From NCBI GenBank assembly GCA_044344595.1, contig JBIJCR010000003.1, forward strand, positions 5,960 through 69,959: a DNA stretch of 64,000 nucleotides. The letters are read 5' to 3'. Made by a program: the position numbers and the translations under genes. Origin of the DNA: Terrimicrobiaceae bacterium (GTDB taxonomy: Bacteria > Verrucomicrobiota > Verrucomicrobiia > Chthoniobacterales > Terrimicrobiaceae). The notes under the pieces were generated by a model. The model saw nothing but the letters and a program-made list of their open reading frames with translations, did not search any database and was not told where the DNA came from. Positions within the stretch are counted from its first letter, which is position 1; the number at the start of each line of letters is the position of its first letter. Below, in pieces: positions 1-64,000 of this stretch.

Positions 1-1119
1 GCACCGGTAGGGGATGTGGTAGTATCCGGGGGCGGGGATCTGTTCCATGTGTGTGCCGCTGCCGGTGGGGTTGTGAATATCAAGCATGTAAGCGCACGCA
101 GCCACCATGTCGTCAAACCGGGCCGGGCGCAGGCAGTCCTCAGCCGTCAGCACATAGTCACCCATAATCCGCCGACCTTCGCGCACACCCAGTTTGGTGC
201 CGACGAAATCCAACTTGGCCTCGGCAAATGCCGGATGACGCCGTAGCACGCCGATGATTTCGTTGACTTGCCGTTCTCCTTCCTTGCGGGCGGCGGCCAC
301 CGTCTCCGGTCGTGTCGGGTCCACGCCGAGCATTCGGGTGGTGTTGAATTGCAGTCCACGCCCGTCGGGATATGGAATACCGAAAATTTCCTTCTTCAGA
401 ACATGGACCTCGCCGGTCGCGATGGCGGCGTGTAAATACTCGGTCAATTCGCGATTGAAGGCGTCCATCTCCGGCCATGTCATGGGCGGTTTGCCGCCGA
501 AGTTGATATCGGTCATCCCAAAGGTTAGCGTGGCTGGTTGCAGTGCGCGATCGCTTTCCCTCCCGAGTTGAAACTCGGCCCCGGCCAGGGCGGAGAGATT
601 GCCGTCGGCGGTCGAGTCCACACATACACGTGCTTGGACCCAGCCTGCATGTGCGCCTTCCAAGCGAACCGCCTCGATCTGGCGATCAGTCTGGCGCACA
701 GCCGATACTCGGCTGCCCGTCCAGACTGTGAGATTTGACTCGGCATCAATCAGACGCCGATACGATTTCAAGAGCTCGCGGTGGTCGTAGCATTCCAGTC
801 GGGGGCCGAACCACTCTTGCGCCGGGTTTCTGTCCGGTGGTGAGGGATTGTTATAAAGCGTCGGAAAATACTCCCGGTGCAGCCCCGCATTGATCGGTCG
901 ATCATCGTGATCGCGGAACGCGCAGACCAAGGCCACCGGGGAGTGTACCCCTGTTCCGCCGATCTCTTCGTCAGCCTCCACCAGCAAGACCCGGGCTCCA
1001 GCACGCGCCGCCGCCAAGCTTGCAGAAACTCCGCCTATCCCGGCTCCAACCACGATGACATCGAATGAGGCAAGGCTGGAATCTGCTGGCCATGATGGTT
1101 TGTCGGGCTTGCTATGCAT
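1..1119 (-). CDS. FAD-dependent oxidoreductase (PF12831-like); 3' end runs off the window
   Basis: I translated the minus strand from the ATG at 1119-1117: MHSKPDKPSWPADSSLASFDVIVVGAGIGGVSASLAAARAGARVLLVEADEEIGG (GxGxxG Rossmann motif). The frame stays open for 373 codons down to position 1. It is absent from the ORF track because no stop lies inside the window. It is a paralog of the interrupted gene at 33443..34828. Confidence 0.8.
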   Translation of the reverse strand, partial: MHSKPDKPSWPADSSLASFDVIVVGAGIGGVSASLAAARAGARVLLVEADEEIGGTGVHSPVALVCAFRDHDDRPINAGLHREYFPTLYNNPSPPDRNPAQEWFGPRLECYDHRELLKSYRRLIDAESNLTVWTGSRVSAVRQTDRQIEAVRLEGAHAGWVQARVCVDSTADGNLSALAGAEFQLGRESDRALQPATLTFGMTDINFGGKPPMTWPEMDAFNRELTEYLHAAIATGEVHVLKKEIFGIPYPDGRGLQFNTTRMLGVDPTRPETVAAARKEGERQVNEIIGVLRRHPAFAEAKLDFVGTKLGVREGRRIMGDYVLTAEDCLRPARFDDMVAACAYMLDIHNPTGSGTHMEQIPAPGYYHIPYRC

Positions 1120-1144
1120 GGATAAGGTTTAGTACTGAAAAATC

Positions 1145-1174
1145 TTGTTAAAAGAAAAAATGGTTTGATATTAT
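1145..1174 (+). promoter_or_regulatory. Candidate sigma70-like promoter in the AT-rich divergent intergenic region
   Basis: TTGTTA (1145-1150), an 18-nt spacer, then TATTAT (1169-1174), about 65 nt upstream of the ATG at 1241. The 120-bp gap is far more AT-rich than its flanks. This is a pattern match only. Confidence 0.25.
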
Positions 1175-1240
1175 TTTCTGAGCGCGTTAAATCGCTTCTC
1201 TGAATTTCTCTCCACTTCAAACCATACAATTTATCTACCT

Positions 1241-4200
1241 ATGAAACTCCGCGTCCCCTCAATCGCTGTTCTCCTCCTGCTACTCGCGGCCATTGGTGCC
1301 ATCTTCCTCTTCGTTAGGGGAACCGATAAAGCTTCCGGACCAGATTCCGGAATTGCGCGCTCCGAGTCATCACCCGTTGATCCATCACCTGCCGCCCCAG
1401 CTTCCGCCGCGCCCACCGCCTCCGCCCCATCGCCCGCTGCTGCTTCTCCCAGCGTGAAGCCCTCGACAGGACCGGTCGGCGCTTCGCTGGCCAATCCTTC
1501 ATCGCCCGCCTCGCCGAGCCCGGGTTCCCCAGCGCAGGCGGGCAGTTCCGCCTTGGACCGCTACCCCAACGCCGAGGTCGTCGCGCAATCCGAGATGCCG
1601 CTTGACGGATCCGGCGCCCAGGTGCAGCGCGTGCGCATCCTGCGGACGGAATTCAAATACCCGCTGGTGCGCATTGAGGAGACGGTGACCCGCACGGCCG
1701 GTGCGGAAAAAGTGACCGATTCGAAAGAAATGGTGGCCGATCATTTGATGGTGAAGCGTTCGCCCGAGGTGACCGAGGAAGCGTTTATTGCGGCGATCAC
1801 CGACGAAGGCGGTACGATCCGGAAAAAAATCCGCGGTGCGGACGGTGTTTACCTTGTGGCCTTCCCCGGGGAAGACACCGAGGCGCTTCCGGCAGCATTG
1901 CAAAAGTTCAGCACGGTGTCGGCCGCTTATGCTGAACCGGACTATATCGTCCGCTCCTTGCGCACGCCGAACGACGCAAGCTATCGGCAGCTCTGGGGAA
2001 TGCACAACGAAGGCCTGTTCCCTCAACGCTTTGGCACGGTAAGTGCTGGCGGCTTGGAATGGGTAGGTTTCACACTTCGTTACTCGGGTGTTGCGCCGGA
2101 ACCGGGCGTGACGGGCACAGTCTACGATTGTAAACTCGGGTATGAAGGGGATTTCCCCGAAGGCGTGCGCGGTAATATTGCCCTGATCCTGCGCGGGGAA
2201 ATCAGCTTTGAGCAGAAGGCGAGAAACGCCATGGCGGCCGGCGCAAAGGCCGTGATATTCTACAACAATGTGGCACAAGAATTGGAAGTTGCAACGCTCG
2301 GCACGCCCGACCCTTCTTGGCCGCCGGCCTTCATCCTTTCGGGTAGGAATGGCAATGCGCTGAAGGCTCTGGGCCAAGTGACAGCCACGATGGTGATCAG
2401 TGGTTCCTTGCCGGACGCCGACATTGACGCACCCGAGGCATGGGAAATCAACACCGGCAGCCGCGACATCTTGGTCGCCGTGCTCGACACGGGGGTCTTT
2501 TACCCCCATCCCGACCTTGCGGCCAACATGTGGACCAACCCCGGCGAATCGGGCCTCGACGCCGACGGCTTGGACAAGAGCACCAACGGCCTCGACGACG
2601 ACGGCAATGGCTACATCGACGATCTACGGGGTTGGGATTTCGTCAACAACGACAACGACCCGATGGACGACAACTTCCACGGGACCCACTGCGCGGGGAC
2701 GATCGGAGCGGTGGGAAACAACGGGCTAGGCGTCGCCGGCGTCTGCTGGGAGGTGTCGCTGGTCGGCCTGAAGTTTCTCGGTGCCAACGGTGGCGGCGCT
2801 CTCTCAGACGCTGTCGAAGCGGTTTTTTACTCAAATACACTCGGCGGCGACGCCCAGAAAAAAATCACCTCGAACTCTTGGGGCGGAGGCCCCTACACGC
2901 AGACTTTGGCAGACGCGATCGCCGCGGCCAACGAGAAAGAGATTCTCTTCATCGCGGCCGCTGGCAATGCTGACTCGAACAATGATATCACCCCCACCTA
3001 TCCGACCAATTATGACTTCCCGAATGTGATTTCCGTCGCCGCCACCGACCCGAACGATGAGTTGGCCGGTTTTTCCAATTTCGGTGCGACGACCGTTGAT
3101 CTCGCCGCCCCGGGCGTACAAACTTTCAGTACCTTTCCCGGCGGCGCCTATGCACCTATCAGCGGCACCTCGATGGCCACGCCCCATGTCGCCGGCACGG
3201 CTGCTCTCTTGTGGAGCTTCAGTCCGGAGCTTACCCCGGCGGAGATCAAAAGCGCCATTCTCGGCAGTGTCGATCCTTTGCCCGCCTTGGCGGACAAGTG
3301 CACCACTGGCGGGCGTCTCAATGCATTCAAAGCACTCTCCGCGGTTGGCATGGCTGTGAAATCCTCCACGCCCGTCCCGGGTTCGGTCCTGTTCTCCCAG
3401 CCCGTCGAATTCGTGGTTAACTTCAGTTTCTCCTACGCGCCCGCCTCGGTCGACGCCTCGGACTTCACGGTGAACGGAATCCCCGCCGATTCGTTTGTCC
3501 TCACGGATAGCGACACGGTGACATTTCGTTTCAACAGCACACCTGTCGGCCCGCAGGGTCAGTATACGATGGCGATGGCTTTCGGCGCGGTCAACCGCCT
3601 GCTCGACGACCTCGAGCTGAATGCATGGAGCGAAACATTTCGATATGACGCGGACGCCCTCACGGTCACTTCCACCTTGCCCGCGGATGGGGCCACCGTT
3701 TCGCTGCCGTTCACCACGCTCACTCTGAATTTCAACGAGGCGATCGACCCCGACAGCGTGGACGCGGCGGACTTCCGACTCAGCCAAGGCGCGGTGACCG
3801 GCGTGACCGTGGTGGACTCCGACACTGTGGAACTGGCATTGGTGAACATCGTTAAAGAGGGGACGCTCACTTTCACTATCCCCGCCGGGCGCATTACCGA
3901 CACATTTGGCAACCCGAACGTTGCTTACTCCGGCACCTATGAGCCAGACCTTGCCACAGTCGAGCTGCCTGCGGAAATCGCGGCGGTCGAACCGCGCGGC
4001 AGCATGGTTTTCGGCGCCACCCAAGCAGGCAGCATCACGACAGCCACGGACACCGACGGCTTCGGCATCCCGCTCGATGCGGGACAAATCCTCACCGTGC
4101 TCGCCGACCCCTCGGCGGGATTGCGGCCGACGGTCGAATTGCGCGACGCTTCGAATAATGTTGTCGCCACCGCAACTGCCGCAGGCGCCGGTCAGGACGC

Positions 4201-7200
4201 CGTGATCCAAGCCCATCCGATCTCCACCCCGGGTGTGTTTACCATCGTCGTGAGGGGTGCAGGAGGATCCAAGGGCACCTACACGCTGCGCCCGGTCATC
4301 AACGCCGTCCTCGAAGCCGAGAACCACGACGGCCCCGCGAACGACTCGCGCGCAGCCTCGCAGAGTCTGAACGCCGCGTTCATCCTTCCCGGCGGTCCTG
4401 TGGCCACGGCGACCGTGCTCGGCGAGACGCCGGAGGACTGGTTCAGCTTCACCCTGGGTGCCGGAGATAAGCTCAGCGCGACGCTCAAGACCTCCGGAGA
4501 CTCGGCGTTGGAAATCTATGACGGCACAGGCGCGCTGCTCGCCCGCAGTGTGGCCGGCCGGTTCAACGTTACCGAATTTATCGAAAAATATGTGGCCGGA
4601 TCCGCCGGCACCTACCATGCCCGGGTGATGGGAACGACCGGTTCCTACGCGCTCGTGCTGACGAAAAACGCGGCGTCCGACCTTGAGCAGAATGACAGCC
4701 ACGCCGCGGCTCAGGAAATCACCGGATACCCTGCGGCCTCGGGGGCAATCGTCCCCGGTGTCGGATTGTTTGCTGTGGAAAGTTGGAATGATTGGGATGA
4801 TACCACCCGGGCGCGCATCCACACGCTGGACCCGGTGACCGGCGCGATTATCAGAAGCTTCGATGCCCCGCAGCACCCAGAGGTAACAGTTCCCTACGGT
4901 GTCAACCTCGCCCATGACGGCACAAATTTGTGGTACTTACACATGTGGGACGCCGCAGACCCGACGGAACAGATTACTTTAAAGAAAACCATTCACAAGC
5001 TCAATGCCCTGACCGGAGAGAAGCTCGGATCGATCATCCATACCCCCGCACCAGACTTTGACATCACTGAAGCGCCCTATGGCCTCGCCTATGTCCGCGG
5101 GGAACTCTTCGTCGCAGACGGTACCAAGATCGATGTCTATTCGATCGCCACCGGCCAGTGGGTGCGGAGCATTGACTCGCCGATAGAGTTCAGGGCGTCC
5201 AACTTTGTGGGATTGGCTGGTGACAATGCCAACAACCACCTTTACGGCATCTCGCAAAGAGATAACAAAATCTACCGCATCGACCCCTCCGATGGAGCGC
5301 TCCTCGCCTCCTCCCCCGAGAACTTCCCATTGGGTCTCGTGCAGGGTATGGCCGTGGTCGCTGACGAGATTTTTATCTCAGCGATCGATGCCCTCTTAAC
5401 CAATTCCATGACGATCGACGTCTATGACCGGCTTACCTTTGAATTCAAGAGACGCATGCGCATTGCCATACCGAGGTTCATCGCCGGTCTGGGTGGCGAT
5501 GGAGCGGGAACCACAGACGACTGGTTCAGCTTCCGCGTGAATGAGGGCGATACCCTCGCCCTGGCGACCACAACACCCTTCGGGGAACCGCAGTCGCCTT
5601 ATTTCATCAACAACCCGCTCGACCCGCAGATCGAGCTCTACAGCCCTGAGAACACCTTGCTCGCGAGCAACGACAACGGTGCTGCCGACGGAAAAAACTC
5701 CGTGCTTTCGCACACGGCCACCGCCACCGGCCTCTACCGCGCCCGGGTGCGCGGTCTCAATCGCACCACGGGCGAATACGTCCTCACTGTGACCGGTGCG
5801 ACCGGCACCGCACCTGTTCCCCAGCTCGAGGCTGCCACACCGGCAAACGGTGACTTCCTCAAGGTCACGCCCACGGAGATCACGATCAATTTCGGTGCAC
5901 CCATCCTCCTCAGTTCGCTCCAGGCCAGCGACCTCACCGTGGATGGCGTCGCTGCGACTTCTTTCAGGATCGTGGACGGCGACACCGTCATCTTCACCCT
6001 GCCCACGGTCGGCGAGGGAGTCCGCAACGTTGCCATCGCTGCCGGGGCTATCCTTGCGGCAGACGGCACCGCGTTTGCAGGTTTCACATCGCAGTTCACC
6101 GTTGACCTCCGCGCGCCGCGGGTGATCTCGACTACTGTCCAGGAAAACGACTCGGTGCCGACCGGCAACCTCACCATTGCCATCCAGTTTAGCGAACGCC
6201 TCAAATCTGAAAACATCGACGCTACGGATTTCCTTCTCAGCGGCCCTCTCACGGGCAGACCCGAGGCCTCGTCCTTCAGCTACAATGCCAATACCTCGAC
6301 ACTCACGATCCAATACACGGGACTGGTCACCGAGGATCTCCTCACCTTCACGCTCCGCAGCGGGGATGGTAGGTTCGAGGATCCTGCGGGTAATGACCTC
6401 GACGGCGAATCCGTATTTCCCATGCCGCCGAACGAGTCTGGCGATGGCGTTGCCGGCGGCGACTTTGTCGTGAACTTCTTCGTGGACCAGGCCGGAGTTG
6501 GAGCACTCCCGGCGTTCACCGCGAGCGAACCGCGCGGCAGCCTTGCCTATACCTCGTCGAAGAGCGCCATGATCGCGCTGCCCGGCGATGCGGACAGCTA
6601 CACCTTCACGCTCGCCGCGGGCCAGACCCTTGCCGCCGCGGTGCGTCCAAACTCGACGTTACGCCCGGCGATCACTGTCACCGGCCCGGGCGGTAGCATG
6701 GGCAACGCCACGGCGACAGCCGCAGGGCAGGGGGCCTTGGTCCAAGCTGTGACTGCAGCCACGGCCGGCAACTATACGATCACCGTCACGGGTGCGGCGT
6801 CCACGACCGGATCCTACACAGTGGAGGCCGTGCTCAACGCCCTCGCCGAGGTGGAGAGCCGCAGCGGCGCAGATAATAATACCACCGCCAAAGCGCAGAA
6901 CATTGCAGCCAGTGCGCTCTCGCCGGCTCCCGGCGCTTCCCGCCTTGCCGTGGACGGGCGTGGCGATGGTATCAGCACCGAGGTGATTACCCCCGACAGC
7001 TTTGGCTATCACGCCGCGATGATCGGACACCGCTTCGAAGACATCAGCAAAACGGGCAACCGCTTGGTCATCGAACGTGACGATTTTGGTTATGCCATTG
7101 GCAACAGTATTTCCGCCACCGACCTCGCTGGCTTCACATTCCCGCTTTATGGCACGAATCACTCCAGCCTCTACATCAACGCCGAAGAGGGCTTGATCAC

Positions 7201-9862
7201 CTTCGGCGCCCCCTACAACTCGTTCTTTTGGGGTAATGTAGGGGACAAGGACCTCAGCATTTATCCTGTAACTCCCAGCATCGCCGTCCTGTGGAATCCT
7301 TGCCAGGTAGATCATTGGACGGGGCCGAACCTCGACCCGAATACAGGCGTTTACTGGCAGGTCCTCGGCTCGGGCGCAGACCGCCGACTCGTCATCCAAT
7401 GGCACAAAGTAGCTCACTGGCCTTCCCAGTATGTGCCAAACCCGACACCCATCACCTTTCAGGCTGTGCTCTACGCCAGCGGCGATATCGAGTTCAACTA
7501 CCCCGATCTCGACATTGCGCCGACTTCCGTTTATCAGGAGGGCATTTTAGCCGGTGTGGGAATCAAGGATGCCGGCACGCAGAGCCTCAAGCCGGCCTCG
7601 AAGCGCCTCTTGGTGAAGATGGGCAGGGGGAATAGCAGTCCGCCGATAGATAAGCTTCGCAGCGCCTATGTTGGCTCTGGCAAAAGCGTCCGAATCTCAA
7701 CCGGCATCGTCGCATCGCCCGGCGCGGATCATTTTGCCCTGCCTCTGACTGCGGGCGAAAAAGCCACCCTCGTCATCAACGGCGGTACAAGCACCGTGCT
7801 GGAGCTTCTCAACAGCGCTGGGGCGGTTGTGGCCACCGGCACCTCCGGCGCGACCAATCTCGCCCGGGCCATCCTTGATTACACGGTACCTTCGACCGGC
7901 ACCTACCAAGCAAGAGTCCGCGCCACCCTCGAGAGCCGATACACGCTCACCGCGCTCCGCGCGGGCGGCGGCATCGACCTCGAAGCCAACGACACCACCG
8001 GCACCGCTCAGGAGCTTAAACCCGTGATCTTCGGCGACACCACCGGCGGTGCGGATCATTACAAGGTGCTTCTGGCTCCGGGAGATACCATCGCGCTCCA
8101 GACCTACACACCCGCCGTCGGTGGGGGCGCAACTACAAACAATCTCGACCCGCGTATCGACGTCTATGACAGCACCGGTGCGCTGGTGGCTGGCAACGAC
8201 AATGGCGCAACCGACGGACGCAACGCCCTCGTCTCCTACACCGCCGCGGCCCCCGGCTTGCATTACATACGCGTGAGCGGCGCCTCCGGGGCCGGGGAGT
8301 ATTTGCTCACCGCATCCTATGCGGTTCGCACCCTGCCGGGCATCACCATATCCAGCCCGGGTAATGCGAACGTGAGTGTTCCCGCGAACGTTGGTCTGAT
8401 TCTCGAAGGTGCGGTCACGAGCAATAGCACGCCTCCCGGCACGGTCACCGCGACCTGGTCGAAGGTTTCGGGTCCGGGCACGGTCACGTTCGGCGACGCG
8501 GCCGCTGCTAACACCACGGCCAAGTTTTCCGCCAATGGCACTTACGTCCTCCGCCTCACGGCCGACGAAGCCGGCGTCCCGAACACCCGCGACCTCACAG
8601 TCAACGTGGGTGCAACGTCTCTCGTTTGGACCGGCCAAGACATCGGCGCCGTGGCTGCCGCGGGCAGCTACAGCGAGTCCGGTGGCGCCTTCACTGTGAA
8701 AGGTTCGGGTGCCGAGATCACCGGAACCAAGGATGAATTCCAATACGTCCACGTCCCTCTCACAGGAGATGGCGAGATGATTGTGCGCGTGGCTAGCTTG
8801 GTTACTCCGACCCCTTCCGCGCAGGCCAAAGCCGGCGTCATGATCCGCGAAACCACCGAAACCGGCTCAAGACATGCATCCTTGTTGATAAGCTCACGCA
8901 ACACGGATATCCCAGCCTTACTCCGGAGCCGCGCGGTCACCAACGGCACGGGTGCAAGCGTCACCATCTCCAACATGACCAGGCCGATCTGGCTGAAAAT
9001 CGTGCGGACCGGCAACACGTTGGCCGGATATACTTCGCCGGATGGCGTGACTTGGACCCAAGCGGGCTCGAATCTCAGCATCACGATGAATGCCAGCGTG
9101 CGCATCGGCCTCGCTGTCACCAGTGCCAACGACGGCACCCTCTGCACCGCGGTGTTCGACAACATCAGCACCACCGCCGGCATCTTTAACGTCGGAGCCA
9201 GCGTGAACGCCGGTGCGGACGCCACCATCAACAGCGAGGCCTCCACCGCTCTGGACGCCACCGTGACCGACGACGGGCGTCCGGCGCCGCTAGCCGTCGC
9301 GTGGAGCAAAGTCTCTGGCCCGGGCACGGTGACCTTCGGCAGCGACACGGCCATCGACACCACCGCCACGTTCAGCGAACCAGGCGATTACGTCCTGCGT
9401 CTCACCGCGAACGACGGCTGGGTGAAGACGTTCGACGAGGTGAGCGTGATCGTCCGTTCGACCGCGACCCCCGGGGACGCTTGGCGAGAGGCACTCTTTG
9501 GTACTACGGAAAATAGTGGCGTCGCCGCCGACTCGGCCGACCCTGACGGGGATGGTATGGTCAACCTTCTCGAGCGAGCGCTGGGATCTGATCCGAATTC
9601 GCGGTCGAGTGCCGACCTCCCTGTGTCTTCTCGCGAGATCGTTGATGGCGATGAATTCCTTGCCCTCACGATCCAAAAATCGCCAGATGCCACAGACGTC
9701 ACCTTCATTGTCGAGGTTAGCGCTGATCTCGCTACTTGGAACTCCGGCTCGGGACATACAACAATCATCGAGAATACCTCGACCATGCTGAAAGTCCGCG
9801 ACAACACGCCAATGCGAAGTGCCGCCAAGCGGTTCATTCGACTCCGCGTCACCAGCCCGTAG
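1241..9862 (+). CDS. Giant membrane-anchored/secreted S8 subtilase with PA-like insert, many Ig-like and PPC-type modules, and a PKD/LamG-like/PKD block
   Basis: 2873-aa ORF. It has an N-terminal hydrophobic anchor (SIAVLLLLLAAIGAIFLFV), a Pro/Ala/Ser linker and an I9-like propeptide. It carries a PA-like segment (NIALILRGEISFEQKARNAMAAGAKAVIFYNN). The subtilase triad motifs are VLDTG (Asp codon 2486-2488), HGTHCAG (His 2678-2680) and GTSMATPHVAG (Ser 3170-3172). Downstream there are repeated DWFSF...GxYxxxV PPC-like units and a C-terminal DxDxDG module. Confidence 0.9.
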   Translation: MKLRVPSIAVLLLLLAAIGAIFLFVRGTDKASGPDSGIARSESSPVDPSPAAPASAAPTASAPSPAAASPSVKPSTGPVGASLANPSSPASPSPGSPAQAGSSALDRYPNAEVVAQSEMPLDGSGAQVQRVRILRTEFKYPLVRIEETVTRTAGAEKVTDSKEMVADHLMVKRSPEVTEEAFIAAITDEGGTIRKKIRGADGVYLVAFPGEDTEALPAALQKFSTVSAAYAEPDYIVRSLRTPNDASYRQLWGMHNEGLFPQRFGTVSAGGLEWVGFTLRYSGVAPEPGVTGTVYDCKLGYEGDFPEGVRGNIALILRGEISFEQKARNAMAAGAKAVIFYNNVAQELEVATLGTPDPSWPPAFILSGRNGNALKALGQVTATMVISGSLPDADIDAPEAWEINTGSRDILVAVLDTGVFYPHPDLAANMWTNPGESGLDADGLDKSTNGLDDDGNGYIDDLRGWDFVNNDNDPMDDNFHGTHCAGTIGAVGNNGLGVAGVCWEVSLVGLKFLGANGGGALSDAVEAVFYSNTLGGDAQKKITSNSWGGGPYTQTLADAIAAANEKEILFIAAAGNADSNNDITPTYPTNYDFPNVISVAATDPNDELAGFSNFGATTVDLAAPGVQTFSTFPGGAYAPISGTSMATPHVAGTAALLWSFSPELTPAEIKSAILGSVDPLPALADKCTTGGRLNAFKALSAVGMAVKSSTPVPGSVLFSQPVEFVVNFSFSYAPASVDASDFTVNGIPADSFVLTDSDTVTFRFNSTPVGPQGQYTMAMAFGAVNRLLDDLELNAWSETFRYDADALTVTSTLPADGATVSLPFTTLTLNFNEAIDPDSVDAADFRLSQGAVTGVTVVDSDTVELALVNIVKEGTLTFTIPAGRITDTFGNPNVAYSGTYEPDLATVELPAEIAAVEPRGSMVFGATQAGSITTATDTDGFGIPLDAGQILTVLADPSAGLRPTVELRDASNNVVATATAAGAGQDAVIQAHPISTPGVFTIVVRGAGGSKGTYTLRPVINAVLEAENHDGPANDSRAASQSLNAAFILPGGPVATATVLGETPEDWFSFTLGAGDKLSATLKTSGDSALEIYDGTGALLARSVAGRFNVTEFIEKYVAGSAGTYHARVMGTTGSYALVLTKNAASDLEQNDSHAAAQEITGYPAASGAIVPGVGLFAVESWNDWDDTTRARIHTLDPVTGAIIRSFDAPQHPEVTVPYGVNLAHDGTNLWYLHMWDAADPTEQITLKKTIHKLNALTGEKLGSIIHTPAPDFDITEAPYGLAYVRGELFVADGTKIDVYSIATGQWVRSIDSPIEFRASNFVGLAGDNANNHLYGISQRDNKIYRIDPSDGALLASSPENFPLGLVQGMAVVADEIFISAIDALLTNSMTIDVYDRLTFEFKRRMRIAIPRFIAGLGGDGAGTTDDWFSFRVNEGDTLALATTTPFGEPQSPYFINNPLDPQIELYSPENTLLASNDNGAADGKNSVLSHTATATGLYRARVRGLNRTTGEYVLTVTGATGTAPVPQLEAATPANGDFLKVTPTEITINFGAPILLSSLQASDLTVDGVAATSFRIVDGDTVIFTLPTVGEGVRNVAIAAGAILAADGTAFAGFTSQFTVDLRAPRVISTTVQENDSVPTGNLTIAIQFSERLKSENIDATDFLLSGPLTGRPEASSFSYNANTSTLTIQYTGLVTEDLLTFTLRSGDGRFEDPAGNDLDGESVFPMPPNESGDGVAGGDFVVNFFVDQAGVGALPAFTASEPRGSLAYTSSKSAMIALPGDADSYTFTLAAGQTLAAAVRPNSTLRPAITVTGPGGSMGNATATAAGQGALVQAVTAATAGNYTITVTGAASTTGSYTVEAVLNALAEVESRSGADNNTTAKAQNIAASALSPAPGASRLAVDGRGDGISTEVITPDSFGYHAAMIGHRFEDISKTGNRLVIERDDFGYAIGNSISATDLAGFTFPLYGTNHSSLYINAEEGLITFGAPYNSFFWGNVGDKDLSIYPVTPSIAVLWNPCQVDHWTGPNLDPNTGVYWQVLGSGADRRLVIQWHKVAHWPSQYVPNPTPITFQAVLYASGDIEFNYPDLDIAPTSVYQEGILAGVGIKDAGTQSLKPASKRLLVKMGRGNSSPPIDKLRSAYVGSGKSVRISTGIVASPGADHFALPLTAGEKATLVINGGTSTVLELLNSAGAVVATGTSGATNLARAILDYTVPSTGTYQARVRATLESRYTLTALRAGGGIDLEANDTTGTAQELKPVIFGDTTGGADHYKVLLAPGDTIALQTYTPAVGGGATTNNLDPRIDVYDSTGALVAGNDNGATDGRNALVSYTAAAPGLHYIRVSGASGAGEYLLTASYAVRTLPGITISSPGNANVSVPANVGLILEGAVTSNSTPPGTVTATWSKVSGPGTVTFGDAAAANTTAKFSANGTYVLRLTADEAGVPNTRDLTVNVGATSLVWTGQDIGAVAAAGSYSESGGAFTVKGSGAEITGTKDEFQYVHVPLTGDGEMIVRVASLVTPTPSAQAKAGVMIRETTETGSRHASLLISSRNTDIPALLRSRAVTNGTGASVTISNMTRPIWLKIVRTGNTLAGYTSPDGVTWTQAGSNLSITMNASVRIGLAVTSANDGTLCTAVFDNISTTAGIFNVGASVNAGADATINSEASTALDATVTDDGRPAPLAVAWSKVSGPGTVTFGSDTAIDTTATFSEPGDYVLRLTANDGWVKTFDEVSVIVRSTATPGDAWREALFGTTENSGVAADSADPDGDGMVNLLERALGSDPNSRSSADLPVSSREIVDGDEFLALTIQKSPDATDVTFIVEVSADLATWNSGSGHTTIIENTSTMLKVRDNTPMRSAAKRFIRLRVTSP

Positions 9863-9957
9863 CCTGACTGTCACGGGCCACGGCACCAGCTATTCAGGAA
9901 TGCAACGCGGATGACAACAGGAGTCCAAATAGCTTGCTTACAGCGGGCGATTCGGAC

Positions 9958-12900
9958 ATGAATTACCGCCAGATGATGACTAGGGCCACTACGATTCTGG
10001 CCGCAGTGGCTCTGTCGCTGGCTACCCACGGCGCGGTGATGGCTGGTGTCACACCGTATCCTGCCCTTGCCCCCGACCTTTCCAGCTACGACGTGACAGC
10101 CGGCAGTACGGTGGTCCCGGTGGGCAAGCTCTGGCAGGAGCGGGGCGTGAAGTTCCCCGGGGAGGTGTATGACAAGCCTTCCTGGGCTCTGAGCGTTGCC
10201 CGCTTCGCTTCCGATCAGGGCTCGGTGCCCATCACGGTGACCGCATCCGAGCCGATTGTGCAATACCGTATCCAGCCTGACAGCCAGGGCATTTCCGCCA
10301 GCGTCAATGGCAACCAGTTGACCTTCACCCTTTCGGCGCCCACCAAGATCAAGTTGCAGATCAATAATTTGGAGGAGATGTACCTGTTCTATGATCCGCC
10401 GGAGGTCGGCGCCCCGCAGCTCGGCGATCCGGGCGTGACCAACGTGATGAGCTTTGTGATCGACAATACCGGTGCTACCAAGCAGACCGTGCAGGTTCAG
10501 GCCGCCCTCGATCATGTGCACCGGCAGGGCGGTGGCGTGCTTTACTTCCCTAACGGCACATACAAGGTCGGCCATCTGGACATCCGCAGCAACACCCATG
10601 TGTACCTGTCGCCCGGCGCGCTCATCCAAGGCTCGGGCGATTTCGCCGACTTTGAGTATGGTCGTGACTGGAATGACCAACTGATCGAGGGCCCGTTCAT
10701 CGGCATCAAGGACGCCCGGAATGTCAAAATCTCCGGCCGGGGTGTGATCGACGGCGCTGGCCGTGCCCTGCGCGACTGGCAGAACAACAACCCTTATTGG
10801 AACGGAACCAAGTGGACACTCACGCCCGGACGCAAAGCCAAAGCGATGCTGCTCCGCCCCCAGAGCAGCAGCAACATCGAGATCCGCGATGTCATTCTCC
10901 GCGATGCTTACACGTGGAACCTGCACATCCTCGATTCCGACTATGTCAACGTGGACAATGTGAAGATCATCAATGAACTGGGCGTAGCCGGCTGGTGGTT
11001 CAACTCGGGCGACATGTGGAACACCTGCGACGGCATCGACATCGACTCCTCCAGCCACATCACCATCAATGACTGTTTCATTCGCGGCGGCGATGACTGC
11101 ATCTCGATCAAGCCCGCCACCGATCGGTATGGTTTGGCCCGGTCCCTGGTCACCGACATCGATGTGACCAATACCACCGTCGAAGGCTGGAACTACTTCA
11201 AGCTCGCCGAAAAAGTCGAAGGGCAGACCGTAACCGACATCCGCCTTATCAACTTCGACGGCATGACCAATATAAACGGCGGCGGCATCATGCTCGAGCG
11301 CGGCGGCGAGAAGATGCTCTACGACAACTGGCTCTTCGAGAACTTGCGCATGGACGAAGCCACCGATGCCTTTGTCATCTACACCCTCTCGCTTGGCGAT
11401 GCATCCGACTATGTTTACATGAGCAACTGGACGTTCCGAAATGTCACGCTTCCCAACTTCGACACCTCCAGCATACTGGGTTCCGACGAGACGCATACAA
11501 TTGCCGGCTTTTCCTTCGAGAACCTCGCCATCTCGGCAAAGGTGATCACCAATGCCGCTGAAGCGAACATCAGCGTCAACTCCTGGGCCAACATCACCTT
11601 CAGAAACGGCCAGGGAAATACCAACTCGTATTTCCATGAGGCCGAGAGCCTCCCTCGCACGGGGACCTTGTCCAGCAGTGTCGTCTCCGACGTCAACCGA
11701 AGTGGCGATGCGACCGTCCGGACGGCGCAGACCAGCGGTTCCGGCCAGTATGTCGAATTCGCCGTCAACGTGCCCGTCTCCGGCACCTATAAGGTCCTCG
11801 TGAATTACGAGGAGGGCGGCGACAAGGGCAGGTTCGATTTTGAGGTCGACGGCAACCAGATCGGCACCATCGACATGTACCAATATATCTCGCGATATTT
11901 CCCGCGCTTCGAGACCGGGGTGAGGGCCCGGGTGGCCGCATTCGATCATGTCACACTCGCCGCCGGAAGCCACACGTTCCGTTTTGTGCGCCTCGATTCC
12001 AATCCCGACAGCAGCGGAAATATCGGCGAATGGGACTGCTTCACGCTGGTTGCTGATGACGGGGTTCCGACCGTGCGCATGATGACGGGCGTCCACGGCG
12101 CCGCGGAATCCGGTCCGGTCGCCGGCTCCGCCATCGTCACGCGCACCAACAACGTTGGGGATCTCACTGTCTTCTACGAGGTTGCCGGCTCTGCCGTGAA
12201 CGGCATCGACTACCAGGCCCTCAGCGGTTCGCTGGTCATCCCCCACGGCCAGCACTCCGCTCCCATCACCATCGCCCCCATCGGAGACGACCTGAAGGAA
12301 GGTGTCGAAACCGTGCGTCTCACGCTCCGCGCCGGCGCCGGATATCGCCCGGCCATCCCATCGGGCGCATCCATCGATATCCTTGACCGCCTCGCTTCGC
12401 CTCTCGTGGGCATCGCCCCCGCCCAATCGAGTTTTGCCGAAAACGCCGGGCAGGGCGCTGTGCGAATCACCCGCCAGTCAACCGTCGGCGACCTCCTTGT
12501 CAGTTACGTTGTAGGCGGAACAGCCACCAGCGGTATCGATTTCCAGTCGCTTCCCCTCAGCGTGGTGATTCCAGCCGGCCAGTCGTTTGTCGATATCCCC
12601 GTCGTTGGCATCAGCGATACCGTCGTCGATCCGGATGAAGCCGTGGTCATCACCCTGGCCGCCGGCGCCTACACCGTGGTCGGCTCCGGTGCCGCTACGA
12701 TCCACATTGATGATGATGAGAATCCCGGAACACGCACCCGACTCGTCTCCTATGATGGCATCACCAACAACTACGCAACCACCAACCTGAACTTCAGCCG
12801 CACGCCCTCGGTGGTGGTCGGTGATTACGATGGTGATGCCGCCGGCGACGATGTGCGTCACACCGTCGCCTTCAGCTCTGCCGCCCCCCTCAACCCCGCC

Positions 12901-14880
12901 TCCGGCTACTCGGGTCCCGCTTTCTACGGCGGCTTCCTCGGCGAACGGATCAACAGCACCGGTGGCGCCGGCATGCTGGCCCGGGTGAGGGCCACCACCA
13001 TGGCGAATCTGACTGACAGCCCTTACGTCAGCTTATCCAACAGCGCCGCCAGCCGCAACGGCCTCTACGGACTGATCTACTTTCCCACCGACTCCAGCAC
13101 CTTCGATCAATACTCCACCCTCGAATTGGGCACCATAGCCCGCGCTAACGTCGATCTCCGCTGGCTTGTCCGAGAGGGGAACCAGTTCTGGGTCTCCAAG
13201 CAGACCATGGGTGAAACAGGGGCGATCCGTGCCACACTCACCTTTGACAGCGATGGTCCCGACGGCTATTGGGCGCCATACGATCCGGCCGCCAACCTCA
13301 ACTTCAACGAAGCCCAGGCTTTCCAGCTGAAACAGTTCTACGACATCACTGCGGTTGGCTACCTTGTCGACACCTCGGACTCGCAGAATCTGGTCCGGAC
13401 TGCCGAATGCGGATTCTTCGCTGCAACCGGCCTCGTCAACGCGCCGACCACGCAGACTCTCTCCCTTTCGGTCATCGACGCCATAGCTTCCGAAGTCGCC
13501 TCCGACCCCGGACAGTTCCAGTTCACCCGCTCCGACACCAACGGCGATCTGGTAATCGATTACGTCCTCGCCGGCACGGCGCGCAACGCCGATGATTATA
13601 TCACTCTTCCGGGATCGGTGACCATTCCCAATGGCCAGTCTGTCGCCACTGTGATGGTCACTCCACTCGAAGACGCCGTCATCGAAGGTATTGAAAGCGT
13701 TTCCCTCGCCTACGCCCGCCTGAGCAATCCCGCCTATCATGTCATCAACGGTCAGGTTGCACTGGACATACAGGACGGCCAATACCAGCCGACAGTTCCC
13801 TCCATCATCCTCACCGCCACCGATGCCAGTGCGGCCGAGGCTGCACAGGAACCCGGCGTCTTCTCTGTCACCCGCGCCGGTGGTATTGCTGGCGACCTGA
13901 CCGTCAACTACACCATTGGCGGCACGGCGACCAACGGCACGGATTACAGCACGATCTCGGGCTCGGTGGTGATCCCGGACGGTCAGACCTCTGCCACCAT
14001 CACGATCAGCCCAGTCGATGACAGTCTCATCGAGGGCAGTGAGACCGTGACGCTGACCCTGGCCGCAGGCTCGGGTTACACGATCGGCGCCCAGAGCAGC
14101 CATGCGGTGATGATCGTTGACAATAAAGTCTACGAAATTCCGGTCGCGAGCATTGCCTCGAGCGGTGCTGTCGCATTCGAGGCCGGCGGCGATCCAGGCG
14201 CATTCACGGTGACACGCAGCGGTGCGAGGGCCGGAGCACTGACGGTGTTCTACACGATCAGCGGCACGGCCAGCAACGGCACGGATTACACCGCGATCTC
14301 GGGTTCGGTGGTGATCCCGGACGGTCAGACCTCTGCCACCATCACGATCGCCCCCGTCGATGACAGCCTCATCGAGGGCAGTGAGACCGTGACGCTGACC
14401 CTGGCCGCCGGGGCGGGTTACGCAATCGGCGCGCAAAGCAGTTATACGGTGACCATCGCCGACAACGACTCCGACGTGCCCCTATCGTCCATTGAGAGTT
14501 GGCGCCAACTGTACTTCGGTGCACCCGACAACACCGGCGATGGGGCGGATCTCAACGACTTCGACCAGGACGGCATCCAGAACCTGTTGGAATTCGCCTT
14601 CGGCCTGGATCCGAAACAGAACAGCACTGGACAAATCCCCACGCCGCAAGAGACCGGCGGCAACTTCGTATTAGCCTTCACCCAACCAGCCGATGTCGCC
14701 GGCATAACCTATGGCGCGGAATGGAGCGAAACGCTGGCACCCGGAAGTTGGACCGACGTACCCGACACCGGCAATACCGCGGCATCCCCACCAGAGCACA
14801 TCTTCAGCGTGCCCGTCGGCACCAAGACAAACCTCTTCATGCGGCTGAAAGTGACCAATCCGGTTTCCTTAAGCCCATAA
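9958..14880 (+). CDS. Giant secreted right-handed beta-helix glycosidase (GH28-like) with CBM-like domain and five Calx-beta domains
   Basis: The track ORF begins at TTG 9934, but ATG 9958 gives a signal peptide (MNYRQMMTRATTILAAVALSLATHGAVMA). GH28-type motifs are NTCDGIDID (about 11021-11047) and GGDDCISIK (about 11086-11112). A CBM6/35-like block follows (HEAESLPRTG...GTYKVLVNYEEGGDKGRFDFEVDG). There are five G-DL-V-Y...G-A--G-DY...G-(V/L)-IP-GQ Calx-beta units and a C-terminal DxDxDG module. Confidence 0.85.
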   Translation: MNYRQMMTRATTILAAVALSLATHGAVMAGVTPYPALAPDLSSYDVTAGSTVVPVGKLWQERGVKFPGEVYDKPSWALSVARFASDQGSVPITVTASEPIVQYRIQPDSQGISASVNGNQLTFTLSAPTKIKLQINNLEEMYLFYDPPEVGAPQLGDPGVTNVMSFVIDNTGATKQTVQVQAALDHVHRQGGGVLYFPNGTYKVGHLDIRSNTHVYLSPGALIQGSGDFADFEYGRDWNDQLIEGPFIGIKDARNVKISGRGVIDGAGRALRDWQNNNPYWNGTKWTLTPGRKAKAMLLRPQSSSNIEIRDVILRDAYTWNLHILDSDYVNVDNVKIINELGVAGWWFNSGDMWNTCDGIDIDSSSHITINDCFIRGGDDCISIKPATDRYGLARSLVTDIDVTNTTVEGWNYFKLAEKVEGQTVTDIRLINFDGMTNINGGGIMLERGGEKMLYDNWLFENLRMDEATDAFVIYTLSLGDASDYVYMSNWTFRNVTLPNFDTSSILGSDETHTIAGFSFENLAISAKVITNAAEANISVNSWANITFRNGQGNTNSYFHEAESLPRTGTLSSSVVSDVNRSGDATVRTAQTSGSGQYVEFAVNVPVSGTYKVLVNYEEGGDKGRFDFEVDGNQIGTIDMYQYISRYFPRFETGVRARVAAFDHVTLAAGSHTFRFVRLDSNPDSSGNIGEWDCFTLVADDGVPTVRMMTGVHGAAESGPVAGSAIVTRTNNVGDLTVFYEVAGSAVNGIDYQALSGSLVIPHGQHSAPITIAPIGDDLKEGVETVRLTLRAGAGYRPAIPSGASIDILDRLASPLVGIAPAQSSFAENAGQGAVRITRQSTVGDLLVSYVVGGTATSGIDFQSLPLSVVIPAGQSFVDIPVVGISDTVVDPDEAVVITLAAGAYTVVGSGAATIHIDDDENPGTRTRLVSYDGITNNYATTNLNFSRTPSVVVGDYDGDAAGDDVRHTVAFSSAAPLNPASGYSGPAFYGGFLGERINSTGGAGMLARVRATTMANLTDSPYVSLSNSAASRNGLYGLIYFPTDSSTFDQYSTLELGTIARANVDLRWLVREGNQFWVSKQTMGETGAIRATLTFDSDGPDGYWAPYDPAANLNFNEAQAFQLKQFYDITAVGYLVDTSDSQNLVRTAECGFFAATGLVNAPTTQTLSLSVIDAIASEVASDPGQFQFTRSDTNGDLVIDYVLAGTARNADDYITLPGSVTIPNGQSVATVMVTPLEDAVIEGIESVSLAYARLSNPAYHVINGQVALDIQDGQYQPTVPSIILTATDASAAEAAQEPGVFSVTRAGGIAGDLTVNYTIGGTATNGTDYSTISGSVVIPDGQTSATITISPVDDSLIEGSETVTLTLAAGSGYTIGAQSSHAVMIVDNKVYEIPVASIASSGAVAFEAGGDPGAFTVTRSGARAGALTVFYTISGTASNGTDYTAISGSVVIPDGQTSATITIAPVDDSLIEGSETVTLTLAAGAGYAIGAQSSYTVTIADNDSDVPLSSIESWRQLYFGAPDNTGDGADLNDFDQDGIQNLLEFAFGLDPKQNSTGQIPTPQETGGNFVLAFTQPADVAGITYGAEWSETLAPGSWTDVPDTGNTAASPPEHIFSVPVGTKTNLFMRLKVTNPVSLSP

Positions 14881-15037
14881 ACGGATTTTTAGACAGGAGG
14901 GCAGGATGGAGATGATTGACAGGAAAGGCTTTGGCTTTTGTTTGATATCGCACAAATCATTTCAAACCCATCGCATCATAAACAGATCATCCTCTGTGTT
15001 CTCTGTGCGCTCTGTGGTTAATTCTGCTGTATTCGGG
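14874..15037 (+). mobile_element. 164-bp MITE-like element, copy A
   Basis: Near-identical to the copies at 46910..47073 (+), 55877..56040 (-) and 59426..59589 (-). Its left end (cccATAAacgg) is mutated relative to the consensus cccgaaaacgg and contains the TAA stop (14878-14880) of the upstream gene. The flanks TTAAG and TTCAA do not match. Confidence 0.55.
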
Positions 15038-15355
15038 TTCAACGATCGCAAGAGAGTGTGTACCAATAGCTGTGTGGTTTGTGACTCTCGTTCAGATTGT
15101 GCTAGGGGTTGATCCTATGGGTCTTGGGAGTAAGTACCTCCTCAGATCGGTAGGCTCCCAAGAGCCGGATGCGCGCGAATATGTGCTGCTGAAGGCCCTT
15201 GGTAGGCTTTGTGCGGAGCACCACCTCCCCTATGTTGTGGTGATGTCGTAGGCCAATGCCGCGACGTTTACATCATCTACGCCACCTTTTTCAGCAGTAA
15301 GCGTTGCGCTGAATTAGCTGCTGGCAATGATAGGGATTTCCGAATACAGTGATCT

Positions 15356-16717
15356 TCAATCCTCCAAGAGGGACTGCCCATGGGTGGAAATAATCTGCTG
15401 GTACCATCGCGCCGAGTCCTTCGGAATGCGGCGACCGGTAGGATAATCCACATAGACCAAGCCGAAGCGGCGTTTATAGCCGAAGGCCCACTCAAAGTTG
15501 TCCATGATCGACCACTGGAAGTAGCCGAGCGCCCCGACTCCATCGCCGAGAGCACGATGGAACTCGCGCAGATAACGTTTGAGAAAGTCGATCCTCTGAG
15601 GGTCGTGTACCTGTCCGTCGGTGCTGATCCAATCGGTATTGGCCATGCCGTTTTCAGTGATTACGATAGGTTTGGCGTAGCGCTCCCAAGTGAAGCGCGG
15701 TCCCCAATACAGTGACTGTGGTGTCACTGACCATTCCATCGCTGTCTGGGCATATCCGATTGGACCGGGGACCCTCTCTGGGCGACCGTCATCACCGGCA
15801 CGGACAACGGAGCAGTTGTAGATGTTCAGGCCACAGAAATCGACAGGTTGGGAGATAGTCTCCATCTCGCCGGCTTTGATGCGTGGCATGTCGGAGCCGA
15901 TGGCCTGCACAGCTTCTTCGGGATAGCGGCCCAGAAAGACTGGATCCGTCCACAGGGCCAAGTTCCAGGTATCCCGTGTGGCATCGTGAAACATGAGCCG
16001 CCGTGCTGCCTCGATGTCGGCGGCGGTGTCGGTGGCTGGGGCGAAGATACCGCCGCAGGGCGCAAAACCGATAATCGGAGTGGTCCGTGCGCGTGCACGA
16101 ATCATTTGCACCGATCGGCCGTGGGCCAGAAGCGCGTGGTGGCCGGCAAGCAGGACCTCAGCCACACCGAGTCGGTCGCCAGGCGCATGTTGGCCGCTCT
16201 GCAGGCCGAGGCCAATGAAACAGGCCGGTTCATTGAGTGTCATCCAATGCTGCACCCGATCCGAGAGTTTATCGACAACCACCTGCGTGTAGTCGGCGAA
16301 CCACTGCGTGCTGTCAGGGTTGAGCCATCCGCCGCGCAGGTAGAGCTCGTATGGGAAATCCCAGTGGAAGAGGGTGACCCAAGGCTGGATGCCGGCTGCG
16401 AGAAGGGCGTCCACGAGGCGGTCGTAGAAGGCCAGTCCCTTGAGGTTGACTGCACCAGTTCCCTCGGGTAGGATTCTTGGCCAAGAGACCGAAAGGCGAT
16501 AAGCCTGTAACCCCATAGTCTTCATGATCTCGACATCCTCCTGCCAGTGGTGGTAGTGGTCGCAGCCTACTTCGCCGGTGTGCCCGTCCATGATCTTGCC
16601 GGGTGTCCGGCACATCATGTCCCAGACTGATAGGCCACGGCCGTCTTCATTCGCGGCCCCTTCCACTTGGTAACTGGCAGCGGCCGCACCCCAGACAAAA
16701 TTTTTTGGAAAATTCAT
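15356..16717 (-). CDS. GH1 beta-glucosidase
   Basis: 453 aa. Carries NFPKNFVWGAAAASYQVEGA, the acid/base motif TLNEP and the nucleophile motif ITENG. No signal peptide. Confidence 0.95.
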   Translation of the reverse strand: MNFPKNFVWGAAAASYQVEGAANEDGRGLSVWDMMCRTPGKIMDGHTGEVGCDHYHHWQEDVEIMKTMGLQAYRLSVSWPRILPEGTGAVNLKGLAFYDRLVDALLAAGIQPWVTLFHWDFPYELYLRGGWLNPDSTQWFADYTQVVVDKLSDRVQHWMTLNEPACFIGLGLQSGQHAPGDRLGVAEVLLAGHHALLAHGRSVQMIRARARTTPIIGFAPCGGIFAPATDTAADIEAARRLMFHDATRDTWNLALWTDPVFLGRYPEEAVQAIGSDMPRIKAGEMETISQPVDFCGLNIYNCSVVRAGDDGRPERVPGPIGYAQTAMEWSVTPQSLYWGPRFTWERYAKPIVITENGMANTDWISTDGQVHDPQRIDFLKRYLREFHRALGDGVGALGYFQWSIMDNFEWAFGYKRRFGLVYVDYPTGRRIPKDSARWYQQIISTHGQSLLED

Positions 16718-16770
16718 GATTGTGGTTTCTTTTATGAAATGAGGTTAAACGCGATCTGTCTTATATGCTC

Positions 16771-19182
16771 CTATGACGACTGTCCACATTCGTGGAATGT
16801 CGTTAATGCACCACCAACCCACCGTGGCGTCACGATGACGTTGGGAATCTGACCTAAGGTCAGGGAATACTGTCCGAGTCGACGGATTAGCACTGCATTG
16901 ATTGAGTGCCCGTTGATCGTAAAGTCAAGCCGGCGTTCGCCATCAGCATCTAGCGGCGTGAGCACCAACTCCACTTTATGGTCGGGGGCGTCGCCGACCC
17001 ACTGGTGAACATCACCCAGTGGCACGATCGCGCCCTCGCGCAGCCAGAGCGGGATGCGGTCGAGCGCGGCCTCGGCCTCGATCCAGCGGCCTCCGGCGGT
17101 GGCAGCACCGGTCCACCAGTCGTACCAGGTGCCTGGTGGCAGGTACACAGTGCGGCGGAGACCGGCATCCATTATCGGCGCCACTAACAGGTCGCGACCG
17201 AAAAGCCACTGGTCGTCCACCCGCCAGCCGTTGCGGTCGCCCTGGAAATCGAGGACCAGAGGCCGGGCCAGCGGCAGGCCGGCAGCGGCGGAGAACTGTG
17301 ACTGGGCCAGAATATATGGCAGCAGCCGATAGCGCAGCTCGAGAAACTCGCGTGCGATGCGGATGGTCTCGGGCGCGAAGCGGTCGAGTTCACGAATGCC
17401 ACCGCCGTGCACGCGTGAGTGCGAGAGGAAAAGGCCGGCCTGCATCCAGCGCAGTAGCAGGTGGTCGTTGGTGTCGCCGAGGAAGCCACCGATATCCTGG
17501 CTCCAGAAGGTGAATCCCGAGAGGCCCAGCGATAGGCCTCCGCGCATCTGCGGGGCGAGGTTGTGCCAGTTTGGGCTGTTGTCCCCACCCCAAGGCACGG
17601 GATGGCGCTGTGAACCAGCCCAGCCCGAACGGTGCCAGACCTGACCACCGCCAGTGACTTCCTTGGTGACCTCGCTGGCCGCCAGATTATAGAGAAGGGG
17701 ATAGAGGTTGTGCATGCGGTGCGCCGGAGTACCGTCGTGCCAGACGCCATCGGCGGGCGCATCCTCGCCGAAATCGGTCTTGATCACCATCACGCCGAGC
17801 TGGAAGAGACGGCGCAGGCGCTCCTGGTAGATCCGGGTCGCCGCGGGATTGGTGAAGTCGATGATCCCGACCGTGCCCTTGAAGCCGGGGGTGAAGCAGA
17901 TCCCGACGTTGTAGATCGAGCCGTCCGGGCGCTTCACGAAGCCATCCACCGCCTTGAGTTCGTCGTAGTAGGCGTTGCCCTCGGGGACGTAGGGCAGCTG
18001 CCACAGGCAGATCTTGAAGCCGCGGCGTTTCATCTCGGCGAGATAGGCGGCCGGATCGGGGAAGCGATCCCTGGCGAACTCGAGGTTGCAGTACCAGTCG
18101 CGTTCGAACCAGAAGGTATCGAGGTGGATCACGTCACAGGGGATGCGTTGGGCGCGCAGGCGCTCGGCGATGTCGAGGGTCTCATCCGCAGCTTTATAGC
18201 TGATCTTCGACTGCCAATAGCCGAAGGTCCAGTCCGGCGGCACGTCGCCGCGTCCGGTCAGTGCCGTGTACTGACCGAGGATCTCGGAAATCGAGCCGGT
18301 GAATATGTAGTAGTCGAGGAAGTCCTCGTCGAATGCCAGTTGGATGTCGCAGCTCGAGAGCGAGCCGACCCAAGCGGTGCCGGCACTGGAATGGTTGAAA
18401 AAGGCGCCCCAACCTCCAGTCGTGACAAGGAACGGCACGTTTTTGTAAGCCCGGGGGGTGGTGGTTCCGAGCGCGTCGCGTTGCCATAACTCGACGGTCT
18501 GGCCGACCAGGTCGAGGCTGGGAGCGAAGCGCTCACCCAAGCCATACACCGCCTCGCCGGGGCGGAGATCAAAGCACTCGTGTGCCACTGGCCGACCGTC
18601 GTGCCGCTGCGAGACGCCCAGGGAATAGGCGTCCCAGTTGCTGAAATGGTCCTTCTCGCGACCGCCGATCCCGCAGATCATGCTACCATCCGTGCGGCGC
18701 AGCTCGATGCGCAACGGGTCGAGGCCGACGAGTACCCGTATCCCAGCGCCGTCGAGGGCCACGGCCGCGCCGCTGCCGGGCGCCTCTCCCAGCCAAGGAG
18801 CAGGGCGCATGCCGGCGTCCAGGCGCAGGCCGTCGAGATGGGCGCAGGCCGTCGGCGGCGGCAGGGCGCCGATGACCATCGGGTTCGGGTTGGCAGGCAC
18901 TGAGTCGCCGAGAGCATGGCGCACCCGGATGCACCCATCCGACACCAAGTCGATGCGCAGGGTGCCAGTGATGGGCTGGCCGACTTTGAGACCCTGCTGG
19001 TCCATCATCGCGGAGTCCGCCGACGACAGGGCGGTCTTGGCCTTGGCAAGGGCGGTGGTGCGCAGGACGACCGCCTGCGGTTCCCGCGCTACCACCTCGG
19101 CACTGGCGACGGATGCGCGAATCACTGTCTTGTCGGCGATGGCGCGGGTGGGAAGTGCTGTTTCGTTCGTATTGTAGCTCAT
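16771..19182 (-). CDS. GH31 alpha-xylosidase/alpha-glucosidase-like
   Basis: Motifs VIKTDFGE and VPWGGDN resemble YicI-type GH31. The track ORF extends to 19362 and overlaps the upstream gene. ATG at 19182 (MSYNTNET) is the first start that avoids that overlap. Confidence 0.88.
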   Translation of the reverse strand: MSYNTNETALPTRAIADKTVIRASVASAEVVAREPQAVVLRTTALAKAKTALSSADSAMMDQQGLKVGQPITGTLRIDLVSDGCIRVRHALGDSVPANPNPMVIGALPPPTACAHLDGLRLDAGMRPAPWLGEAPGSGAAVALDGAGIRVLVGLDPLRIELRRTDGSMICGIGGREKDHFSNWDAYSLGVSQRHDGRPVAHECFDLRPGEAVYGLGERFAPSLDLVGQTVELWQRDALGTTTPRAYKNVPFLVTTGGWGAFFNHSSAGTAWVGSLSSCDIQLAFDEDFLDYYIFTGSISEILGQYTALTGRGDVPPDWTFGYWQSKISYKAADETLDIAERLRAQRIPCDVIHLDTFWFERDWYCNLEFARDRFPDPAAYLAEMKRRGFKICLWQLPYVPEGNAYYDELKAVDGFVKRPDGSIYNVGICFTPGFKGTVGIIDFTNPAATRIYQERLRRLFQLGVMVIKTDFGEDAPADGVWHDGTPAHRMHNLYPLLYNLAASEVTKEVTGGGQVWHRSGWAGSQRHPVPWGGDNSPNWHNLAPQMRGGLSLGLSGFTFWSQDIGGFLGDTNDHLLLRWMQAGLFLSHSRVHGGGIRELDRFAPETIRIAREFLELRYRLLPYILAQSQFSAAAGLPLARPLVLDFQGDRNGWRVDDQWLFGRDLLVAPIMDAGLRRTVYLPPGTWYDWWTGAATAGGRWIEAEAALDRIPLWLREGAIVPLGDVHQWVGDAPDHKVELVLTPLDADGERRLDFTINGHSINAVLIRRLGQYSLTLGQIPNVIVTPRWVGGALTTFHECGQSS

Positions 19183-19240
19183 GATGGGATTTTGTCTCGG
19201 CTGCGGGTCTGGAAATGGGATTTCAAGTCGGCATGAGGGC

Positions 19241-21664
19241 TCATGCGGCATCTGGGATACGGTCGGGGCACGTTTCTTTTGCAACCCTGACCTCCACCTT
19301 GCCGACCGGCAGCGTGAACAGCACGGCGCTGCCTTCCACTGTGAAGGCAATCGGTTGGCCATTCACCAAAATGGAGGTCTTTGGCGATGGTTCGAACTCC
19401 TTGGCTTCGATTCGCAGGCGACTTGGCTCCAGCGTTGAAGCGCTGAAGGCGATCCCGTGGTCAATCGTCAAGCCGCGCACCACAATGCCAGGTTCGGCCA
19501 GGAAACGCCATTCCTCGCCCACGCTCACTAACGTCCGTTGAGGACCAGCCTCGGCCTCCACCGGTTTGCCTTGCCAGGTGAAGTTGCGCCAGATGGCTTG
19601 CTCTGGCAGGTGAGGATTCCCGAAGCGCACGCCGGCACGCGTGACTTCCGGCGCGAAGATCTCCTCCAGTCCGCAGAGCGGCAGCATTCCCGACCAGACG
19701 TAGCGTAGTTCACGCCCGCCCCACATCTGCACATAGAGAAAGCGGGGGTCAACCTTGCCCTCGGCCGGGTAGTTTTCATAGGCGTGGCCGTGCGCCCGCC
19801 AGTATTCCATGAACTGCTCGCACACGCGGCTGGCGTACTCGGCGGCGAGGTCGTCCCAACCGGCTTCCTTGATGGCCAGGTAGACCATGTACGTGGTGGG
19901 CGGCCAGCAGTTGCCGCGCCAGTAGTTGCCGTTGCCGTCGAGGCCGTCGCGATAGGCGGGATCGTCGCGGCTGACGGTGGGAATCAGGTTGTCGCCCCAG
20001 AACTGTTTTGGGTCGAGGAGCATCTCGCGAAGTCGCGCCTTGACGCTATCATCGGCAATGCCAGCCAAGAGCGGATAAAAAATCGTCATGGCCTTGACGG
20101 GGGAGAAATCGCCATTCCAGAAACGGTCACGATAAAAGCCGTCCTTTTCGCAGAAGAGACGCTCGCGGACGCGGTCGGCGACGCGCTCTGCCTCGCCGCG
20201 CAACCATATCGCGTCAGCGTTGAACCCGAGTCGGTCGGCCCAGCGGGCCATGATTCGGGCGGAAGCAATGTAGAGGCAGTTCTGGCAGAGGAGCGTGACG
20301 GTGAGCGTGCGGCTGGGCCAGTCGAAGTCGACACCGTCGGCGAGCATGCCCAGACGCCCCTCGGTGAAGCCGGCCGAGTAGATCGGAATCTCATCGTAGC
20401 CGGTTTCATCCATGGCCTCCTGGATGAGGATGCCGGGAGCGACATCGGCAGGATTGCCGGATGCGCCAGCCTCAATCAGGCCATCGCCATTGCCGTCGCG
20501 CCAAGGGCGGCCATCACCGCGATCGGCGAACCAAAAGCGCATGAACTCCATCATCACCGGCCAAGTGCGGCGGGCGAGGTCTTCGTCATCGAGAAGATCC
20601 AGGGTGCGGCAGTAGATGACAGGAATAATCAGGTTGCGCTGGGTGGGGCCGTGGGCGATGCCATTTTGCCCGTAGGTCGCGACGATGTGTTCGAGCGAGG
20701 CGGCTCCGAGCCGCGGGTCTTCCCAGGCGGCGATGTAGGAGTCGAAAAAGTTGTCCCAGCCGAAGATCAGGCCGGGCTGGTTGGGGCCGCCCCAGGTGCG
20801 GTTAACGGTGGTCTGGAGCATCTGTCGCTTGGGGTCATAGGTGCGGCTGTAACCGGTCAGGCCTGCGAGTGCCTCCGCCGCGCCGGAAAAAGCACCCATG
20901 CTGCGCATGCGGGAAGCAGCGTATTCCCGCGCGCCATTAGCCAGGCTTTGATCGATCGCTGCGGGATCAATCAGGGGAGCTTCGCCGGCAGCGGCCGAGC
21001 GCGGCTTGAGACGCATGGCGAAGTGCAGCGGTCGGTCGGGGCCGAGTGTAACAGGGTACAAAGCCATCGCGGTCCCCGCCGGTCGGATCACCCCGGCCCA
21101 GGCCTGTTCGGCTTGGAGGCGAGAATCTACAAGTAGCGGCACCTCGACTGAGCCGACGAGAGACATTTCCAGGGCGGAGTCGCCCAGTTCCAGGCGGCAG
21201 TGTGTGGACGTGGCTACAGCCACGGTGGCGGGGGCGAAGCAGCCGTTGACGAAAAGTCCGGCGCGGACCGGCGCATCCGCCGTGTAGCGACCGAGAACCG
21301 TGTCGCCCTCCCGGCGCCACTCCAGAGCGATTGCTGCGGCTTCGCCCGGGGCGAAGTCGTAGACCAGAGGCGCATTGATCGATCGTCGCGGCCAGCCGCC
21401 CAATCGTCGCACCCCTGCCGGCGTGACCGGCACCCGCCAGCGCACTTTTGTGTAACTTTGATCCGGGGCGAATTCTTCCGGGCCATCCATGGTCAGAAGA
21501 ACGTCCTTTTCATCGACAAGTCCCAGAGCAGTGTGAGGGCAGCCCATGCGAATGCCCAAGACATCGGCACCGCAGGCTAGACTGACACCGGACATCCCCT
21601 GTAACTCAAACGCTCCAGCCTCAATCTGCTGGCCGATGTTCTGTCTTTGTTTTTCCATAATCAT
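19241..21664 (-). CDS. (alpha/alpha)6-barrel glycoside hydrolase, GH63/MGH1-like
   Basis: 807 aa. Carries GWDNFFDSYIAAWEDP and NYWRGNCWPPTTYMVYLAIKEAG, which recall trehalase/GH63-type six-hairpin enzymes. The family assignment is by eye only. Confidence 0.65.
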   Translation of the reverse strand: MIMEKQRQNIGQQIEAGAFELQGMSGVSLACGADVLGIRMGCPHTALGLVDEKDVLLTMDGPEEFAPDQSYTKVRWRVPVTPAGVRRLGGWPRRSINAPLVYDFAPGEAAAIALEWRREGDTVLGRYTADAPVRAGLFVNGCFAPATVAVATSTHCRLELGDSALEMSLVGSVEVPLLVDSRLQAEQAWAGVIRPAGTAMALYPVTLGPDRPLHFAMRLKPRSAAAGEAPLIDPAAIDQSLANGAREYAASRMRSMGAFSGAAEALAGLTGYSRTYDPKRQMLQTTVNRTWGGPNQPGLIFGWDNFFDSYIAAWEDPRLGAASLEHIVATYGQNGIAHGPTQRNLIIPVIYCRTLDLLDDEDLARRTWPVMMEFMRFWFADRGDGRPWRDGNGDGLIEAGASGNPADVAPGILIQEAMDETGYDEIPIYSAGFTEGRLGMLADGVDFDWPSRTLTVTLLCQNCLYIASARIMARWADRLGFNADAIWLRGEAERVADRVRERLFCEKDGFYRDRFWNGDFSPVKAMTIFYPLLAGIADDSVKARLREMLLDPKQFWGDNLIPTVSRDDPAYRDGLDGNGNYWRGNCWPPTTYMVYLAIKEAGWDDLAAEYASRVCEQFMEYWRAHGHAYENYPAEGKVDPRFLYVQMWGGRELRYVWSGMLPLCGLEEIFAPEVTRAGVRFGNPHLPEQAIWRNFTWQGKPVEAEAGPQRTLVSVGEEWRFLAEPGIVVRGLTIDHGIAFSASTLEPSRLRIEAKEFEPSPKTSILVNGQPIAFTVEGSAVLFTLPVGKVEVRVAKETCPDRIPDAA

Positions 21665-21694
21665 TGCTCTTTTTCTCCTTAATAGTGAATATGT

Positions 21695-23998
21695 TTATGC
21701 TAAAGCTTCTGTGTCAGTGCGTGCTGCAACCCATGTTGCGGATTCGCCCGCTCGCAGCGTGTAGCTGGCTGAGGCTCTGGCACAGCGCACCGTCACGGTG
21801 CCGCCGCGGCATGCCAGAATGGACGCCGAGATAAGCTGCCCATTTTCCCAAGCCAGACTGAATTCGAACGCGCCTCGGGACCGCAGGCCACGGACTGTTC
21901 CTCGGGACCACGCGGCGGGCAGGGCCGGGAGCAGCTCCACATGGTCGGCGTGGCTCTGCAAGAGCATCTCGGCGATGGCGGCGGTGGCACCGAAGTTGCC
22001 GTCGATCTGGAACGGCGGATGGTCGTCAAACAGGTTGGGCAGGGTCGACTTGGAGATCAAGGCGCAGAGGTTCTCCCAGGCCTTTGCGCCATCGCCCAGG
22101 CGGGCGAAGAAGTTGATGATCCAAGCGCGGCTCCAGCCGGTGTGCCCCCCGCCGTGGGAGAGGCGACGCTCCAGCGTGCGGGACGCCGCGCGCGCCAACT
22201 CGGGCGTGCGCTCCGGGTGGATCAGGTCGCCGGGATGCAGGGCGAAGAGATGCGAGATGTGCCGGTGCCCGGGCTCCAGTTCCTCGTAGTCCTCGGGCCA
22301 CTCTTGGAGCTGGCCGTGGCGTCCGACCTTGAGCTGCGGCAGCCGCGACCGCACATGCGCGGCCTGCTCCCGCAGTTTGGCATCTGCGCCGAGTAGTGCC
22401 GACGCCTCTTCAAACGCCTGGAAAAGCATGGCAGCGATCGAGCTGTCCATCGTGCTCCCTGCGCAGAGCGTACCCTGCTGGCCGTCGGGCAGGATGTAGA
22501 TATTCTCGGGTGAGACCGTGGGACAGGTCACCAGCTCCCCTTGGTGGTTCTCGATAAGGAACTCCAGCATGAAGCGTGCAGACTCGCGCAGCAGGTCATA
22601 GTGGGTGGCCAAAAAATCACGGTCGAGAGTGTACCGGTAGTGCTCCCAGATGTGGAGGCAGAGCCAGGCACCGCCGGTCGGCCAGTAGGAGGCTGCCAGG
22701 TTTCGGTCGACCGGGCAGCAGTCGCCCCAGAGATCGGTGTTGTGATGGCAGACGAAGCCCGCGCAGTCGTACATGCGCCGAGCGGCGGCGATCCCGTGGG
22801 GAAGCATGGTGCGCAGATGTTCGAAGAGCGGCAGGTGGCACTCGGAGAGGTTGCATGACTCGGCCGGCCAGTAGTTCATCTGTGTATTGATGTTGACGGT
22901 GTACTTCGATCCCCAGGGCGGCATGAACTCCTGATTCCAGATCCCCTGGAGGTTGGCCGGCAGGCTGCCGGGCCGACTCGCGGCGATGAGCAGGTAGCGG
23001 CCGAAGTGGAAATAGAGCGTGATTAGACCAAGATCGTCGGGACAGGTGCGGAAGGCCTCGAGCCGCCGGTCAAGCGGCAATGCCGCCGCGTGGGTGCCGG
23101 CTTCGTCGTCCAGCGTCAGTTCCACGCGGTCGAAGAGCGTTCGGTAATCCGCTTCATGGCGTGCCAGCAACGTGGTCCACCCCCTCTCCACGGCATGGCG
23201 TGCCGTCTTTCGCGCAGTCACGGACGGGTCGGCTTCGCGGAACGAGGTGGATGCCGCGAAGACCAGCAGAACGGCGTCGGCGTTATCGACGATTAGGGTT
23301 TCGCCCAGGATACGAGGAGCCGCGCCCTCTACGGAGACGGCGAGGTGGCCGGCGAAACGCACGCCCTGTTCGCCGCCGGTGGCACCGCGCATGTGAAGCT
23401 CGGCCGACCCTTCGGATCGGATGCTGTCCGCATATCGGCTGGCGTAGTGGTCGCGCGGTCCGCGTTCGATCCGCAAGCGGAAGGAAATGGATCCGGGTTG
23501 ATCGGCGGTCAGGCGCATGGCGACCACCTGGTCAGGCGCGCTGGCGAGGACTTCGCGCCGGTGGTTCACACCGCCGAGAGTGTAGGAGACGCGGGCCACG
23601 GCCGCTGCCAGATCCAGCTCGCGGCGATAGTCCGGGGGCGCCTCGTCCGGGCCGATCGCGATGCCGTGGTCGAACTGCAGCAGCAAATCGCAGAGAGGCT
23701 CGTAGTTGCGCATGATGTCGGGCACTCCGGCGATGGCGTCCTGCACCAGCTGCTCGGCTGCCTTCGGCCGCCCCGCGAGAATCAGCCTGCGGATCTCCGC
23801 CAGTTGTGGCAGAGCGTCCGGATTGACGCGGTCGCGCGGACCCCCGCTCCAGAGGCTGTCCTCGTTCAGTTGAAGTCGTTCGTGGGCGATATTGCCGAAG
23901 ACCATCGCCCCCAGGCGACCGCAACCCAGCGGATAGGCCCGGTTCCAGTCCTGGCCGGCCGGCTGGTCATGCCAAAACGTTGTCGCGTTGTTCTTCAC
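21695..23998 (-). CDS. GH95 alpha-L-fucosidase-like
   Basis: The N-terminus (FWHDQPA...[14 protein letters not shown]...[13 protein letters not shown]) and [15 protein letters not shown] are GH95 hallmarks. I prefer the GTG at 23998 as start: it forms a GTGA overlap with the stop of the upstream 176-aa ORF and follows a GGGGAG Shine-Dalgarno-like (SD) motif. TTG at 24025 is the alternative. Confidence 0.88.
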
Positions 23999-24525
23999 TT
24001 CATCTCCCCGCTCTCCAGATCGCAAACCGTTCCGTCATAAGGGGTCAGCGTATCGCGAAACGCCCAGATCACCGCTGGCTTGTTCTTCTGATCCAGCCAC
24101 CGCTGTGCGTGCCACCCGGCAGCTTCCCCCTGGCCTGTTCCAGCTCTTGCGATTCGTCCCACGTTTGGGCATCGGTCCCCGGCAAACTGCGGCGGCCAGC
24201 CAGCCGGGGATACTTTTTCGGACTGATCCGGTCGGTACTCATCATCTGGCTTTTGGTCAGCAAGCATGGACTGCAATTCAGCAGCCCAAGCGCGTCTTCG
24301 TTCCGCACTGTGTCGACCCACAGTCTCCGGCGGAAATTGTCGTTTTCGAACCCATTCAACGCCGCCTGGCTCACGCTTGACCTGTTTGATTTGTTGCAAC
24401 ATTTCTTTGCCATAGCCGCTGCGCATACGGCCGCTCCAGCGCCCGATGTATCCTGCATCCCACGGATCGCGATTGGCCTCGCACAGCATTTCCGTTACCC
24501 GACCAGATGCTCTCCTTTGGATCAT
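23995..24525 (-). CDS. Hypothetical Trp-rich 176-aa protein nested between GH38 and GH95
   Basis: The ORF exactly fills the gap. Its ATG (24525) overlaps the GH38 TGA stop (ATGA), and its own TGA overlaps the GH95 GTG start (GTGA). I recognise no motif. Third-position GC looks lower than in the neighbours. Confidence 0.5.
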
Positions 24526-27500
24526 TTCAGCGCCACAGTCCGGATTTGGAAGGGGGTCAAATCAACGGCTATGCTGTTGCCTTGCAGGCGCAGTTTGTTG
24601 ATTGAGCGTTCACGCAAATCGACCGCCTCCGCGCGGCGCACAGGCAGGGCTGTGGTGAGTCGGGTCGAGGCCGTTGCGCCATGAGCCTCGTACAAACGAA
24701 CAACAATGCCGTCGCCGCGCTCGGCCGGCTTGACCGCCTCGATCACTGCATAGGGCGAGTCGACGCTGAGCAGCGACTGCGCCGATGGACGCGTTCCAGC
24801 ATGGCTGGCGACCGCACGGACGAGCAGTGGTGTGTTCAATTCGTAACCGGCCCGCACCACGCCGGCCGTATGATCGCCGGCATGTGGCAGGACAGCCCAG
24901 GTAATGGCGTGGGTGCGGCCGATATCGGCGCGCGGATCGGGAGTCTTGGGCGCGCGCAGCAGGGACAGGCCGACGCGGGAACCGAGCATGTCGTGTCCAT
25001 AGCGACCATTGTTCAGCAGAGCGACACCGTAGCCGGTCTCCGAAAGATCGACCCAACGATGGGCGCAGACTTCGAAACGGGCCTGGTCCCACGTGGTGTT
25101 GCGGTGGGTTGGACGGCGGACGTGTCCGAATTGAATCTCGCAGCGGGCCTCGTCGGTATGCACGGCCATCGGCACGTCGGCTTTGAGCAGCACATTGCGC
25201 TCCTCGCCCCAGGCAATGCGGGCGTCGAACGTGACCTGAGGCGAGCCTGCCTCCAGAATGATGTCCAGCTCGATGTGAGACTGTGAGAGACGGCGCGTCT
25301 GGCGCAGCACCGTGCGGATGGCGTTGGACTCGATGATCTCGGACGAGAGCAGTTCCCCATCGCGCTCCAGCACCTTGTCGCGGGCAAAATGCTCGACGTC
25401 CCAAGCGTCCCAAGAGTTGGGAATGTCCTCCAGGAGGGTGAGGCTGATCCGTTCGCCATCCTTGAGCACCTCGCGCCCGTGGCGCAAGTCGCGGATCGAG
25501 ATAACGCATCCTTGGCGATCCAGCCGCACGCGAACCAAGCCGTTGTCGAGCGTGTCGGGCACCGCTTCTTTGGCCGACCAAGCTTGGGGAAGAATGTGAT
25601 AGACCGCATGGCCCATGGCAGGAACTGTGGCACGCATGCGGTAGCGGCCATCATGTCCCCGCATCACGGGGAGTCGGGTCCCATCGGGCGCCAGCGCCGT
25701 TGCGCTGGATCCACCGCGCAGACTCGGAAGTTCGAGTTCAGCGACGGAGGTTCGCTCCCATGAAAGGGTATTGACCAGCAGCACCGCCTGACCCTCGCCA
25801 CGGGTGTCGATGTCGGCGGCGTAGGCCTCCAGAGCCTGGTCTCGAACGTGCTCTGCCGTGGCTATGGCACGCTGCAGCTCGGCCTCGGCTTGAGTGTGGA
25901 CCAAGGTGATCGATGAACCGGGTAGGATGTCGTGGAACTGGTTGTTCAGCACCAGACGCCAGGCCTTGTGCAAATCACCGGTCTTCCGGCCGGCGTGTGT
26001 TCCCCAAGCGAGGCAGGAGAGCACTTCGGCATCGCGCAGTGCGCCTTCGGCTCGTCGGTTGAGCCGTTTGGTCTCGGCTTGCGTGGTGAGAGTGCCGCGA
26101 TGCAGTTCAAGATACAGCTCTCCGCACCAGGAGGGCAGGACGTCACGCCGTGCCTCCAAGGCGGCGAAGAAATTATCGGGCGTCCCCGGCGCGACTTTCG
26201 GCAGGCCCTCGCAGTCGTGGCTGCGACGCACCCTTTCGAGCATGTCGCGTGTGACACCACCGCCTCCATCGCCAAAGCCGAAGAGCAATAGTTGATCGGC
26301 GACGCGATCCTTCTCGCGATGTCTGCCCTGGGCCTCGATCATCTGCTTGGGCAAAACCTCGGAGCAATAGGTGTTGCTGGGTGAGAAATGCGTCAGCACC
26401 TTGCTGCCGTCGATGCCCTGCCAGTGGAAGCTGTGGTAGGGGAACTCGTTAATAGTGTTCCACGATATTTTCTGGGTCAGGAAGCGTTCGATGCCGGCCA
26501 GCTTGAGAATCTGAGGCATGGAGGCACTGTAGCCGAATACGTCGGGTAGCCAGCACTCGCGCGGGGTGACTCCGAAGTTATCTTCGAAATACCCGATGCC
26601 ATGAATGAGCTGCCTGACCAGACTCTCGCCTCCAGTGATCTGGCAGTCCGGCTCGACCCACATGCCGCCGACCGGAATCCAGCGACCCTCGCGCACCCGC
26701 CGGGCAATGCGCCGCCACAATGTCGGATAGCGTTCGCGCACAAATTCGTAGAGCAGCGGCTGGCTCTGGCAGAAGACAAATTCCGGGTACTCTTCCATCA
26801 GTGCCAACATGGTCGAGAAGGTCCGTCCGCACTTGCGCCGGGTTTCGGCCATAGGCCACAACCATGCGCAGTCGATGTGTGAATGGCCGACGGCGGTGAA
26901 GCGTTGGGCCGAGGCGTTCGCGGGGCTGGCCAGCAGCGGAGCGAGGACCTCCCGAGCGCAGGCGATGGACTGAGGCGAGGAAATCGACTCATCTGTGCGC
27001 AGATCGAGCTCGGCCAATGCAAGATCAATGCCACGAAGGATGAGCCCACGACGGGTGTCGTCCTCGGGTAACGCCGCCGCGAGGTCGCGCAGGAAGCTGA
27101 GATCCTGGCACAGCTGCCACAGTTGGGGATCGAAAGTGGTGATCTCGGGGCTGGTCAGCGTTCCGCCGGGGAAGGTGGTGGTGGTGCCCTCGGGGCTGCC
27201 CCAGAAACTGTTCCCAATCACATATGGTGAGACAGCCTCGACCAGCAATTCGATACGCTCACCTCCCTTGGCGCGTCGGGTCAGGACGTATTCGCCATGG
27301 TTGCTGTCGAGTTCATGCACTGGCTCACCCTCGCGCCAGATGATCGCTTCGCCGGGGCTCCAACACAGATCGACGCGGCTCCCGGCGAACTCACGCGGAA
27401 TGGCAATGCGGAGGCGGAACCAAGAGCTTCCCCACGGCTGCTTGCCCCATGCTGTGCCGGCGGGAGCCGGCCTGAATTTGAGCCGGGCAGCCTGCGCGGG

Positions 27501-27644
27501 AGTCAGATGCTCGGAGCACTCGGCCACCGCCACTTCAACCACTGTCCGTCTCTGTGGACGAAGCCGCTTGTGCAGCCGATCCATACGATGGGCAATCTTC
27601 GGGAAAATCTGCGATGCGAGGCGTTGTTGGGCTTGATCTGTCAT
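24522..27644 (-). CDS. GH38 alpha-mannosidase
   Basis: GHSHIDCAWLWP and NQFHDILPGSSI are GH38 signatures. Start taken as ATG 27644 (MTDQAQQRL); the track extends to 27728. Confidence 0.9.
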   Translation of the reverse strand: MTDQAQQRLASQIFPKIAHRMDRLHKRLRPQRRTVVEVAVAECSEHLTPAQAARLKFRPAPAGTAWGKQPWGSSWFRLRIAIPREFAGSRVDLCWSPGEAIIWREGEPVHELDSNHGEYVLTRRAKGGERIELLVEAVSPYVIGNSFWGSPEGTTTTFPGGTLTSPEITTFDPQLWQLCQDLSFLRDLAAALPEDDTRRGLILRGIDLALAELDLRTDESISSPQSIACAREVLAPLLASPANASAQRFTAVGHSHIDCAWLWPMAETRRKCGRTFSTMLALMEEYPEFVFCQSQPLLYEFVRERYPTLWRRIARRVREGRWIPVGGMWVEPDCQITGGESLVRQLIHGIGYFEDNFGVTPRECWLPDVFGYSASMPQILKLAGIERFLTQKISWNTINEFPYHSFHWQGIDGSKVLTHFSPSNTYCSEVLPKQMIEAQGRHREKDRVADQLLLFGFGDGGGGVTRDMLERVRRSHDCEGLPKVAPGTPDNFFAALEARRDVLPSWCGELYLELHRGTLTTQAETKRLNRRAEGALRDAEVLSCLAWGTHAGRKTGDLHKAWRLVLNNQFHDILPGSSITLVHTQAEAELQRAIATAEHVRDQALEAYAADIDTRGEGQAVLLVNTLSWERTSVAELELPSLRGGSSATALAPDGTRLPVMRGHDGRYRMRATVPAMGHAVYHILPQAWSAKEAVPDTLDNGLVRVRLDRQGCVISIRDLRHGREVLKDGERISLTLLEDIPNSWDAWDVEHFARDKVLERDGELLSSEIIESNAIRTVLRQTRRLSQSHIELDIILEAGSPQVTFDARIAWGEERNVLLKADVPMAVHTDEARCEIQFGHVRRPTHRNTTWDQARFEVCAHRWVDLSETGYGVALLNNGRYGHDMLGSRVGLSLLRAPKTPDPRADIGRTHAITWAVLPHAGDHTAGVVRAGYELNTPLLVRAVASHAGTRPSAQSLLSVDSPYAVIEAVKPAERGDGIVVRLYEAHGATASTRLTTALPVRRAEAVDLRERSINKLRLQGNSIAVDLTPFQIRTVALK

Positions 27645-27912
27645 AATGATTGGTTTCTTCGGGGGCAGCTGGTCGACGATGGCTACCGGCGGTGAAGGGT
27701 TAAAACAAGTCGAAACGGCAGATCCCACCCTTCACCACAGCCATTGCCGAGAATTTCTTTAAGCTGCGACCGGCATGGACGATGATGCTGCATCATCTTC
27801 AGTTTCGATGCCTTCGGCAGATTCCACTTTGAGCAAGGGCGATTGTAACAGCGTGGACTCATTCCGGTCCCACGCCGGGGAGGCGGATTGTGGAAGTCTT
27901 TCTTTTGGTCGT

Positions 27913-29343
27913 TCAACCTCTCTCCTTCAGGTCGTATTCCGCAAGGATATAGGGATGTCCCGGTTGGTAGCGCGTGAGGGTCACCGGGTTTTCCACCCGA
28001 CCGCAAGGACGAAGGTTGCGCCCGGTGACGCCGGTCGCGCTGTCACCCAGGTCAATCCGGCACGCGGCGGCTTCCTGCAGCAAATCCTCCACGATCGCGG
28101 GATACTCATTGCTGACACTGCGGCTCTCAGCGACGTCGTTTTCCAGGTCGTATAATTCCTGAACGGGTTTGCCATCCTTGAGGAGGTGCAGCTTCCATGT
28201 TCCCTTTCTTACGGCATTCAGGCTGGTGCCTTTGTAATAGAAAAAGGTTTCCCGCGGCGTGTCTGCGGCCTGGCCTGAAAAGAGCATCGGGCTGAGGTCG
28301 TGCCCATCGATCCGCCGGTCCTGGGGCATTGGCACTCCCGCCAAGGCCGCGAAGGTGGGAAGGAAGTCGAGAGAAGCAGAAAGTCCCTCGCAGACCGTTC
28401 CTGCCGGGATGCGGGCCGGCCAGCGCAGGATGCACGGGACGCGTTGGCCACCCTCCCACGTGGTGGCTTTGGTTCCCCGGAGCGGTGCATTACTACCGCC
28501 TTCGCCACGGCAACGGGAGCCGTTGTCGCTGGTGAAAATGACCAACGTGTTTTCGTCGAGTCCCAGGGCACGCAGTTCGGTCATGAGCGCATCCAGCGCC
28601 CAATCCACACAGGCTACCGCCGCGCCATAACGCCCGTTCTTTGATTCGCGCAGAAAGCGATCCGGGACATAGAGAGGGAGGTGGACATAGAGGTGGGAAA
28701 AGTAGAGGAAAAATGGTTTATCGCGATGATCGCGGAGGAAGCGTACCGATTCCTCCACATAGCGTTCGGTGAGTCCTCCCTGTTCCGGTTGCTCCTGGAT
28801 GACGGCTTCGTCCCGGAGCAAGGGGAGGGGTGGATAGGGATCATCCGGCACCTGGCGGCCCATGTCATTGCTATAGGGAAGGCCGTAGTAGCTGTCGAAG
28901 CCGTGCCGGGTGGGAAGAAACTCTTTTTGATCGCCGCAGTGCCATTTGCCGACCATTTTTGTGGCATATCCCCCTTGCTTGAGCAGACGGGCAAGAGTCA
29001 TTTCATCGGGGTTCAATCCCACGCTCTGACCAGGAAAAAGAACCGGACGTCCCTCGAAATCCGCAAAGCCAATTCGCGGTGGATAACACCCCGTCATCAT
29101 CGCGCCACGGGACGGACTGCACACCGGAGAGGCCATGTAAAAATCAGTGAGCCGCAGCCCCTCGGCCGCCAAACGGTCGATAGCTGGGGTCCTATTCAAC
29201 TCGGACCCATAACAGCCCAGATCCCCGTAACCGAGGTCGTCGCAGTTGATGAGAATGATATTCGGCTTGGATGGTGGCTTCATAGGATGGGCAAACTTTA
29301 TACTTAACTCATCCCTTGAGGCGGCCACAAGCCGGGTTGTCAT
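27913..29343 (-). CDS. Cys-type sulfatase (arylsulfatase A-like)
   Basis: PNIILINCDDLGYGDLGCYG, the formylglycine motif CSPSRGAMMTG, and GKWHCG. No signal peptide. Confidence 0.9.
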   Translation of the reverse strand: MTTRLVAASRDELSIKFAHPMKPPSKPNIILINCDDLGYGDLGCYGSELNRTPAIDRLAAEGLRLTDFYMASPVCSPSRGAMMTGCYPPRIGFADFEGRPVLFPGQSVGLNPDEMTLARLLKQGGYATKMVGKWHCGDQKEFLPTRHGFDSYYGLPYSNDMGRQVPDDPYPPLPLLRDEAVIQEQPEQGGLTERYVEESVRFLRDHRDKPFFLYFSHLYVHLPLYVPDRFLRESKNGRYGAAVACVDWALDALMTELRALGLDENTLVIFTSDNGSRCRGEGGSNAPLRGTKATTWEGGQRVPCILRWPARIPAGTVCEGLSASLDFLPTFAALAGVPMPQDRRIDGHDLSPMLFSGQAADTPRETFFYYKGTSLNAVRKGTWKLHLLKDGKPVQELYDLENDVAESRSVSNEYPAIVEDLLQEAAACRIDLGDSATGVTGRNLRPCGRVENPVTLTRYQPGHPYILAEYDLKERG

Positions 29344-29366
29344 AAATAAGACGGCATGGATGTTGA

Positions 29367-29495
29367 CTATTCACGGCTTAAGGCGGCCAGGCGGTCGATG
29401 TTCGGGGTAGGGAGATACCGGTTACCGGCGCAGCTCAGCGAGTCGTGCCGCAGTTCGTCCGCTTTGATTACAATCAGATTGATGGGCAGAGTCAT
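29367..29495 (-). pseudogene. 42-codon relic of a sulfatase N-terminus
   Basis: My translation: MTLPINLIVIKADELRHDSLSCAGNRYLPTPNIDRLAALSRE*. It aligns with the sulfatase N-terminal block (compare PNILFLFPDQHRPDWLGCAGN..RTPHIDRLAA in the next gene). Its ATG overlaps the upstream sulfatase stop (ATGA). It ends at TAG 29367-29369, before any C-x-P-x-R motif. Confidence 0.5.
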
Positions 29496-30814
29496 CGCGG
29501 CAGGCGCTCCTGGAACAACGCGGCTAGGCGTGCAACCTTCTGCGGCTGGTCATGGGCCAGATTGCGGAATTCCCCGGGATCCTCCATTACGTCATAGAGC
29601 AGTGGCTGGGGTCCGGCACCCGAAACATACTTGAAACGCCCATCAAAGACCATACTCCAATCGTTCAAGGCGCTGGTCACCCAGTCGCGGTGTGACCGGG
29701 TGCTTCCTTCGAGCAGCGGACGGAGCGAACGCGCATCGCTGTCTGGCAGTGGCGCGGCGCCGGCGCAGTCCAAGAAGGTGGCGGCCAGATCGTGCAGCGC
29801 CACGAGCGCATCGGACTTCACTCCCGAGCGCACACCCGGGCCGGCCACGATCAAGGGCACCCCGCACGACGGCGTGTACCAGACGCTCTTGCCCCAGCGG
29901 TCGTGATCACCGAGCATTTCGCCGTGATCGCTGGCGTAGACGATCAGCGTGTTTTCCAGTTCCCCGCGTCGCTCGATGGCGGCAAGCATCCGTCCCACGT
30001 GCGCGTCGATGTTTTCGATCATGGCGGCGTAGTTTTGGCGTCGCTCAATGGTGTCCGGGGCTTGGGGGTTCGAGTTCCCAGTCGGTGGCGGGAATTCCAC
30101 CGTCCGCCAGCGTTCCCGCATCTCCGCAGTGACGTCGAACGGATCATGTGGCCCGACGAAGTTGACGACGAGGTGCCACGGTTTGCCCGCCGGGAATTCA
30201 CGCAGGTGGCGCAGGGCATTGTCAGCCAACCAGTTGTCGCAGTACGCGTGGTCGGGTAAGTCAGTCACCGCCGGAAAGTTCATCCAGCCCGGTTTGCCCA
30301 GATGCGGCTCGTACATGGCGAGGTGCGTGGCGGCCAATCCCTGCGCGGCGAGGAAGTGCATGTACGGACCCTTGGGCGCCATGCCGTTTTGGCGGTAGGT
30401 GACGATCGCATCGCCCTTGCCTTCATTGTCGCAGCCGCCGGTGAATCCGTATTCCGCCAGCAATTTGGTACCGTCGAGTCCCCAGTCATGATCGGGCTTG
30501 TGCAGGTCGAACTTCCCGACGCCGGCCACCTCATAACCGGCATCGCGCAGGTGGCGGTAGTAGGTCGGCAGAGACAAAGGCGTATTCTGGTCGTTGTTGC
30601 GAACTCCGCAGCGCTGATAGTCGCGCCCGGTGGCGAGACAGGCCCGCGCGGGTGAACAGAGCGGAGAGGGCGTGAAGGCGTTCGTGAAACGCACACCGCG
30701 AGCGGCCAACCGGTCGATGTGCGGCGTCCGCACCGGCAGGCCATTCCCGGCACAGCCCAACCAATCCGGCCGGTGCTGGTCGGGGAAGAGAAAGAGAATG
30801 TTTGGTTGCTGCAT
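29492..30814 (-). CDS. Cys-type sulfatase
   Basis: MQQPNILFLFPDQHRPDWLGCAG and CSPARACLATG. No signal peptide. Confidence 0.9.
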   Translation of the reverse strand: MQQPNILFLFPDQHRPDWLGCAGNGLPVRTPHIDRLAARGVRFTNAFTPSPLCSPARACLATGRDYQRCGVRNNDQNTPLSLPTYYRHLRDAGYEVAGVGKFDLHKPDHDWGLDGTKLLAEYGFTGGCDNEGKGDAIVTYRQNGMAPKGPYMHFLAAQGLAATHLAMYEPHLGKPGWMNFPAVTDLPDHAYCDNWLADNALRHLREFPAGKPWHLVVNFVGPHDPFDVTAEMRERWRTVEFPPPTGNSNPQAPDTIERRQNYAAMIENIDAHVGRMLAAIERRGELENTLIVYASDHGEMLGDHDRWGKSVWYTPSCGVPLIVAGPGVRSGVKSDALVALHDLAATFLDCAGAAPLPDSDARSLRPLLEGSTRSHRDWVTSALNDWSMVFDGRFKYVSGAGPQPLLYDVMEDPGEFRNLAHDQPQKVARLAALFQERLPR

Positions 30815-30919
30815 GAAGAACCTCCTATTTCAGACTGGGATGCTCATGTGGCTCAAGTGCCGGGGAAAGGTCTCGTGCTGAAAGTGACGCGCGTGATTCC
30901 AAGACTCATCAATCACACC

Positions 30920-31879
30920 TTACAATCCGTTCACAACATTGATGCGGCCGCCGTCGAGGAAAACCCGCGCATTCTCATAGGCGGTCTGCATGAGCCTGCG
31001 GCGGGCGTCCAGAGTGGCCCAGGCGATATGCGGTGTGATGCAGCAGTTGCGGGCCGCCAGCAATGGATTGTCCGGCGCCGGTGGTTCCGTGCTCAGGACG
31101 TCCAGTCCCGCTCCGGCAATCGTACCATTGTCCAGCGCGGCCGCCAGATCCTCCTCGACGACGAGAGGACCCCGGCTTGTGTTGATGAGGAACGCGCCCG
31201 GCTTCATCAGGCCGAGCCGATCGCGGTTCACCAGACCGCGCGTCTCATCCGTGAGCGGGCAATGGAGACTCACGACATCGCTTTCCCGGAATAGCGTCTC
31301 CAGGTCGGTCAGTTCGAAACCCGCGGCCTCCTTCTCGCCACCGGGCCGACCGCTGAGCAGAACCCGCATGCCGAAGGCCTGCGCGACGCGCGCCACGGCC
31401 TTGCCGATCCGGCCCGCCCCGACAATGCCCAGGGTCCGACCGGACAACTCCATCAGTGGGTGCTCCCAGAAACAGAAATCCGGCGACCGGCTCCAAGCGC
31501 CGGTGCGGACGCTGGCCCCATGTTCCGCCACATGATTGCAGAGATTCAGCAGGTGGGCGAACACCATCTGTACGACCGACGCGGTGCCGTATTCCGGGAC
31601 ATTGGTCACGGGAATACCACGCGCTGCCGCCGCCCCGGTATCGACGACATTGTAGCCGGTGGCGAGAACGCCGATATAGCGCAGCTTCGGCAACTGGCCG
31701 ATGGTGTCGGCGGAGAGCGGGGTCTTGTTCGTCAGCAGGATCTCGGCACCGGCGGCGCGGGAGACGATCTCCGCCTTGGGCGTTCGCTCGTGTACCGTCA
31801 GTTCCCCAAGGGCGGCGAAAGCGTCCCAGGAAAGATCCCCGGGGTTCAGGGTGTACCCATCCAAAATGATTATGCGCAT
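30920..31879 (-). CDS. D-isomer-specific 2-hydroxyacid dehydrogenase (glycerate dehydrogenase-like)
   Basis: 319 aa. NAD-binding motif GIVGAGRIGKAVARVAQAFGMRV, a C-terminal ITPHIAW catalytic His region, and a 10-nt overlap with the upstream sulfatase. Confidence 0.85.
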   Translation of the reverse strand: MRIIILDGYTLNPGDLSWDAFAALGELTVHERTPKAEIVSRAAGAEILLTNKTPLSADTIGQLPKLRYIGVLATGYNVVDTGAAAARGIPVTNVPEYGTASVVQMVFAHLLNLCNHVAEHGASVRTGAWSRSPDFCFWEHPLMELSGRTLGIVGAGRIGKAVARVAQAFGMRVLLSGRPGGEKEAAGFELTDLETLFRESDVVSLHCPLTDETRGLVNRDRLGLMKPGAFLINTSRGPLVVEEDLAAALDNGTIAGAGLDVLSTEPPAPDNPLLAARNCCITPHIAWATLDARRRLMQTAYENARVFLDGGRINVVNGL

Positions 31880-33342
31880 GTTGTGCTCCTTGGAGAGTGG
31901 TTTCCTTTGCCAATCCCATCTGCCCAGTTGCCGCGCCCGGTCTGCCGGAGGCGTTCGCGGTACTTGTCTGCATCCTCGTCCGGGGGCTCGCTCAGAACGG
32001 TGGCCAGCGGGTCCTCGTGATCATGAGCGGCCAGCATCTCCTCGCGCCAGGTGTCGAGCAGACCGGCGGCCCGCTGGACCAGGTCGGGGCGCGTGACAGC
32101 CAAGTCCTGCTGCTCGTGGGGATCGGCTCCGATATCGAAGAGCAGATTTTCCGGAATCTCGTAGTATCCGTTCCGGTAGGTGCGGAGGTAGATGTAGTCC
32201 CGCCCGGAATCCCGGAAGCGAACCGAGCGCTGGCAGGTCTGCGCCATTTGAGAGAGCACGAGATGTTCGCGGCCGGTGTCCGCCCCGCCGGGCTTGAGGT
32301 CCTCGGCGAATCCCCTGGCATCCCAGGATGGATGGCTGCCGATTCCGAGGCACTGGTTGACGGTAGCGGCCAGATCGATGTGGTAGTGCAGCGCCGTACG
32401 GCGTGCGCCGGACTCGGTGACCCCCGGCCAGCGGATGATGAGCGGCACCCGGGAAGTAATCTGGTCGGCGAAGCAATGTCCACCGTAGGAGTTCAGTTCG
32501 CCCAGATTCTCGCCGTGGTCGGCGCTGATGATGACAGCGGTGTCGTCGAGCACGCCCAGCGCCTCGAGTTCGCCGAGCAGTTGCCCGACATGTTGATCGG
32601 TGTAGCGGATGCCAACGTCGTAGCCGTCCACCATCTGCCTGATATCGGCGAGGGTCTCCAGTGCGGCCGGATTGCGCGGATGCCAAGCGGCGGCGCGGAG
32701 GAAGAGAGCGTCCTGCGCGGAGCGGATTCCGGGCTCCCGGCGATGACGCTCCAGGATTTCTTGAGTCAGCCAGTCGTGGGGCAGGGGACAGTCGGCGAAG
32801 GGATTGCCCATGTCTGCCGGTGCCCGGTAAGGCGTGTGCACATCCCAGTAGTTGACGTGCAAGAACCAGTTGTCATTCGTGGCGTTGCGACGGAGCCACT
32901 CGCTGGCGGCAGGGGTGATCTGGTTCGCGAGGTCGTGTCCGAAGTGGCCGGTGTCATGCGTCTCGGCGAATCCGGCGTACCAGTGCCAGGCGGAGTGCCG
33001 CTCGCCAAACGAGCTGAACGTGGCGGTGTACAGGCCGGCGTCTCGCAGGTGGCGCATCCAGTTGGTGCGGCCCCACTGGGAGCGGAACTTACGGGCAGTG
33101 CCATCGGGGAAAGGCTCAGCCCGCGTGCCTGTGTGCGAAACGCAGCCGTGGTGAATGCCGAACCGCCCGGAGAAAAGGCTGGTGCGGCTCGGCATGCAGG
33201 GCGCATCGGAGGCATGGACATTGTCGAAGACCACGCCCTCGGCGGCCAGGCGGTCGATGTTCGGACTGGTGTCGCGGCCATAGCCGTAACAGCCCAAGTG
33301 ATCGGGCCGCAGCGAGTCGATATCGATGTAGAGGATACGCAT
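31870..33342 (-). CDS. Cys-type sulfatase
   Basis: MRILYIDIDSLRPDHLGCYGY and CMPSRTSLFSG. No signal peptide. Confidence 0.88.
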   Translation of the reverse strand: MRILYIDIDSLRPDHLGCYGYGRDTSPNIDRLAAEGVVFDNVHASDAPCMPSRTSLFSGRFGIHHGCVSHTGTRAEPFPDGTARKFRSQWGRTNWMRHLRDAGLYTATFSSFGERHSAWHWYAGFAETHDTGHFGHDLANQITPAASEWLRRNATNDNWFLHVNYWDVHTPYRAPADMGNPFADCPLPHDWLTQEILERHRREPGIRSAQDALFLRAAAWHPRNPAALETLADIRQMVDGYDVGIRYTDQHVGQLLGELEALGVLDDTAVIISADHGENLGELNSYGGHCFADQITSRVPLIIRWPGVTESGARRTALHYHIDLAATVNQCLGIGSHPSWDARGFAEDLKPGGADTGREHLVLSQMAQTCQRSVRFRDSGRDYIYLRTYRNGYYEIPENLLFDIGADPHEQQDLAVTRPDLVQRAAGLLDTWREEMLAAHDHEDPLATVLSEPPDEDADKYRERLRQTGRGNWADGIGKGNHSPRSTTCA

Positions 33343-33442
33343 TACGTGTCCCCTTCCAGTTTGCGCAGATCTTTCTCCGGTGTGCGGCTTGACAGGAAAT
33401 CATTCCTTGATGTTCCTGCGCGCATTGCTGCCTTGGATACTA

Positions 33443-34828
33443 TCAGCATGCTGGACTCCGTGTCATTGTCTTCGGTTCCGCTTCCTGCGGCAGATAACAT
33501 CCCCGCTCGCGGAGGGTTTGCACCAGCGTGGCGGTGTCCAAGTCGCAAGCTGGCTGGCCGGTCCTGATCGACTGCACGGCGGCGCAGCCCGCCGCCTCGC
33601 CGAGCATGTAGCACGCTGGCTGATCGCGGATCGCGCCGTTCACTTCCACATCGCTCGACACGCAGCGGCCGGCTGCCCAGAGGTTCGTCCACCCGCGTGG
33701 CACCAGGATTCCATAAGGCAGACCGTAGCTTTCACCTGGCTTTAGGCGGTCCCTCTTCTCGTAGCTCTCATAATAGCGCTGAAACTCCTCGGGCGTGAGA
33801 TCGTAGACGTGGATGTCCACGCCCTTGCTGTACACGCCGATCTGATCGTCAAACTTGCGGCGGGCTTTGAAGTCGGCGTAGTTGAGCTCATACTCGCCTT
33901 CGATGTTACGCGACTCGCGCACGCCCATCAGCGCGCCTGTGCTGACGAGTTCGAGTTTTTCACAGCCCTGCAGATGCTTCTGGAAGAAACTTGCGTATTC
34001 CGCCGCCAGCTGGCGGCCTTTCACGTAACCCTCGGTGAGGCTCCTGATCTTCACCGCGTTCATACGGAAGATGTGGCCGGCATTCTGTATGCCGTGCGAT
34101 CCTTTGCTGTGGAAGAGGCCCGGCACGTGCCGGTCGGGCTGGCTGAACTCGCCGGCCTCCACTCCGCGCTTGATCGCATCCTGCTGGTCGGCTTAGCTGA
34201 AGCCCCAGTCAACGTTCGCGACCGTGGCACAGAGCGTGGGCGGCATGATGTTCGGCGTATCGCGGCCGGCTTCGCGGTATTTCGCGCCGCAGAGGTCGGC
34301 GACGACCGCGTCGCCGGTGGCATCGATGAAGGCCTTGGCCGGCACGTAGCGAAGGCCCTCGATGTGCTGGATCACCACGCCGCGGACTTTCTTTGACGGC
34401 TTGTCAACATCCGCCTCGATCACGCGCGTGCTGAAGAGCAGATCGACGCCGGCGTCGAGTACCATCTTGTCGAGCACGCGCTTGAGCGGCTCGGCAGAGA
34501 ACTGGATGCCCATCCAGGGCTTCATCGTGTCGGGGTCGAGGCCGTTTTTCAGGCCGCCGGCGCCGTGGAGGGTGCGCACGATTTCCCAGAACAGCCCGCG
34601 GGTAAGGATCTGCTCGCCGTCGGACAGACAATACCAGCTTGCGACCAGGCCGTTGGTACCCATGCCGCCCAGTGCGCCGGTGGCTTCAACGAGCAGCGTC
34701 TTGGCACCGGCGCGGGCCGCGCTGATCGCCGCCGCCGTGCCCGCAGGCCCGCCGCCGGCAACGACGACGTCGTAGGAACTCTCGATCGGAATCTCTCGTT
34801 GGAATGTGTAATGTTTCATGCTTGTCAT
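33443..34828 (-). pseudogene. FAD-dependent oxidoreductase (PF12831-like) interrupted by one in-frame TAA
   Basis: Track ORFs 34193..34828 (VVVAGGGPAGTAAAISAARAGAKTLLVEATGALGG) and 33443..34162 are in the same frame. The only interruption is TAA at 34193-34195 (...VDWGFS*ADQQDAIKRGVEAGEF...). Read through, the product would be 460 aa with one residue inserted at the TAA, and would be collinear with the paralog at 1..1119. Confidence 0.65.
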
Positions 34829-34840
34829 TATTCTTAAACT

Positions 34841-35956
34841 TCATCGATCCACGTGTCTTAGAAATGGTTCGGCCGGCAGTCCGTGCGAGTTGAAGAGGTT
34901 TGCTTCCGTCCACGAGTGCCAAGCGTAGCGGACTTGGCGGACCTCGGAGGGACTCGTGATGGTGACGGTGTCGCCGGTGATGGTGCCGGTGACCTCATGG
35001 AATTCGCCGTCCGCTCCGGCGACCTCGAGCCCGCAGAGTGGTTGGCCGTCAGTGCGCAGGCCGTCGCCGGCATTGTCGAACCGGAGCGTGCGGCCATCGG
35101 GCTCGACGCGGGCCAGCGTGGGTCCGCGCCACGCGACCGGCTGGCTGTAGACCAGCGCCCGCGCGGCGCGGGCGAGGCGCTCGCCAACGGGTTGTTTGCG
35201 CTTGGGATGGATGTCGTCCTTCTCGCCGACATCGAGCGAGACAACCATCGCGGTGTTCGGGACAGTCTGTGCGACGTTGCGTTGGACCTCGCGCAGCCGC
35301 GCCCAGTCCTCATGAGGGTGGCCACCAAAGGTGGAAAGTTGCACGAACAGGAACGGAAGTTCCCGGCCCCAGGCCGCACGCCAGGAACGGATCAGAGCGG
35401 GGAAAAGCGTTTCGTACCACTCGGGAAATGCCGCATCACCTTCACCCTGATACCAGATCACCCCTCGGATCGGGAGTTTGTGCAGTGGCGCGATCATGCC
35501 GTTGTACAACGCCCCCGGCCGACGCACATACGGGTTGGGCGGCTGCCAGATGGACTCCGGGTTGGCCACCTCACTCCGCTTCTTCAGTGCCCATTCGTAG
35601 TGGGCGATTTTGTCCGCTTCACGGGCCGCGATCTGGTCCCAATGCGGATCGGCCTCGACGACTTCGCGTGGAAGCCAGCTGGTGATCGAGGTCGCGCCAA
35701 GACTGGCGTTGATCATCGTGACCGGCACTGAGAGCGCCTGACGCAGGTTCCGTCCGAAATGGTACGCCACTGCCGAAAACTCGTCTGCCGGCACATCCCA
35801 CTGCGGCTCCACCGCAGTGCAGGGCACATCGGCGTCGCGAACCGGTATGTGGCAGAGGCGTAGGAGGGAGTCTTCCGGCCCGGCCGGCTCCGCCGCGTTC
35901 TTCACCACCAGTTCCATGTTTGACTGCCCGCTGGCGAGCCAGAGTTCCTCATTCAT
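34841..35956 (-). CDS. SASA/sialate O-acetylesterase-like SGNH esterase (short form)
   Basis: The GQSNM motif (LWLASGQSNMEL) lies near the N-terminus, and GVIWYQGE is also present. ATG 35956 overlaps the upstream gene's stop (ATGA). The track ORF reaches 36067, inside the upstream gene. Confidence 0.8.
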   Translation of the reverse strand: MNEELWLASGQSNMELVVKNAAEPAGPEDSLLRLCHIPVRDADVPCTAVEPQWDVPADEFSAVAYHFGRNLRQALSVPVTMINASLGATSITSWLPREVVEADPHWDQIAAREADKIAHYEWALKKRSEVANPESIWQPPNPYVRRPGALYNGMIAPLHKLPIRGVIWYQGEGDAAFPEWYETLFPALIRSWRAAWGRELPFLFVQLSTFGGHPHEDWARLREVQRNVAQTVPNTAMVVSLDVGEKDDIHPKRKQPVGERLARAARALVYSQPVAWRGPTLARVEPDGRTLRFDNAGDGLRTDGQPLCGLEVAGADGEFHEVTGTITGDTVTITSPSEVRQVRYAWHSWTEANLFNSHGLPAEPFLRHVDR

Positions 35957-36900
35957 CGCGCAGCCTTGAGGTCGAAGCCTTTGGGTGTGATCGGCGGCAG
36001 CTTCAGCAGCCGATAATGCTTGAAGGGGATTGATACCATGTCCTGATCGCTCAGCAGTTCCGCCCACGAACGATCAGAATGCCCCCACAAGCCTTCGGCA
36101 TAGATTGCCGCGCCCTTCCCTCCATCCACATTTACCATGCCGTGTTCCTGCAAGGCGTGCGCAATCGTGCGCGCCCCGGGCGAGAGCGCAAAGCGGTCGA
36201 GATCGAGCGTGGGGTCAAGCTGGAGCACGGCGCCTTCGGGGATACCGCTGGGAGTCTGACCGTCACCCCAGATGGCCGGGAAGACGAATTCCTTGAAGGC
36301 GTTGACGCAAGTGGCAAAAGAAAGTTTGTGGTCGATGCGACCCTGCAGCAGCTCTTCATGCGAAATCAGCCCGGCGATGGCCGGGACGCCGATGGCCCGG
36401 CTGGGTCCGTACCAGTGGGTGCTCTCACCGTCCTTTGCCGGAAAGAGTACCGGATCGAAAAGACCGGGGCCGTCGAGGCTGTAGGCCATGCCGGTGAACG
36501 ATTCGAGTTCGCCATCGCTGCGCCAACGAGCCCCCCACATGTCCCAAGCAAGCCGGCGTTCATCGTCCACGAGCGCGAGATGGCCATCTGCTTCGCGCGC
36601 CGGGACGAAGTTCCGGTTGGGTTGGGGGATCAGCGGGCCGAAACCCGGGCCGTGGCGGAAGCCGGAACTGGGGAGATAAGTCTCGCCGGGCTGGACCTCG
36701 CGCTGGTGAACCCGGCGCAGCGGCGTCTCATGCGTGACCTGGTAGACCGGGATCGTCCAGTAGTCATGGTTTATCCAGAACCCGCCGCGCGGGACATTTG
36801 CTTCCAATAGCCGAATACAATGTTCGCTGCGAGGGTCGATCTCCGGGTTCGCCGGCAAGGGCGTATTCCAGAAGCTGTCCTCGCTGAAGAAACGTTTCAT
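35953..36900 (-). CDS. Conserved protein of unrecognised family (paralog 1)
   Basis: 315 aa, no signal peptide. Shares long blocks with 45724..46767: HLALVD.ER..AWDMW, DGES.H.YGPSRA.GVPAIAGLI, GRI.HKL.FAT, PAIW.DG, GIP.GAVLQLDP.LDLD, ALQE.GMVNVD. Confidence 0.8.
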   Translation of the reverse strand: MKRFFSEDSFWNTPLPANPEIDPRSEHCIRLLEANVPRGGFWINHDYWTIPVYQVTHETPLRRVHQREVQPGETYLPSSGFRHGPGFGPLIPQPNRNFVPAREADGHLALVDDERRLAWDMWGARWRSDGELESFTGMAYSLDGPGLFDPVLFPAKDGESTHWYGPSRAIGVPAIAGLISHEELLQGRIDHKLSFATCVNAFKEFVFPAIWGDGQTPSGIPEGAVLQLDPTLDLDRFALSPGARTIAHALQEHGMVNVDGGKGAAIYAEGLWGHSDRSWAELLSDQDMVSIPFKHYRLLKLPPITPKGFDLKAAR

Positions 36901-36922
36901 GGGTTGGAGCTCGTAAAATGGG

Positions 36923-38413
36923 TTAACGGCACTTCTTTATGAACGAATACGCTGTAGTTCCAGGGTAGTCAGTAGTCTTCAACTCGTCTATCAGAATGGC
37001 TTTCATTTGGTCAACGACTGGCTGCATATCCGACAGACGGGAGAGATTTCTCATCTCATGGGGATCGCTCTGTAAATCATACAACTCGCATTGCCCCGAT
37101 GCGCCGGCGCTGAACTTGTAATGCTGGTGCCTGATGGTGAACATGGTGTGCGCGACGCCCAGAAGTCCGTTCGTTTCAATCAGGATCCGGTCCCTCCAGG
37201 CTGGCTTTTCCCCATGCAGCAACGGCCAGAGTGAACGGCCCTTGACCTCGGTCTTGTCATAATCAGCCCCAGCGATTTCACAGAACGTCGGGTAGAGATC
37301 CGCGAGGGAAGCCCATTCTTCGAGAATGGTCCCGGCCGGCAGCGGGCTGCGATCATGGTGTTCGGGCAAGCGGAACAGCATGCCGATACGCTGGACCTCT
37401 TCGAAGGTACACCGTCCCTTGTCTTCCATCCCGCCGTGACTGCCGATCGTGTCGCCATGATCGCTGGAAAAGACGGTGACGGTATTCTTGTCCAGTCCAG
37501 TTTCAGACAGAAAGGCTAGGACCCGGCCGATCTGGTGATCGATCAGCGTGGTAAAGGCATAATAATAACGGATGGCCTCGGCCCAATTGTCCCAGGTAAA
37601 GGCTTCTGCGGGTTCCTTCCGTTGCATGGCATGAGGCATCGCATCCTTCAAGGCATCGAACTCAAAATTCGGCCAAGGCGGGATGTCCAGATCCTTATAC
37701 ATGTCGTAGTATTCCTGCGGAACATAATAGGGGTGATGCGGACCCCATTCATTGTGCCAGATGAAGAATGGCTTGTTCTCTTTGACGGCATTCTTGATCA
37801 AACCGATGGTGTGTTCCGCCAGGAAATAGGGCACCGTCGACTCCACTGGGCCTTCCGTTATGCCATATTCGGCAGGATAGCGATTGCCTTCGTGGCGCGG
37901 CAGCACCGTGTGTTTCCAGCCATTCCGGCTCAGATAGTCCTGATACTCCTGGAGTTTGAAGCCGCCGCCACCGTGACCGTGGAAATTCTGACCAACAAAT
38001 CCGACATCTTGGGGAAGTGCCGGATGGTTTTCATAGCCGAACATTTTTTTCCAGCCGGAGCCCAGGTGCCACTTGCCGGTATAACCGCAGCTGTAGCCCG
38101 CTTCGATCAGCCGACGCGAAAGGAGGCCGGGACGGTCGCGCAACTCGTGCATGCCGGATTGAAGGTCCTCGGCATTGCAGCAGAAGCCATGCTGATGTGG
38201 ATACATGCCGGTCATGACCGTGGCTCTGGCCGGGGTGCAAACCGGGGTGGTGGTATAGGCGGTTTCGAACCGGACCCCTTGAGCCGCCATGCGGTCAATA
38301 TTTGGCGTCTGGCAGACGGTCGGGCCATAACAGCCCAACGCGGAAAGACGCTGCTGATCGGTAAGGAACAGAAGGATGTTCGGTTTTTGTTTCTTAATCT
38401 CGTCGCACTCCAT
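36923..38413 (-). CDS. Cys-type sulfatase
   Basis: KPNILLFLTDQQRLSALGCYG, CTPARATVMTG and GKWHLG. No signal peptide. Confidence 0.9.
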   Translation of the reverse strand: MECDEIKKQKPNILLFLTDQQRLSALGCYGPTVCQTPNIDRMAAQGVRFETAYTTTPVCTPARATVMTGMYPHQHGFCCNAEDLQSGMHELRDRPGLLSRRLIEAGYSCGYTGKWHLGSGWKKMFGYENHPALPQDVGFVGQNFHGHGGGGFKLQEYQDYLSRNGWKHTVLPRHEGNRYPAEYGITEGPVESTVPYFLAEHTIGLIKNAVKENKPFFIWHNEWGPHHPYYVPQEYYDMYKDLDIPPWPNFEFDALKDAMPHAMQRKEPAEAFTWDNWAEAIRYYYAFTTLIDHQIGRVLAFLSETGLDKNTVTVFSSDHGDTIGSHGGMEDKGRCTFEEVQRIGMLFRLPEHHDRSPLPAGTILEEWASLADLYPTFCEIAGADYDKTEVKGRSLWPLLHGEKPAWRDRILIETNGLLGVAHTMFTIRHQHYKFSAGASGQCELYDLQSDPHEMRNLSRLSDMQPVVDQMKAILIDELKTTDYPGTTAYSFIKKCR

Positions 38414-38923
38414 GGGCAGTAACTGGAGCTTTCCTCAAATCCGATCGGCGTGTCGTTGCCACCAGCTCGCAGCGGCTCCAGCTGCGGGCACGCAACCGTC
38501 CTGCGCCTAGCAAATCAAGGCTTCCAGAGTATAGGGGTTATCCATGTTTCGTCCCAACGGTGCATCGCAGGAAGTTTGTTGTTGTATACGTGCTTGACAC
38601 CTTCTCGGACCAGCAAATGGTGTATTTTTTTGAGTGTGACTGCACCGCTCGAGATGGGAATCCTCTTTTTTCACCAAATCTTCCTCCGGCCAGCACGAGG
38701 CGACACTTCTGCTGAAAACTCTCCCGCTGCTTGGTCACGAGCAGGTTCGGACGATGGGCCGTCGGCGGCGGTGCTGCAAGCCGGCATCCGAAGCAAGCAG
38801 GTGAGGCTGCGAGCTTCAGAATGTGTGGCACTTTGGATTTTTTTTTCGGTTTATTCATGATGGTGTGCTGGGGATTTCACACCGGCTCTATGGACGGTTG
38901 CTCGCCTCAGAAACGTCGCCGAG

Positions 38924-41437
38924 TCATTTGCCGCCGCCCTTCTTTTTTGTTTGGGGGTTGAGATTTATCCATTCCTCGACACGTGCGAATTGCGGGGCAT
39001 CAAAATCCTCGGGTAGGGTGTTGAAGACCAATTCGCGCTCCATCTGCGGATTGCTCTCAAAGGGCTCGAGGAGAATGAGCTGGTTCCGGAAGCGTTCCGG
39101 ACTAAAGATCTTATCTTTCGCCGGTTTGGTATCCCACAAACCCCATTCGGCAACGCGAATCTTCTTCGCGTCGAGCTTGCCTTGCCGGACGGAAACGACC
39201 TCGTATTCGTTGATCACAAGAGCATTCCGGTAGGGGGCGATCTGATCGGGGGTGGGAGTCTTGCTGGTCTCCAACAGGTTCACCTCGGCGACGATCCGTT
39301 CTGGCATCTTGCGCTCGGTGAGGATCTTGGTGAACGCGTCTGTGTTGGCCTTCACTTCTGACTTCGCCAGCGGGCGATTATAGATTGCGACGGCATCGAT
39401 CCAGCCTTGCCAAGCGGCAGGTTTATACTTCAGCTCCTTGCCCAGAGACACGCCATTGGACCAGTTGATATTCGCCTTTCCTTGAATATCGGTGCTATCG
39501 GCGGTTTGCACGCCGTCGAGCCACGCTTGCACCCGGCCGGGCGTGAGAGTGACGACCAAGTGATGCGTGTTCGTGTCGGTCAACTTGCCGATCTGTACGG
39601 GGGGTTGTCCGGCCACCTTCAAAAGCAAAGTGTCGTCGAGTTGCTGCACCATCACACCCTCTTGGGATGTGCCGACGATAACCAGATAGGATGCGCCATC
39701 GGGATCGGTATACTTGTCGATTTCGGAACGCTGCTGTACTTGGCGTGTGGCGAATACCAGTTCGATGGTCAACTCGCCGGACTTTTCATAGGCAGCGCGG
39801 AGAGGGGCGCTCGTAGACTTGTCGATCAAAGGCACATGGCCGTCGTTACCGCATGGCAGCGCCCACCGACCAAAGCGATCGAGCGCTGGAAATCCAAGTT
39901 TTCCTGCCGCGAATTTACTGAGCTTGAGCTCAGGGCTTTCATACCGTCCCGCCGCGCCGAGCGTGTAAGAGCTGTCGGCAGTCCAAACGAGCAGCACCCC
40001 GTCGGGAGAGGTCGGCCAGGCCGGCGGGGCGATGGGGATGGCAGCACCGGCCAGCGGGTTCGGCGTGCTCGCACAATCAAATACCCCGCGCAGGGTCAGC
40101 GAGTCGGCCTTGGCAAGCGGCTTGTCGAGATCGAGTTGGAGTTCCTTCTCGTCGCCGGTGACCTCAAGCTTCAGTACCGAGTTGCCCGATGCAAGGGTGC
40201 CAGTGGCATTTTTGAGTTGGATGCGCTCCGAGAAGGTCAGCATCGCACGCAAAGGTCCAATCATATTGGCGCTCACCAGCTGGGGTGCTTCCTGCGCCGT
40301 GACGAACACTTTGCCGGTTTTGTCGCCCAGCTTGACGGTGTATTCGCCGGGCTTGGTGTAGGTGTGCTGAGGCTCGGTGCCGGAGGCGCCGTCGCCGTAA
40401 TCCCAAGTGCCTCTCATGTGCGATGGGAAAGAGACAGAAAACGGGGCTTCTCCAGACCACTGTCCGACGGGGAACTGGAGGTCCGCGGTCGGCACCTTCT
40501 CAAGCCACACATAGGGAAGCTCATAAAATGCCTGCGGAGAGGCTTGCTTGCCGGAGGTCAGGCGGACTTGGCCTTCGAGCTTGTTGAACTCGGCGTTGAA
40601 CTTGCCGAAGAAAACGTCGCTGTAGGGATATTTTCCCATCGGCCCGAAAAAAGTGAGGAACCTTGGATGGTTCGTCGTGCGGGCGCGGCTTACTTGGCCG
40701 CCGCCGACATCAAGAGGTATCGTGGCGTGCTCGGCGGGATTACGGCGAAACAGATTGTTGTAAACATGAATCGCGGTGTGACCGAAGTTGACATGAAACA
40801 TCCGATAACTGTTGTCGGGGAGGATGTTCGAGTTGCAGCCTTCCTTGATGGCTGGGAACACCTCGCCGTTCGGTGCGGTAAACAATGCGCACCGCGGCCA
40901 TTGTACCTGGCTAGCAAGGAAACGCCCATCCGCTGAGAGGCTGACCGGAGCGTCCAGATCGGTTTTGTCCCACACCAGTTCCTCTTTCGTCGGGTCTTGC
41001 GCGGGGAAGCGGTAGATGACACTGGAGCGCCCGTCACTGCCCTGTTGTTTCGAGTAATAAACCCATAATTGACCGGTGGCCGGGTCGCTCCAGAGCGTGG
41101 ATAGCCCGTAGCCCTCCAGCAGTTTTTTTTCACCGGTGCCATCCCATCCGATCGAGTGGATTGTGCCCGTACCATCATTATTTTTTCCCTTCAAGCTGAC
41201 ACTGAAAAAAATCGTCTCGCCATCGGGTGAAATCATAGGCCAAGTCAATTCCTTCTCGGTGGCCGTGTACAGATCGCGCACCTCTCCCGACTTGGTGTCA
41301 AACGCTTGCAAGATCTTCCTGTCCTTGACCCAGACGGCTTTGGCGGGAGTGCCGCCGGTCAGGGTGAGAACCTCGTTCTTCACATCGGCAAAGGCAGACG
41401 CGGCAACGACCAGGAACAAGCAGGTAAGCAATTTCAT
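38924..41437 (-). CDS. Secreted multidomain protein: TolB-like beta-propeller, PKD domain, LamG-like domain
   Basis: ATG 41437 gives the signal peptide MKLLTCLFLVVAASAFA; the track starts at 41539. PKD motif WDYGDGASGTEPQHTYTKPGEYTVKL. LamG-like segment (HHLVVTLTPGRVQAWLDGV). GC content is lower than in the upstream array. Confidence 0.8.
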   Translation of the reverse strand: MKLLTCLFLVVAASAFADVKNEVLTLTGGTPAKAVWVKDRKILQAFDTKSGEVRDLYTATEKELTWPMISPDGETIFFSVSLKGKNNDGTGTIHSIGWDGTGEKKLLEGYGLSTLWSDPATGQLWVYYSKQQGSDGRSSVIYRFPAQDPTKEELVWDKTDLDAPVSLSADGRFLASQVQWPRCALFTAPNGEVFPAIKEGCNSNILPDNSYRMFHVNFGHTAIHVYNNLFRRNPAEHATIPLDVGGGQVSRARTTNHPRFLTFFGPMGKYPYSDVFFGKFNAEFNKLEGQVRLTSGKQASPQAFYELPYVWLEKVPTADLQFPVGQWSGEAPFSVSFPSHMRGTWDYGDGASGTEPQHTYTKPGEYTVKLGDKTGKVFVTAQEAPQLVSANMIGPLRAMLTFSERIQLKNATGTLASGNSVLKLEVTGDEKELQLDLDKPLAKADSLTLRGVFDCASTPNPLAGAAIPIAPPAWPTSPDGVLLVWTADSSYTLGAAGRYESPELKLSKFAAGKLGFPALDRFGRWALPCGNDGHVPLIDKSTSAPLRAAYEKSGELTIELVFATRQVQQRSEIDKYTDPDGASYLVIVGTSQEGVMVQQLDDTLLLKVAGQPPVQIGKLTDTNTHHLVVTLTPGRVQAWLDGVQTADSTDIQGKANINWSNGVSLGKELKYKPAAWQGWIDAVAIYNRPLAKSEVKANTDAFTKILTERKMPERIVAEVNLLETSKTPTPDQIAPYRNALVINEYEVVSVRQGKLDAKKIRVAEWGLWDTKPAKDKIFSPERFRNQLILLEPFESNPQMERELVFNTLPEDFDAPQFARVEEWINLNPQTKKKGGGK

Positions 41438-41757
41438 GAAACCTAACCTTCGGATAAGTAATTTACTGCGCTTCCTTGCACGAGGATTCATGATGGCTTG
41501 TATTAAAGTGAACAGAGTTTCTGCTGTTTTGTGCTTCATGGTTCGTTTTTTTAAATGGGTAAATTGGAAGTTTATCGAGAGTGATTGAATGAGTGTTGAT
41601 GGGCTGCAATTGCCGATGTGAGGTCACATATGTATTAGAGAATTTGGAATAGATGAATGATCCAGAGCGGGTGTGAGACATTATCGATAGGGACTTTCAT
41701 ACGAAATAAAACCGATGGTTCAGGAAAGTTGCGGAATTTGTGAGTTGTAAAAATGTT

Positions 41758-44700
41758 TCAAGGTGCTTTGTGGAACTCGAAAACGCCCCAGTTTATGGGA
41801 GTGAGCATGGCCTCGCCGGGAACGTCTGTCGTCATCCCGCTGTTTTTGTTGTGCCAATAGAGCCTTTGCACTGTCTCTCCGGAGGGGCCACGCAGTAATC
41901 CAATGTCACCTTTGACGGTGGTGCCATCAGAGGGCTGCAGGCCAAGAACTTCCAAGGGCACGGAGAACTCGAAGAGAAAACGGTCGAGAGGTTTCATCTT
42001 GACGTAGGTTTCCGCCGGAAATTGGACCAGATCGGTGATGTCCTCCACGCGGTCGAAAAACACATTGCGCCAACCGGAGCTGAATTCGACGCGTTTATCG
42101 CTGTTTTGCGGATCAACTTGACGGTAGAGGGTGGCCTTGATTTCGCCGCCTTTTTTGCTGCGAGTTACCAAGATACGCTGATCGCCAGCAACCGGCTCGG
42201 TGCGGGACGGATCGGCTTTCGGGTTGTTGGAGATCATCAAGTCGAGAGCGCCGCCGGTTTTGAAAAGAATCTGGGGGTCTTCCAGATTATTTTCGAGCTT
42301 CTCCCGGAATGATGTGCGGACAGCGACATGCAACCGGTCTCCGGCTACCATGACAGCGGCATCCAGGTTCTCTTCGAGGGGAGCCCACTGGGCGTTTTTC
42401 CAATCATTGGCTTCAGCCAAGGTGGGACGCGGGGCGGACGAGACAGACACTTTCAGAGGCGCTTGGGTCTCGCGTGCGGTGGCTGTACGGCGGGCCATAC
42501 TTTGGCTGGCCGCAATGAGCTGTTCGCCGGTTACGGTGAGCGTTTGGGGAGGAATGCGGCGAATGGTATCAAGGCCATCCAGACGTGTTATACTGGAGCG
42601 CTCGCCGCCGATCACCATGTAGATATTGCCGTTTTGGGCCTGGATGACGGAGGGCCAAAAACTTTCCTGCCCATTGGTGTATTCGCTCACCGCATCGCCT
42701 CGTTTGATGTCTTTGGGCCAGCTTTTGGCGCGTCGCTGGTCTTGGGTAACCGAGGCGACAAATAATCCGTCGGAAGTCATGGCATAAATCCCGCCGAAGT
42801 TTCCGTTGTAAAACCAGATCGATCCGGCGTCGCCCTTTTCGGGAAACACGGCGGGCCCGAGGACGCGGGTGCCCCCGATAATATCCCCAGGCCACCGGGG
42901 GGGGGGAGAAGCATGGGAGGAATGCAGCGAGGGCCATTCATTGGGATAAGTCCACATCAGTTTACCGTCGCGATAGCCTTTGAGCGGGCCGTCGGATTGA
43001 ACAATCCATCCGTCGTGGCCGCGGAGCACCATGTTGCCGCCACTGCCGGTCTCGTTGTATTTCAGAGGCTCTGGCGTGACCGGGGTCTTGGCATCGGCTT
43101 TGAAAACCGGCGCGCCGACCTCATTGAAACCGGTGGGTTTGAAACTGTTGCCCCGCGAGTCAATCAATTCCATCTCCGGTGAGAGGGTTAATTTGCCCAC
43201 GGGGAAGTTTTCATCAAAGACTACTTCGTTGGGCTGGGGGCTGCCATCACCGTTTTCATCGGTCCAGATGAACAGCATCTGTTTCGGATATTTTGCGGAC
43301 ATATTCAAGGATGCGGGGAGGATTCCTGCCCACTCTTCTCCCTTGAATGGAGGGAAATCAGAGGGATTGCCGAGCGCGGCTGCCGGGCGGGCGATTCGGT
43401 CTTCCTCCCCCATCAGCCAGAAAACGGCCACATCGGCGCCACCGGTGGCATGATCGTGTGTGGCATTGGTGAGATAACGGCGGTTGTTGATAAGGATAGG
43501 GAATTGTGGGGCGCCGCGCATGCGGGCATGGGCAGCAAGACCCTGGCGGTCGTAAATGAGGCTGTTCACGGTGAAGTCACCCTTTTCGAAATCCAGCTTG
43601 AACTCCATGGGAAGTGCCCCGTAATGCTTGTGGTCGTAGTAGAAGTATTGGAGATCCGGAGAAAGGACGCCTCCGCCGCCGTAGTTGGTGGGGCCATAGA
43701 AGGCCTTCTGGAAGCTGCCGTCTTTGTTCCACAGACTGAACCGGCGAGGTCCCGTGGTACTTTCGATCACCCAGAGCGTACCATCCGGCGCGACAGCTAC
43801 CCCGTTAGGGGATCTCATGGCGGTCTCATCGTAACGGCCAATCTGAGGCGTGCCCGGCTTGCCGTAGGTGCGAACAAGTTTTCCGGAAGCATCGAAGGCC
43901 TTGACTTGCTGCGACGGGTTTTCACCCCATACGTCGAAGTCGGAAACGTAAATTTTACCGTCCCCGGCGATTGTGATCTGATTGGCGTTGTCGAGACCGG
44001 AAGTGATGAAGTCACGGGGAGCAGGAAGCTCCGCGCCATTGGTCGACCAATTGGCAGGCAGATCATAACGAACCACTTTGTTGCCTGTTCCCGCCAGGAG
44101 GAAACGGCCTTTGGGATCAAAGGCGAGACCGGCCGGGGAGGGAAGCTCCACCTCCTTCACGAGTCGGCCTGCCTTGGCGTCGATGACGAGAATTTTACCG
44201 GCATCGCGCATGCTGACGACAAGGATGCCGTTGTAGGCTGCCAAACCGCGTGTTTCCATGTGGCGGAATTCATGCGTGAGGGATAGCTCCTCGGGAAGAA
44301 CGCGCTTTTCCTTGCCGTCCTTCAGTAGCGCCATGAGGCGAAGTGCCTTAGCTTTACCGCCTTTTTTCTTTTTGCCGTCCTCTGCGATATTGACGGTGTA
44401 AACGTGGACATCCGGGTCCGCCAAGGGGCCACGATCTTGAGTGACGAAAAAGGCCGCGGTGTGGGTGCCTCCTGCCCATCTGCGTCCGTTGAGCTTACGG
44501 CCGTCAAGGGTCATCCAGACCAAGCCGTCGCCCCATTCTGCTCCCGGGGAAACGATGAGCATTTGCGGCTCATTGCCGTAAGGTGAGCCGTCTGGAAGAA
44601 AGACGATGCCGGTTGGTGAAACGTGATCGGCGAGCCAGCGCCCGATCTGGCGTCCGTTTTCCAAGTAACTCCATGGAGGGGTGCCCGGATTGTAGACTGT

Positions 44701-45096
44701 GAACTCGTATTTGAGTTCAATCTTGTCGCTGGTGATACCGCGAACGGTGTAAGTACCCGGTTCGACCATCGGCCCTTGCAAGCCGGTTTTTTTATTGTTC
44801 AGGGTGTCGGCCCCCGCCAATCCATCCCACCAAATCGTTTGCCTGCCGGCAGGCAAGAGAGTTTCGCTCATTAAATTTCTGATACGCTTCCCGTCTTTGT
44901 CATCAATGACCAGCGTGACATAACTCGGTTTCTCCAAATCGATCTGGATAGGGATCAATCCTTGTGTGCTCTGGCCTTCCTCCAATTTGACGGGCTGGGC
45001 ATTTGAGGAGTTCGCGAAGGCCAAAACGACAAGAAGGATCAGGAGGGGCGTGAGAAGGGAAAACAATGTCTTTTTGGGTGGGGTTTTAATAGGCAT
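41758..45096 (-). CDS. Large secreted protein with NHL/beta-propeller-like repeats and a C-terminal beta-sandwich-like domain
   Basis: 1112 aa. Signal peptide MPIKTPPKKTLFSLLTPLLILLVVLAFANSSNA. NHL-like segments (SPNGVAVAPDGTLWVIE; GKIYVSDFD). No catalytic motif recognised. Confidence 0.78.
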   Translation of the reverse strand: MPIKTPPKKTLFSLLTPLLILLVVLAFANSSNAQPVKLEEGQSTQGLIPIQIDLEKPSYVTLVIDDKDGKRIRNLMSETLLPAGRQTIWWDGLAGADTLNNKKTGLQGPMVEPGTYTVRGITSDKIELKYEFTVYNPGTPPWSYLENGRQIGRWLADHVSPTGIVFLPDGSPYGNEPQMLIVSPGAEWGDGLVWMTLDGRKLNGRRWAGGTHTAAFFVTQDRGPLADPDVHVYTVNIAEDGKKKKGGKAKALRLMALLKDGKEKRVLPEELSLTHEFRHMETRGLAAYNGILVVSMRDAGKILVIDAKAGRLVKEVELPSPAGLAFDPKGRFLLAGTGNKVVRYDLPANWSTNGAELPAPRDFITSGLDNANQITIAGDGKIYVSDFDVWGENPSQQVKAFDASGKLVRTYGKPGTPQIGRYDETAMRSPNGVAVAPDGTLWVIESTTGPRRFSLWNKDGSFQKAFYGPTNYGGGGVLSPDLQYFYYDHKHYGALPMEFKLDFEKGDFTVNSLIYDRQGLAAHARMRGAPQFPILINNRRYLTNATHDHATGGADVAVFWLMGEEDRIARPAAALGNPSDFPPFKGEEWAGILPASLNMSAKYPKQMLFIWTDENGDGSPQPNEVVFDENFPVGKLTLSPEMELIDSRGNSFKPTGFNEVGAPVFKADAKTPVTPEPLKYNETGSGGNMVLRGHDGWIVQSDGPLKGYRDGKLMWTYPNEWPSLHSSHASPPPRWPGDIIGGTRVLGPAVFPEKGDAGSIWFYNGNFGGIYAMTSDGLFVASVTQDQRRAKSWPKDIKRGDAVSEYTNGQESFWPSVIQAQNGNIYMVIGGERSSITRLDGLDTIRRIPPQTLTVTGEQLIAASQSMARRTATARETQAPLKVSVSSAPRPTLAEANDWKNAQWAPLEENLDAAVMVAGDRLHVAVRTSFREKLENNLEDPQILFKTGGALDLMISNNPKADPSRTEPVAGDQRILVTRSKKGGEIKATLYRQVDPQNSDKRVEFSSGWRNVFFDRVEDITDLVQFPAETYVKMKPLDRFLFEFSVPLEVLGLQPSDGTTVKGDIGLLRGPSGETVQRLYWHNKNSGMTTDVPGEAMLTPINWGVFEFHKAP

Positions 45097-45723
45097 GTGT
45101 TGATTTTGTGTTCGAAGTTGAGGAAGGATTTATATAAAAACGGTGCCACACTTGGGCGGTCCGGGCCTCACGCAGCTTAGGGATACTTTGCGAGGGGGAA
45201 TGGTGCATCCAAAGCAGCGCGGGCGGCCATTCCGGCCTGAGACATAAAAACGGCATTGGTCATGCGTCCGGGCGCAACTCGTTAGTTGGTTTAGGCCGTG
45301 AGCATGACTAAAATTTAACTCTGATGTTGCCTGTCCAGTGGGCTGTGCGAGATGTTGATCATGCAAAGCATGGACATAAGGCAAAAGCATTTCCTTTTCT
45401 CCGCACTCACCCCCCTCACGCCCGGATGCGAAGACCTGATTGCCTATGCAGCGCTGGGGTAAGTCTACCTCCACGAGGTCAGTATAGTATTCAGCGATAA
45501 TCAAAATTCGTCTGCCGGATTCCAAGAATGGGGGGATCATCCAAATACTCTCATATATACTACAAGCGACGTAATAGGAAACTAAAAATTTCCTGTTTCT
45601 GCAAAAGTTTCGATACGGATGTCATGGCCTATCAGTTAACAATCCACTCCAGCCCGGTTGAGACCAGAGTCATTTATTGTCGAGGCAACGCGCATCGAAT
45701 TTTGCACATTGTAATTTTGAAAT

Positions 45724-46767
45724 TTAAAAAAAAGACTTCAGTTTGGCGTTGCCGTGAACAAATTCGTCTTGGCGGTGTGTGGCATCATAACCCATGCAGG
45801 TGCTGTGGGGAATTTCCAGCACCCGGAAGGCTCCGCGAGGGATCTGCGCCAATGCGGTTTCAATAAGCCATGGCGACCAATCGGGGTCATCGTGCGGCCA
45901 TAGGCCTTCGCCATAGAGAGAGAGTCCGCCTCCACCGTGGTCCACATTCACCATGCCGTATTCTTGCAATGCCCGGGCCACAACCCTGCCTCCCCGGCCC
46001 AATGGCAGCTTATCCAGATCAAGGTTGGGGTCTAGTTGCAGCACCGCACCTTGGGGAATGCCTCCGGGCATACATCCATCACACCAAATGGCTGGTGCAC
46101 AAAATTCCTTGTAGGCTGCGAAGTAGGTGGCAAAAGCCAGTTTGTGCTCGATACGCCCGCGGCGGATTTCATCTCGCATGATCAAACCTGCGATGGCAGG
46201 TACGCCCGGAGCCCTGCTGGGACCGTAGAGGTGTACACTCTCCCCGTCTTCCGGCCCCGGGTCAAGTTTCTCAAAAACTCCGCTACCATCCAAAGCGTAG
46301 GTCATGCCGGTGCAGGATTCCCAACCGCCTTCTGCACGTTGGGAAAGCGCCCACATGTCCCAAGCCACTCCGCGCTCGCGGTCGACCAAGGCCAGGTGTG
46401 CATCGCCTTGGCCATCTGGTCGTGCATTTACGGGCAAAGGGATGAGCGGGCCAAACCCCGGTCCGTGGCCGTAAGGATGTCCTGGACAAAGTCGGTGACG
46501 GCTGTGCTCCAAAAAGTATTGCATATGTTTTTGCTCATATGTGCTTGCGGCTTTGCGCTCGAAAGACCGATGAATCTGGACCAGCGGAGTCTTGTCATCC
46601 ACCTCATAAACCGGGATCGTCCATTCCCTGAGATTGATGTAGAGGCCGAGTGGATTGTCGCATTCCAGCATGCGGATCCACAACGCGCTACGCGGGTCGG
46701 TAGGGGTGGACTCGGAAATGGGTTGGTTCCAGAAGCTGTCTGCGGAGAAAAAGCGGTCGTTACTCAT
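45724..46767 (-). CDS. Conserved protein of unrecognised family (paralog 2)
   Basis: 347 aa, no signal peptide. Paralog of 35953..36900; the shared blocks are listed under that feature. Confidence 0.8.
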   Translation of the reverse strand: MSNDRFFSADSFWNQPISESTPTDPRSALWIRMLECDNPLGLYINLREWTIPVYEVDDKTPLVQIHRSFERKAASTYEQKHMQYFLEHSRHRLCPGHPYGHGPGFGPLIPLPVNARPDGQGDAHLALVDRERGVAWDMWALSQRAEGGWESCTGMTYALDGSGVFEKLDPGPEDGESVHLYGPSRAPGVPAIAGLIMRDEIRRGRIEHKLAFATYFAAYKEFCAPAIWCDGCMPGGIPQGAVLQLDPNLDLDKLPLGRGGRVVARALQEYGMVNVDHGGGGLSLYGEGLWPHDDPDWSPWLIETALAQIPRGAFRVLEIPHSTCMGYDATHRQDEFVHGNAKLKSFF

Positions 46768-46909
46768 AAGGGAAATCTTGTTCCCTTTTAAAGGAGCATG
46801 TTAGAGCGAAACCTGTCGAGAATGTTCGTTCAAGGGCCGTAGGTGTTGAAATGTTTCCACAGCCATTGAAGTTCTCTGGCGATCCTTTGGCTCATGAGCC
46901 TCTTTTCAG

Positions 46910-47073
46910 CCCGAAAACGGTTTTTTAGACAGGAGGGCAGGATGGAGAGAAATTACAGGAAAGGCTTTGGCTTTTGTTTGATATCGCACAAATCATTTCA
47001 AATGCATCGCATCATAAATAGATCATCATCAGTGTTCTCTGTGCGCTCTGTGGTTAATTCTGTTGTATTCGGG
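46910..47073 (+). mobile_element. 164-bp MITE-like element, copy B
   Basis: Left end CCCGAAAACGG. The reverse complement of the right end is CCCGAATACAA, against CCCGAATACAG in the other copies (the other copies match the left end at 9 of 11 positions). It is flanked by identical TTCAG at 46905-46909 and 47074-47078. Confidence 0.6.
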
Positions 47074-47164
47074 TTCAGTTCGTTTGGCAGTGGTTGAGCG
47101 GTCGCAAATATCAGGAACCTCACCACCGGATGTTCAAACAATGGCTTTGTGCCGACACCCTAAG

Positions 47165-47370
47165 ATCAATCCATTCTTCGACGCGTGCAAATTACGTTAT
47201 TTCGGAATCTTCTGGCAGGGTGCTGAAGACCAACTTGCGTTCCACTTGCGGATTGGCATCGAACGACTCGAGTCGGATGAGCCGGTCGCGGAATTCGTCT
47301 TTTTAGGCGACGCTTAATGATCCAGCTGTAACGTGATGTTCTCGTAGCTGCCATCCCTCACCGAGCGCAT
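47165..47370 (-). pseudogene. Relic of the C-terminal ~70 codons of a paralog of the 38924..41437 protein
   Basis: Minus-strand translation gives DEFRDRLIRLESFDANPQVERKLVFSTLPEDSEIT*FARVEEWIDL. The intact gene reads ERFRNQLILLEPFESNPQMERELVFNTLPEDFDAPQFARVEEWINL. There is an in-frame TAA, and a frame shift upstream (MRSVRDGSYENITLQLDH vs VVSVRQGKLDAKKIRVAEW). Confidence 0.6.
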
Positions 47371-47400
47371 AAAAACTTTCCGCTACCTTGGTCGCTTTTT

Positions 47401-49338
47401 TTACGATGCTTCGCCGCTGCGCGTTGTGCCTAGCGGCTCGCTTCCAGATGACCGGTCGGTCCGGAACGGACCCGCTGGATAGCTGATGGTATTTATCAGA
47501 TTCGCCCCCTCGGGATTGTCGGCCCAAGCGTAGCGCACTGCCTGCGGCGCTATGATGTCCGGATGCCAGACCAGCAGACTTCCGCCTTCGATGGCGGAAT
47601 AGGCTGGCTGAAAAATGCCGTCCGCTCCAGCTATGACCAAGGTTCGCACCATTTCTCCTTCGCGCAATGCCAAGCCGTCGCCAACCTGGTCAAAGAGGAT
47701 CCGGATCCGGTTCCCCTCTATCCGATGTTCGCGGTAAATCGGGCCGCCTGGAATAATTGACTGTCCGTAAACTTTAGCCAAGGCCCATTGAGCTAGGCGG
47801 ATACCAACCGTCCGCTTGTCTTTCGGGTGGATATCCGTGGCGTCGCCGACATCAAGGATGACGGCTAAACCTGTGCCTGGCAGTTCCAGCGCATCTTGTT
47901 GCGCCTCGCGCAAGAGCGCCCAGTTGGAATCGGTCTGGAAGTTCTGCGGCGGCAGATAGCTCGTGAGCTGGACAATGCCAAAAGGAAAATCCCCCAAGCC
48001 GAAGTGGAAGCGCCAGTCCTCGATCAGGTCGCGCAGGAGTTGCCGATACTCGAGTGCCTTGGGGGCATTGGATTCGCCCTGATACCAGATTACGCCGGTG
48101 ATCCCTACCGGCAGCAATGGCCGGATCATGTTATCGAAAAGCATGTATGGCGAGTTGGGCTGCCCGTGCCCCATACTCTCGCTCACCCCGACCAAGCCGA
48201 AGTTGTGCTCGACTTGGCAACGCCAGTCGCCGGCCAGTGGGATCGAGGTTTCTTCCGCATTCTCAGCCTCGACCAAGCGCATCGCGGACGCAGGCCCGAT
48301 CAGACCGCCGCTAAAGCGGAACGAATAAGCCCGCACGGCAATAACGAGCTCCGCACTTTGAGTCAGGGTGGGCGGTATGGCGTATTTGCGTTGTTCCGCC
48401 CAAACGCTCTCATCGAAACCGGATCCCGTGCGCCCGATTTCCGTGCCGTTAACGTAAGTGATATCCTGCTTGTCCACCGCGCCTAGGTGTAGGGTCAGTG
48501 GCTTCCCACGCAGAGAAGGGGGCAACGCCACGCGCGTCCGGAACCACATTACCGCCGAATAGTTGTGCCCGTGTTGCTGCCAAGTGCCCGGCAGCGGTAT
48601 GGTTTCCCAAGACCGGTCGTCAAAGTGGGCCGCGTGCCAGCCTCTCTCGAGCCCGCGATTGCCCGGGTCGGCAGGTAGAATCTCCTCCAGAGAGCGCTTC
48701 TCCCAGCCCGCCTTGTTGTTCGCGAAATCCTCGTAGTTCTTCACCCAATCGCGCTTGGCGGTATGGCGCAGGAGTCGTTCTCGGCTGATCCAGGTTTCGA
48801 TGAAGGTGCCGCCCCAACTCGCGTTGATGATGCCAAACGGGATGCCGATTTCATCCTGCAACCTTTGTGCGAAAATGTTCGCCACTGCGGAGAATTTGCC
48901 CATCGTTTCCGGAGTGGCCAGTTGCCACTCGCCGTTGACCGTCGATTGCGGCGCCGCATCGGCGCGATTGGCGATCGTGATCATACGGATCTGATCCGGT
49001 TTGGCCGCAGCGATCTCAGCCGTGTAATACGATTCCGTCATCGACCATTGCATGTTGGACTGGCCCGACGCGAGCCAGACGTCGCCAACGAGAATGTCCG
49101 GAACCTCGAGGCGTTCGCTGCCGTCGAGTCTCTCCACTACCAGGGTGTGCGGTCCACCGGCCGGCAGGGCGGGCAAACGCAGCAGGAAGCGGGCATCGTC
49201 GCCCGAAATTCCTTCCGCTTGGCTGGTCCCCAGAGAGGCTCTGATGCGGGTGCGGGGCTGATCCGTCCAGCCCCAGACGGGAATGGTCTGGTGGCGTTGG
49301 ACTACAGCGTGCGGGGTGAGTAGAGGAGTGATTTTCAT
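47401..49338 (-). CDS. SASA/sialate O-acetylesterase-like esterase (long form with N-terminal and inserted beta-sandwich domains)
   Basis: 645 aa. Carries VWLASGQSNMQWSM and GVIWYQGESN. No signal peptide. Confidence 0.85.
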   Translation of the reverse strand: MKITPLLTPHAVVQRHQTIPVWGWTDQPRTRIRASLGTSQAEGISGDDARFLLRLPALPAGGPHTLVVERLDGSERLEVPDILVGDVWLASGQSNMQWSMTESYYTAEIAAAKPDQIRMITIANRADAAPQSTVNGEWQLATPETMGKFSAVANIFAQRLQDEIGIPFGIINASWGGTFIETWISRERLLRHTAKRDWVKNYEDFANNKAGWEKRSLEEILPADPGNRGLERGWHAAHFDDRSWETIPLPGTWQQHGHNYSAVMWFRTRVALPPSLRGKPLTLHLGAVDKQDITYVNGTEIGRTGSGFDESVWAEQRKYAIPPTLTQSAELVIAVRAYSFRFSGGLIGPASAMRLVEAENAEETSIPLAGDWRCQVEHNFGLVGVSESMGHGQPNSPYMLFDNMIRPLLPVGITGVIWYQGESNAPKALEYRQLLRDLIEDWRFHFGLGDFPFGIVQLTSYLPPQNFQTDSNWALLREAQQDALELPGTGLAVILDVGDATDIHPKDKRTVGIRLAQWALAKVYGQSIIPGGPIYREHRIEGNRIRILFDQVGDGLALREGEMVRTLVIAGADGIFQPAYSAIEGGSLLVWHPDIIAPQAVRYAWADNPEGANLINTISYPAGPFRTDRSSGSEPLGTTRSGEAS

Positions 49339-49673
49339 CAGAAATTTAGCCTGTTCTTGTCAGTCGCTTGCGAGATATTGACTATGGTCAGCGTGGCCAC
49401 ATCGCCAAGGCAATTCTGATTTTGCACAATCACCACATTCGCACTCCGACGAGAGTGCGCGAATCGCCGCAAACGGGCCGATGCAACTCCCCTGCCAACA
49501 CACGCAGATCGGCTTCCAAGATCATCTGAAGTTTACCACTGAATTCGCGTCTTTCTGAGGAGGTCATCAAGGGATGAATTTTGGTTTTTTGCGTTCGCTC
49601 ATGTTTGGCGCTCTATTTGAATTATGCGACTTTAGGATTCAAGTGTGGCTGGCAAATCCTCAGCACACCACTG

Positions 49674-49760
49674 GGGGCGAATTCGTCATCAACTGCGCCG
49701 GTCTGTATCCGGACTCCCACATCATTCCCAATCGCGGCGATTCCTACAAAATTTTAGGCT
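49674..49760 (+). pseudogene. Fragment resembling a DAO-family FAD oxidoreductase (LhgO-like)
   Basis: Within track ORF 49574..49792. GEFVINCAGLYPDS is directly followed by HIIPNRGDSYKILG. In intact enzymes these two motifs are separated by tens of residues. There is no N-terminal Rossmann segment. Confidence 0.35.
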
Positions 49761-49873
49761 GTTGCATGTCAAGAGGCAGCTATCTGTTATAACTATAAAA
49801 CAATAAACAAAAAATAGTAAAAATCAGCAAATTGCTATTGTTTAAAATGTAAATATGAATATCTATTTTCCAT

Positions 49874-52660
49874 ATGCCCCAAACATTTTTTTTACCAAAA
49901 ACAGAACCGTTGGCCTATCAAGTGGCGGAGTTTTTGCGTCAGGGCGAAGGCTTTGATTTGAGTCGGGTTGAGGTGTGGATTCCTACGGCAGGGGCGGGTC
50001 GTCGGATTCGGCGAGCTTTGGCGGAGCGCGGGGTGCTGTCGCCCCGCTTTACCCAGCCGCTGAGGGCGCTCTTGCCGGATGGCGCTAGGATCGCGGAGCG
50101 GTTTGAGCGTGAGGGAGCATGGGCGCTGGCTTTGAAAAAGATGGGAAAAGTCATTTTGGAGCCGCTATTTGGAGGCGCGATGTTGGACTCCGATGCGGCG
50201 CGGCTGAAAAGCGGAGGCGTTTTATGTGATCTGTGTGATCTTCTGGCGGAAGCGGGATGGCGTCCCTCGGATGCCCGTGTGGTCGAGGTCTGCGGTGAAG
50301 ATGCAGATCGTTGGGAGGCGTTTGCAAAAATTTATCAATCCTACATCACGCTGTTGAATGCCTGCGACCTCACTGATCCGAATGAGGCCCGCTTCTCGGA
50401 AATGGCATCTCCTTCGCGCGTTGCGGGATTGGATCGCTTGGTCATCGTTTGTATCCCCGACCTGCCTGTGGTTGCGCAGCGATACGCCGAGGCACTTGCC
50501 AAGCGTGGTGTAAGAGTTGAGGTCTTGGTGTGGATGCCGGGCGACCTCGCCGGCGGCTTCGATGCAATGGGGAGGCCTGTTCCCGAAGAATGGGCCGACT
50601 GCCGAGTAGCCCTGGATTCCTTGCAAATCGGGGTTCTGCGGTCGCCGGAGGATGAGGCTCGGCATGCGTTGGATTTCGCAGTTGCTGCACGGAAAGCCGG
50701 CGACTATGCGATCGTTCTGGCCGATCCGACGCTCGGTAGCACTTTTTGCACTGAGGTGGAGTCGCGTGGGGGGAGGGCATTTTTGCCTGATGGAGGGCGG
50801 CTGGATCTCACGGAGGCAGGCCTCATTGCGCTTGAGTGGCCGCGTTTTCAATCCACGGGAGAATTGCGAATTCTGCGTCGTTTGCTCGAGTTGCCGCGTT
50901 TCAGTCGGGTGCTGAGGGTTGGCTCGGAATTCAAGGCCGACGAGGCTCTGGCGGCTTGCGACTTCCTCATCGGCGAGGCTGTGCTTTCCGATCTGGAACA
51001 GGCCAAGGCATTCGCGAAAGTGGAGTTCAACCCGGAGATGAATAAGCGCCGCGCTCAATCGCAAATTCTCATCAACTTGGTGGAGGCCCTTATTCCGGCG
51101 ACTGCGCCGGAATTGCTCGCCAAGGCCTGGAAATCAGGTGGTGAGGGCTTGGAAGCAGCACGCAAGGTTGTGAGTCTCCATGACTCTATCTCTGCATCTC
51201 CGATTTACGCCGTCGGTGGTTCACGCGACAGCGAAGGCAATTTATTAGCAGAAAATGCATTCGCCCGCGCGTTGAAATCCGAGCCTGTCTTTGACTCATC
51301 GGCCTCGGGTGATGTCGAGTTGTGTGGATGGCTCGAAGCGCCTTGGATCGAGGCCGCGCGACTGTCTGTCTGCGGATGCGTGGAGGGATGCTTGCCGTCT
51401 TCGGTGAACGGTCATCCCTTCCTTCCGGATTCGAAAAGGCGCCAGTTGGATCTTGCCGACAACGCTTCGAGGTTTGCCCGCGACGCCTACCTTTTCCAGT
51501 GCCTCTTACTCGCTCGTCCGAAAGAGGAATTCCGCACTTCCTTCAGCCGCTTTGATTTCGAGGGCAGCCCCGCGTTGCCATCGGGTCTCTTCTTGCGCTG
51601 CGGTGAGGATGCCCTTCCAGAGCGGATTTTAGGGCTTTTTGGCGATTTGCCAAGCGGTGGAAACCGTGCCCGGCGGGACAATAGCTGGAAGTGGAATCTG
51701 CCTGAGAGCGCGCGCAAGAAGGTCGTTAAAATAAGCCCAACGGATTTTTCGGACTATCTCGCTTGCCCCTTCCGGTTCTATCTCAAGAAGGTTCTCAAGC
51801 TCGATGTGTTCATCTCGGATGCCCGTGAGATGGACCCCAAAAGCTTCGGAACTCTTGTTCATGAGGCGCTCGAGCATTTTGGAAATGCCAACCGGGACGA
51901 GTCCGATCCTGCCGTGATCGAGAGCTTGGTTCTTGGTCATCTCGACGCCTCGGTCCAGCAACTTTTCGGTCCCTCGCCATCGCCTGCCGTGCGTGTTCAA
52001 ATCGAAGCGGCCAGGGTGCGGTTGAAGGGCTTCGCCCGCGTGCAAGCCGAGCAATACGCGGCAGGTTGGCGGATAGTCTCGGTTGAGCGAAAATTCGAGT
52101 TCGGGGTAGGGACTCCACTCGATATCGGACCCCTTAAGCTTTCTGGAAAAATCGATCGCATTGAGCGCAATGAATCCACTGGTGCTTGGCGTGTGTTGGA
52201 TTATAAGACCTATGCCAAAGCGGATTCGCCGGCTAAGAAGCACTTCGGTCCGGCTCTCTCGGTCGAGTGGCTGCCCGAAGCGGCATTCATCTATAACAGT
52301 CTCAAAGGCCCAAAACCAAAGCGCTGGAAGGAGCTGCAGCTGCCGCTTTATGCCAAAATGTTGCGTGATTCTGATGGGCCTCAGATTGGAGAGTCGGCCA
52401 TCCACACGGGTTACTTCGTTCTTTCTGCAGACCCTGCGGCGACCGCCATTCAGGAGTTCACCGAACTCGATGCGGAAGTCATGAGCTCGGCGATGGCCTG
52501 CGCGGAACAAATCGCAACGCTCGTTCACAAGGGCAAATTCTGGCCACCGCAGCCATTGAAAACCTCGTGGGACGATCCATTCGACACGTTCTTTCTCAAT
52601 GGAAATCCCGGCGCCTGCATCGCACCTGACACAATTGCTTTTTTGGAGGGAACCCAATGA
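49874..52660 (+). CDS. addB: AddB-like PD-(D/E)XK nuclease subunit of a helicase-nuclease complex
   Basis: 928 aa. Degenerate N-terminal P-loop (IPTAGAGRR). C-terminal RecB-type nuclease motifs (GTLVHEALE; GKIDRIE...WRVLDYKT). ATGA overlap with the downstream helicase gene. Confidence 0.65.
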   Translation: MPQTFFLPKTEPLAYQVAEFLRQGEGFDLSRVEVWIPTAGAGRRIRRALAERGVLSPRFTQPLRALLPDGARIAERFEREGAWALALKKMGKVILEPLFGGAMLDSDAARLKSGGVLCDLCDLLAEAGWRPSDARVVEVCGEDADRWEAFAKIYQSYITLLNACDLTDPNEARFSEMASPSRVAGLDRLVIVCIPDLPVVAQRYAEALAKRGVRVEVLVWMPGDLAGGFDAMGRPVPEEWADCRVALDSLQIGVLRSPEDEARHALDFAVAARKAGDYAIVLADPTLGSTFCTEVESRGGRAFLPDGGRLDLTEAGLIALEWPRFQSTGELRILRRLLELPRFSRVLRVGSEFKADEALAACDFLIGEAVLSDLEQAKAFAKVEFNPEMNKRRAQSQILINLVEALIPATAPELLAKAWKSGGEGLEAARKVVSLHDSISASPIYAVGGSRDSEGNLLAENAFARALKSEPVFDSSASGDVELCGWLEAPWIEAARLSVCGCVEGCLPSSVNGHPFLPDSKRRQLDLADNASRFARDAYLFQCLLLARPKEEFRTSFSRFDFEGSPALPSGLFLRCGEDALPERILGLFGDLPSGGNRARRDNSWKWNLPESARKKVVKISPTDFSDYLACPFRFYLKKVLKLDVFISDAREMDPKSFGTLVHEALEHFGNANRDESDPAVIESLVLGHLDASVQQLFGPSPSPAVRVQIEAARVRLKGFARVQAEQYAAGWRIVSVERKFEFGVGTPLDIGPLKLSGKIDRIERNESTGAWRVLDYKTYAKADSPAKKHFGPALSVEWLPEAAFIYNSLKGPKPKRWKELQLPLYAKMLRDSDGPQIGESAIHTGYFVLSADPAATAIQEFTELDAEVMSSAMACAEQIATLVHKGKFWPPQPLKTSWDDPFDTFFLNGNPGACIAPDTIAFLEGTQ

Positions 52661-55600
52661 CCAACCAAAGACTCATCGCAAATGCCGGGAGCGGTAAAAC
52701 CTACGCGCTCACCACTCGCATGATCCAACTCCTTGACCGAGATGTGGAGCCAAGCCGGATCGCCGCACTCACATTCACGCGCAAATCCGCCGGCGAATTC
52801 CTTTCGGCCGTCTTCAAGCGTTTAGCCGAGGCCGCGCAGGATTCTAAAAAACTGGCCGACCTTCAAATGGAAGATGGGCTTGCCGACCTCGACGCTGCGC
52901 GCTGCCGAGCCCTGCTCGCCAGGCTTGCCTTGCAGATCGGTCGTCTCGGCATGGGAACAATCGACAGCTTCTTCGCCCGCATCGCCCGCGCCTTCCCGCT
53001 CGAGTCTGGACTCGCCGAAGACTTTGCCATGGCTCGCGAAGCCGAAATTTTATCCGCCCATGAGAGAACTCTGGCCGCCCTCTTCGCTAACGAATCCGCC
53101 GCCTCGCTCTCCGATTTCATCGACCTCCTCCGCCGCATCAATCGAACGCATGGCGAGCGCGATGTGTTTAAAAACCTCCTGGAAGAAACGAAAAATTTGC
53201 ATGAAAAATTCCTTGCGACCCCCCGGGGAAGCGTCTGGGGCGATGCTGCTGCCATTTGGGAGGCGGGCTGCGCCATATTGAATTCAAAGCATGATCTTCC
53301 CGCCTGCGTGTTGGAATTTCGCACCCTAATGCAAAAAACCAGTCCCGACCTGTCGGACGAGCACCGGGAAAAATGGATGTCTTGGTTGGATGAGGCTTCA
53401 TCTTGGACCAATGGAACCATGGCATCCGCTTCCTTGAAGGAGTTTTTTAAGAAACTTCAGTCTCTCAAAAATGATCCGAAAACAGGGCGTCAAATCATCG
53501 CCAACGGACAGGGAAGTCCGAAAAATGGTCGAATATATTTTGATGACGACCTTCTCCTCCTCCGGCAACAAATCATCGAAGGCATCTTGAAATTGGAATT
53601 CGAATCCCTGCTTGAGCGCAGCCGTTCTCTCCATGCCCTCATGCAGAAGTTTGAGGATTCCTACGCATCGCTCGTCCGCTCGGCAGGCCTTGTCACGTTC
53701 GGCGATATCACGGACTCGCTGGCGCGAAAGGCTGGAGACGAGGCCTGGCGTCTGTCCGCAGGCTACCGCATCGACCAGAAGTTCGACCACTGGTTGCTCG
53801 ATGAGTTTCAAGACACCAGCCGACCGCAGTGGAAAATCCTTTGGACATTCATCGAGGAAATTCTCTCGAACCCCGAAGGCGGCCGCAGCTTTTTCTATGT
53901 CGGTGATACCAAGCAGGCGATCTACTCATGGCGGGGAGGGGATCCCAACCTGTTCTTTGAGATTTTTGATCAGATTAACAAAAAAGGATACTTCATCGAA
54001 GACGCTCCGCCTTTGAACGAGTCTTACCGCTCGTGCCAAGCGATTTTGGATTTTGTGAATAAGGTTTTCGGCGATCTCGGCCCAGTCAAAACCGCTCTGG
54101 AAATCCCCGACTCCGTCGCTGCCAAGTGGGCGAGCGCTTGGACTGAACACATCGTTTCCCCGAAAACCCGCGATCTCGATGGCTATGCCGAGTGGGTATC
54201 CATTCCAAAAAATACTGGCGATGAGGAAGAGGAAGGCGACGCGCCTGATCGAAAGATTCTGCAAATCCTGCAAACGACCGAACCGTGGAAGCGCGGTCTT
54301 TCGTGCGCCGTCCTCAAGCGAGACAACAAAGGCGTCGCTGCCCTGGCCTCGCTCTTGCAGTCGAAGGATATCCCTGTTGCAGTCGAAGGAAAAACCAACC
54401 CCTGTGTGGACAATCCGCTCGGCGCCTCATTCATCGCTGCGTTGCGCCTGTGTGCCTCGCCCGACGACAAGATCGCCGCCGCTGTTGTGAATGGCTTCCC
54501 GGCCACTGCGGCATGGGGTGTCGGCGATGGATGGAAATTCCGCAGGGAGACGCTTGCCAGCGTGGCGCAGTCGGGATTTGCGCCGACAATCCGCCGATGG
54601 ATCGAGGCATCCGATCTCGAAGCCGAGCCCTTTTTAAAAGAGCGCGCGGCTGCATTCCTTCTCGCCGCCGAGGAATTTGATGCCTGCCGCAAATCCTCGG
54701 ATGGAATCCCCGATTTTCTCCGTTTTGTTAAAAATCGCCAAACCCAGGAAAACGAGGCCTCGGGTGTCGTCAGGATCATGAATGTGCACCAATCCAAGGG
54801 GCTCGGATTCGATATGGTGATCGTCAGCGGGCTGGACAAAAGAGGCGGCAACGATGGCGCGAAGATCGCGCTCGGACCGTCAGCCGATGAGGCGAAATGG
54901 GGGGTCTTGATGCCAGCGAAAGATATTGCCGTTCACGACACTGTGCTCGATGCCCAACTCAAAATCGAAGAGGCCGATGAAAAATTCGGCGAAATTTGCA
55001 CGGCCTATGTCGCCCTGACTCGGGCCAAGAAGGCCCTCTATGTCGTGACCAATGAGTTGGGTGAGACCACGAAGGCAAAAAACTTCGCGCGGCATCTTCT
55101 TCTCCAATTCGGTGCATCCTCAGCCTCTATCGGAAATGCCAATTGGTATCGGGATCACGCAATCGGAGATGCCGCCACTGATCCAGTGGCCTCCACCTCC
55201 AATCCTTTTTGCGCCCAACTCCATGGGACTCCCAAGCCGGCTTCGCCGTCAGATTACAAGGCGGAATCCGCAAGTGGATCGAATTTCGCCAACTTATCCC
55301 TCGACGCTGCCGCGCTCGGAACCGAGGTCCATGAGGCCCTGGCCGGTATAGAATGGTTCGAGTCGGGCACCCGGTTGTCCGAGAATCTTTCGCAACAAGC
55401 AGAAAAACTCCTGCTTGGTTTTTTGGATAAACCGATCGCTCAAGAGGTGTTCACCAAGCCGGCTCATCCTCACAACCTTTGGCGCGAACGGGCCTTTGAT
55501 GTGACGCTCGAAGGTCAATGGGTCAGCGGTGTCTTCGATCGCGTCCTGGTTCACTGCTCCGACGAAGGATTACCAATGTCCGCAATCATCTACGACTTCA

Positions 55601-55734
55601 AAACCGACCACGGCAGCCACGATGAAATCGAGGAACGCTATGCAGGCCAGCTGGAAGTTTATCGCCAAGCCGCCTGCGACTTGCTGGGTCTCTCAACCGA
55701 CTGCGTGAAGATCAAAATCCTCTGCGTGCGCTGA
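52657..55734 (+). CDS. addA: AddA-like UvrD/Rep-family helicase with C-terminal PD-(D/E)XK nuclease
   Basis: Walker A NAGSGKTYAL, motif II LLDEFQDTS, VGDTKQAIYSWRGG, IMNVHQSKGLGFD and YVALTRAKKALYVV. C-terminal nuclease block GVFDRVLV...IIYDFKTD. Confidence 0.85.
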   Translation: MTNQRLIANAGSGKTYALTTRMIQLLDRDVEPSRIAALTFTRKSAGEFLSAVFKRLAEAAQDSKKLADLQMEDGLADLDAARCRALLARLALQIGRLGMGTIDSFFARIARAFPLESGLAEDFAMAREAEILSAHERTLAALFANESAASLSDFIDLLRRINRTHGERDVFKNLLEETKNLHEKFLATPRGSVWGDAAAIWEAGCAILNSKHDLPACVLEFRTLMQKTSPDLSDEHREKWMSWLDEASSWTNGTMASASLKEFFKKLQSLKNDPKTGRQIIANGQGSPKNGRIYFDDDLLLLRQQIIEGILKLEFESLLERSRSLHALMQKFEDSYASLVRSAGLVTFGDITDSLARKAGDEAWRLSAGYRIDQKFDHWLLDEFQDTSRPQWKILWTFIEEILSNPEGGRSFFYVGDTKQAIYSWRGGDPNLFFEIFDQINKKGYFIEDAPPLNESYRSCQAILDFVNKVFGDLGPVKTALEIPDSVAAKWASAWTEHIVSPKTRDLDGYAEWVSIPKNTGDEEEEGDAPDRKILQILQTTEPWKRGLSCAVLKRDNKGVAALASLLQSKDIPVAVEGKTNPCVDNPLGASFIAALRLCASPDDKIAAAVVNGFPATAAWGVGDGWKFRRETLASVAQSGFAPTIRRWIEASDLEAEPFLKERAAAFLLAAEEFDACRKSSDGIPDFLRFVKNRQTQENEASGVVRIMNVHQSKGLGFDMVIVSGLDKRGGNDGAKIALGPSADEAKWGVLMPAKDIAVHDTVLDAQLKIEEADEKFGEICTAYVALTRAKKALYVVTNELGETTKAKNFARHLLLQFGASSASIGNANWYRDHAIGDAATDPVASTSNPFCAQLHGTPKPASPSDYKAESASGSNFANLSLDAAALGTEVHEALAGIEWFESGTRLSENLSQQAEKLLLGFLDKPIAQEVFTKPAHPHNLWRERAFDVTLEGQWVSGVFDRVLVHCSDEGLPMSAIIYDFKTDHGSHDEIEERYAGQLEVYRQAACDLLGLSTDCVKIKILCVR

Positions 55735-55876
55735 ATAAATGATCTGTCGATCCCACGTCGGCTCAACTCTTCGGTATAATACTCCTCGTCCAGTGCAAAT
55801 TCGCGCTGGAGGCCAATTGAGACAACCTCACGTATTTTGCCAATGAGCTCACCTTCGTGGCTTCCGCCAAGTTGAA

Positions 55877-56040
55877 CCCGAATACAGCAGAATTAACCAC
55901 AGAGCGCACAGAGAACACAGAGGATGATCTGTTTATGATGCGATGGGTTTGAAATGATTTGTGCGATATCAAACAAAAGCCAAAGCCTTTCCTGTAATTT
56001 CTCTCCATCCTGCCCTCCTGTCTTAAAATCCGTTTTCGGA
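55877..56040 (-). mobile_element. 164-bp MITE-like element, copy C
   Basis: Flanked by identical TTGAA (forward strand) at 55872-55876 and 56041-56045. Its right-hand ~110 nt are identical to copy A. Confidence 0.6.
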
Positions 56041-56155
56041 TTGAACCAGGATGGCAACCTCTCTCGCGTCGTCTGCAACAAGGAATTCCCCCTCCGCTCG
56101 ATCCGCATAGGTTTGCCATTTACGTTAGCTGAGTCTCGACTATTTGTCTTTTTGT

Positions 56156-57976
56156 ATGATCGGGCTCTTAAAAATACGAAAAAGCTCCCTGGAAGCTCCC
56201 CACATTTTGTGGTCCATCATGATTGCGTGCTTGTTTTTATTTTTCCCGCTTTCAAGCCGTGCAGAGAAAATAAACAAAGAGGAAACTATGATACGCCCTC
56301 CCATGCCGGAGTCGATTGGGGTCGTGGCCTACATAGGCACGAAAACCGAGATCGACCTGCGCGTGGCTGGAAGAATTCAAGAGCCGTTGAAAATTCTTAT
56401 CCGGAAAAAACCACGAAGCGGCACGCTCAGCGATCCCGTTCGTATCAATCAAAATACTTTCAGGGTTGTTTATTCCGCACCTGTAGGCGCGTTTGAGGGT
56501 GAGGATTTTTTCGCTTATGCGGCCCAGTCGGTTGATTCGCCTGTTTCCCACTCCGCGCAAGTTCAAATTTCTATCAAACAAAGACCCGCTCAACTCGAGT
56601 TTCCAAGCTCACTGGATTTTGGAATTGTTCCTGTCGGGGATACTCGTGAAATGCAGGTCGACGTACGTAATTCCGGCGGTAAGACCGTGCATTTTAGTCC
56701 AACTTTGAGTCAGCCTTGGGGGCTCGTTGATCCGGCTCCCATTTCCATTTCTGGTGGTGAAACAAAAAAAATACGCATCGCATTTTCTCCGGTTTCTTCG
56801 GGCGTCTTTGCCGACAAGTGCACTATCGATGCCGATTCCAAGGGGGCGATATCTTTGCGCGGAGCCTCTGAGAATCCACTCCAGTGGCCCGCCGAAGCGA
56901 TTCTTTTCACCTCAAAAAAACGGGATAACCCCGAAGCGAGTGTCTTGTTCACCAATCTGACCGACGCACCTCGCAATCTTCTTTTTCAGTGGCCGGACTT
57001 TTTGCACGCCCCCTCGCACATTACGATTGATGCCGGATCCTCCATGGAAATACCGATCCATCTGAAAGCCAGCCCTGCCTTCTCCTGGGACGGGTCGGTT
57101 CCCTTATCAAGCGGAAAATTTGAGGGATCGCTCGCCGTCGTTGTTGAGGCAGCTCCGCCCCGTATCGAGTTGGATCAGTCCACTCCTCGGGATCTTGGTG
57201 AAGTGCCATTCGGGACTTCCGCAAATACAACATTCGTTGTGAGAAATTCTGGCGGTCGTGCCGTCCGGTTGAGCATGGATGTTCCAAAAGGAATCAAAGT
57301 GACGCCCTCCCCTTCAGGCCTGCTTCTTGAGCCTGGCAAGGTACTGACTCTTGAGGCGGTCGTGACGCCACCTCAAGTGGGCACTTTTGATTTCCAGTTG
57401 CCAGTGAGGTACGACTCTGACTCTGAGTGGCTCGGCGCGTTTGCTGTACGAGTTTCCGCACGCGCCGCACAGCCTGTCGAGAGTTTACTGGCGATTCCAG
57501 CGACGTCCAATGTTCCAAGGGAGCAAGTCTCGCCTTTCGCCGATATTCCGCCCATTCAAGAATGCTTCCTTCTCGAATCCACCGAGCACAGCGTTACTAT
57601 TTCTTGGAAACTCACATCGCCTGATACTAAGAGCTTCATTATTGAACGCCGGGAGATCAAGCGCGAAGAGGGAGGAGAGGTTAAGACGGTATGGAAACGA
57701 TGGGAGGGTGCGGATATCAAAATCTCCGGCGATTCCGCCATAGCTCATTTACGCAAGCTGCGACCCGGCACATTCTGGAGCATCCGGATCATCGGGATTG
57801 ATTCCAAAGGCCAAGCGGGAGAACCGCCCACCTCATTCTTACGGATTGAGACCAAGCCACGCGGCCCGCTCCTTCCATCATGGGCTTGGATTGCTCTGGC
57901 TTTAACATGCGGGGGCGCACTAGTGTGGTTTTTGAAAAATAAAGTCAGCTTTGGAAGGAATGATATTACGCGATAG
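56156..57976 (+). CDS. Membrane-anchored protein with ASH/PapD-like Ig folds and an FN3 domain
   Basis: ATG 56156; the track starts at TTG 56144. Hydrophobic N-terminus (ILWSIMIACLFLFFPLSS). Repeated FG.VPVG....V.NSGG units. FN3-like segment (SVTISWKL...RPGTFWSIRIIGIDSKG). C-terminal TM (WAWIALALTCGGALVWFL). Confidence 0.75.
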   Translation: MIGLLKIRKSSLEAPHILWSIMIACLFLFFPLSSRAEKINKEETMIRPPMPESIGVVAYIGTKTEIDLRVAGRIQEPLKILIRKKPRSGTLSDPVRINQNTFRVVYSAPVGAFEGEDFFAYAAQSVDSPVSHSAQVQISIKQRPAQLEFPSSLDFGIVPVGDTREMQVDVRNSGGKTVHFSPTLSQPWGLVDPAPISISGGETKKIRIAFSPVSSGVFADKCTIDADSKGAISLRGASENPLQWPAEAILFTSKKRDNPEASVLFTNLTDAPRNLLFQWPDFLHAPSHITIDAGSSMEIPIHLKASPAFSWDGSVPLSSGKFEGSLAVVVEAAPPRIELDQSTPRDLGEVPFGTSANTTFVVRNSGGRAVRLSMDVPKGIKVTPSPSGLLLEPGKVLTLEAVVTPPQVGTFDFQLPVRYDSDSEWLGAFAVRVSARAAQPVESLLAIPATSNVPREQVSPFADIPPIQECFLLESTEHSVTISWKLTSPDTKSFIIERREIKREEGGEVKTVWKRWEGADIKISGDSAIAHLRKLRPGTFWSIRIIGIDSKGQAGEPPTSFLRIETKPRGPLLPSWAWIALALTCGGALVWFLKNKVSFGRNDITR

Positions 57977-58004
57977 TACCAACCTAAAAAAATTAAAATA
58001 TTTC

Positions 58005-58033
58005 TTGACCAACATGCGTCGGTTTGATTTTAT
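58005..58033 (+). promoter_or_regulatory. Candidate promoter giving a (near-)leaderless transcript for 58040..58705
   Basis: TTGACC (58005-58010), a 17-nt spacer, then TTTTAT (58028-58033), then only 6 nt before the ATG at 58040. There is no SD motif. Confidence 0.3.
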
Positions 58034-58039
58034 CACTCC

Positions 58040-58705
58040 ATGAAATTCATTCTCCTCATAACCACATTCGCACTTCTGGCCTCTGAATCCTATGCAGGAA
58101 ATTTTGGTCCAGCACCATTCCGCAATGGATCTCCGCTTGTTACGGGTGTGGATGGAACTTACCAAGCCACTGCAAGGTCTCAGAATGTGACCGGCATTTT
58201 TAGATTTGCCTACTCCGGTGGCACTCAGTCATCAAATCCGCGTCAAAATTCGTGGGTATTTTTTGTGAATGGACAGGTAGTCAACGGTTCAGTTGAAGCG
58301 GCTTTGGATGATTCCAGTTTGTCTGGAACCCTGGATAGCGCAGCAACCAGCGTTCCTAGAGATTCTAATGGTGCTGTCGTTCTGCCTCTCTTTATTTTTA
58401 GTGGTGGTAATTCAGGTTCAGGTTCATTTCAAGGCAAGCTCAACTCGAAGTCTGCGAACGGAGCTTTCAGTGGAACTGGTGAGCTTAGTCCAACCCCTGC
58501 ATCGACCAATCAAATCACCGTCCTTTCTCAAAATCGTTCAGATGGGCAGAATGGCACAAATGCAGGTACTGTTTTTGTAACTACTACCACCTACACCAAT
58601 GCCGGTGGTACATTGCCCCCAGTCTCGTTCAAATTCCGTGGTGTTCGCACCTCTACCTCCGCTAACGGAGCGGGATCTACCTCTACAAACTCTCCTTCAA
58701 ACTAA
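58040..58705 (+). CDS. Secreted Ser/Thr/Gly/Asn-rich hypothetical protein
   Basis: 221 aa. Signal peptide MKFILLITTFALLASESYAG. Low-complexity S/T/G/N composition with no recognised motif. Confidence 0.65.
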   Translation: MKFILLITTFALLASESYAGNFGPAPFRNGSPLVTGVDGTYQATARSQNVTGIFRFAYSGGTQSSNPRQNSWVFFVNGQVVNGSVEAALDDSSLSGTLDSAATSVPRDSNGAVVLPLFIFSGGNSGSGSFQGKLNSKSANGAFSGTGELSPTPASTNQITVLSQNRSDGQNGTNAGTVFVTTTTYTNAGGTLPPVSFKFRGVRTSTSANGAGSTSTNSPSN

Positions 58706-58712
58706 CGATTCC

Positions 58713-59255
58713 TTGCTGTCGCGCGGAAAATCTTTGAAAGCTCCGCTTCACTCGGATTCGGGGATGACAATTCTGGAAATAGCTGCCGTGGTGGCTATTT
58801 TCGGTATCCTGGCAGTTCTCTTCTTTGTGGTGAGCGACCGCCTGCCCATGCGCGCCGAATCGGCTAAATGCATGGCAAACATGCGTTCGATCCAAGTCGG
58901 TCTTGCCGCTTATCTTACAGATAAAGGTAATTGGCCGCAAGAGCCCGTAGACCAGCTTGGCAACAATGAAGACGCCTATGAAGACTGGTGGATTGCTGAG
59001 ATGAAGCCTTATGGTGTCAACGAAGCGGACTGGATGTGTCCCACAATCAAGCGCTTAGTCACAAGGAAAAGCCCGAATGGCCGTCCCAAGGTGCATTACA
59101 CACCTACGATGTTTGACAATCATCCTTCCACGCCATATCGCTGGTCCACTCAGCCTTGGCTCATCGAAATCGGAAACATGCACGGTCAAGGTGCCCTCAT
59201 ATGCTATCCTGACGGTTCGATCAAGCCAATGGACGAGGTTGTTGGCTCTAATTGA
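58713..59255 (+). CDS. Pseudopilin-like protein: prepilin-type N-terminal cleavage/methylation motif plus C-terminal H-X9-DG motif
   Basis: G|MTILEIAAVVAIFGILAVL has Glu at +5 after the putative cleavage Gly. The C-terminal HGQGALICYPDG is exactly H-X9-DG. The start is uncertain: in-frame TTG 58713 avoids overlap with the upstream gene, while ATG 58764 would remove the leader peptide. Confidence 0.78.
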   Translation: MLSRGKSLKAPLHSDSGMTILEIAAVVAIFGILAVLFFVVSDRLPMRAESAKCMANMRSIQVGLAAYLTDKGNWPQEPVDQLGNNEDAYEDWWIAEMKPYGVNEADWMCPTIKRLVTRKSPNGRPKVHYTPTMFDNHPSTPYRWSTQPWLIEIGNMHGQGALICYPDGSIKPMDEVVGSN

Positions 59256-59425
59256 GATCGCCCAATAGGACTCCAATCATTCCGTCTTCATTGGTGGAAT
59301 TGATAGCCTGCCGCGTGGCTGAGTATTATGTTCAAAATACTCATTTGCTTGAATTTCTCTATTTTTTATCAACTGGATTCCTTGAAATTATAGCCCGCAG
59401 GAGTCGGAGTCCATGTCTTGTTAAA

Positions 59426-59589
59426 CCCGAATACAGCAGAATTAACCACAGAGCGCACAGAGAACACAGAGGATGATCTGTTTATGATGCGATGGGTTTG
59501 AAATGATTTGTGCGATATCAAACAAAAGCCAAAGCCTTTTCTGTAAAATCTCTCCATACTGCCCTCCTGTCTAAAAATCCGTTTTCGAG
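59426..59589 (-). mobile_element. 164-bp MITE-like element, copy D
   Basis: Flanked by identical TTAAA (forward strand) at 59421-59425 and 59590-59594. It has about 8 mismatches to copy C, all in the SD/ATG-proximal third. Confidence 0.6.
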
Positions 59590-59637
59590 TTAAATACCAT
59601 TCCCGAGGACTTGAGGCAGTGGGCCAGCCTGACGGAC

Positions 59638-60123
59638 TCACCCTACTACAGCAACAAGCCATTCTTGCAAGCTACCGTAGATGCCCATTCGCATAAGGGC
59701 GAATTCTCGTGGATCGTCTAGATCTCGCGGTGCGCGGCTGAGATCGGCGTCGGCGAATTGGTGAATCTCAGCCAGTGCGAGGCGGGCTTGATTCAGTGCG
59801 TTGAGCCAGAGATCGATGTGTTTACGCGGAATGGTGAATTTCAGTGATCCATCGGGATTGCGCTGCGCACTACGGAGGTCGGCAGCGACGGATTCTCGCG
59901 CGGCGAGGAAGCTATCGTGCAGGTCCGTTTCGACGAGGGATTTCCAATCATCCAAAAGATCCACTTCCTCCACATCTTCCGAGGGCTGAGGAAAAAGACG
60001 CGACTCGACCAATGGATCGCCCGACTCCACCGGCTCCCGAATCGAGCAGAGTATCTGGTAAAAAGAATCTTCCACCTGATCAAAAAAAACCGAGCCGTTT
60101 GGGAGTATTTGAATTTTAATCAT
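59638..60123 (-). CDS. Acidic hypothetical protein downstream of clpS (possibly DUF2017-like)
   Basis: 161 aa and rich in D/E. Its position after clpS recalls the clpS-DUF2017 pairing I remember from Actinobacteria. I did not verify homology. Confidence 0.6.
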   Translation of the reverse strand: MIKIQILPNGSVFFDQVEDSFYQILCSIREPVESGDPLVESRLFPQPSEDVEEVDLLDDWKSLVETDLHDSFLAARESVAADLRSAQRNPDGSLKFTIPRKHIDLWLNALNQARLALAEIHQFADADLSRAPRDLDDPREFALMRMGIYGSLQEWLVAVVG

Positions 60124-60505
60124 TTTCGGATTTTGGACAGAATTAACAGAATTCTAAAATTAAGCACAACCGAGCGAAGTGAGATAGAGCGCTGAAGGCG
60201 GCCCCGGAGGGGTGAGTGAAACGAATCAAAGGACACAGAGGACACAGAGAATGTGAGTTGGTTGCACTTTCAAAAGCCTTCAATGTTTCTTCAATATACC
60301 TCTCCTAAAAATTCCTGTTAATCCTTTAAATTGATTCACTGCGCCTACCACTTGGGTTGTCTACAGCAGTCTTTTTCGCGCAGCTTCGATTCTGTCATCT
60401 TGTATAAAAATCCGTTTTCAGAATTAGCAGGATGGAGGTCTGTGTATTCAACCCTACTTCATCTTCCTCCTCCGTGTTCTCTGTGTCCTCTGTGGTCAAA
60501 ATTTT
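60124..60505. repeat. Degenerate, rearranged relatives of the 164-bp element, including an 18-bp long-range inverted repeat
   Basis: cggattttggacag (60127-60140) resembles the element's left end. cacagaggacacagagaa (60234-60251) is the exact reverse complement of ttctctgtgtcctctgtg (60477-60494). aaaatccgttttc and gcaggatggagg occur at 60407-60437. Confidence 0.45.
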
Positions 60506-60531
60506 GTATTTAAACCTCTAAAACCTCGCTG

Positions 60532-60822
60532 TTACGGTTTCGGTGCTTTTTCGAGGGTGGCGAGGAGGAGGTGGGCGTGGAGTTGTTGGACATAGAGCTC
60601 GGCTTGTTCGCGGGAGCCGGACCACACCATGGAGCGGCCTTTGTTGTGGACTTCGAGCATGTGGCGCTCGGCTTTTTGTTTCGAAAAACCAAGGACGCGG
60701 CGGAAGATGAGCGTGACATAGCTCATGAGATTCACTGGGTCGTTGTGGACGATGACCGACCAGATGGAGTCGAGGTCCGATTTGTCTTTCGCTTGGGTGT
60801 CGGGTGTTTCCAGTGAGGCCAT
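60532..60822 (-). CDS. clpS: ATP-dependent Clp protease adaptor ClpS
   Basis: From ATG 60822 (MASLETPD...). Core WSVIVHNDPVNLMSYVTLIFRRVLGF...AERHMLEVHNKGRSMVWSG...LLATLEKA matches the ClpS fold motifs. The track ORF extends to 60897. Confidence 0.9.
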   Translation of the reverse strand: MASLETPDTQAKDKSDLDSIWSVIVHNDPVNLMSYVTLIFRRVLGFSKQKAERHMLEVHNKGRSMVWSGSREQAELYVQQLHAHLLLATLEKAPKP

Positions 60823-60827
60823 GGTTT

Positions 60828-61391
60828 TCAGGCGGCTCGGAAGATGGAGGGTTCGCATGCAGGAACGGCATCCAAGCAGTCGTCGACGAAGCTCCAAAGT
60901 TCATCGACGCGTGCGGTGCGCATTTCGGCAAAGACGAGGCCGGCGAGGATGATGTCTTTCGGAAAGTGGAAAATGGATGCGCGGGCTGCAAAGACCGCCG
61001 TCATGTGGCCGGGAGACTCACCCCGGTCGATGGCGCGCAGAAATTTCTCCAGGCCCTGCTCACCAGCGGGCGCATGCATGGATGCGGCGATGATGCGACC
61101 CGCGGCGCGGCTGCTCTTGGCGAGTGGCCCCGCGAGCTTGGCATCGAGGGCGGCATCCGCTGCGGCCATTTCGCGGAATCCCTGTTTTCCAGCCGACCAG
61201 GCGGCTCCCACAGCGGGAACGAGCACGGGAACGAAAACGGCATCCCTCCACTGCCTGCGCTGGCTTTCGTTTGCCGCCTGCCCGTCAAAAGTGATGAGCC
61301 CAAGAGTCGCCAAGTCGGGCGCGCAAAGGCGCACGAGGCGGAAAATTTCCGCTCTCATGTCAAGGAGTGCTTGATCGCCCGCTGGCTTCAT
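60828..61391 (-). CDS. Hypothetical protein
   Basis: 187-aa Ala-rich ORF. Its stop lies 5 nt before the clpS start, on the same strand as the flanking genes. No motif recognised. Confidence 0.55.
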   Translation of the reverse strand: MKPAGDQALLDMRAEIFRLVRLCAPDLATLGLITFDGQAANESQRRQWRDAVFVPVLVPAVGAAWSAGKQGFREMAAADAALDAKLAGPLAKSSRAAGRIIAASMHAPAGEQGLEKFLRAIDRGESPGHMTAVFAARASIFHFPKDIILAGLVFAEMRTARVDELWSFVDDCLDAVPACEPSIFRAA

Positions 61392-61463
61392 TCTCCGAAT
61401 CTATCACTTTGTTGGACCCGTGCAGAAAGAAAAAAAGGAAGACAAATCGCAGCCAGGACAGCC

Positions 61464-62357
61464 TCAGAGCAAAGCCCACACGGTCGCAGACGGGGCATTG
61501 CCGAACAAATCCGCAGGCGTCGGGATTTGATGGAACTTCGTTTTCGAGGGAAGAATGCCTCTGGCGCATTCGATCAGCGCGGCTTCGTCCCACGCGGTGA
61601 AATTTGTCGAAAGCAGAATCGCCCCACCCGGCGCACTGAGTTGGTGTGCGCACTCCAGCAGGGCGGGAAAGTCGCGCTCGAAGCGGAAGGTCTTGCCCGC
61701 GCCGCTGCGTCCGAATGTGGGCGGGTCGAGAATGATCGCATCAAATGCCTCGCCGCGTTTGATCAGGCGGCGGAGGAAGGTGGGGGCATCCTCGGGAATG
61801 AAGCGGTGGCCTTCCGATGGAATCCGGTTCAGTTCAAAATTCCGTCGGCCCCTTTGCAGGGAAGATTTGGAAACATCCACGCTGACCGTTTCCGCCCCAA
61901 CGCTGGCTGCCGTAACAGAGAAAGCGCAGGTGTAGGCGAAGGTATTCAGCACGCGCCGGGGTCTGCGTTCCCTTAAAAAAAGACGGTTCAAGCGCTGGTC
62001 TGGAAAAAGCCCAGGCGAGTAGCTGGCGCTGAAGTCCAGCTCGTAGAGAAGTCCGCTCTCGCTCACCGTTTCAAGCGGCGAGGATTGAATATCGCCACTG
62101 AGCAGAACCGGCGTGTGCTTCTCAACGGGATTTCTGACGAGATGCCGCACAAAGACGCGCTTGGGATTCCAGCCTGTCTGGGCAATCGAGGCGGCGAGCG
62201 TCTTGGCATCAGCACCTGGCCGCAACGAGATCAGCGCCGTGTCAGCAAAGCGCTCGATCCAAAAACCGTGGCCTGATGCGATACGAAAGGCATTGGTCCC
62301 CTCTGCGAGCAAGTTGCCTGCGAGCTGCTGCGAGATCCAATTTCCCGCAGCGCTCAT
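61464..62357 (-). CDS. Class I SAM-dependent methyltransferase (RlmI/PF10672-like)
   Basis: VLNTFAYTCAFSVTAASVGAETVSVDVS (SAM-binding motif I region) and FDAIILDPPTFG (motif IV). ATGA overlap with the upstream M48 gene. Confidence 0.82.
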   Translation of the reverse strand: MSAAGNWISQQLAGNLLAEGTNAFRIASGHGFWIERFADTALISLRPGADAKTLAASIAQTGWNPKRVFVRHLVRNPVEKHTPVLLSGDIQSSPLETVSESGLLYELDFSASYSPGLFPDQRLNRLFLRERRPRRVLNTFAYTCAFSVTAASVGAETVSVDVSKSSLQRGRRNFELNRIPSEGHRFIPEDAPTFLRRLIKRGEAFDAIILDPPTFGRSGAGKTFRFERDFPALLECAHQLSAPGGAILLSTNFTAWDEAALIECARGILPSKTKFHQIPTPADLFGNAPSATVWALL

Positions 62358-64000
62358 GCGGTCGGAACGAAGGGCGGGATGGGGCAGTCCACCGTATCGG
62401 CGACAGCACGGAGCAGCTCAAACTGCGCGTCGTTGACGGTGCCATCGTGAACGACTGCGGCCGAGCACGCGGTCAGGATGGTTTTTTTAACGGAAAGCGA
62501 AGCCGTGGCGATGTCCTCCAGGGCGCGGTCGAAATCCTTCAAATTCACACTCGATTGACGGGCGAGGGGAAAGGCTGAAGCTGATTTGCCGAGTCTGGCA
62601 ACTCCAGCCTGAAAGGCGTCATTCAGCGCTGCGGAATCGCCATGATCCGCATTCGCAATTGCTGAAAGCAGGATGCCGGTATCAGGCAGCAAAGGAACCA
62701 GCGAGTGATGCTGGATGCGGCCGGGCCTGGCTCTGGTGAAGGTTGCGTCCAGATGGCGGAGCAGGAGCTTTTGTAGTGTGTATTCGAAGAGGTGGATTTG
62801 CCCGTCTGCTTCGATGAGTTGGCGCACCTGTGCGCTGAAGTTGCTGTATTGCTGGGGCGATAGACCCCGAAGCACGGGAATCGCCAGATCGACGAGGCTT
62901 ATGCGTTGCGCCGAGCTGAGTTGGCTGCGGCGGTCGACCATATCTCCGATTTCCTTTCGCAAGGCGGCATCGAACTCGAGGGCTGTCAGTTGGGATTGTC
63001 TAACCGATTCGTCCTCCGAGAGCAGGAGCGCAAAAATCAAGGCGCAGGCACTGTGGATCTCCCGCATTGCTGGTCTTGAAAACTCGGGTAACCCGGCAAG
63101 CAGTGATGTTGCCGCTGCCAGTTGTGCGTCGCCTGAAAAACTCGGCCCGGCCGAGGCAAACGGCGGCGTGGTGGTTGATGCTTCCTGAGGATCAAAGTTC
63201 GGCGCAATCTCAGCGATGCGTTGCTGGATTGGTGGATGTGTCGCAAAGAGTCCAAACCACGCCTCGGCCATTCCATTTCCAAAAAACATGTGGCTGGCCT
63301 CCTGCGCCTTCGGATGCTCCAAGCGCGACGAGTGCGAGGCGATCTTCGAAAGCGCGCCGGCAAGGCCGCTCGGATTGCGTGTGTATTGAACCGCTGAGGC
63401 ATCAGCCAGAAACTCCCGCTGCCGGCTCACAGCAGCCTTGATGAGCTTGCCAAAGAAAACTCCAATCCAGCCCACAACGTAGAGCACGAGACCACTCGCG
63501 ATGAGTGCTGCCACAATCGATCCGCCGTTTTTGTCGTTGCTCGAGCGAGGACGGCTTGTGAGCGCGAGGCGCATGAGCACACCGCCGAGCAATGCCAGGA
63601 AGAGGATGCCGTTCAACAAGCCCATGAGGCGAATGTTAAGCCGCATGTCGCCATTCAGGATGTGGCTGAACTCATGGCCGATCACACCTTGGAGCTCGTC
63701 GCGCGTCAGGCGCTCGATGCACCCGCGAGTCACTCCCACAGCCGCATCCGCCGTGCCGTAGCCTGCCGCAAAAGCATTGATTGCCTCCTCCTCGAGCACA
63801 TACACCTGTGGCACAGGCACGCCCGAGGCCAGCGACATCTCCTCCACCACATTCAAAAGGCGACGCTCACCGGCATCCGTGGTCGAGGGATTCACTGGAA
63901 AGCCCCCAAGCATTTCGGCGACGGCTTTTCCTCCCTTCGACAGCTCCGCAATTTTGACCAAGCTCCCGATCACCACCGACACCAGAACGCCTGCCGCCGT
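62354..64000 (-). CDS. M48-family zinc metallopeptidase (HtpX-like) with long C-terminal domain; 5' end beyond the window
   Basis: HEFSHILNGD zinc motif (about 63660-63680) followed by TM segments. The frame is still open at position 64000, so the 63982 start in the track is probably not the true start. Confidence 0.82.
   Translation of the reverse strand, partial: TAAGVLVSVVIGSLVKIAELSKGGKAVAEMLGGFPVNPSTTDAGERRLLNVVEEMSLASGVPVPQVYVLEEEAINAFAAGYGTADAAVGVTRGCIERLTRDELQGVIGHEFSHILNGDMRLNIRLMGLLNGILFLALLGGVLMRLALTSRPRSSNDKNGGSIVAALIASGLVLYVVGWIGVFFGKLIKAAVSRQREFLADASAVQYTRNPSGLAGALSKIASHSSRLEHPKAQEASHMFFGNGMAEAWFGLFATHPPIQQRIAEIAPNFDPQEASTTTPPFASAGPSFSGDAQLAAATSLLAGLPEFSRPAMREIHSACALIFALLLSEDESVRQSQLTALEFDAALRKEIGDMVDRRSQLSSAQRISLVDLAIPVLRGLSPQQYSNFSAQVRQLIEADGQIHLFEYTLQKLLLRHLDATFTRARPGRIQHHSLVPLLPDTGILLSAIANADHGDSAALNDAFQAGVARLGKSASAFPLARQSSVNLKDFDRALEDIATASLSVKKTILTACSAAVVHDGTVNDAQFELLRAVADTVDCPIPPFVPTA

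Follow-up and report, generated by a model that had tools for sequence, protein, structure and literature searches.

A probable 164-bp MITE family with a 5-bp target-site duplication in uncultured freshwater Verrucomicrobia

Four near-identical repeats of 164 bp, located in a window of 64,000 nucleotides of Terrimicrobiaceae DNA (contig JBIJCR010000003.1; the window is the whole stretch that was analysed), are in all probability (about 0.88) copies of a MITE, a non-autonomous transposon, in uncultured freshwater Verrucomicrobia. This reading, already proposed in the preliminary description of the window, was upheld by the small size of the element, the absence of a transposase, the inverted repeats, the co-varying 5-bp duplications and the occurrence at many unrelated loci. 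According to negative searches of Rfam, a plasmid database and the literature, the family is apparently undescribed; the literature searched contained no description of a MITE from Verrucomicrobia or of a transposase targeting TTNAA.

The four repeats were present where they had been reported, two on each strand, with pairwise identities of 92.1–95.7%. The length of 164 bp is counted from the first C of CCCGAAAAC through the last G of TTCGGG. The copies of the probable MITE and the 5-mers that flank them are the following:

14869–14873, + strand: left flank 5-mer of copy A, TTAAG, degenerate target-site duplication
14874–15037, + strand: copy A, 164 bp, left inverted repeat mutated (CCCATAAAC)
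15038–15042, + strand: right flank 5-mer of copy A, TTCAA, 3/5 match to left TTAAG
46905–46909, + strand: left target-site duplication of copy B, TTCAG
46910–47073, + strand: copy B, 164 bp
47074–47078, + strand: right target-site duplication of copy B, TTCAG
55872–55876, − strand: target-site duplication of copy C, TTCAA, right in element orientation
55877–56040, − strand: copy C, 164 bp
56041–56045, − strand: target-site duplication of copy C, TTCAA, left in element orientation
59421–59425, − strand: target-site duplication of copy D, TTTAA, right in element orientation
59426–59589, − strand: copy D, 164 bp
59590–59594, − strand: target-site duplication of copy D, TTTAA, left in element orientation

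Copy B is situated 143 nt upstream of the start of a gene at 45724–46767 (−) and 328 nt downstream of a SASA-esterase gene (47401–49338, −). Copy C lies between a UvrD/PD-(D/E)XK helicase-nuclease gene (52657–55734, +) and an Ig-like-domain gene (56144–57976, +), and copy D between two convergent genes, one at 58764–59255 (+) and the other a DUF2017 gene (59638–60123, −). The G+C content of the element was 43% and that of the genome roughly 59%. No transposase gene is contained in the 164 bp, the sole ORF being a 44-codon frame without transposase homology. Three internal motifs of 23–26 nt had 4 occurrences each, against 0.00 expected from dinucleotide-preserving shuffles. Differences among the window copies were concentrated in the left 50 nt, and the right-hand part of about 110 nt, previously noted as the same in copies A, C and D, was confirmed as 114 identical nucleotides (positions 51–164). 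The unusual internal preservation counts against the MITE reading; it is accounted for by recent amplification or gene conversion, but may alternatively stem from functional constraint.

Terminal inverted repeats, CCCGAAAAC...GTATTCGGG, were present on every copy. They read CCCGAAAACGG on the left and CCCGAATACAG on the right (given as reverse complement), and of the first 11 positions of CCCGAAAACGG, 9 pair with the reverse complement of CTGTATTCGGG. These ends were kept in all full copies, the inverted repeats being short, about 9–11 bp. Direct repeats of 5 bp flank each copy, with a sequence that varies from copy to copy and in which the left side tracks the right. For 27 distinct insertions (window copies plus loci from other genomes and contigs), the duplication was perfect (5/5) in 15 and matched at 4/5 in 7, with a mean of 4.15 matches; in a mismatched-pair control, in which the left flank of one copy was paired with the right flank of another, only 21 of 702 pairs (3%) were perfect and the mean was 2.86. 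The target consensus was symmetric, tTNAa, with T at position 2 and A at position 4 in 21/21 sites, T at position 1 in 15/21 and A at position 5 in 13/21. The flanks of copy A, with a match of only 3/5, count against the MITE reading. The outer coordinates given for this copy in the preliminary description, 14869–15042, correspond exactly to the element plus both 5-bp flanking repeats.

The element is not restricted to the window. It was detected, with 88–95% identity, at unrelated intergenic sites in other Verrucomicrobia MAGs and lake contigs: 5 MAGs, under the labels Spartobacteria or Terrimicrobiaceae, account for 13 loci, and lake metagenomes contributed 33 contigs, the richest of which (12.9 kb) has 3 copies. 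Together, the 5 MAGs and 33 contigs contain at least 27 distinct insertions. Copies elsewhere are placed in unrelated flanks, contrary to the behaviour of a conserved UTR, and the fetched loci have only the element in common with the window, with the exception of one metagenome contig (L046) that is 99.7% identical to window positions 59462–63081 and represents the window's own population. Genome-specific subfamilies were distinguished (GTTAATTCTGCTGTATTC versus GTTAGTTCTGCTGGATTC), as expected from lineage-specific bursts. No match to the core 25-mer was obtained among viral contigs, and none to the 164-bp element in the plasmid database.

The orientation of the copies was independent of that of the neighbouring genes, as first suggested from the four window copies alone: upstream gene and element pointed the same way in about 17 distinct copies, against 9 in which they did not, a count de-duplicated by eye that gives a two-sided binomial p of about 0.17. 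All examined copies were intergenic or touched only the 3' end of a gene, and none was in-frame inside a gene. Empty sites in relatives, by which presence or absence of an insertion can be read, were obtained in clean form for a longer, 276-bp relative of the family and for none of the canonical copies, which were fixed in every near-identical contig (for copies A and D, contigs of 99.4–100% identity). Contigs encoding the exact flanking proteins all belonged to the same population and all contained the copy. Identity with the window reached 99.9–100% for contig ERZ27272052 k141_1297775 and JGI sample 3300044628. The locus pairs L004/L030 and L005/L043 were rejected as empty-site pairs, their loci being rearranged and not empty. 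Synteny with an 85%-identical relative stops beside copy D, and breakpoints of public contigs fall within copies A and D, the behaviour expected of dispersed repeats.

The family is modular, with common termini and with internal modules and a number of NNCTCTGTG 9-mers that vary, giving longer and shorter forms. Two further members were located in the window:

60147–60422, − strand: 276-bp relative of the family, left end TCTGAAAACGGATTTTTATAC, right end ...TTTTAGAATTCTG
60427–60516, + strand: partial diverged copy, left terminus missing, retains GCAGGATGGAGG ... CTCTGTGGTCAAAATTTTGTATTT

The 276-bp relative, which lies in the clpS–DUF2017 spacer with the flanks CTAAT/TTAAT, includes a CTCTGTG block as well as a GC-rich hairpin module. 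Window positions 60164–60415 are absent from an 82%-identical relative (L064). Both the window and L062 have a spacer of about 400 nt, against 115 nt in L064, 67 nt in L066 and 49 nt in L068; L062 and L064 belong to relatives with 82–86% identity.

Copy A abuts a giant gene, the ORF at 9934–14880, which encodes a protein of 1648 aa with Calx-beta, GH28 and pectate-lyase-like domains and ends inside the element:

14878–14880, + strand: TAA stop codon of the 1648-aa Calx-beta/GH28 gene, within the left inverted repeat of copy A (element positions 5–7)

The left end of this copy is mutated, as had been noticed, with CCCATAAACGG in place of the CCCGAAAACGG of the other copies. The 3' end of the gene reads ...agc CCA TAA, and public gene calls agree on the position of the stop. 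Copy A had been credited with supplying the stop codon through this mutation; the TAA does lie within the element, but the mutation does not provide the only possible stop. With an unmutated left end, the same frame stops four codons later at the TAG in ATTTTTAGAC, giving the tail ...SPKTDF*, so that the mutation shortened the tail and was not the sole route to termination. Relatives of this C-terminal domain, including that of the neighbouring giant gene, finish ...(K/R)VT(S/N)P*, and the C-terminus of the Calx-beta/GH28 protein is ...KVTNP-VSLSP*. Copy A would have inserted a few bases beyond the normal end of the gene, and the supply of a stop would be an accidental by-product. Joining the flanks of copy A yielded a 25-codon Cys-rich extension that resembles no homologue; this reconstruction of the pre-insertion gene end was therefore dropped, and the ancestral stop is recoverable only from an orthologue.

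Known bacterial MITEs include the Correia elements of Neisseria, the enterobacterial ERIC/IRU, the pneumococcal RUP and the cyanobacterial Nezha. The 164-bp element resembles all of them in being of 100–300 bp and non-coding, with inverted-repeat ends and target-site duplications, scattered through intergenic DNA in either orientation, divided into lineage-specific subfamilies and occasionally altering the ends of neighbouring genes. It differs from them in having no sequence similarity to any, in its short inverted repeats (about 9–11 bp), in its host, an uncultured freshwater Verrucomicrobia lineage, and in its modular interior, with a 9-mer array that varies. Its duplication is of 5 bp at tTNAa, that of Correia and RUP being TA. 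The Rickettsia palindromic elements (RPEs) are MITEs that join coding sequence. Similarly, one frame of the 164-bp element is open end to end and one copy gives a host gene its last two codons and stop; in contrast to RPEs, no examined copy is in-frame inside a gene.

Tn3-derived TIMEs make a 5-bp duplication and are bounded by inverted repeats about 38 bp long, which begin GGGG; IS1380/ISEcp1, IS1634 and ISH3 have 4–5-bp duplications, with ends starting CC in the IS1380 family. The 164-bp element shares with these groups a 5-bp target duplication in A+T-rich sites, and with the IS1380 family ends that start with CC. Identity with a Tn3-derived TIME was rejected: the duplication fits, but inverted repeats of about 11 bp starting CCCG do not. 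No transposase of the TIME, IS1380/ISEcp1, IS1634 or ISH3 types was found near the element or sharing its termini, and a kinship with these families is a lead only.

An autonomous partner was sought as pairs of element ends 0.5–6 kb apart with a matching duplication, and none was found in about 400 kb of fetched DNA, the search returning only a chance pairing of copies D and C. The element-encoded peptide, compared with 1.84 billion representative proteins, matched 15 short ORFs and zero transposases. Derivation from, or mobilisation by, an IS3-family IS of the same communities was considered and is unlikely. A full copy of this IS is present on L047 (1.5 kb; OrfA with HTH_Tnp_1, OrfB with HTH_21/rve/rve_3), with inverted repeats TGGACCCCGAAAATCGGACCACTGG and ...CCAGTGGTCTGAAAATCGGGGCCA. 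The repeats include the motif CCCGAAAA(T)CGGA, a near-match to the left terminus of the MITE, and the right repeat (CCCCGATTTTCAGACCAC) is loosely like the right terminus of the MITE (CCCGAATACAG...AACCAC). Moreover, contig L023 carries a decayed copy of the IS together with MITE copies, and on L034, L026 and L049 an IS3-family transposase pseudogene borders, at its 3' end, on the 26 terminal nucleotides of the MITE. The internal sequences of the two elements are unrelated, however, and the tips of the IS, TG...CA, lie outside the shared motif, whereas the MITE ends CCC...GGG have no such tips. IS3-family elements characteristically end 5'-TG...CA-3' and make a 3–5-bp duplication; as an IS3 derivative the MITE fails in its tips and is compatible in duplication length. 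At the junction on L034, an IS from which roughly the last 180 nt are missing meets 26 nt of MITE sequence; since both are truncated there, the junction is a deletion/insertion scar and no true end. It was consequently discarded as a route to a parent IS, the tips of the intact IS being different. No copy of the IS with MITE termini was found, and the element peptide had no match to the IS3-family transposase.

The MITE contains an outward-reading frame, preceded by a perfect AGGAGG Shine-Dalgarno sequence (element positions 22–27), 5 nt and an ATG (33–35); its 44 codons exit through the right inverted repeat into the downstream sequence. The putative ORFs in the window are:

55763–56008, − strand: outward ORF from copy C, putative gene, ATG at element position 33, first 44 codons element-encoded
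14906–15112: equivalent putative ORF of copy A
46942–47097: equivalent putative ORF of copy B
59369–59557: equivalent putative ORF of copy D

That the MITE also bears a working translation-start module or small gene seems quite improbable. Frame +3 is the sole one of the six open over the whole 164 nt, although one open frame at this composition has an estimated chance of about 20%. The ATG was retained and free of any downstream stop in 17 of 19 distinct canonical copies, and positions 40–45 vary by substitution only, which leaves the frame intact. Distinct substitutions in the ATG frame comprised 17 synonymous, 25 non-synonymous and 0 stop changes, compared with 8/31/4 and 7/32/4 in the other two frames; the 17 synonymous changes exceed the 10.9 expected from the transition/transversion mix (permutation P = 0.019), but the test was post hoc and a six-frame correction gives P of roughly 0.1. 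Gene callers predicted such ORFs in 15 protein clusters, yet the predicted peptide has no homology to any known protein in the same set of representative proteins and the C-terminal portion of each predicted protein is arbitrary flank sequence. Diverged members of the family conserve nucleotides and not protein: the frame is closed by a stop after 24 codons in L028, whose peptide also differs, and after 8 in L031; in L038 the ATG has become ACG, and in L015 and L022 a 61-nt insert breaks the frame. The MITE is doubtful as a mobile translation-start cassette, in which weak purifying selection (omega about 0.5) would act on the 44-codon leader. If that were true, each insertion would give rise to a new small protein or link translation to that of the gene downstream, and a non-autonomous element could rewire expression in this group of organisms.

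That the repeats are instead a structured non-coding RNA gene in several copies, or a regulatory element of the conserved-UTR, terminator or REP-like kind, is highly improbable: the internal conservation between species is high (88–95%), the + strand forms a long imperfect hairpin (−49.4 kcal/mol, versus −35.3 for the other strand) and copies are located near gene ends, but the flanking 5-bp duplications co-vary left with right, which insertion alone explains, no orientation preference was seen, the fold z-scores were −1.39 and +0.29, and the RNAalifold covariation term was 0.01, with essentially zero compensatory pairs. Rfam gave 0 matches at gathering score across the whole window (the best sub-threshold hit, to a CRISPR repeat model with E = 0.27, was at chance level), and scans for sigma-70-like promoter and intrinsic-terminator patterns found nothing. 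A 3'-UTR element was also rejected; read in reverse, all four window copies lie 140–330 nt downstream of a co-directional gene, but the larger sample shows no such rule. REP/BIME and IS200/IS605-type palindromic elements have no inverted-repeat ends and no target duplication. They are 20–40-nt palindromes (REP/BIME, RAYT-mobilised) or subterminal hairpins (see also PMC3733652). Identity with either is ruled out by the 164-bp size, the inverted-repeat ends and the 5-bp duplication.

In the mechanism proposed for the MITE, an autonomous element would provide a DDE-type transposase in trans, and this enzyme would bind the inverted repeats and cut TTNAA-like sites with a 5-bp stagger. In a G+C-rich genome these sites would be rare outside intergenic DNA, and this rarity is proposed as the reason for the intergenic location of the copies.

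The 164-bp MITE is an ordinary kind of element, and the understanding of how MITEs work is unchanged by this family. What it provides is a defined mobile element, with termini, a 5-bp tTNAa target, a consensus and variants, for the freshwater Spartobacteria/Terrimicrobiaceae, an uncultured and ecologically common group for which no transposable elements appear to have been described. It accounts for site-specific fragmentation in public assemblies of these organisms and flags recent genome change at a gene end, an operon spacer and a synteny break. Its sequence is, in addition, a tag for strain tracking and for the hunt for the transposase.

The four repeats that the preliminary description had noted were upheld, both in their existence and in their exact limits, with a length of 164 bp counted from the first C of CCCGAAAAC to the last G of TTCGGG. 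The copies and relatives of the family in the window are:

14874–15037, +, MITE copy A, 164 bp
46910–47073, +, MITE copy B, 164 bp
55877–56040, −, MITE copy C, 164 bp
59426–59589, −, MITE copy D, 164 bp
60147–60422, −, 276-bp relative of the family
~60427–60516, fifth relative, diverged and partial

Pairwise identity of copies A–D was 92.1–95.7%, and copies A, C and D showed no differences over 114 nt on the right-hand side, close to the ~110 nt estimated before. Three internal motifs of 23–26 nt were each present four times in the window and absent from shuffled sequence. The G+C content of the element was 43%, compared with a window mean of ~59%.

The left terminus of all copies was CCCGAAAACGG, with single-base variants, and the flank-aligned right terminus was CTGTATTCGGG; as inverted repeats, the outermost 11 bases of both ends pair at 9 of 11 positions. 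Direct repeats of 5 bp adjoin both ends, differing among copies and agreeing between left and right (left/right: copy B, TTCAG/TTCAG; copy C, TTCAA/TTCAA; copy D, TTTAA/TTTAA; copy A, TTAAG/TTCAA). Among 27 distinct insertions from the window and public contigs, the target duplication was perfect (5/5) in 15 and matched at 4/5 bases in seven, while the left flank of one insertion compared with the right flank of another, a control that takes account of target preference, was perfect in 21 of 702 pairs. In 21 of 21 cases, the second base of the duplicated 5-mer was T and the fourth was A; the first was mostly T and the fifth mostly A, which defines a symmetric tTNAa target. These duplications are the mark of transposase insertion with 5-bp staggered cuts. 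The repeats form a real MITE family with sharply defined limits, which duplicates a 5-bp tTNAa target, and the MITE-like interpretation proposed initially is supported by inverted-repeat ends, 5-bp duplications and copies at unrelated flanks. At L044 1236–1243 (L-numbers denote loci on public MAG or metagenome contigs compared with the window), a head-to-head element pair has a single common TTTAA (…AAAAATCCGTTTTCGGG TTTAA CGCGAAAACGG…), which suggests that one target was used more than once.

One frame is open over the entire element: AGGAGG is followed after 5 bases by ATG and 44 codons running out of the right end, and a perfect Shine–Dalgarno site and the ATG frame lie within element positions 22–164. 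The element-derived open reading frames in the window are:

14906–15112, +, from copy A
46942–47097, +, from copy B
55763–56008, −, from copy C
59369–59557, −, from copy D

Of 19 distinct canonical copies, 17 kept the ATG frame. Substitutions in this frame comprised 17 synonymous, 25 non-synonymous and no stop changes, versus 8/31/4 and 7/32/4 in the two remaining frames. This synonymous excess is weak (permutation P = 0.019, post hoc), diverged variants keep the nucleotides and lose the protein, and the peptide search matched 15 short predicted proteins only; a real coding or translational role of the frame is quite improbable. An origin as a conserved UTR or RNA gene was rejected, being unable to yield co-varying 5-bp duplications; the Rfam search gave no match, folding z-scores were −1.4 and +0.3, the covariation term of an 18-copy alignment was 0.01, and no promoter-like or terminator-like pattern was found in the element.

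With regard to a partner transposase for the MITE family, one left end (in L034, L026 and L049) continues into the 3' end of an IS3-family transposase pseudogene in place of the element body. Homologues of this pseudogene led to an intact 1.5-kb IS3-family IS (L047), whose inverted repeats TGGACCCCGAAAATCGGACCACTGG include a sequence nearly identical to the MITE terminus, and a contig with MITEs also holds a decayed copy of this IS. The candidate is an unlikely partner, as its TG...CA tips are absent from the MITE and the L034 junction joins an IS without its last ~180 nt to a 26-nt MITE fragment. The IS was observed at L047 (whole contig), L023 4390–5000, L048 and L053, with OrfA carrying HTH_Tnp_1 and OrfB HTH_21/rve/rve_3; the MITE terminal motif CCCGAAAA(T)CGGA sits within its inverted repeats. 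The ~400 kb of DNA examined contained no long element bounded by MITE termini and flanked by a matching duplication, and the MITE itself was absent from viral and plasmid collections. We infer the mechanism of spread from sequence signatures.

Copies outside the window, for which a search of the genome and its relatives had been proposed, were recovered in number. An exact search with a core 25-mer retrieved 13 loci in five MAGs labelled Spartobacteria, Terrimicrobiaceae or Verrucomicrobia, one of them holding seven of the 13 on separate contigs, and a left-end 23-mer retrieved 33 lake metagenome contigs, with a maximum of three copies on a 12.9-kb contig. These copies were 88–95% identical to those of the window, and no similarity to the window was found in their flanks; L046 is the window's own population. 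Subfamilies track the genome of origin, and spread was partly vertical, since two locus pairs are orthologous insertions in MAGs with 92–94% identical flanks. All copies are intergenic, many of them only some tens of bases away from the end of a gene. The rule that window copies, when read in reverse, always follow a co-directional gene was lost on a larger sample: upstream gene and element were co-directional in ~17 and opposite in nine distinct cases (duplicates removed by eye), which is not significant in our own binomial test, and the earlier statement that orientation is independent of neighbouring genes is therefore right.

Modular variants of the element share its termini. In L015 and L022, a G+C-rich hairpin module of 61 nt is inserted at a variable spot around position 40, and L018 has two such modules; the right half differs in L020, L028, L038 and L044; and L031, 161 bp long, has a different core. 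The hairpin module (~61 nt, …GGAGCGCAGCGGAGAAAGACTGCCGAAGGCAGCC…; L015 10872–11096, L022, L018 1444–1725 and window ~60340–60400) shows an apparent AAT duplication, with one or two per element, and is possibly a second, nested mini-element. The NNCTCTGTG 9-mer is usually present three times, six times in L009 and twice in L040; its block (L009 30–100, L040 289–443, and L043 11065–11224, partly deleted) acts like a small tandem array.

The product of the Calx-beta gene (9934–14880) is 1648 aa long and contains GH28, pectate-lyase-like and three Calx-beta domains; its final 130 aa are a domain without Pfam model. Verrucomicrobia proteins commonly carry this domain at the C-terminus, nearly always ending in ...(K/R)VT(S/N)P and a stop, as does the neighbouring giant gene 1241–9862 (2873 aa). 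It lies at 9470–9862 and 14490–14880, with the pattern WRQ..FG…GDGADLNDFDxDGIxNLLEFAFGLDP…RLKVTSP*. A 288-nt direct repeat within the gene, 81% identical (13836–14123/14178–14465), represents tandem Calx-beta domain units. The gene ends in ...KVTNP-VSLSP*, a five-residue tail absent from relatives, whose Leu and Ser codons overlap the left 5-mer of copy A. The third base of this Ser codon, together with the following Pro codon and TAA, makes up element positions 1–7; therefore copy A supplies the stop, as first described. An unmutated element end in the same frame would give a stop four codons further, the TAG in ATTTTTAGAC. The window does not allow the ancestral stop to be reconstructed, because the flanks joined without the element give a 25-codon extension unlike all homologues. 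The population is fixed for the mutated end, and in our view the effect on the stop codon is incidental.

Copies A and D were present in every contig with the exact flanking protein, and no empty site was found among them because all are 99.4–100% identical to the window. Of these contigs, seven of ten terminate within copy A (L071–L076 and L078; window 14902–15014) and five of eight within copy D (L056, L057 and L059–L061; window 59435–59534), as assemblies commonly do at dispersed repeats. The 3.4-kb segment between the same-orientation copies C and D (56041–59425; G+C 0.49–0.51 versus ~0.59) contains an Ig-like-domain gene and two hypothetical genes, and is possibly a variable islet with MITE borders. 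Synteny with the 85%-identical L062 breaks off precisely at the stop codon of the DUF2017 gene, next to copy D.

The 276-bp relative is located between clpS and the DUF2017 gene, where the spacer forms a graded series over five orthologous loci:

window and L062 (85.5% identical), ~400 nt
L064 (82% identical), 115 nt
L066 and L068 (72–75% identical), 67 and 49 nt

In L064, window 60164–60415 is missing and only TTAAT-TCTGAAATTCTG-TTAAT is left, a pattern that resembles an internal deletion or the footprint of an excision; the L066 and L068 spacers hold no element sequence. In the window, ~370 nt of nested family material, consisting of the 276-bp relative and a partial inverted copy, fills this spacer (60124–60517), compared with 49–115 nt in relatives.

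The MITE family has dispersed among freshwater Verrucomicrobia of a genus-level group. The literature searched contained no description of a Verrucomicrobia MITE; the family appears to be new, and the kind of element is already known. Since metagenome contigs of the population end inside its copies, the element is a systematic cause of assembly breaks. Any transcript shared by clpS and the DUF2017 gene would have to run through the elements in their spacer.

Follow-up and report, generated by a model that had tools for sequence, protein, structure and literature searches.

The window, that is, the whole 64,000-nucleotide stretch of Terrimicrobiaceae DNA analysed here, encodes two copies of an unnamed protein within an array rich in sulfatases and carbohydrate esterases. 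What could such a protein contribute there? Its family, for which we use the working name X, had been put forward in a preliminary description as a candidate new carbohydrate-active enzyme, a proposal that is supported by negative results with the family libraries and by conserved fusions to, and neighbourhoods with, carbohydrate-active enzymes (CAZymes). The evidence discussed below leads us to view X as an undescribed, most likely catalytic module with a predicted activity of cleaving glycosidic bonds in complex glycans, a reading to which we give about an even chance. The features concerned are:

15356..49338, minus strand, same-strand gene array of about 34 kb that holds both paralogs
34841..35956, minus strand, SASA/CE20-like O-acetylesterase, 371 aa from the ATG at 35956 (Pfam SASA, E 8e-19)
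35953..36900, minus strand, paralog 1 of family X (X1), 315 aa
36923..38413, minus strand, S1 sulfatase, 22 nt upstream of paralog 1 (Pfam Sulfatase, E 2e-41)
45724..46767, minus strand, paralog 2 of family X (X2), 347 aa
47401..49338, minus strand, full-length SASA/CE20-like esterase, 645 aa (Pfam SASA, E 1.5e-16)

For both X genes the end coordinates include the stop codon. According to Pfam scans, the order of the array is GH1, GH31, GH63-like, GH95, GH38, sulfatase, sulfatase, 2-hydroxyacid dehydrogenase, sulfatase, FAD oxidoreductase (interrupted), CE20-like esterase, X1, sulfatase, LamG/PKD protein, NHL-repeat protein, orf136, X2 and CE20-like esterase.

Both X reading frames are present on the minus strand where they had been placed, and their products share 167 of 326 aligned residues (51 %; BLASTP E 3e-106), far above chance. 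All the common sequence blocks listed previously are found in the two proteins, namely HLALVD..ER..AWDMW, GM.Y.LDG.G.F, DGES.H.YGPSRA.GVPAIAGLI, GRI.HKL.FAT, PAIW.DG, GIP.GAVLQLDP.LDLD and ALQE.GMVNVD. The absence of a signal peptide also holds for both: the conserved domain begins at residue 3-5 and the stop-to-stop frames of paralogs 1 and 2 add just 12 and 11 codons, respectively, before the ATG, which leaves no room for an export signal. From this absence, both window copies are predicted to be cytoplasmic. Compared with its orthologs, paralog 1 shows a dN/dS of about 0.15-0.19 and is thus a real gene under purifying selection. It carries a His at position 253, where Tyr is otherwise 97 % conserved, and this Y253H replacement is unique to the window copy. 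Paralog 2 contains a helical insertion (residues ~76-92) and has an ortholog of 85-86 % identity at a separate locus (L021; P0084) of a Chthoniobacterales MAG, where it adjoins three sulfatases. The window paralogs belong to a tightly conserved single-domain subfamily with about 50 % identity across phyla.

The translational coupling described between paralog 1 and the downstream SASA-type esterase is borne out by the ATGA overlap at 35953-35956, in which the stop codon of the former meets the start codon of the latter; beyond this overlap the esterase reads MNEELWLASGQSNM. It is a short form without the inserted ancillary domain, and a comparison with the PDB ranks the CE20 esterases 9h4u and 7kmm as its best relatives. 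Among solved structures, the “SASA-type” esterases of the window are closest to CE20 carbohydrate esterases. Paralog 2 indeed follows the second esterase of this type, lying 634 nt downstream of it. In the two nearest genomes (loci L007 and L008) the triad of sulfatase, X and CE20-like esterase is kept while the flanks are rearranged. The short esterase stays beside X in both loci, and orthologs of the sulfatase (86-89 % identity) lie upstream of X, directly adjoining it in L007 and separated from it by one PF00756 esterase in L008. The full-length esterase has an 85 % ortholog in L008. No YdjC gene occurs at the window locus, where the partners of X are a CE20-like O-acetylesterase and a sulfatase. 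The domain of this sulfatase starts at residue 11, so that it has no signal peptide either. A scan of the 33-50 kb region for promoters and terminators gave counts at or below shuffled expectation and is uninformative.

The sulfatase also matches the SGSH_C Pfam domain, and a reading as N-sulfatase would feed a free-amine sugar to X. However, an SGSH-type N-sulfatase is unsupported: the nearest solved relatives are mixed O-sulfatases, at E values of only ~1e-44, and there is no N-sulfoglucosamine sulfohydrolase among the best 60 of 79 matched PDB chains.

Can X be assigned to a family that is already known? The preliminary description named no family, and the library searches agree with it: neither paralog hits a Pfam family up to E=10. 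The sole NCBIfam line is EnvC for paralog 2 (E 0.23), with 10.4 bits against a cutoff of 270 bits. A phmmer search of PDB sequences with paralog 1 gave no match up to E=10, and profiles of the subfamily and superfamily found insignificant PDB matches only (mitomycin-binding protein, E 0.27; ribosomal protein S6, E 0.03). The AlphaFold (AF2) models of paralogs 1 and 2 have pLDDT values of 93.9 and 90.2, respectively, and that of paralog 1 is mostly beta-strand with four helices of at least 4 residues. In Foldseek searches of the PDB no match reached E<=1e-3 with either model, the best being E 0.086 (TM 0.23) for paralog 1 and E 0.7 (TM<0.1) for paralog 2. When 60 multidomain relatives were scanned with Pfam, the top 25 of 48 matched families were all accessory or partner domains and none fitted the X region. 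Moreover, the source names among the listed X homologs are all “hypothetical protein”, and the literature yielded no description of the family, relevant results being limited to papers on CE20 and ChbG. X therefore matches no described family or solved fold among the Pfam, NCBIfam and PDB libraries searched, and the confident hit to a characterised family that would have refuted the proposal was found neither in Pfam-A and NCBIfam nor among PDB sequences and folds. Novelty is judged here against these libraries, and a recent CAZy family devoid of a structure or Pfam model could still include X.

The one library family that matches X significantly is PHROG 17388, labelled “minor tail protein”, with E values of 4e-7 and 6e-7 for paralogs 1 and 2, respectively. 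The match covers ~100 residues of a 702-position profile and residues 167-270 of paralog 1, that is, a third of the X domain, and this PHROG is a cluster of phage proteins without functional information rather than a characterised enzyme family. A link to phages is nevertheless apparent in structure comparisons with BFVD, which gave phage matches with E values down to 7e-19 and TM scores of 0.64-0.71, including a protein of an uncultured phage that contains a parallel beta-helix. By tblastn, X is present in 36 Gordonia phages. The Gordonia phage proteins with the X fold have 640-985 residues, and their genes are located among those for virion structure; phage Guillaume has the gene between those for the portal and the capsid protease. 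The label “minor tail protein” on such phage proteins stems from annotation and not from experiments.

The family is large. It comprises 6,954 representative 50%-identity clusters at E<=1e-3 (3,405 at <=1e-10) and extends over at least ten bacterial phyla, with members in PVC, Planctomycetota, Bacteroidota, KSB1, Calditrichota, Acidobacteriota, Bacillota, Armatimonadota and Sumerlaeota, and also in Actinomycetota and Pseudomonadota, there on plasmids. The domain of ~310 residues is mostly beta. Most superfamily members are secreted or attached to the surface, often with carbohydrate-binding modules. In the window's subfamily, stand-alone proteins with a single domain predominate; about half of them have no N-terminal extension before the domain and hence appear cytoplasmic. 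Across 119 diverse representatives, His191 is conserved in 100 %, Asp105, Glu183, Gln251, Tyr253 and Ser9 in 97 % each, Asp259 in 94 %, Asn12 in 91 % and Arg168 in 87 %. The catalytic candidates proposed earlier fare unequally in this comparison: His191 (in HKL) and Asp105 are conserved superfamily-wide, but the Asp of WDMW falls below 75 %, and the DGES/GESxH stretch gives way to a GARGSG-type motif in the broad consensus. When carboxylates are counted against a glycosidase reading, only Asp105 and Asp259 are taken as conserved across the superfamily. The His/Tyr/Arg/Gln/Asn set would also fit a lyase, just as Ser9, His191 and an Asp would fit a hydrolytic triad and an Asp/His/His set a metal site.

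Among the 60 multidomain relatives, a fusion of GH114 to X occurs five times. Other partners are CBM2, CBM96, dockerin, SLH, CWB2, a Por secretion tail, malectin and PKD/Big domains, CBM9 together with a chondroitinase-B-type beta-helix, an alpha/beta esterase, YdjC, a creatininase-type amidohydrolase, DUF1961 with a 3-keto-disaccharide-hydrolase domain and, in Gordonia phage Forza gp90, CE4. Such fusions to CBMs and other CAZy modules are typical of CAZyme catalytic modules, an assignment that holds at the level of the class and not of a numbered family.

Neighbouring genes give a similar picture. A census of ~80 loci with 157 flanking genes, for which gene calls were seeded by HMM hits, found as immediate neighbours of X six sulfatases, five YdjC, three to four SASA, four PF00756 esterases, two GDSL, one AXE1 and two SusD, in addition to GH2, GH3, GH5, GH20, GH29, GH116 and GH172. 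YdjC lies within 10 kb of X in 10 of ~88 unique loci from at least three phyla and is fused to it in three. A Pirellulales operon has the order YdjC::X - YdjC - GH2 - GH106 - GH106, the creatininase::X fusion adjoins GH20 and one X copy is found within a GH43/GH57/GH130 array. A distant member belongs to a Mitsuaria exopolysaccharide (EPS) biosynthesis cluster, directly after two acyltransferases. YkuD and LysM are occasional neighbours, and one Bacteroidota copy comes just after the dcw cluster. The association with CAZymes, whose absence from other genomes would have refuted the proposal, is thus conserved in the census, in individual loci and in domain fusions, and X recurs in polysaccharide-degradation clusters across taxa, the window array being one of them. 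The sulfatase link suggested by the window is tight in its own lineage only; in the census, sulfatases make up just ~6 of the 157 flanking genes, a rate that we estimate could be near the background level of sulfatase-rich genomes. The partners that accompany X most consistently across phyla are deacetylases and esterases.

How might these elements work together? For X we infer catalysis, the type of bond, the substrate and the order of steps from this context. Secreted and surface-attached members would serve as depolymerases, in settings that include catabolic loci, an exopolysaccharide-synthesis cluster and proteins of phage virion modules. The window copies would have imported oligosaccharides as intracellular substrates: once the S1 sulfatase and the CE20-like O-acetylesterase had removed the sulfate and acetyl groups, X would cut the linkage that they expose. 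Since X is repeatedly coupled to unrelated enzymes of the N-deacylase type (YdjC, CE4, creatininase-type) as well as to GH114 and GH20, its substrate probably contains amino sugars, of which the de-N-acetylated (free-amine) form may be required. For the window copies, oligosaccharides are the probable substrates, and de-N-acetylated amino sugars a possible site of action. Within the glycan-cleaving reading, we favour a hydrolase over a lyase. A bolder version has X found a new CAZyme family with a fold unseen in the PDB and with cleavage specifically at free-amine amino-sugar residues. Such specificity would explain the fusion to three unrelated N-deacylase-type folds and to GH114, but we regard this version as tentative and rather doubtful. 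To our knowledge, few families are known for glycosidic cleavage at free-amine amino sugars.

The fusions favour bond cleavage over deacylation. A bond-cleaving X suits all of them (GH+GH, CE+GH, CBM+GH), while a carbohydrate deacylase, esterase or amidase, working through a Ser9-His191-Asp triad or an Asp/His metal site beside esterases for other positions, would imply four kinds of deacylase-deacylase fusion, with YdjC, CE4, the creatininase-type enzyme and the alpha/beta esterase, and is therefore less parsimonious. The triad residues are indeed among the best conserved, with either Asp105 or Asp259 as the acid, and X is very often found among esterases and deacetylases. In PelA and PgaB a hydrolase is paired with a deacetylase, an arrangement that GH114::X would mirror, and the position of the Mitsuaria member after two acyltransferases would suit a deacylase as well. 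However, the core of L008 (sulfatase, PF00756 esterase, X, CE20 esterase) would then hold no enzyme to cleave a glycosidic bond. In addition, the mostly-beta model differs from the SGNH and alpha/beta-hydrolase carbohydrate esterases, and no esterase family matches the sequence. We consider a deacylase unlikely. A polysaccharide lyase acting by beta-elimination, with His191 as base, Tyr253 as acid and Arg168, Gln251 and Asn12 neutralising the uronate carboxylate, draws on the same top conserved polar residues, a set that resembles that of His/Tyr lyases such as PL7. The fusion to a chondroitinase-B-type beta-helix and the presence of the domain in a phage beta-helix protein point in the same direction. 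Yet paralog 1 itself carries a His for Tyr253, and GH88/GH105 and KduI/KduD/KdgF-type genes were found neither among the 25 commonest families per neighbour census nor in individually annotated loci. The partners YdjC, CE4, GH114 and GH20 indicate amino sugars and not uronates. On balance, a lyase appears improbable.

The phage proteins raise a further question, whether X could be a peptidoglycan hydrolase or another lytic enzyme that breaches the wall for phages and serves its turnover in bacteria. Its occurrence in large proteins encoded among virion structural genes would agree with this, as would the YkuD and LysM neighbours, the CWB2/SLH fusions and the copy just past the dcw cluster. Moreover, the top PDB Foldseek match of paralog 1 is a lytic transglycosylase of the GH102/MltA type (2pnw). 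This lead was rejected, since the match is insignificant (rmsd 12 A) and was not reproduced with the model of paralog 2. Fusions to CBM2, CBM9, CBM96, malectin, dockerin and GH114 and neighbours such as GH106, GH43, GH95 and sulfatases indicate other glycans, and the window copies seem to be cytoplasmic; a wall-lytic role is highly improbable. Still slimmer are the prospects of a non-catalytic carbohydrate-binding or scaffolding domain. PGAP labels a Tsukamurella X protein as “carbohydrate-binding domain-containing protein”, and X often stands alongside true catalytic modules. Against this, the window's subfamily is mostly stand-alone and to about half apparently cytoplasmic, an invariant His and several near-invariant charged residues persist in very divergent members, and X is itself fused to bona fide CBMs, which is a habit of catalytic modules.

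Known systems offer partial parallels to a glycan-cleaving X. Exopolysaccharide hydrolase/deacetylase pairs include PelA, PgaB and GH114/Ega3 with Agd3. X is likewise coupled to deacetylases (YdjC, CE4, creatininase-type) and to GH114, and one member likewise sits inside an EPS-biosynthesis cluster. In contrast, X has no sequence or fold similarity to GH114, GH153, GH166 or CE4, and the window copies are predicted to be cytoplasmic and belong to a catabolic array rather than a biosynthetic operon. An archaeal route combines a deacetylase with an exo-beta-glucosaminidase. In YdjC-dependent catabolism of chitobiose, ChbG is a cytoplasmic N-deacetylase (PMC9402603). The combination in these routes of an N-deacetylase with a glycosidase for the deacetylated product is the logic that we propose for the YdjC::X fusions and YdjC neighbours, but the glycosidases there are GH4 and GH35 enzymes and X resembles neither. 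As with tailspike-type depolymerases, Gordonia phages encode proteins with the X fold amid their virion structural genes; known tailspike depolymerases are mostly of the beta-helix or SGNH type, whereas X is a different, compact and mostly-beta domain.

If X does cleave glycans, ~7,000 clusters named “hypothetical protein” would gain a function. Many of them are found in polysaccharide-degradation loci of PVC, Planctomycetota and Bacteroidota, recyclers of algal, microbial and host glycans. The CAZyme repertoire would acquire a new fold, and there would be a candidate enzyme for a step that is missing from the degradation of sulfated, acetylated and amino-sugar-containing polymers. The module would also be recognised as a depolymerase in Gordonia phages, whose virions appear to contain it. 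The repeated coupling of X to deacetylases provides a concrete and testable hypothesis for its substrate.

A minor observation concerns the split FAD oxidoreductase downstream of the short esterase. Its reading as a selenoprotein was rejected, as the frame is interrupted by a TAA codon, for which the ortholog has a Tyr; the interruption is a nonsense mutation or a sequencing error.

Family X, as we call the unnamed protein family encoded twice in the window, is an undescribed, widespread and well-folded domain with an invariant histidine and several near-invariant acidic residues. The two genes are:

35953-36900, minus strand: X1 (paralog 1), ORF of 315 aa
45724-46767, minus strand: X2 (paralog 2), ORF of 347 aa

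Both ORFs reported in the preliminary description are real; their products share 51% identity along almost the entire sequence (E 3e-106) and contain all the shared motifs quoted there. Since the conserved domain begins at residue 3-5 and the open frame before each ATG comprises just 11-12 codons, a signal peptide is excluded for either paralog, as had been proposed. The ATGA overlap between the stop of X1 and the start of the next gene is present, the product of the latter, which starts MNEELWLASGQSNM, being a SASA/SGNH-type esterase, and X2 indeed follows the second, longer SASA-type esterase, 634 nt downstream of it. The dN/dS of X1 against its two orthologs is ~0.15-0.19, and the gene is therefore under purifying selection. 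The distance between X1 and X2 equals that of either to homologs from other phyla, so the pair is not a recent duplication. Codon 253 of X1 (36142-36144) specifies His, whereas Tyr is found in X2, in the X1 orthologs of the two nearest relatives (loci L007 and L008) and in 97% of the superfamily. The motif reads QEHG in X1 versus QxYG elsewhere, the His being unique to the window X1, and may reflect an altered or relaxed function of that copy.

The earlier statement that the proteins could be assigned to no known family holds for sequence and structure databases alike. Neither paralog matches Pfam-A up to E=10, and the sole NCBIfam line is an insignificant one to EnvC for X2. Among PDB sequences X1 has no match, and profiles from alignments of the close subfamily (A1) and of diverse superfamily members (A5) give spurious matches only. 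The AlphaFold2 models are confident (X1, pLDDT 93.9 and pTM 0.92; X2, pLDDT 90.2 and pTM 0.91). With neither model did Foldseek find a match at E<=1e-3 among 350,542 PDB chains, the top scores being E 0.086 and TM 0.23 (X1, first search) and E 0.7 and TM<0.1 (X2), so that the predicted fold appears by Foldseek to be without a place in the PDB. A marginal likeness to MltA in the first search was not repeated in the second. All homologs among the matches listed are named “hypothetical protein” in their sources, and no description of the family was found in the literature.

A word-indexed search gave 285 close relatives, which are ~50% identical even between phyla, and exhaustive HMM searching of 1.84 billion representatives yielded 6,954 clusters at E<=1e-3, 3,405 at <=1e-10 and 653 at <=1e-30. 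In reference genomes the close subfamily occurs in Verrucomicrobiota, Lentisphaerota, Kiritimatiellia, Planctomycetota, Bacteroidota, KSB1, Calditrichota, Acidobacteriota, Bacillota (including cultured Paenibacillus), Armatimonadota and Sumerlaeota, and X is found on plasmids of Tsukamurella, Streptomyces, Mitsuaria and Indioceanicola. The nearest relatives are a MAG labelled Lentisphaerales (X1 84% identical) and a Chthoniobacterales MAG (X1 79%, other array genes 85-93%); the latter also carries an 85% X2 ortholog, which lies next to three sulfatases in a locus of its own. As judged by a crude criterion for the N-terminus, nothing precedes the domain in about half of the close subfamily, and a signal- or anchor-like N-terminus is present in about three quarters of the superfamily representatives. 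Tandem duplications occur in a Planctomycetaceae locus (L003, 8796-10981) and a Pirellulales locus (L066, 6264-9379), where the second copy is fused to YdjC (YdjC::X, with :: denoting a domain fusion), and several MAGs carry at least two dispersed copies.

The close subfamily has 37 invariant columns, including (X1 numbering) Asp105, His107, Trp119-Asp120, Ser160, His162, Arg168, His191, Asp213, Gln251, Asp259, Tyr267 and Glu269. Over 119 diverse superfamily representatives, conservation is as follows:

His191: 100%
Ser9, Asp105, Glu183, Gln251, Tyr253: 97%
Asp259: 94%
Ser25: 92%
Asn12: 91%
Gln227: 88%
Arg168: 87%
Asp112, Asp229, Asp233: 83-86%
Asp213: 78%

Of the catalytic residues proposed earlier, the His of HKL (His191) and Asp105 are retained throughout the superfamily, but the Asp of WDMW falls below 75% in the superfamily and the DGES stretch is replaced, the broad consensus having a GARGSG-type motif instead.

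Both genes lie in a same-strand run of ~34 kb, which contains, in order:

First block: GH1, GH31, GH63/MGH1-like hydrolase, GH95, GH38
Then: two sulfatases, 2-hydroxyacid dehydrogenase, third sulfatase, PF12831 FAD oxidoreductase
Then: SASA esterase, X1, sulfatase
Last: LamG/PKD protein, NHL-repeat protein, 136-aa ORF, X2, SASA esterase

Three of the four sulfatases and the first SASA esterase have no room for a signal peptide. The nearest solved structures to this esterase are the CE20 carbohydrate O-acetylesterases 9h4u and 7kmm (see PMC12313940 for the CE20 family), and the sulfatase adjoining X1 has only moderate similarity, to mixed O-sulfatases. In the lineage of the window the triad of sulfatase, X1 and CE20-like esterase is kept while the flanking genes differ; at L008 an additional PF00756 esterase lies between sulfatase and X.

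The association with carbohydrate-active genes extends to other genomes, as seen in a census, in individual loci and in fusions. In the census, genes were called from HMM seeds at X, and the immediate up- and downstream ORFs of ~80 unique loci were compared with Pfam. The commonest neighbours were sulfatase (6), YdjC (5), PF00756 esterase (4), SASA (3-4), LamG (3), GDSL, SusD, GHL6 and GH29 (2 each); single cases include GH2, GH3, GH5, GH20, GH116, DUF2961/GH172 and AXE1. In 10 of ~88 unique loci, from Planctomycetota, Calditrichota and Bacteroidota, a YdjC gene is found no more than 10 kb from X, three of them being YdjC::X fusions; since YdjC is usually a low-copy gene, this proximity is, by a rough estimate, far above chance. 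A Pirellulales operon has the order unknown, YdjC::X, YdjC, GH2, GH106, GH106. Elsewhere GH20 comes after a creatininase::X fusion, and one copy lies within a GH43/GH57/GH130 array. On the unrelated contigs L002 (7696-10963) and L091 (2042-9638), X accompanies a PFL-like glycyl-radical enzyme and Zn-dependent alcohol dehydrogenases, which may form a recurring anaerobic sugar-processing module; L091 additionally has YdjC and a GFO/IDH/MocA oxidoreductase.

Fusions in the close subfamily are to YdjC, to a creatininase-family amidohydrolase and to DUF1961 with a 3-keto-disaccharide-hydrolase domain. GH114 is joined to X in 5 of 60 multidomain relatives, whose other partners are PKD and Big domains, CBM96, CBM2, SLH, dockerin, Por secretion tail, malectin, CWB2 and a PHB-depolymerase-type esterase. 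Further combinations are CBM9 with a chondroitinase-B-type beta-helix, GH114_assoc with malectin, and an alpha/beta esterase. Such modularity is that of a CAZyme catalytic domain, and the neighbourhoods of X are of CAZyme type too.

Besides catabolic loci, X occurs in one EPS-biosynthesis locus and in proteins of phage structural modules. The former holds a distant homolog on a Mitsuaria sp. 7 plasmid (NZ_CP011515.1; L095, 7818-9314, 498 aa, “hypothetical”), directly after two acyltransferases in an exopolysaccharide-biosynthesis cluster with epsE/F, exosortase B, acyltransferases, glycosyltransferases and a flippase. Dedicated EPS hydrolases or lyases usually occupy such a position. Comparison with predicted viral structures by Foldseek gave E 7e-19 to 8e-15 and TM 0.64-0.71 for the four best matches; among the matches are gp9 of Gordonia phage Guillaume and a parallel beta-helix protein of an uncultured phage, and PHROG 17388 matches at E 4e-7. 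By tblastn the domain is present in 36 Gordonia phages, among them Guillaume, Asapag, Stormageddon and Forza (L087-L090). The carriers are proteins of 640-985 residues encoded inside virion structural modules (“minor tail protein” is the annotators' label); in Guillaume the gene lies between those for portal and capsid protease, and the Forza protein has a CE4 polysaccharide deacetylase domain as well.

Candidate chemistries for X are those of a hydrolase, a lyase or a deacylase. Cleavage of glycosidic bonds is the activity that we infer, and it would fit all fusion classes (CBMs, another GH, deacylases). Within the sulfatase-X1-esterase triad, X would be the sole candidate for the bond-cleaving step; the cytoplasmic window copies would work on oligosaccharides brought into the cell, with O-deacetylation and desulfation taking place beforehand or at the same time. 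A tentative and rather doubtful preference goes to an amino-sugar-containing substrate, possibly with a free-amine requirement, because the partners of X comprise three unrelated N-deacylase-type folds as well as GH114 and GH20. Closest to X in logic are hydrolase/deacetylase pairs acting on partly deacetylated exopolysaccharides, the ChbG/YdjC-dependent chitobiose route (PMC9402603) and phage virion depolymerases, but X lies outside their families by every test applied. Set against Pfam-A, NCBIfam and the PDB, the best description of X is that of a new family in a known functional kind. The proposal of a candidate new carbohydrate-active enzyme is supported, with refinements, and the observation behind it confirmed. 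Degradation loci are a regular source of new CAZyme families; X stands out by its size, its breadth across bacteria and phages, the lack of any structural neighbour and the concrete hypothesis that exists about its substrate.

Some features of the array deserve mention. The two SASA esterases are unlike in architecture: that at 47401-49338 (645 aa) aligns along full-length CE20 enzymes, while that at 34841-35956 (371 aa) matches just the two halves of the SGNH domain and thus is without the inserted ancillary domain and flanking beta-sandwiches. Downstream of the latter, the PF12831 FAD-dependent oxidoreductase gene (33443-34828, minus strand) has a single in-frame TAA at 34193-34195, which is either a nonsense mutation, making the gene a pseudogene, or a sequencing error; selenocysteine was rejected, as the codon is TAA and the intact, 93% identical L008 ortholog has Tyr there. 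The GH31 ORF (16771-19362) and the GH63/MGH1-like ORF (19241-21664) overlap as listed by 122 nt (19241-19362), and the true GH31 start probably lies further downstream. Directly downstream of X2, the 136-aa ORF (45130-45540, minus strand) has no Pfam match and no tblastn match passing filters in the X2 ortholog locus L021, and may not be a real gene. Upstream of the array, 1241-14880 (plus strand) encodes two giant secreted-type proteins, a 2,873-aa S8 subtilase with PPC, Big_5 and PKD-like domains and a 1,648-aa GH28/pectate-lyase-fold protein with Calx-beta repeats. The array ends at an AddB/AddA-like pair (49874-55734, plus strand), a PD-(D/E)XK nuclease followed by a UvrD-type helicase-nuclease.

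Follow-up and report, generated by a model that had tools for sequence, protein, structure and literature searches.

A probable 164-bp MITE of freshwater Verrucomicrobiota that duplicates a 5-bp TTNAA target

REP- and ERIC-type repeats are stable imperfect palindromes without target duplications, and the palindrome-associated elements derived from IS200/IS605 have neither target duplications nor inverted repeats, carry subterminal hairpins and insert beside a fixed motif of 4-5 nt. Duplications of 5 bp are also made by IS1634, ISH3, IS701/ISAba11-like elements and an ISNCY group, and the ends of piggyBac have the form CCC...GGG.

MITEs usually have terminal inverted repeats of at least 10-15 bp (PMC11602168) and are assigned to type II where no insertion sequence (IS) with matching inverted repeats is known in the genome (PMC3542288). 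The TIMEs, typified by 38-bp Tn3-type inverted repeats and a length of ~262 bp, usually occur as single copies on Pseudomonas plasmids and make 5-bp (sometimes 6-bp) duplications in A/T-rich targets; these are kept by 4 of 18 database copies, and the loss of matching direct repeats has been ascribed to recombination between copies (PMC4133298). A member of the IS1380 family, IS1247, bears 16-bp inverted repeats that match at 13 of 16 positions, together with a 5-bp direct repeat (PMC3281130). The IS1380-like elements are recognised bacterial relatives of piggyBac (PMC5718144), for which the account in PMC7351741 gives a TTAA target and a 4-bp duplication.

The element and its copies in the window

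The window, which is the whole 64-kb stretch of DNA analysed here, encodes glycosidases, sulfatases, a SASA esterase, AddAB-like nucleases, ClpS and DUF2017. Repeat finding and alignment reveal four full copies of a 164-bp non-coding element, 92-97% identical, with a GC content of 44% vs 59% for the window and a density of roughly one copy per 10-16 kb. A profile search of the window gave no fifth full copy, and two degraded relatives lie at 60.12-60.51 kb. Copy B, the focal element, occupies 46910-47073 of the forward strand (CCCGAAAACGG...GTATTCGGG; nhmmer E=2.9e-57) between a TTCAG at 46905-46909 and an identical TTCAG at 47074-47078 on the same strand. Copies C and D are on the reverse strand at 55872-56045 and 59421-59594, flanks included (elements 55877-56040 and 59426-59589), and have on both sides the forward-strand pentamers TTGAA and TTAAA, respectively, or TTCAA and TTTAA in the orientation of the element. 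As the original prediction had described, B, C and D are thus bracketed by identical pentamers that differ between copies, and the exception is copy A (forward strand, 14869-15042 with flanks; element 14874-15037), where TTAAG faces TTCAA. The predicted imperfect terminal inverted repeat is likewise present, the left terminus CCCGAAAACGG matching the reverse complement of the right end, CCCGAATACAG, at 9 of 11 positions (chance P=1.3e-4, the ends being set independently by the duplication boundaries). This repeat is only 11 bp long, with no similarity past position 11, and lies at the short end of the usual range for MITEs.

The four insertions are shared by close relatives of the source genome. 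Copy B is found in every strain-level contig of one set (L052-L060), copy C is identical in two further contigs (L075 and L076), and all strain-level contigs with exactly the same flanking proteins contain A, B, C and D, so that the insertions are fixed in the population; none of these contigs could serve as an empty site. The window copies are ~3% diverged from the consensus and, being both fixed and diverged to this extent, are old insertions that give no evidence for ongoing activity.

Copy A has affected a gene. Its left end (14874-14880) reads CCCATAA and not CCCGAAA, and the TAA within it is the stop codon of the ORF at 9934-14880, which encodes a 1648-aa Calx-beta/GH28 protein and so terminates inside the copy; the original 3' end of this gene has been replaced by the insertion. 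The same ORF and the neighbouring giant ORF 1241-9862 contain direct repeats of another sort, D1 (13836-14465; 288 nt, 81% identical, 342 nt apart) and D4 (five copies of 42 nt within 4052-12066), which probably reflect repeated protein domains such as Calx-beta and not mobile DNA.

The two degraded relatives are nested. A diverged and longer relative of ~276 bp lies on the reverse strand at 60147-60422, its right boundary being approximate, inside an older degraded copy on the forward strand (approximately 60120-60508) that it splits into pieces at 60120-60141 and 60428 to ~60508, the latter detected by nhmmer with E=6e-4 for 60466-60500. The forward-strand flanks of the nested relative are ATTAA (60142-60146) and ATTAG (60423-60427), and those of its orthologues in L063 and L065 are TTAAT and TTACT. 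The older copy lies in the ClpS-DUF2017 spacer, possibly flanked by TTTAA at 60115-60119 and 60509-60513. This spacer is ~395-404 nt long in L063, L065 and the window but shorter in L067 (116 nt) and L070 (68 nt), and the older copy is absent from the 68-nt spacer of L070 and L072. The orthologue of window positions 60124-60517 in L067 (2386-2500) reads CCCTG TTAAT TCTGAAATTCTG TTAAT TATGTC, in which both TTAAT duplications survive and enclose no more of the nested element than its final 12 nt. The arrangement resembles the product of a deletion between direct repeats of 9 nt (TTAATTCTG) or the footprint of an excision; L067 was considered as an empty site for the nested relative and set aside as a secondary deletion, not a pristine site, since it keeps both TTAAT pentamers and the 12-nt remnant. 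The surroundings of DUF2017 also vary. Another family member lies downstream of this gene in L063 and L065 (2987-3240), in the opposite orientation (ACAAA/CCCGATTTCAGGAGAATTAAC...), and the region just past DUF2017 in the window (58040-59640) is variable and has two small ORFs, where relatives have toxin-antitoxin genes (HTH_3/Gp49, PIN_3) or a DNA methylase.

Beyond the window, copies are truncated at the 5' or the 3' side (L006, L011, L047, L024 and L029), and those of L007, L009, L014, L019 and ELA022 contain internal GC-rich insertions of 27 to 270 nt. The longer variants measure 191-437 bp (L003 3095-3343, L009 1066-1502 and L010 3405-3639, as well as those of L007, L014 and L019), and carry their GC-rich modules at a small number of recurring internal insertion points; one module of ~80 nt (TTTGACTCGTTCGCTCC...CCGGTTGCTCG) is common to the ELA022 copies and the nested relative in the window. 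The family is modular, with lineage-specific subfamilies. A 9-mer, CTCTGTGCG, of which the canonical element has two partial units, is tandemly expanded near the right end of a reverse-strand copy at L008 1-172, where the contig ends inside the expansion. Beside the copy in L003 (ELA022) there is an extra segment of ~1.5 kb (1560-3070) that encodes a 400-aa AAA-type ATPase, which removed it from consideration as a transposase source; the orthologous metagenome contig L034 (825-927) lacks this segment, and where L034 has a complete element, L003 has just ~40 nt of a reversed one.

Flanking pentamers and an empty site

A 37-nt core is invariant among the copies of a first scan, which searched an invariant core of the element against one genome per species of bacteria and archaea. 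Ten loci matched, all in Verrucomicrobiota MAGs (the Spartobacteria UBA5019, Bin_73_16 and ELA022, and one Terrimicrobiaceae MAG), and a shorter core matched 41 metagenome loci, many at contig ends. With termini placed by fuzzy matching and insertion sites de-duplicated by their flanks, these searches yielded ~45 further insertion sites from public genomes and metagenomes, all of freshwater Verrucomicrobiota and drawn from no fewer than four MAGs of this phylum and a number of lake metagenomes.

Equal flanking pentamers are present in 16 of the 30 non-redundant copies with both flanks and comprise 11 different sequences (TTCAA, TTTAA, TTAAA, CTTAT, CTCAA, TTAAT, CTAAA, TTTAT, ATAAA, TTTAG and TTCAG); a 17th matching pair of 31, ATTAA/ATTAA in L016, is obtained when a 1-nt insertion in its terminus is allowed. 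Shuffling of the right flanks among copies gave a mean of 1.56 matches and a maximum of 8 in 100,000 shuffles. The matches are confined to a width of 5, with one chance case across widths 3, 4, 6, 7 and 8 and none in shifted registers. A tabulation of flanks over a larger set had been named beforehand in the original prediction as the test that might overturn it, and the pentamers match well above shuffled flanks; the view that they are target-site duplications left by transposition is upheld by these counts and by a relative lacking copy B that is described below.

The flanks also define a target. Across the 39 distinct left and 41 distinct right flanks, the bases favoured are T(0.7) T(0.9-0.98) N A(0.9-0.98), followed by A>T>G, which gives the consensus TTNAA. 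The pattern N-T-N-A-N accounts for 33 of the 39 left and 39 of the 41 right flanks vs 4.3% of background pentamers in these genomes, and the bias is absent at positions outside the pentamer. The TTYAR preference proposed earlier was therefore right in taking the flanks as target-like and wrong in its motif, the third position being free to hold any base and not a pyrimidine only. Since the pentamers co-vary copy by copy in 11 sequences, TTNAA is the duplicated target and not a part of the element.

Matching flanks are lacking in 14 of the 31 copies. Simple decay fails to explain all of these mismatches because copies with matching and with unequal flanks are equally diverged, with a mean of 5.2 differences from the consensus in both groups; at 3.2% divergence per site decay predicts ~72% intact pairs, and 62% are observed among the 164-bp copies. 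Strongly unequal yet young copies, those of L033, L048 and L005, are fitted better by recombination between copies or by chimeric assembly than by mutation. The unequal junctions of copy A recur in three independent assemblies (L078, L079 and L086), so the mismatch is genuine and a chimeric join in the window is ruled out; it is best read as a later mutation or as recombination between copies. This spectrum of truncated, nested and flank-exchanged copies is the expected picture of an ageing population of transposons.

An unoccupied site is observed for copy B. The only close homologue of the 347-aa gene beside it, at 86% identity, is on L074, a species-level relative that aligns at 83% on both sides of copy B, lacks the copy in the orthologous spacer and has no element-like sequence. 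Between the aligned blocks lie 317 nt in the window and 158 nt in L074; the difference of 159 nt compares with 169 nt for an element and a single duplication. If the element is taken out together with one TTCAG, the window and L074 run collinear over the junction (...TTTTCAG/TTCGTTTGGCAG vs ...CCACCAGTTCATTGGGCAT), where L074 carries a single and diverged copy of the target site. Only 54% of the aligned spacer columns are identical in this intergenic DNA, so that the comparison establishes the insertion and leaves the exact pre-insertion pentamer unreadable. Three other orthologous pairs (L003/L034, L004/L049 and L019/L036) were rejected as empty sites, their intergenic DNA being too diverged or rearranged, and the 91% relative L073 loses synteny with the window beyond DUF2017.

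The mobilising enzyme and competing explanations

The observations as a whole are best explained, with a probability of roughly 85%, by a 164-bp MITE that was moved in trans, probably by a transposase of the IS1380 type. The first part of this reading, that the element is a MITE and thus a non-autonomous cut-and-paste DNA transposon, is very likely in its own right, as it is short, has no transposase gene and no conserved coding capacity, and combines terminal inverted repeats and copy-specific target-site duplications with dispersed copies and presence or absence between related genomes. Since the searches gave no partner with matching ends, it falls under the type II MITEs as defined in PMC3542288. 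In the mechanism that we infer from these features, a DDE transposase supplied from elsewhere would bind both ends of an element that has no coding capacity itself, 5'-CCCGAA...TTCGGG-3', which form the 11-bp imperfect inverted repeat, and would join them to a target cut with a 5-bp stagger at N-T-N-A-N sites (consensus TTNAA); repair of the stagger would then leave the copy-specific 5-bp direct repeats.

No transposase gene was detected in the window itself, as the original prediction had stated: tblastn with two IS1380 transposases gave no significant match, and Pfam scans of the 36 main ORFs showed none, in one of them among the 25 of 42 matched families listed. An autonomous partner with the same ends, for which the original prediction had proposed a search of the genome, did not emerge from the window, from 0.54 Mb of related loci, from viral contigs or from plasmid and phage collections, and the viral contigs, plasmids and phages contain no copies of the element either. 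The 0.49 Mb of DNA fetched for this purpose contain no long element that combines CCCG...CGGG ends with equal pentamers; a search for a full-length partner by termini and duplication returned 14 chance pairs, the best of them inside rpoC, and searches with a solo terminus recovered only diverged short relatives.

A single transposase remnant points to the IS1380 family. An ISEcp1 transposase probe found one match in the 0.54 Mb (L031 375-677, minus strand; E=8e-14), within a minus-strand ORF at 339-710 that encodes 123 aa from the interior of an IS1380-family transposase; the 0.54 Mb of fetched Verrucomicrobiota DNA holds no other. The fragment matches positions 138-244 of the 419 in NCBIfam model NF033539 (E=2e-17), with support from Pfam PF01609 and PF13701, and gives an ungapped alignment, at 41% identity, with an Aliarcobacter IS1380 transposase (residues 133-245). 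Among annotated sequences it is closest to elements on Aliarcobacter plasmids (41-43% identity), and the cluster collection searched has no entry for it. It has an H where the 'DST' motif of Aliarcobacter has D, and no element ends could be assigned to it. Some 90-120 nt separate the fragment from the right end of the complete copy at L031 78-253, an adjacency seen in one case with a chance expectation of roughly 3%, and a weak 12-residue match on the far side of this copy is collinear with it, which suggests that the copy may have inserted into a dead IS. With the autonomous partner missing, the attribution is circumstantial and draws on this one adjacency and on shared anatomy, and the odds that the mobilising transposase belongs to the IS1380 family, bacterial relatives of piggyBac, appear about even.

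The shared anatomy is clearest on the Aliarcobacter cibarius plasmid pACIB (NZ_CP043858.1), where the IS1380 element is 1470 bp long and has CCCG/CCCA ends, CCCGCATTATGCAATAG and CCCAGATTATGCAATAG, that match at 15 of 17 positions. Its loci (L091-L095) include 44311-45780, 76001-77470 and 211796-214799, one copy being split by an IS5-family insertion. All three complete copies have duplications of the form N-T-N-A-N (ATAAT, ATTAA and ATAAA), as do the flanks of sister elements of this IS (TTTAT, ATTAA and ATAAA), a target preference that finds no mention in the literature examined. The CC...GG ends of ISEcp1 form a 12/14 inverted repeat, and its flank, TCATA, falls outside N-T-N-A-N, so this target is not a family-wide trait of IS1380.

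The strongest competing explanation keeps the MITE and changes the enzyme, which might instead come from another family that makes 5-bp duplications, such as Tn3 (as for the TIMEs), IS1634, ISH3, the IS701/ISAba11-like elements or the ISNCY group. This is plausible if on balance doubtful. In its favour, the searches gave no partner, the L031 fragment has a weak second NCBIfam match to ISH3 (E=3.7e-4), and the A/T-rich 5-bp duplications of the TIMEs, kept by 4 of 18 copies, resemble the mixed flanks seen here (PMC4133298). The ends of Tn3, however, are 38-bp inverted repeats (PMC4133298) vs the 11 bp starting with CCCG in the element, the one transposase remnant located beside a copy has its best score with IS1380, and the nearest annotated IS1380 element has the same CCC ends, 5-bp duplication and N-T-N-A-N target.

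It is highly improbable that the repeat is instead a functional RNA or regulatory module, such as a small RNA gene or a REP/ERIC-like repeat, that is only secondarily mobile and whose copies serve the host. In favour of this, the copies lie between genes and are fixed in the population, and the 37-nt core is invariant in the copies of the first scan. This invariance is, however, mostly a bias of selection: the scans used patterns from within the core, and its sequence is diverged in relatives recovered by a terminus alone. Per-site variation is roughly even along the element. No Rfam family reaches its gathering threshold and no tRNA is detected, the folding energy equals that of shuffled sequence on both strands (z -0.15 and +0.45), no promoter-like or terminator-like consensus site is present, and the orientation to neighbouring genes is inconsistent.

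More improbable still is a small protein encoded by the element. A strong Shine-Dalgarno-like motif and an ATG (AGGAGG-N5-ATG) at element positions 22-35 open a 44-codon frame that runs past the right end, and gene callers have annotated ORFs of 47-77 aa on copies. This frame, however, has no stop inside the element and would give a different C-terminus at each copy, insertions in L007, L009, L014 and L019 destroy or shift it, the ATG context is lost in diverged relatives, and the database matches are all ORFs called on other copies and lack Pfam domains. The same AGGAGG-N5-ATG was considered as a retained transposase start and rejected, as its peptide matches only short ORFs on other copies.

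Least probable of all is that TTNAA belongs to the element, as a terminal motif or the core of site-specific recombination, and that the copies spread by recombination without a staggered-cut duplication: the flanks are indeed alike (T2 and A4 in over 90%) and 14 of 31 copies are unequal, but a fixed core would be identical at every copy, whereas positions 1, 3 and 5 vary between copies and agree within them (11 pentamers; 16 of 30 vs 1.56 expected), and L074, without the element, has one diverged copy of the site.

Comparison with known systems

The element is of an ordinary kind, and its family is apparently undescribed in the literature searched, where no description was found of this family, of Verrucomicrobiota MITEs or of IS1380-derived MITEs; this is no proof of novelty. 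The main text of a survey of MITEs in 183,232 genomes does not mention Verrucomicrobiota (PMC11602168). A high-copy mobile element is hereby documented in a phylum without one described in the literature searched. It leaves the general understanding of transposons unchanged, and its observed effect on genes is small, copy A supplying the stop codon of the 1648-aa protein; under the tentative extension given below, its copy density in the window would also suffice to affect the ends of genes and the intergenic DNA of polysaccharide-degradation loci. Its practical bearing is on metagenomics: the element breaks assemblies of abundant freshwater Verrucomicrobiota, with many contigs ending inside copies, and can create apparent flank exchanges, so that knowledge of its sequence and boundaries should aid the binning and finishing of these genomes.

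Among known systems, two kinds of palindromic repeat do not fit. The element has copy-specific duplications and no significant folding, which sets it apart from IS200/IS605 derivatives, and the same duplications and fold scores (z -0.15 and +0.45) separate it from the REP and ERIC types. The TIMEs and the element are both non-autonomous, have 5-bp duplications of A/T-rich targets and include many copies with unequal flanks, but the element has 11-bp CCCG ends in place of 38-bp Tn3-type repeats and is present in high copy on chromosomes. With MITEs in general it shares its small size, lack of coding sequence, multiple and mostly intergenic copies, inverted repeats and target-site duplications, and metagenome contigs break at its copies; it differs in the shortness of its 11-bp inverted repeat and in not folding into a long hairpin as many MITEs do (fold z about 0).

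The closest anatomical match is with the IS1380 family, whose direct target repeats of 4-5 bp and 5'-CC termini with short imperfect inverted repeats are both found here. The termini compared are CCCGAAAACGG and CCCGAATACAG for the element, CCTAGATTCTACGT for ISEcp1 and CCCGCATTATGC for the Aliarcobacter element; all have CCC or CC...GG(G) ends and 5-bp duplications, with inverted repeats matching at 15/17, 13/16 and 12/14 positions in IS1380 elements vs 9/11 here. The IS1380 elements are, in contrast, autonomous, measure 1.5-1.7 kb and encode a DDE_Tnp_1_4 / NF033539 transposase, whereas the element has 164 bp and no gene. The Aliarcobacter IS has the same N-T-N-A-N target, but its terminal sequences beyond CCCG are unrelated to those of the element.

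The element does not fit the piggyBac definition, as flank matches are absent at width 4, and the loci examined give no evidence for seamless excision; piggyBac is eukaryotic and is described with a 4-bp TTAA duplication (PMC7351741), whereas the bacterial element duplicates 5 bp around a free central base. Both nevertheless use a palindromic A/T target in a TT..AA frame that is duplicated on insertion. A tentative extension, somewhat doubtful on the present evidence, is that this is the first MITE family tied to the IS1380/piggyBac lineage, moved by a Verrucomicrobiota transposase of the IS1380 clade that cuts a strictly palindromic TTNAA target with a 5-bp stagger. Should the IS1380 link be true, the TTNAA target and its 5-bp stagger would extend the parallel between IS1380 and piggyBac, and the element would represent a bacterial counterpart of the TTAA specificity of piggyBac.
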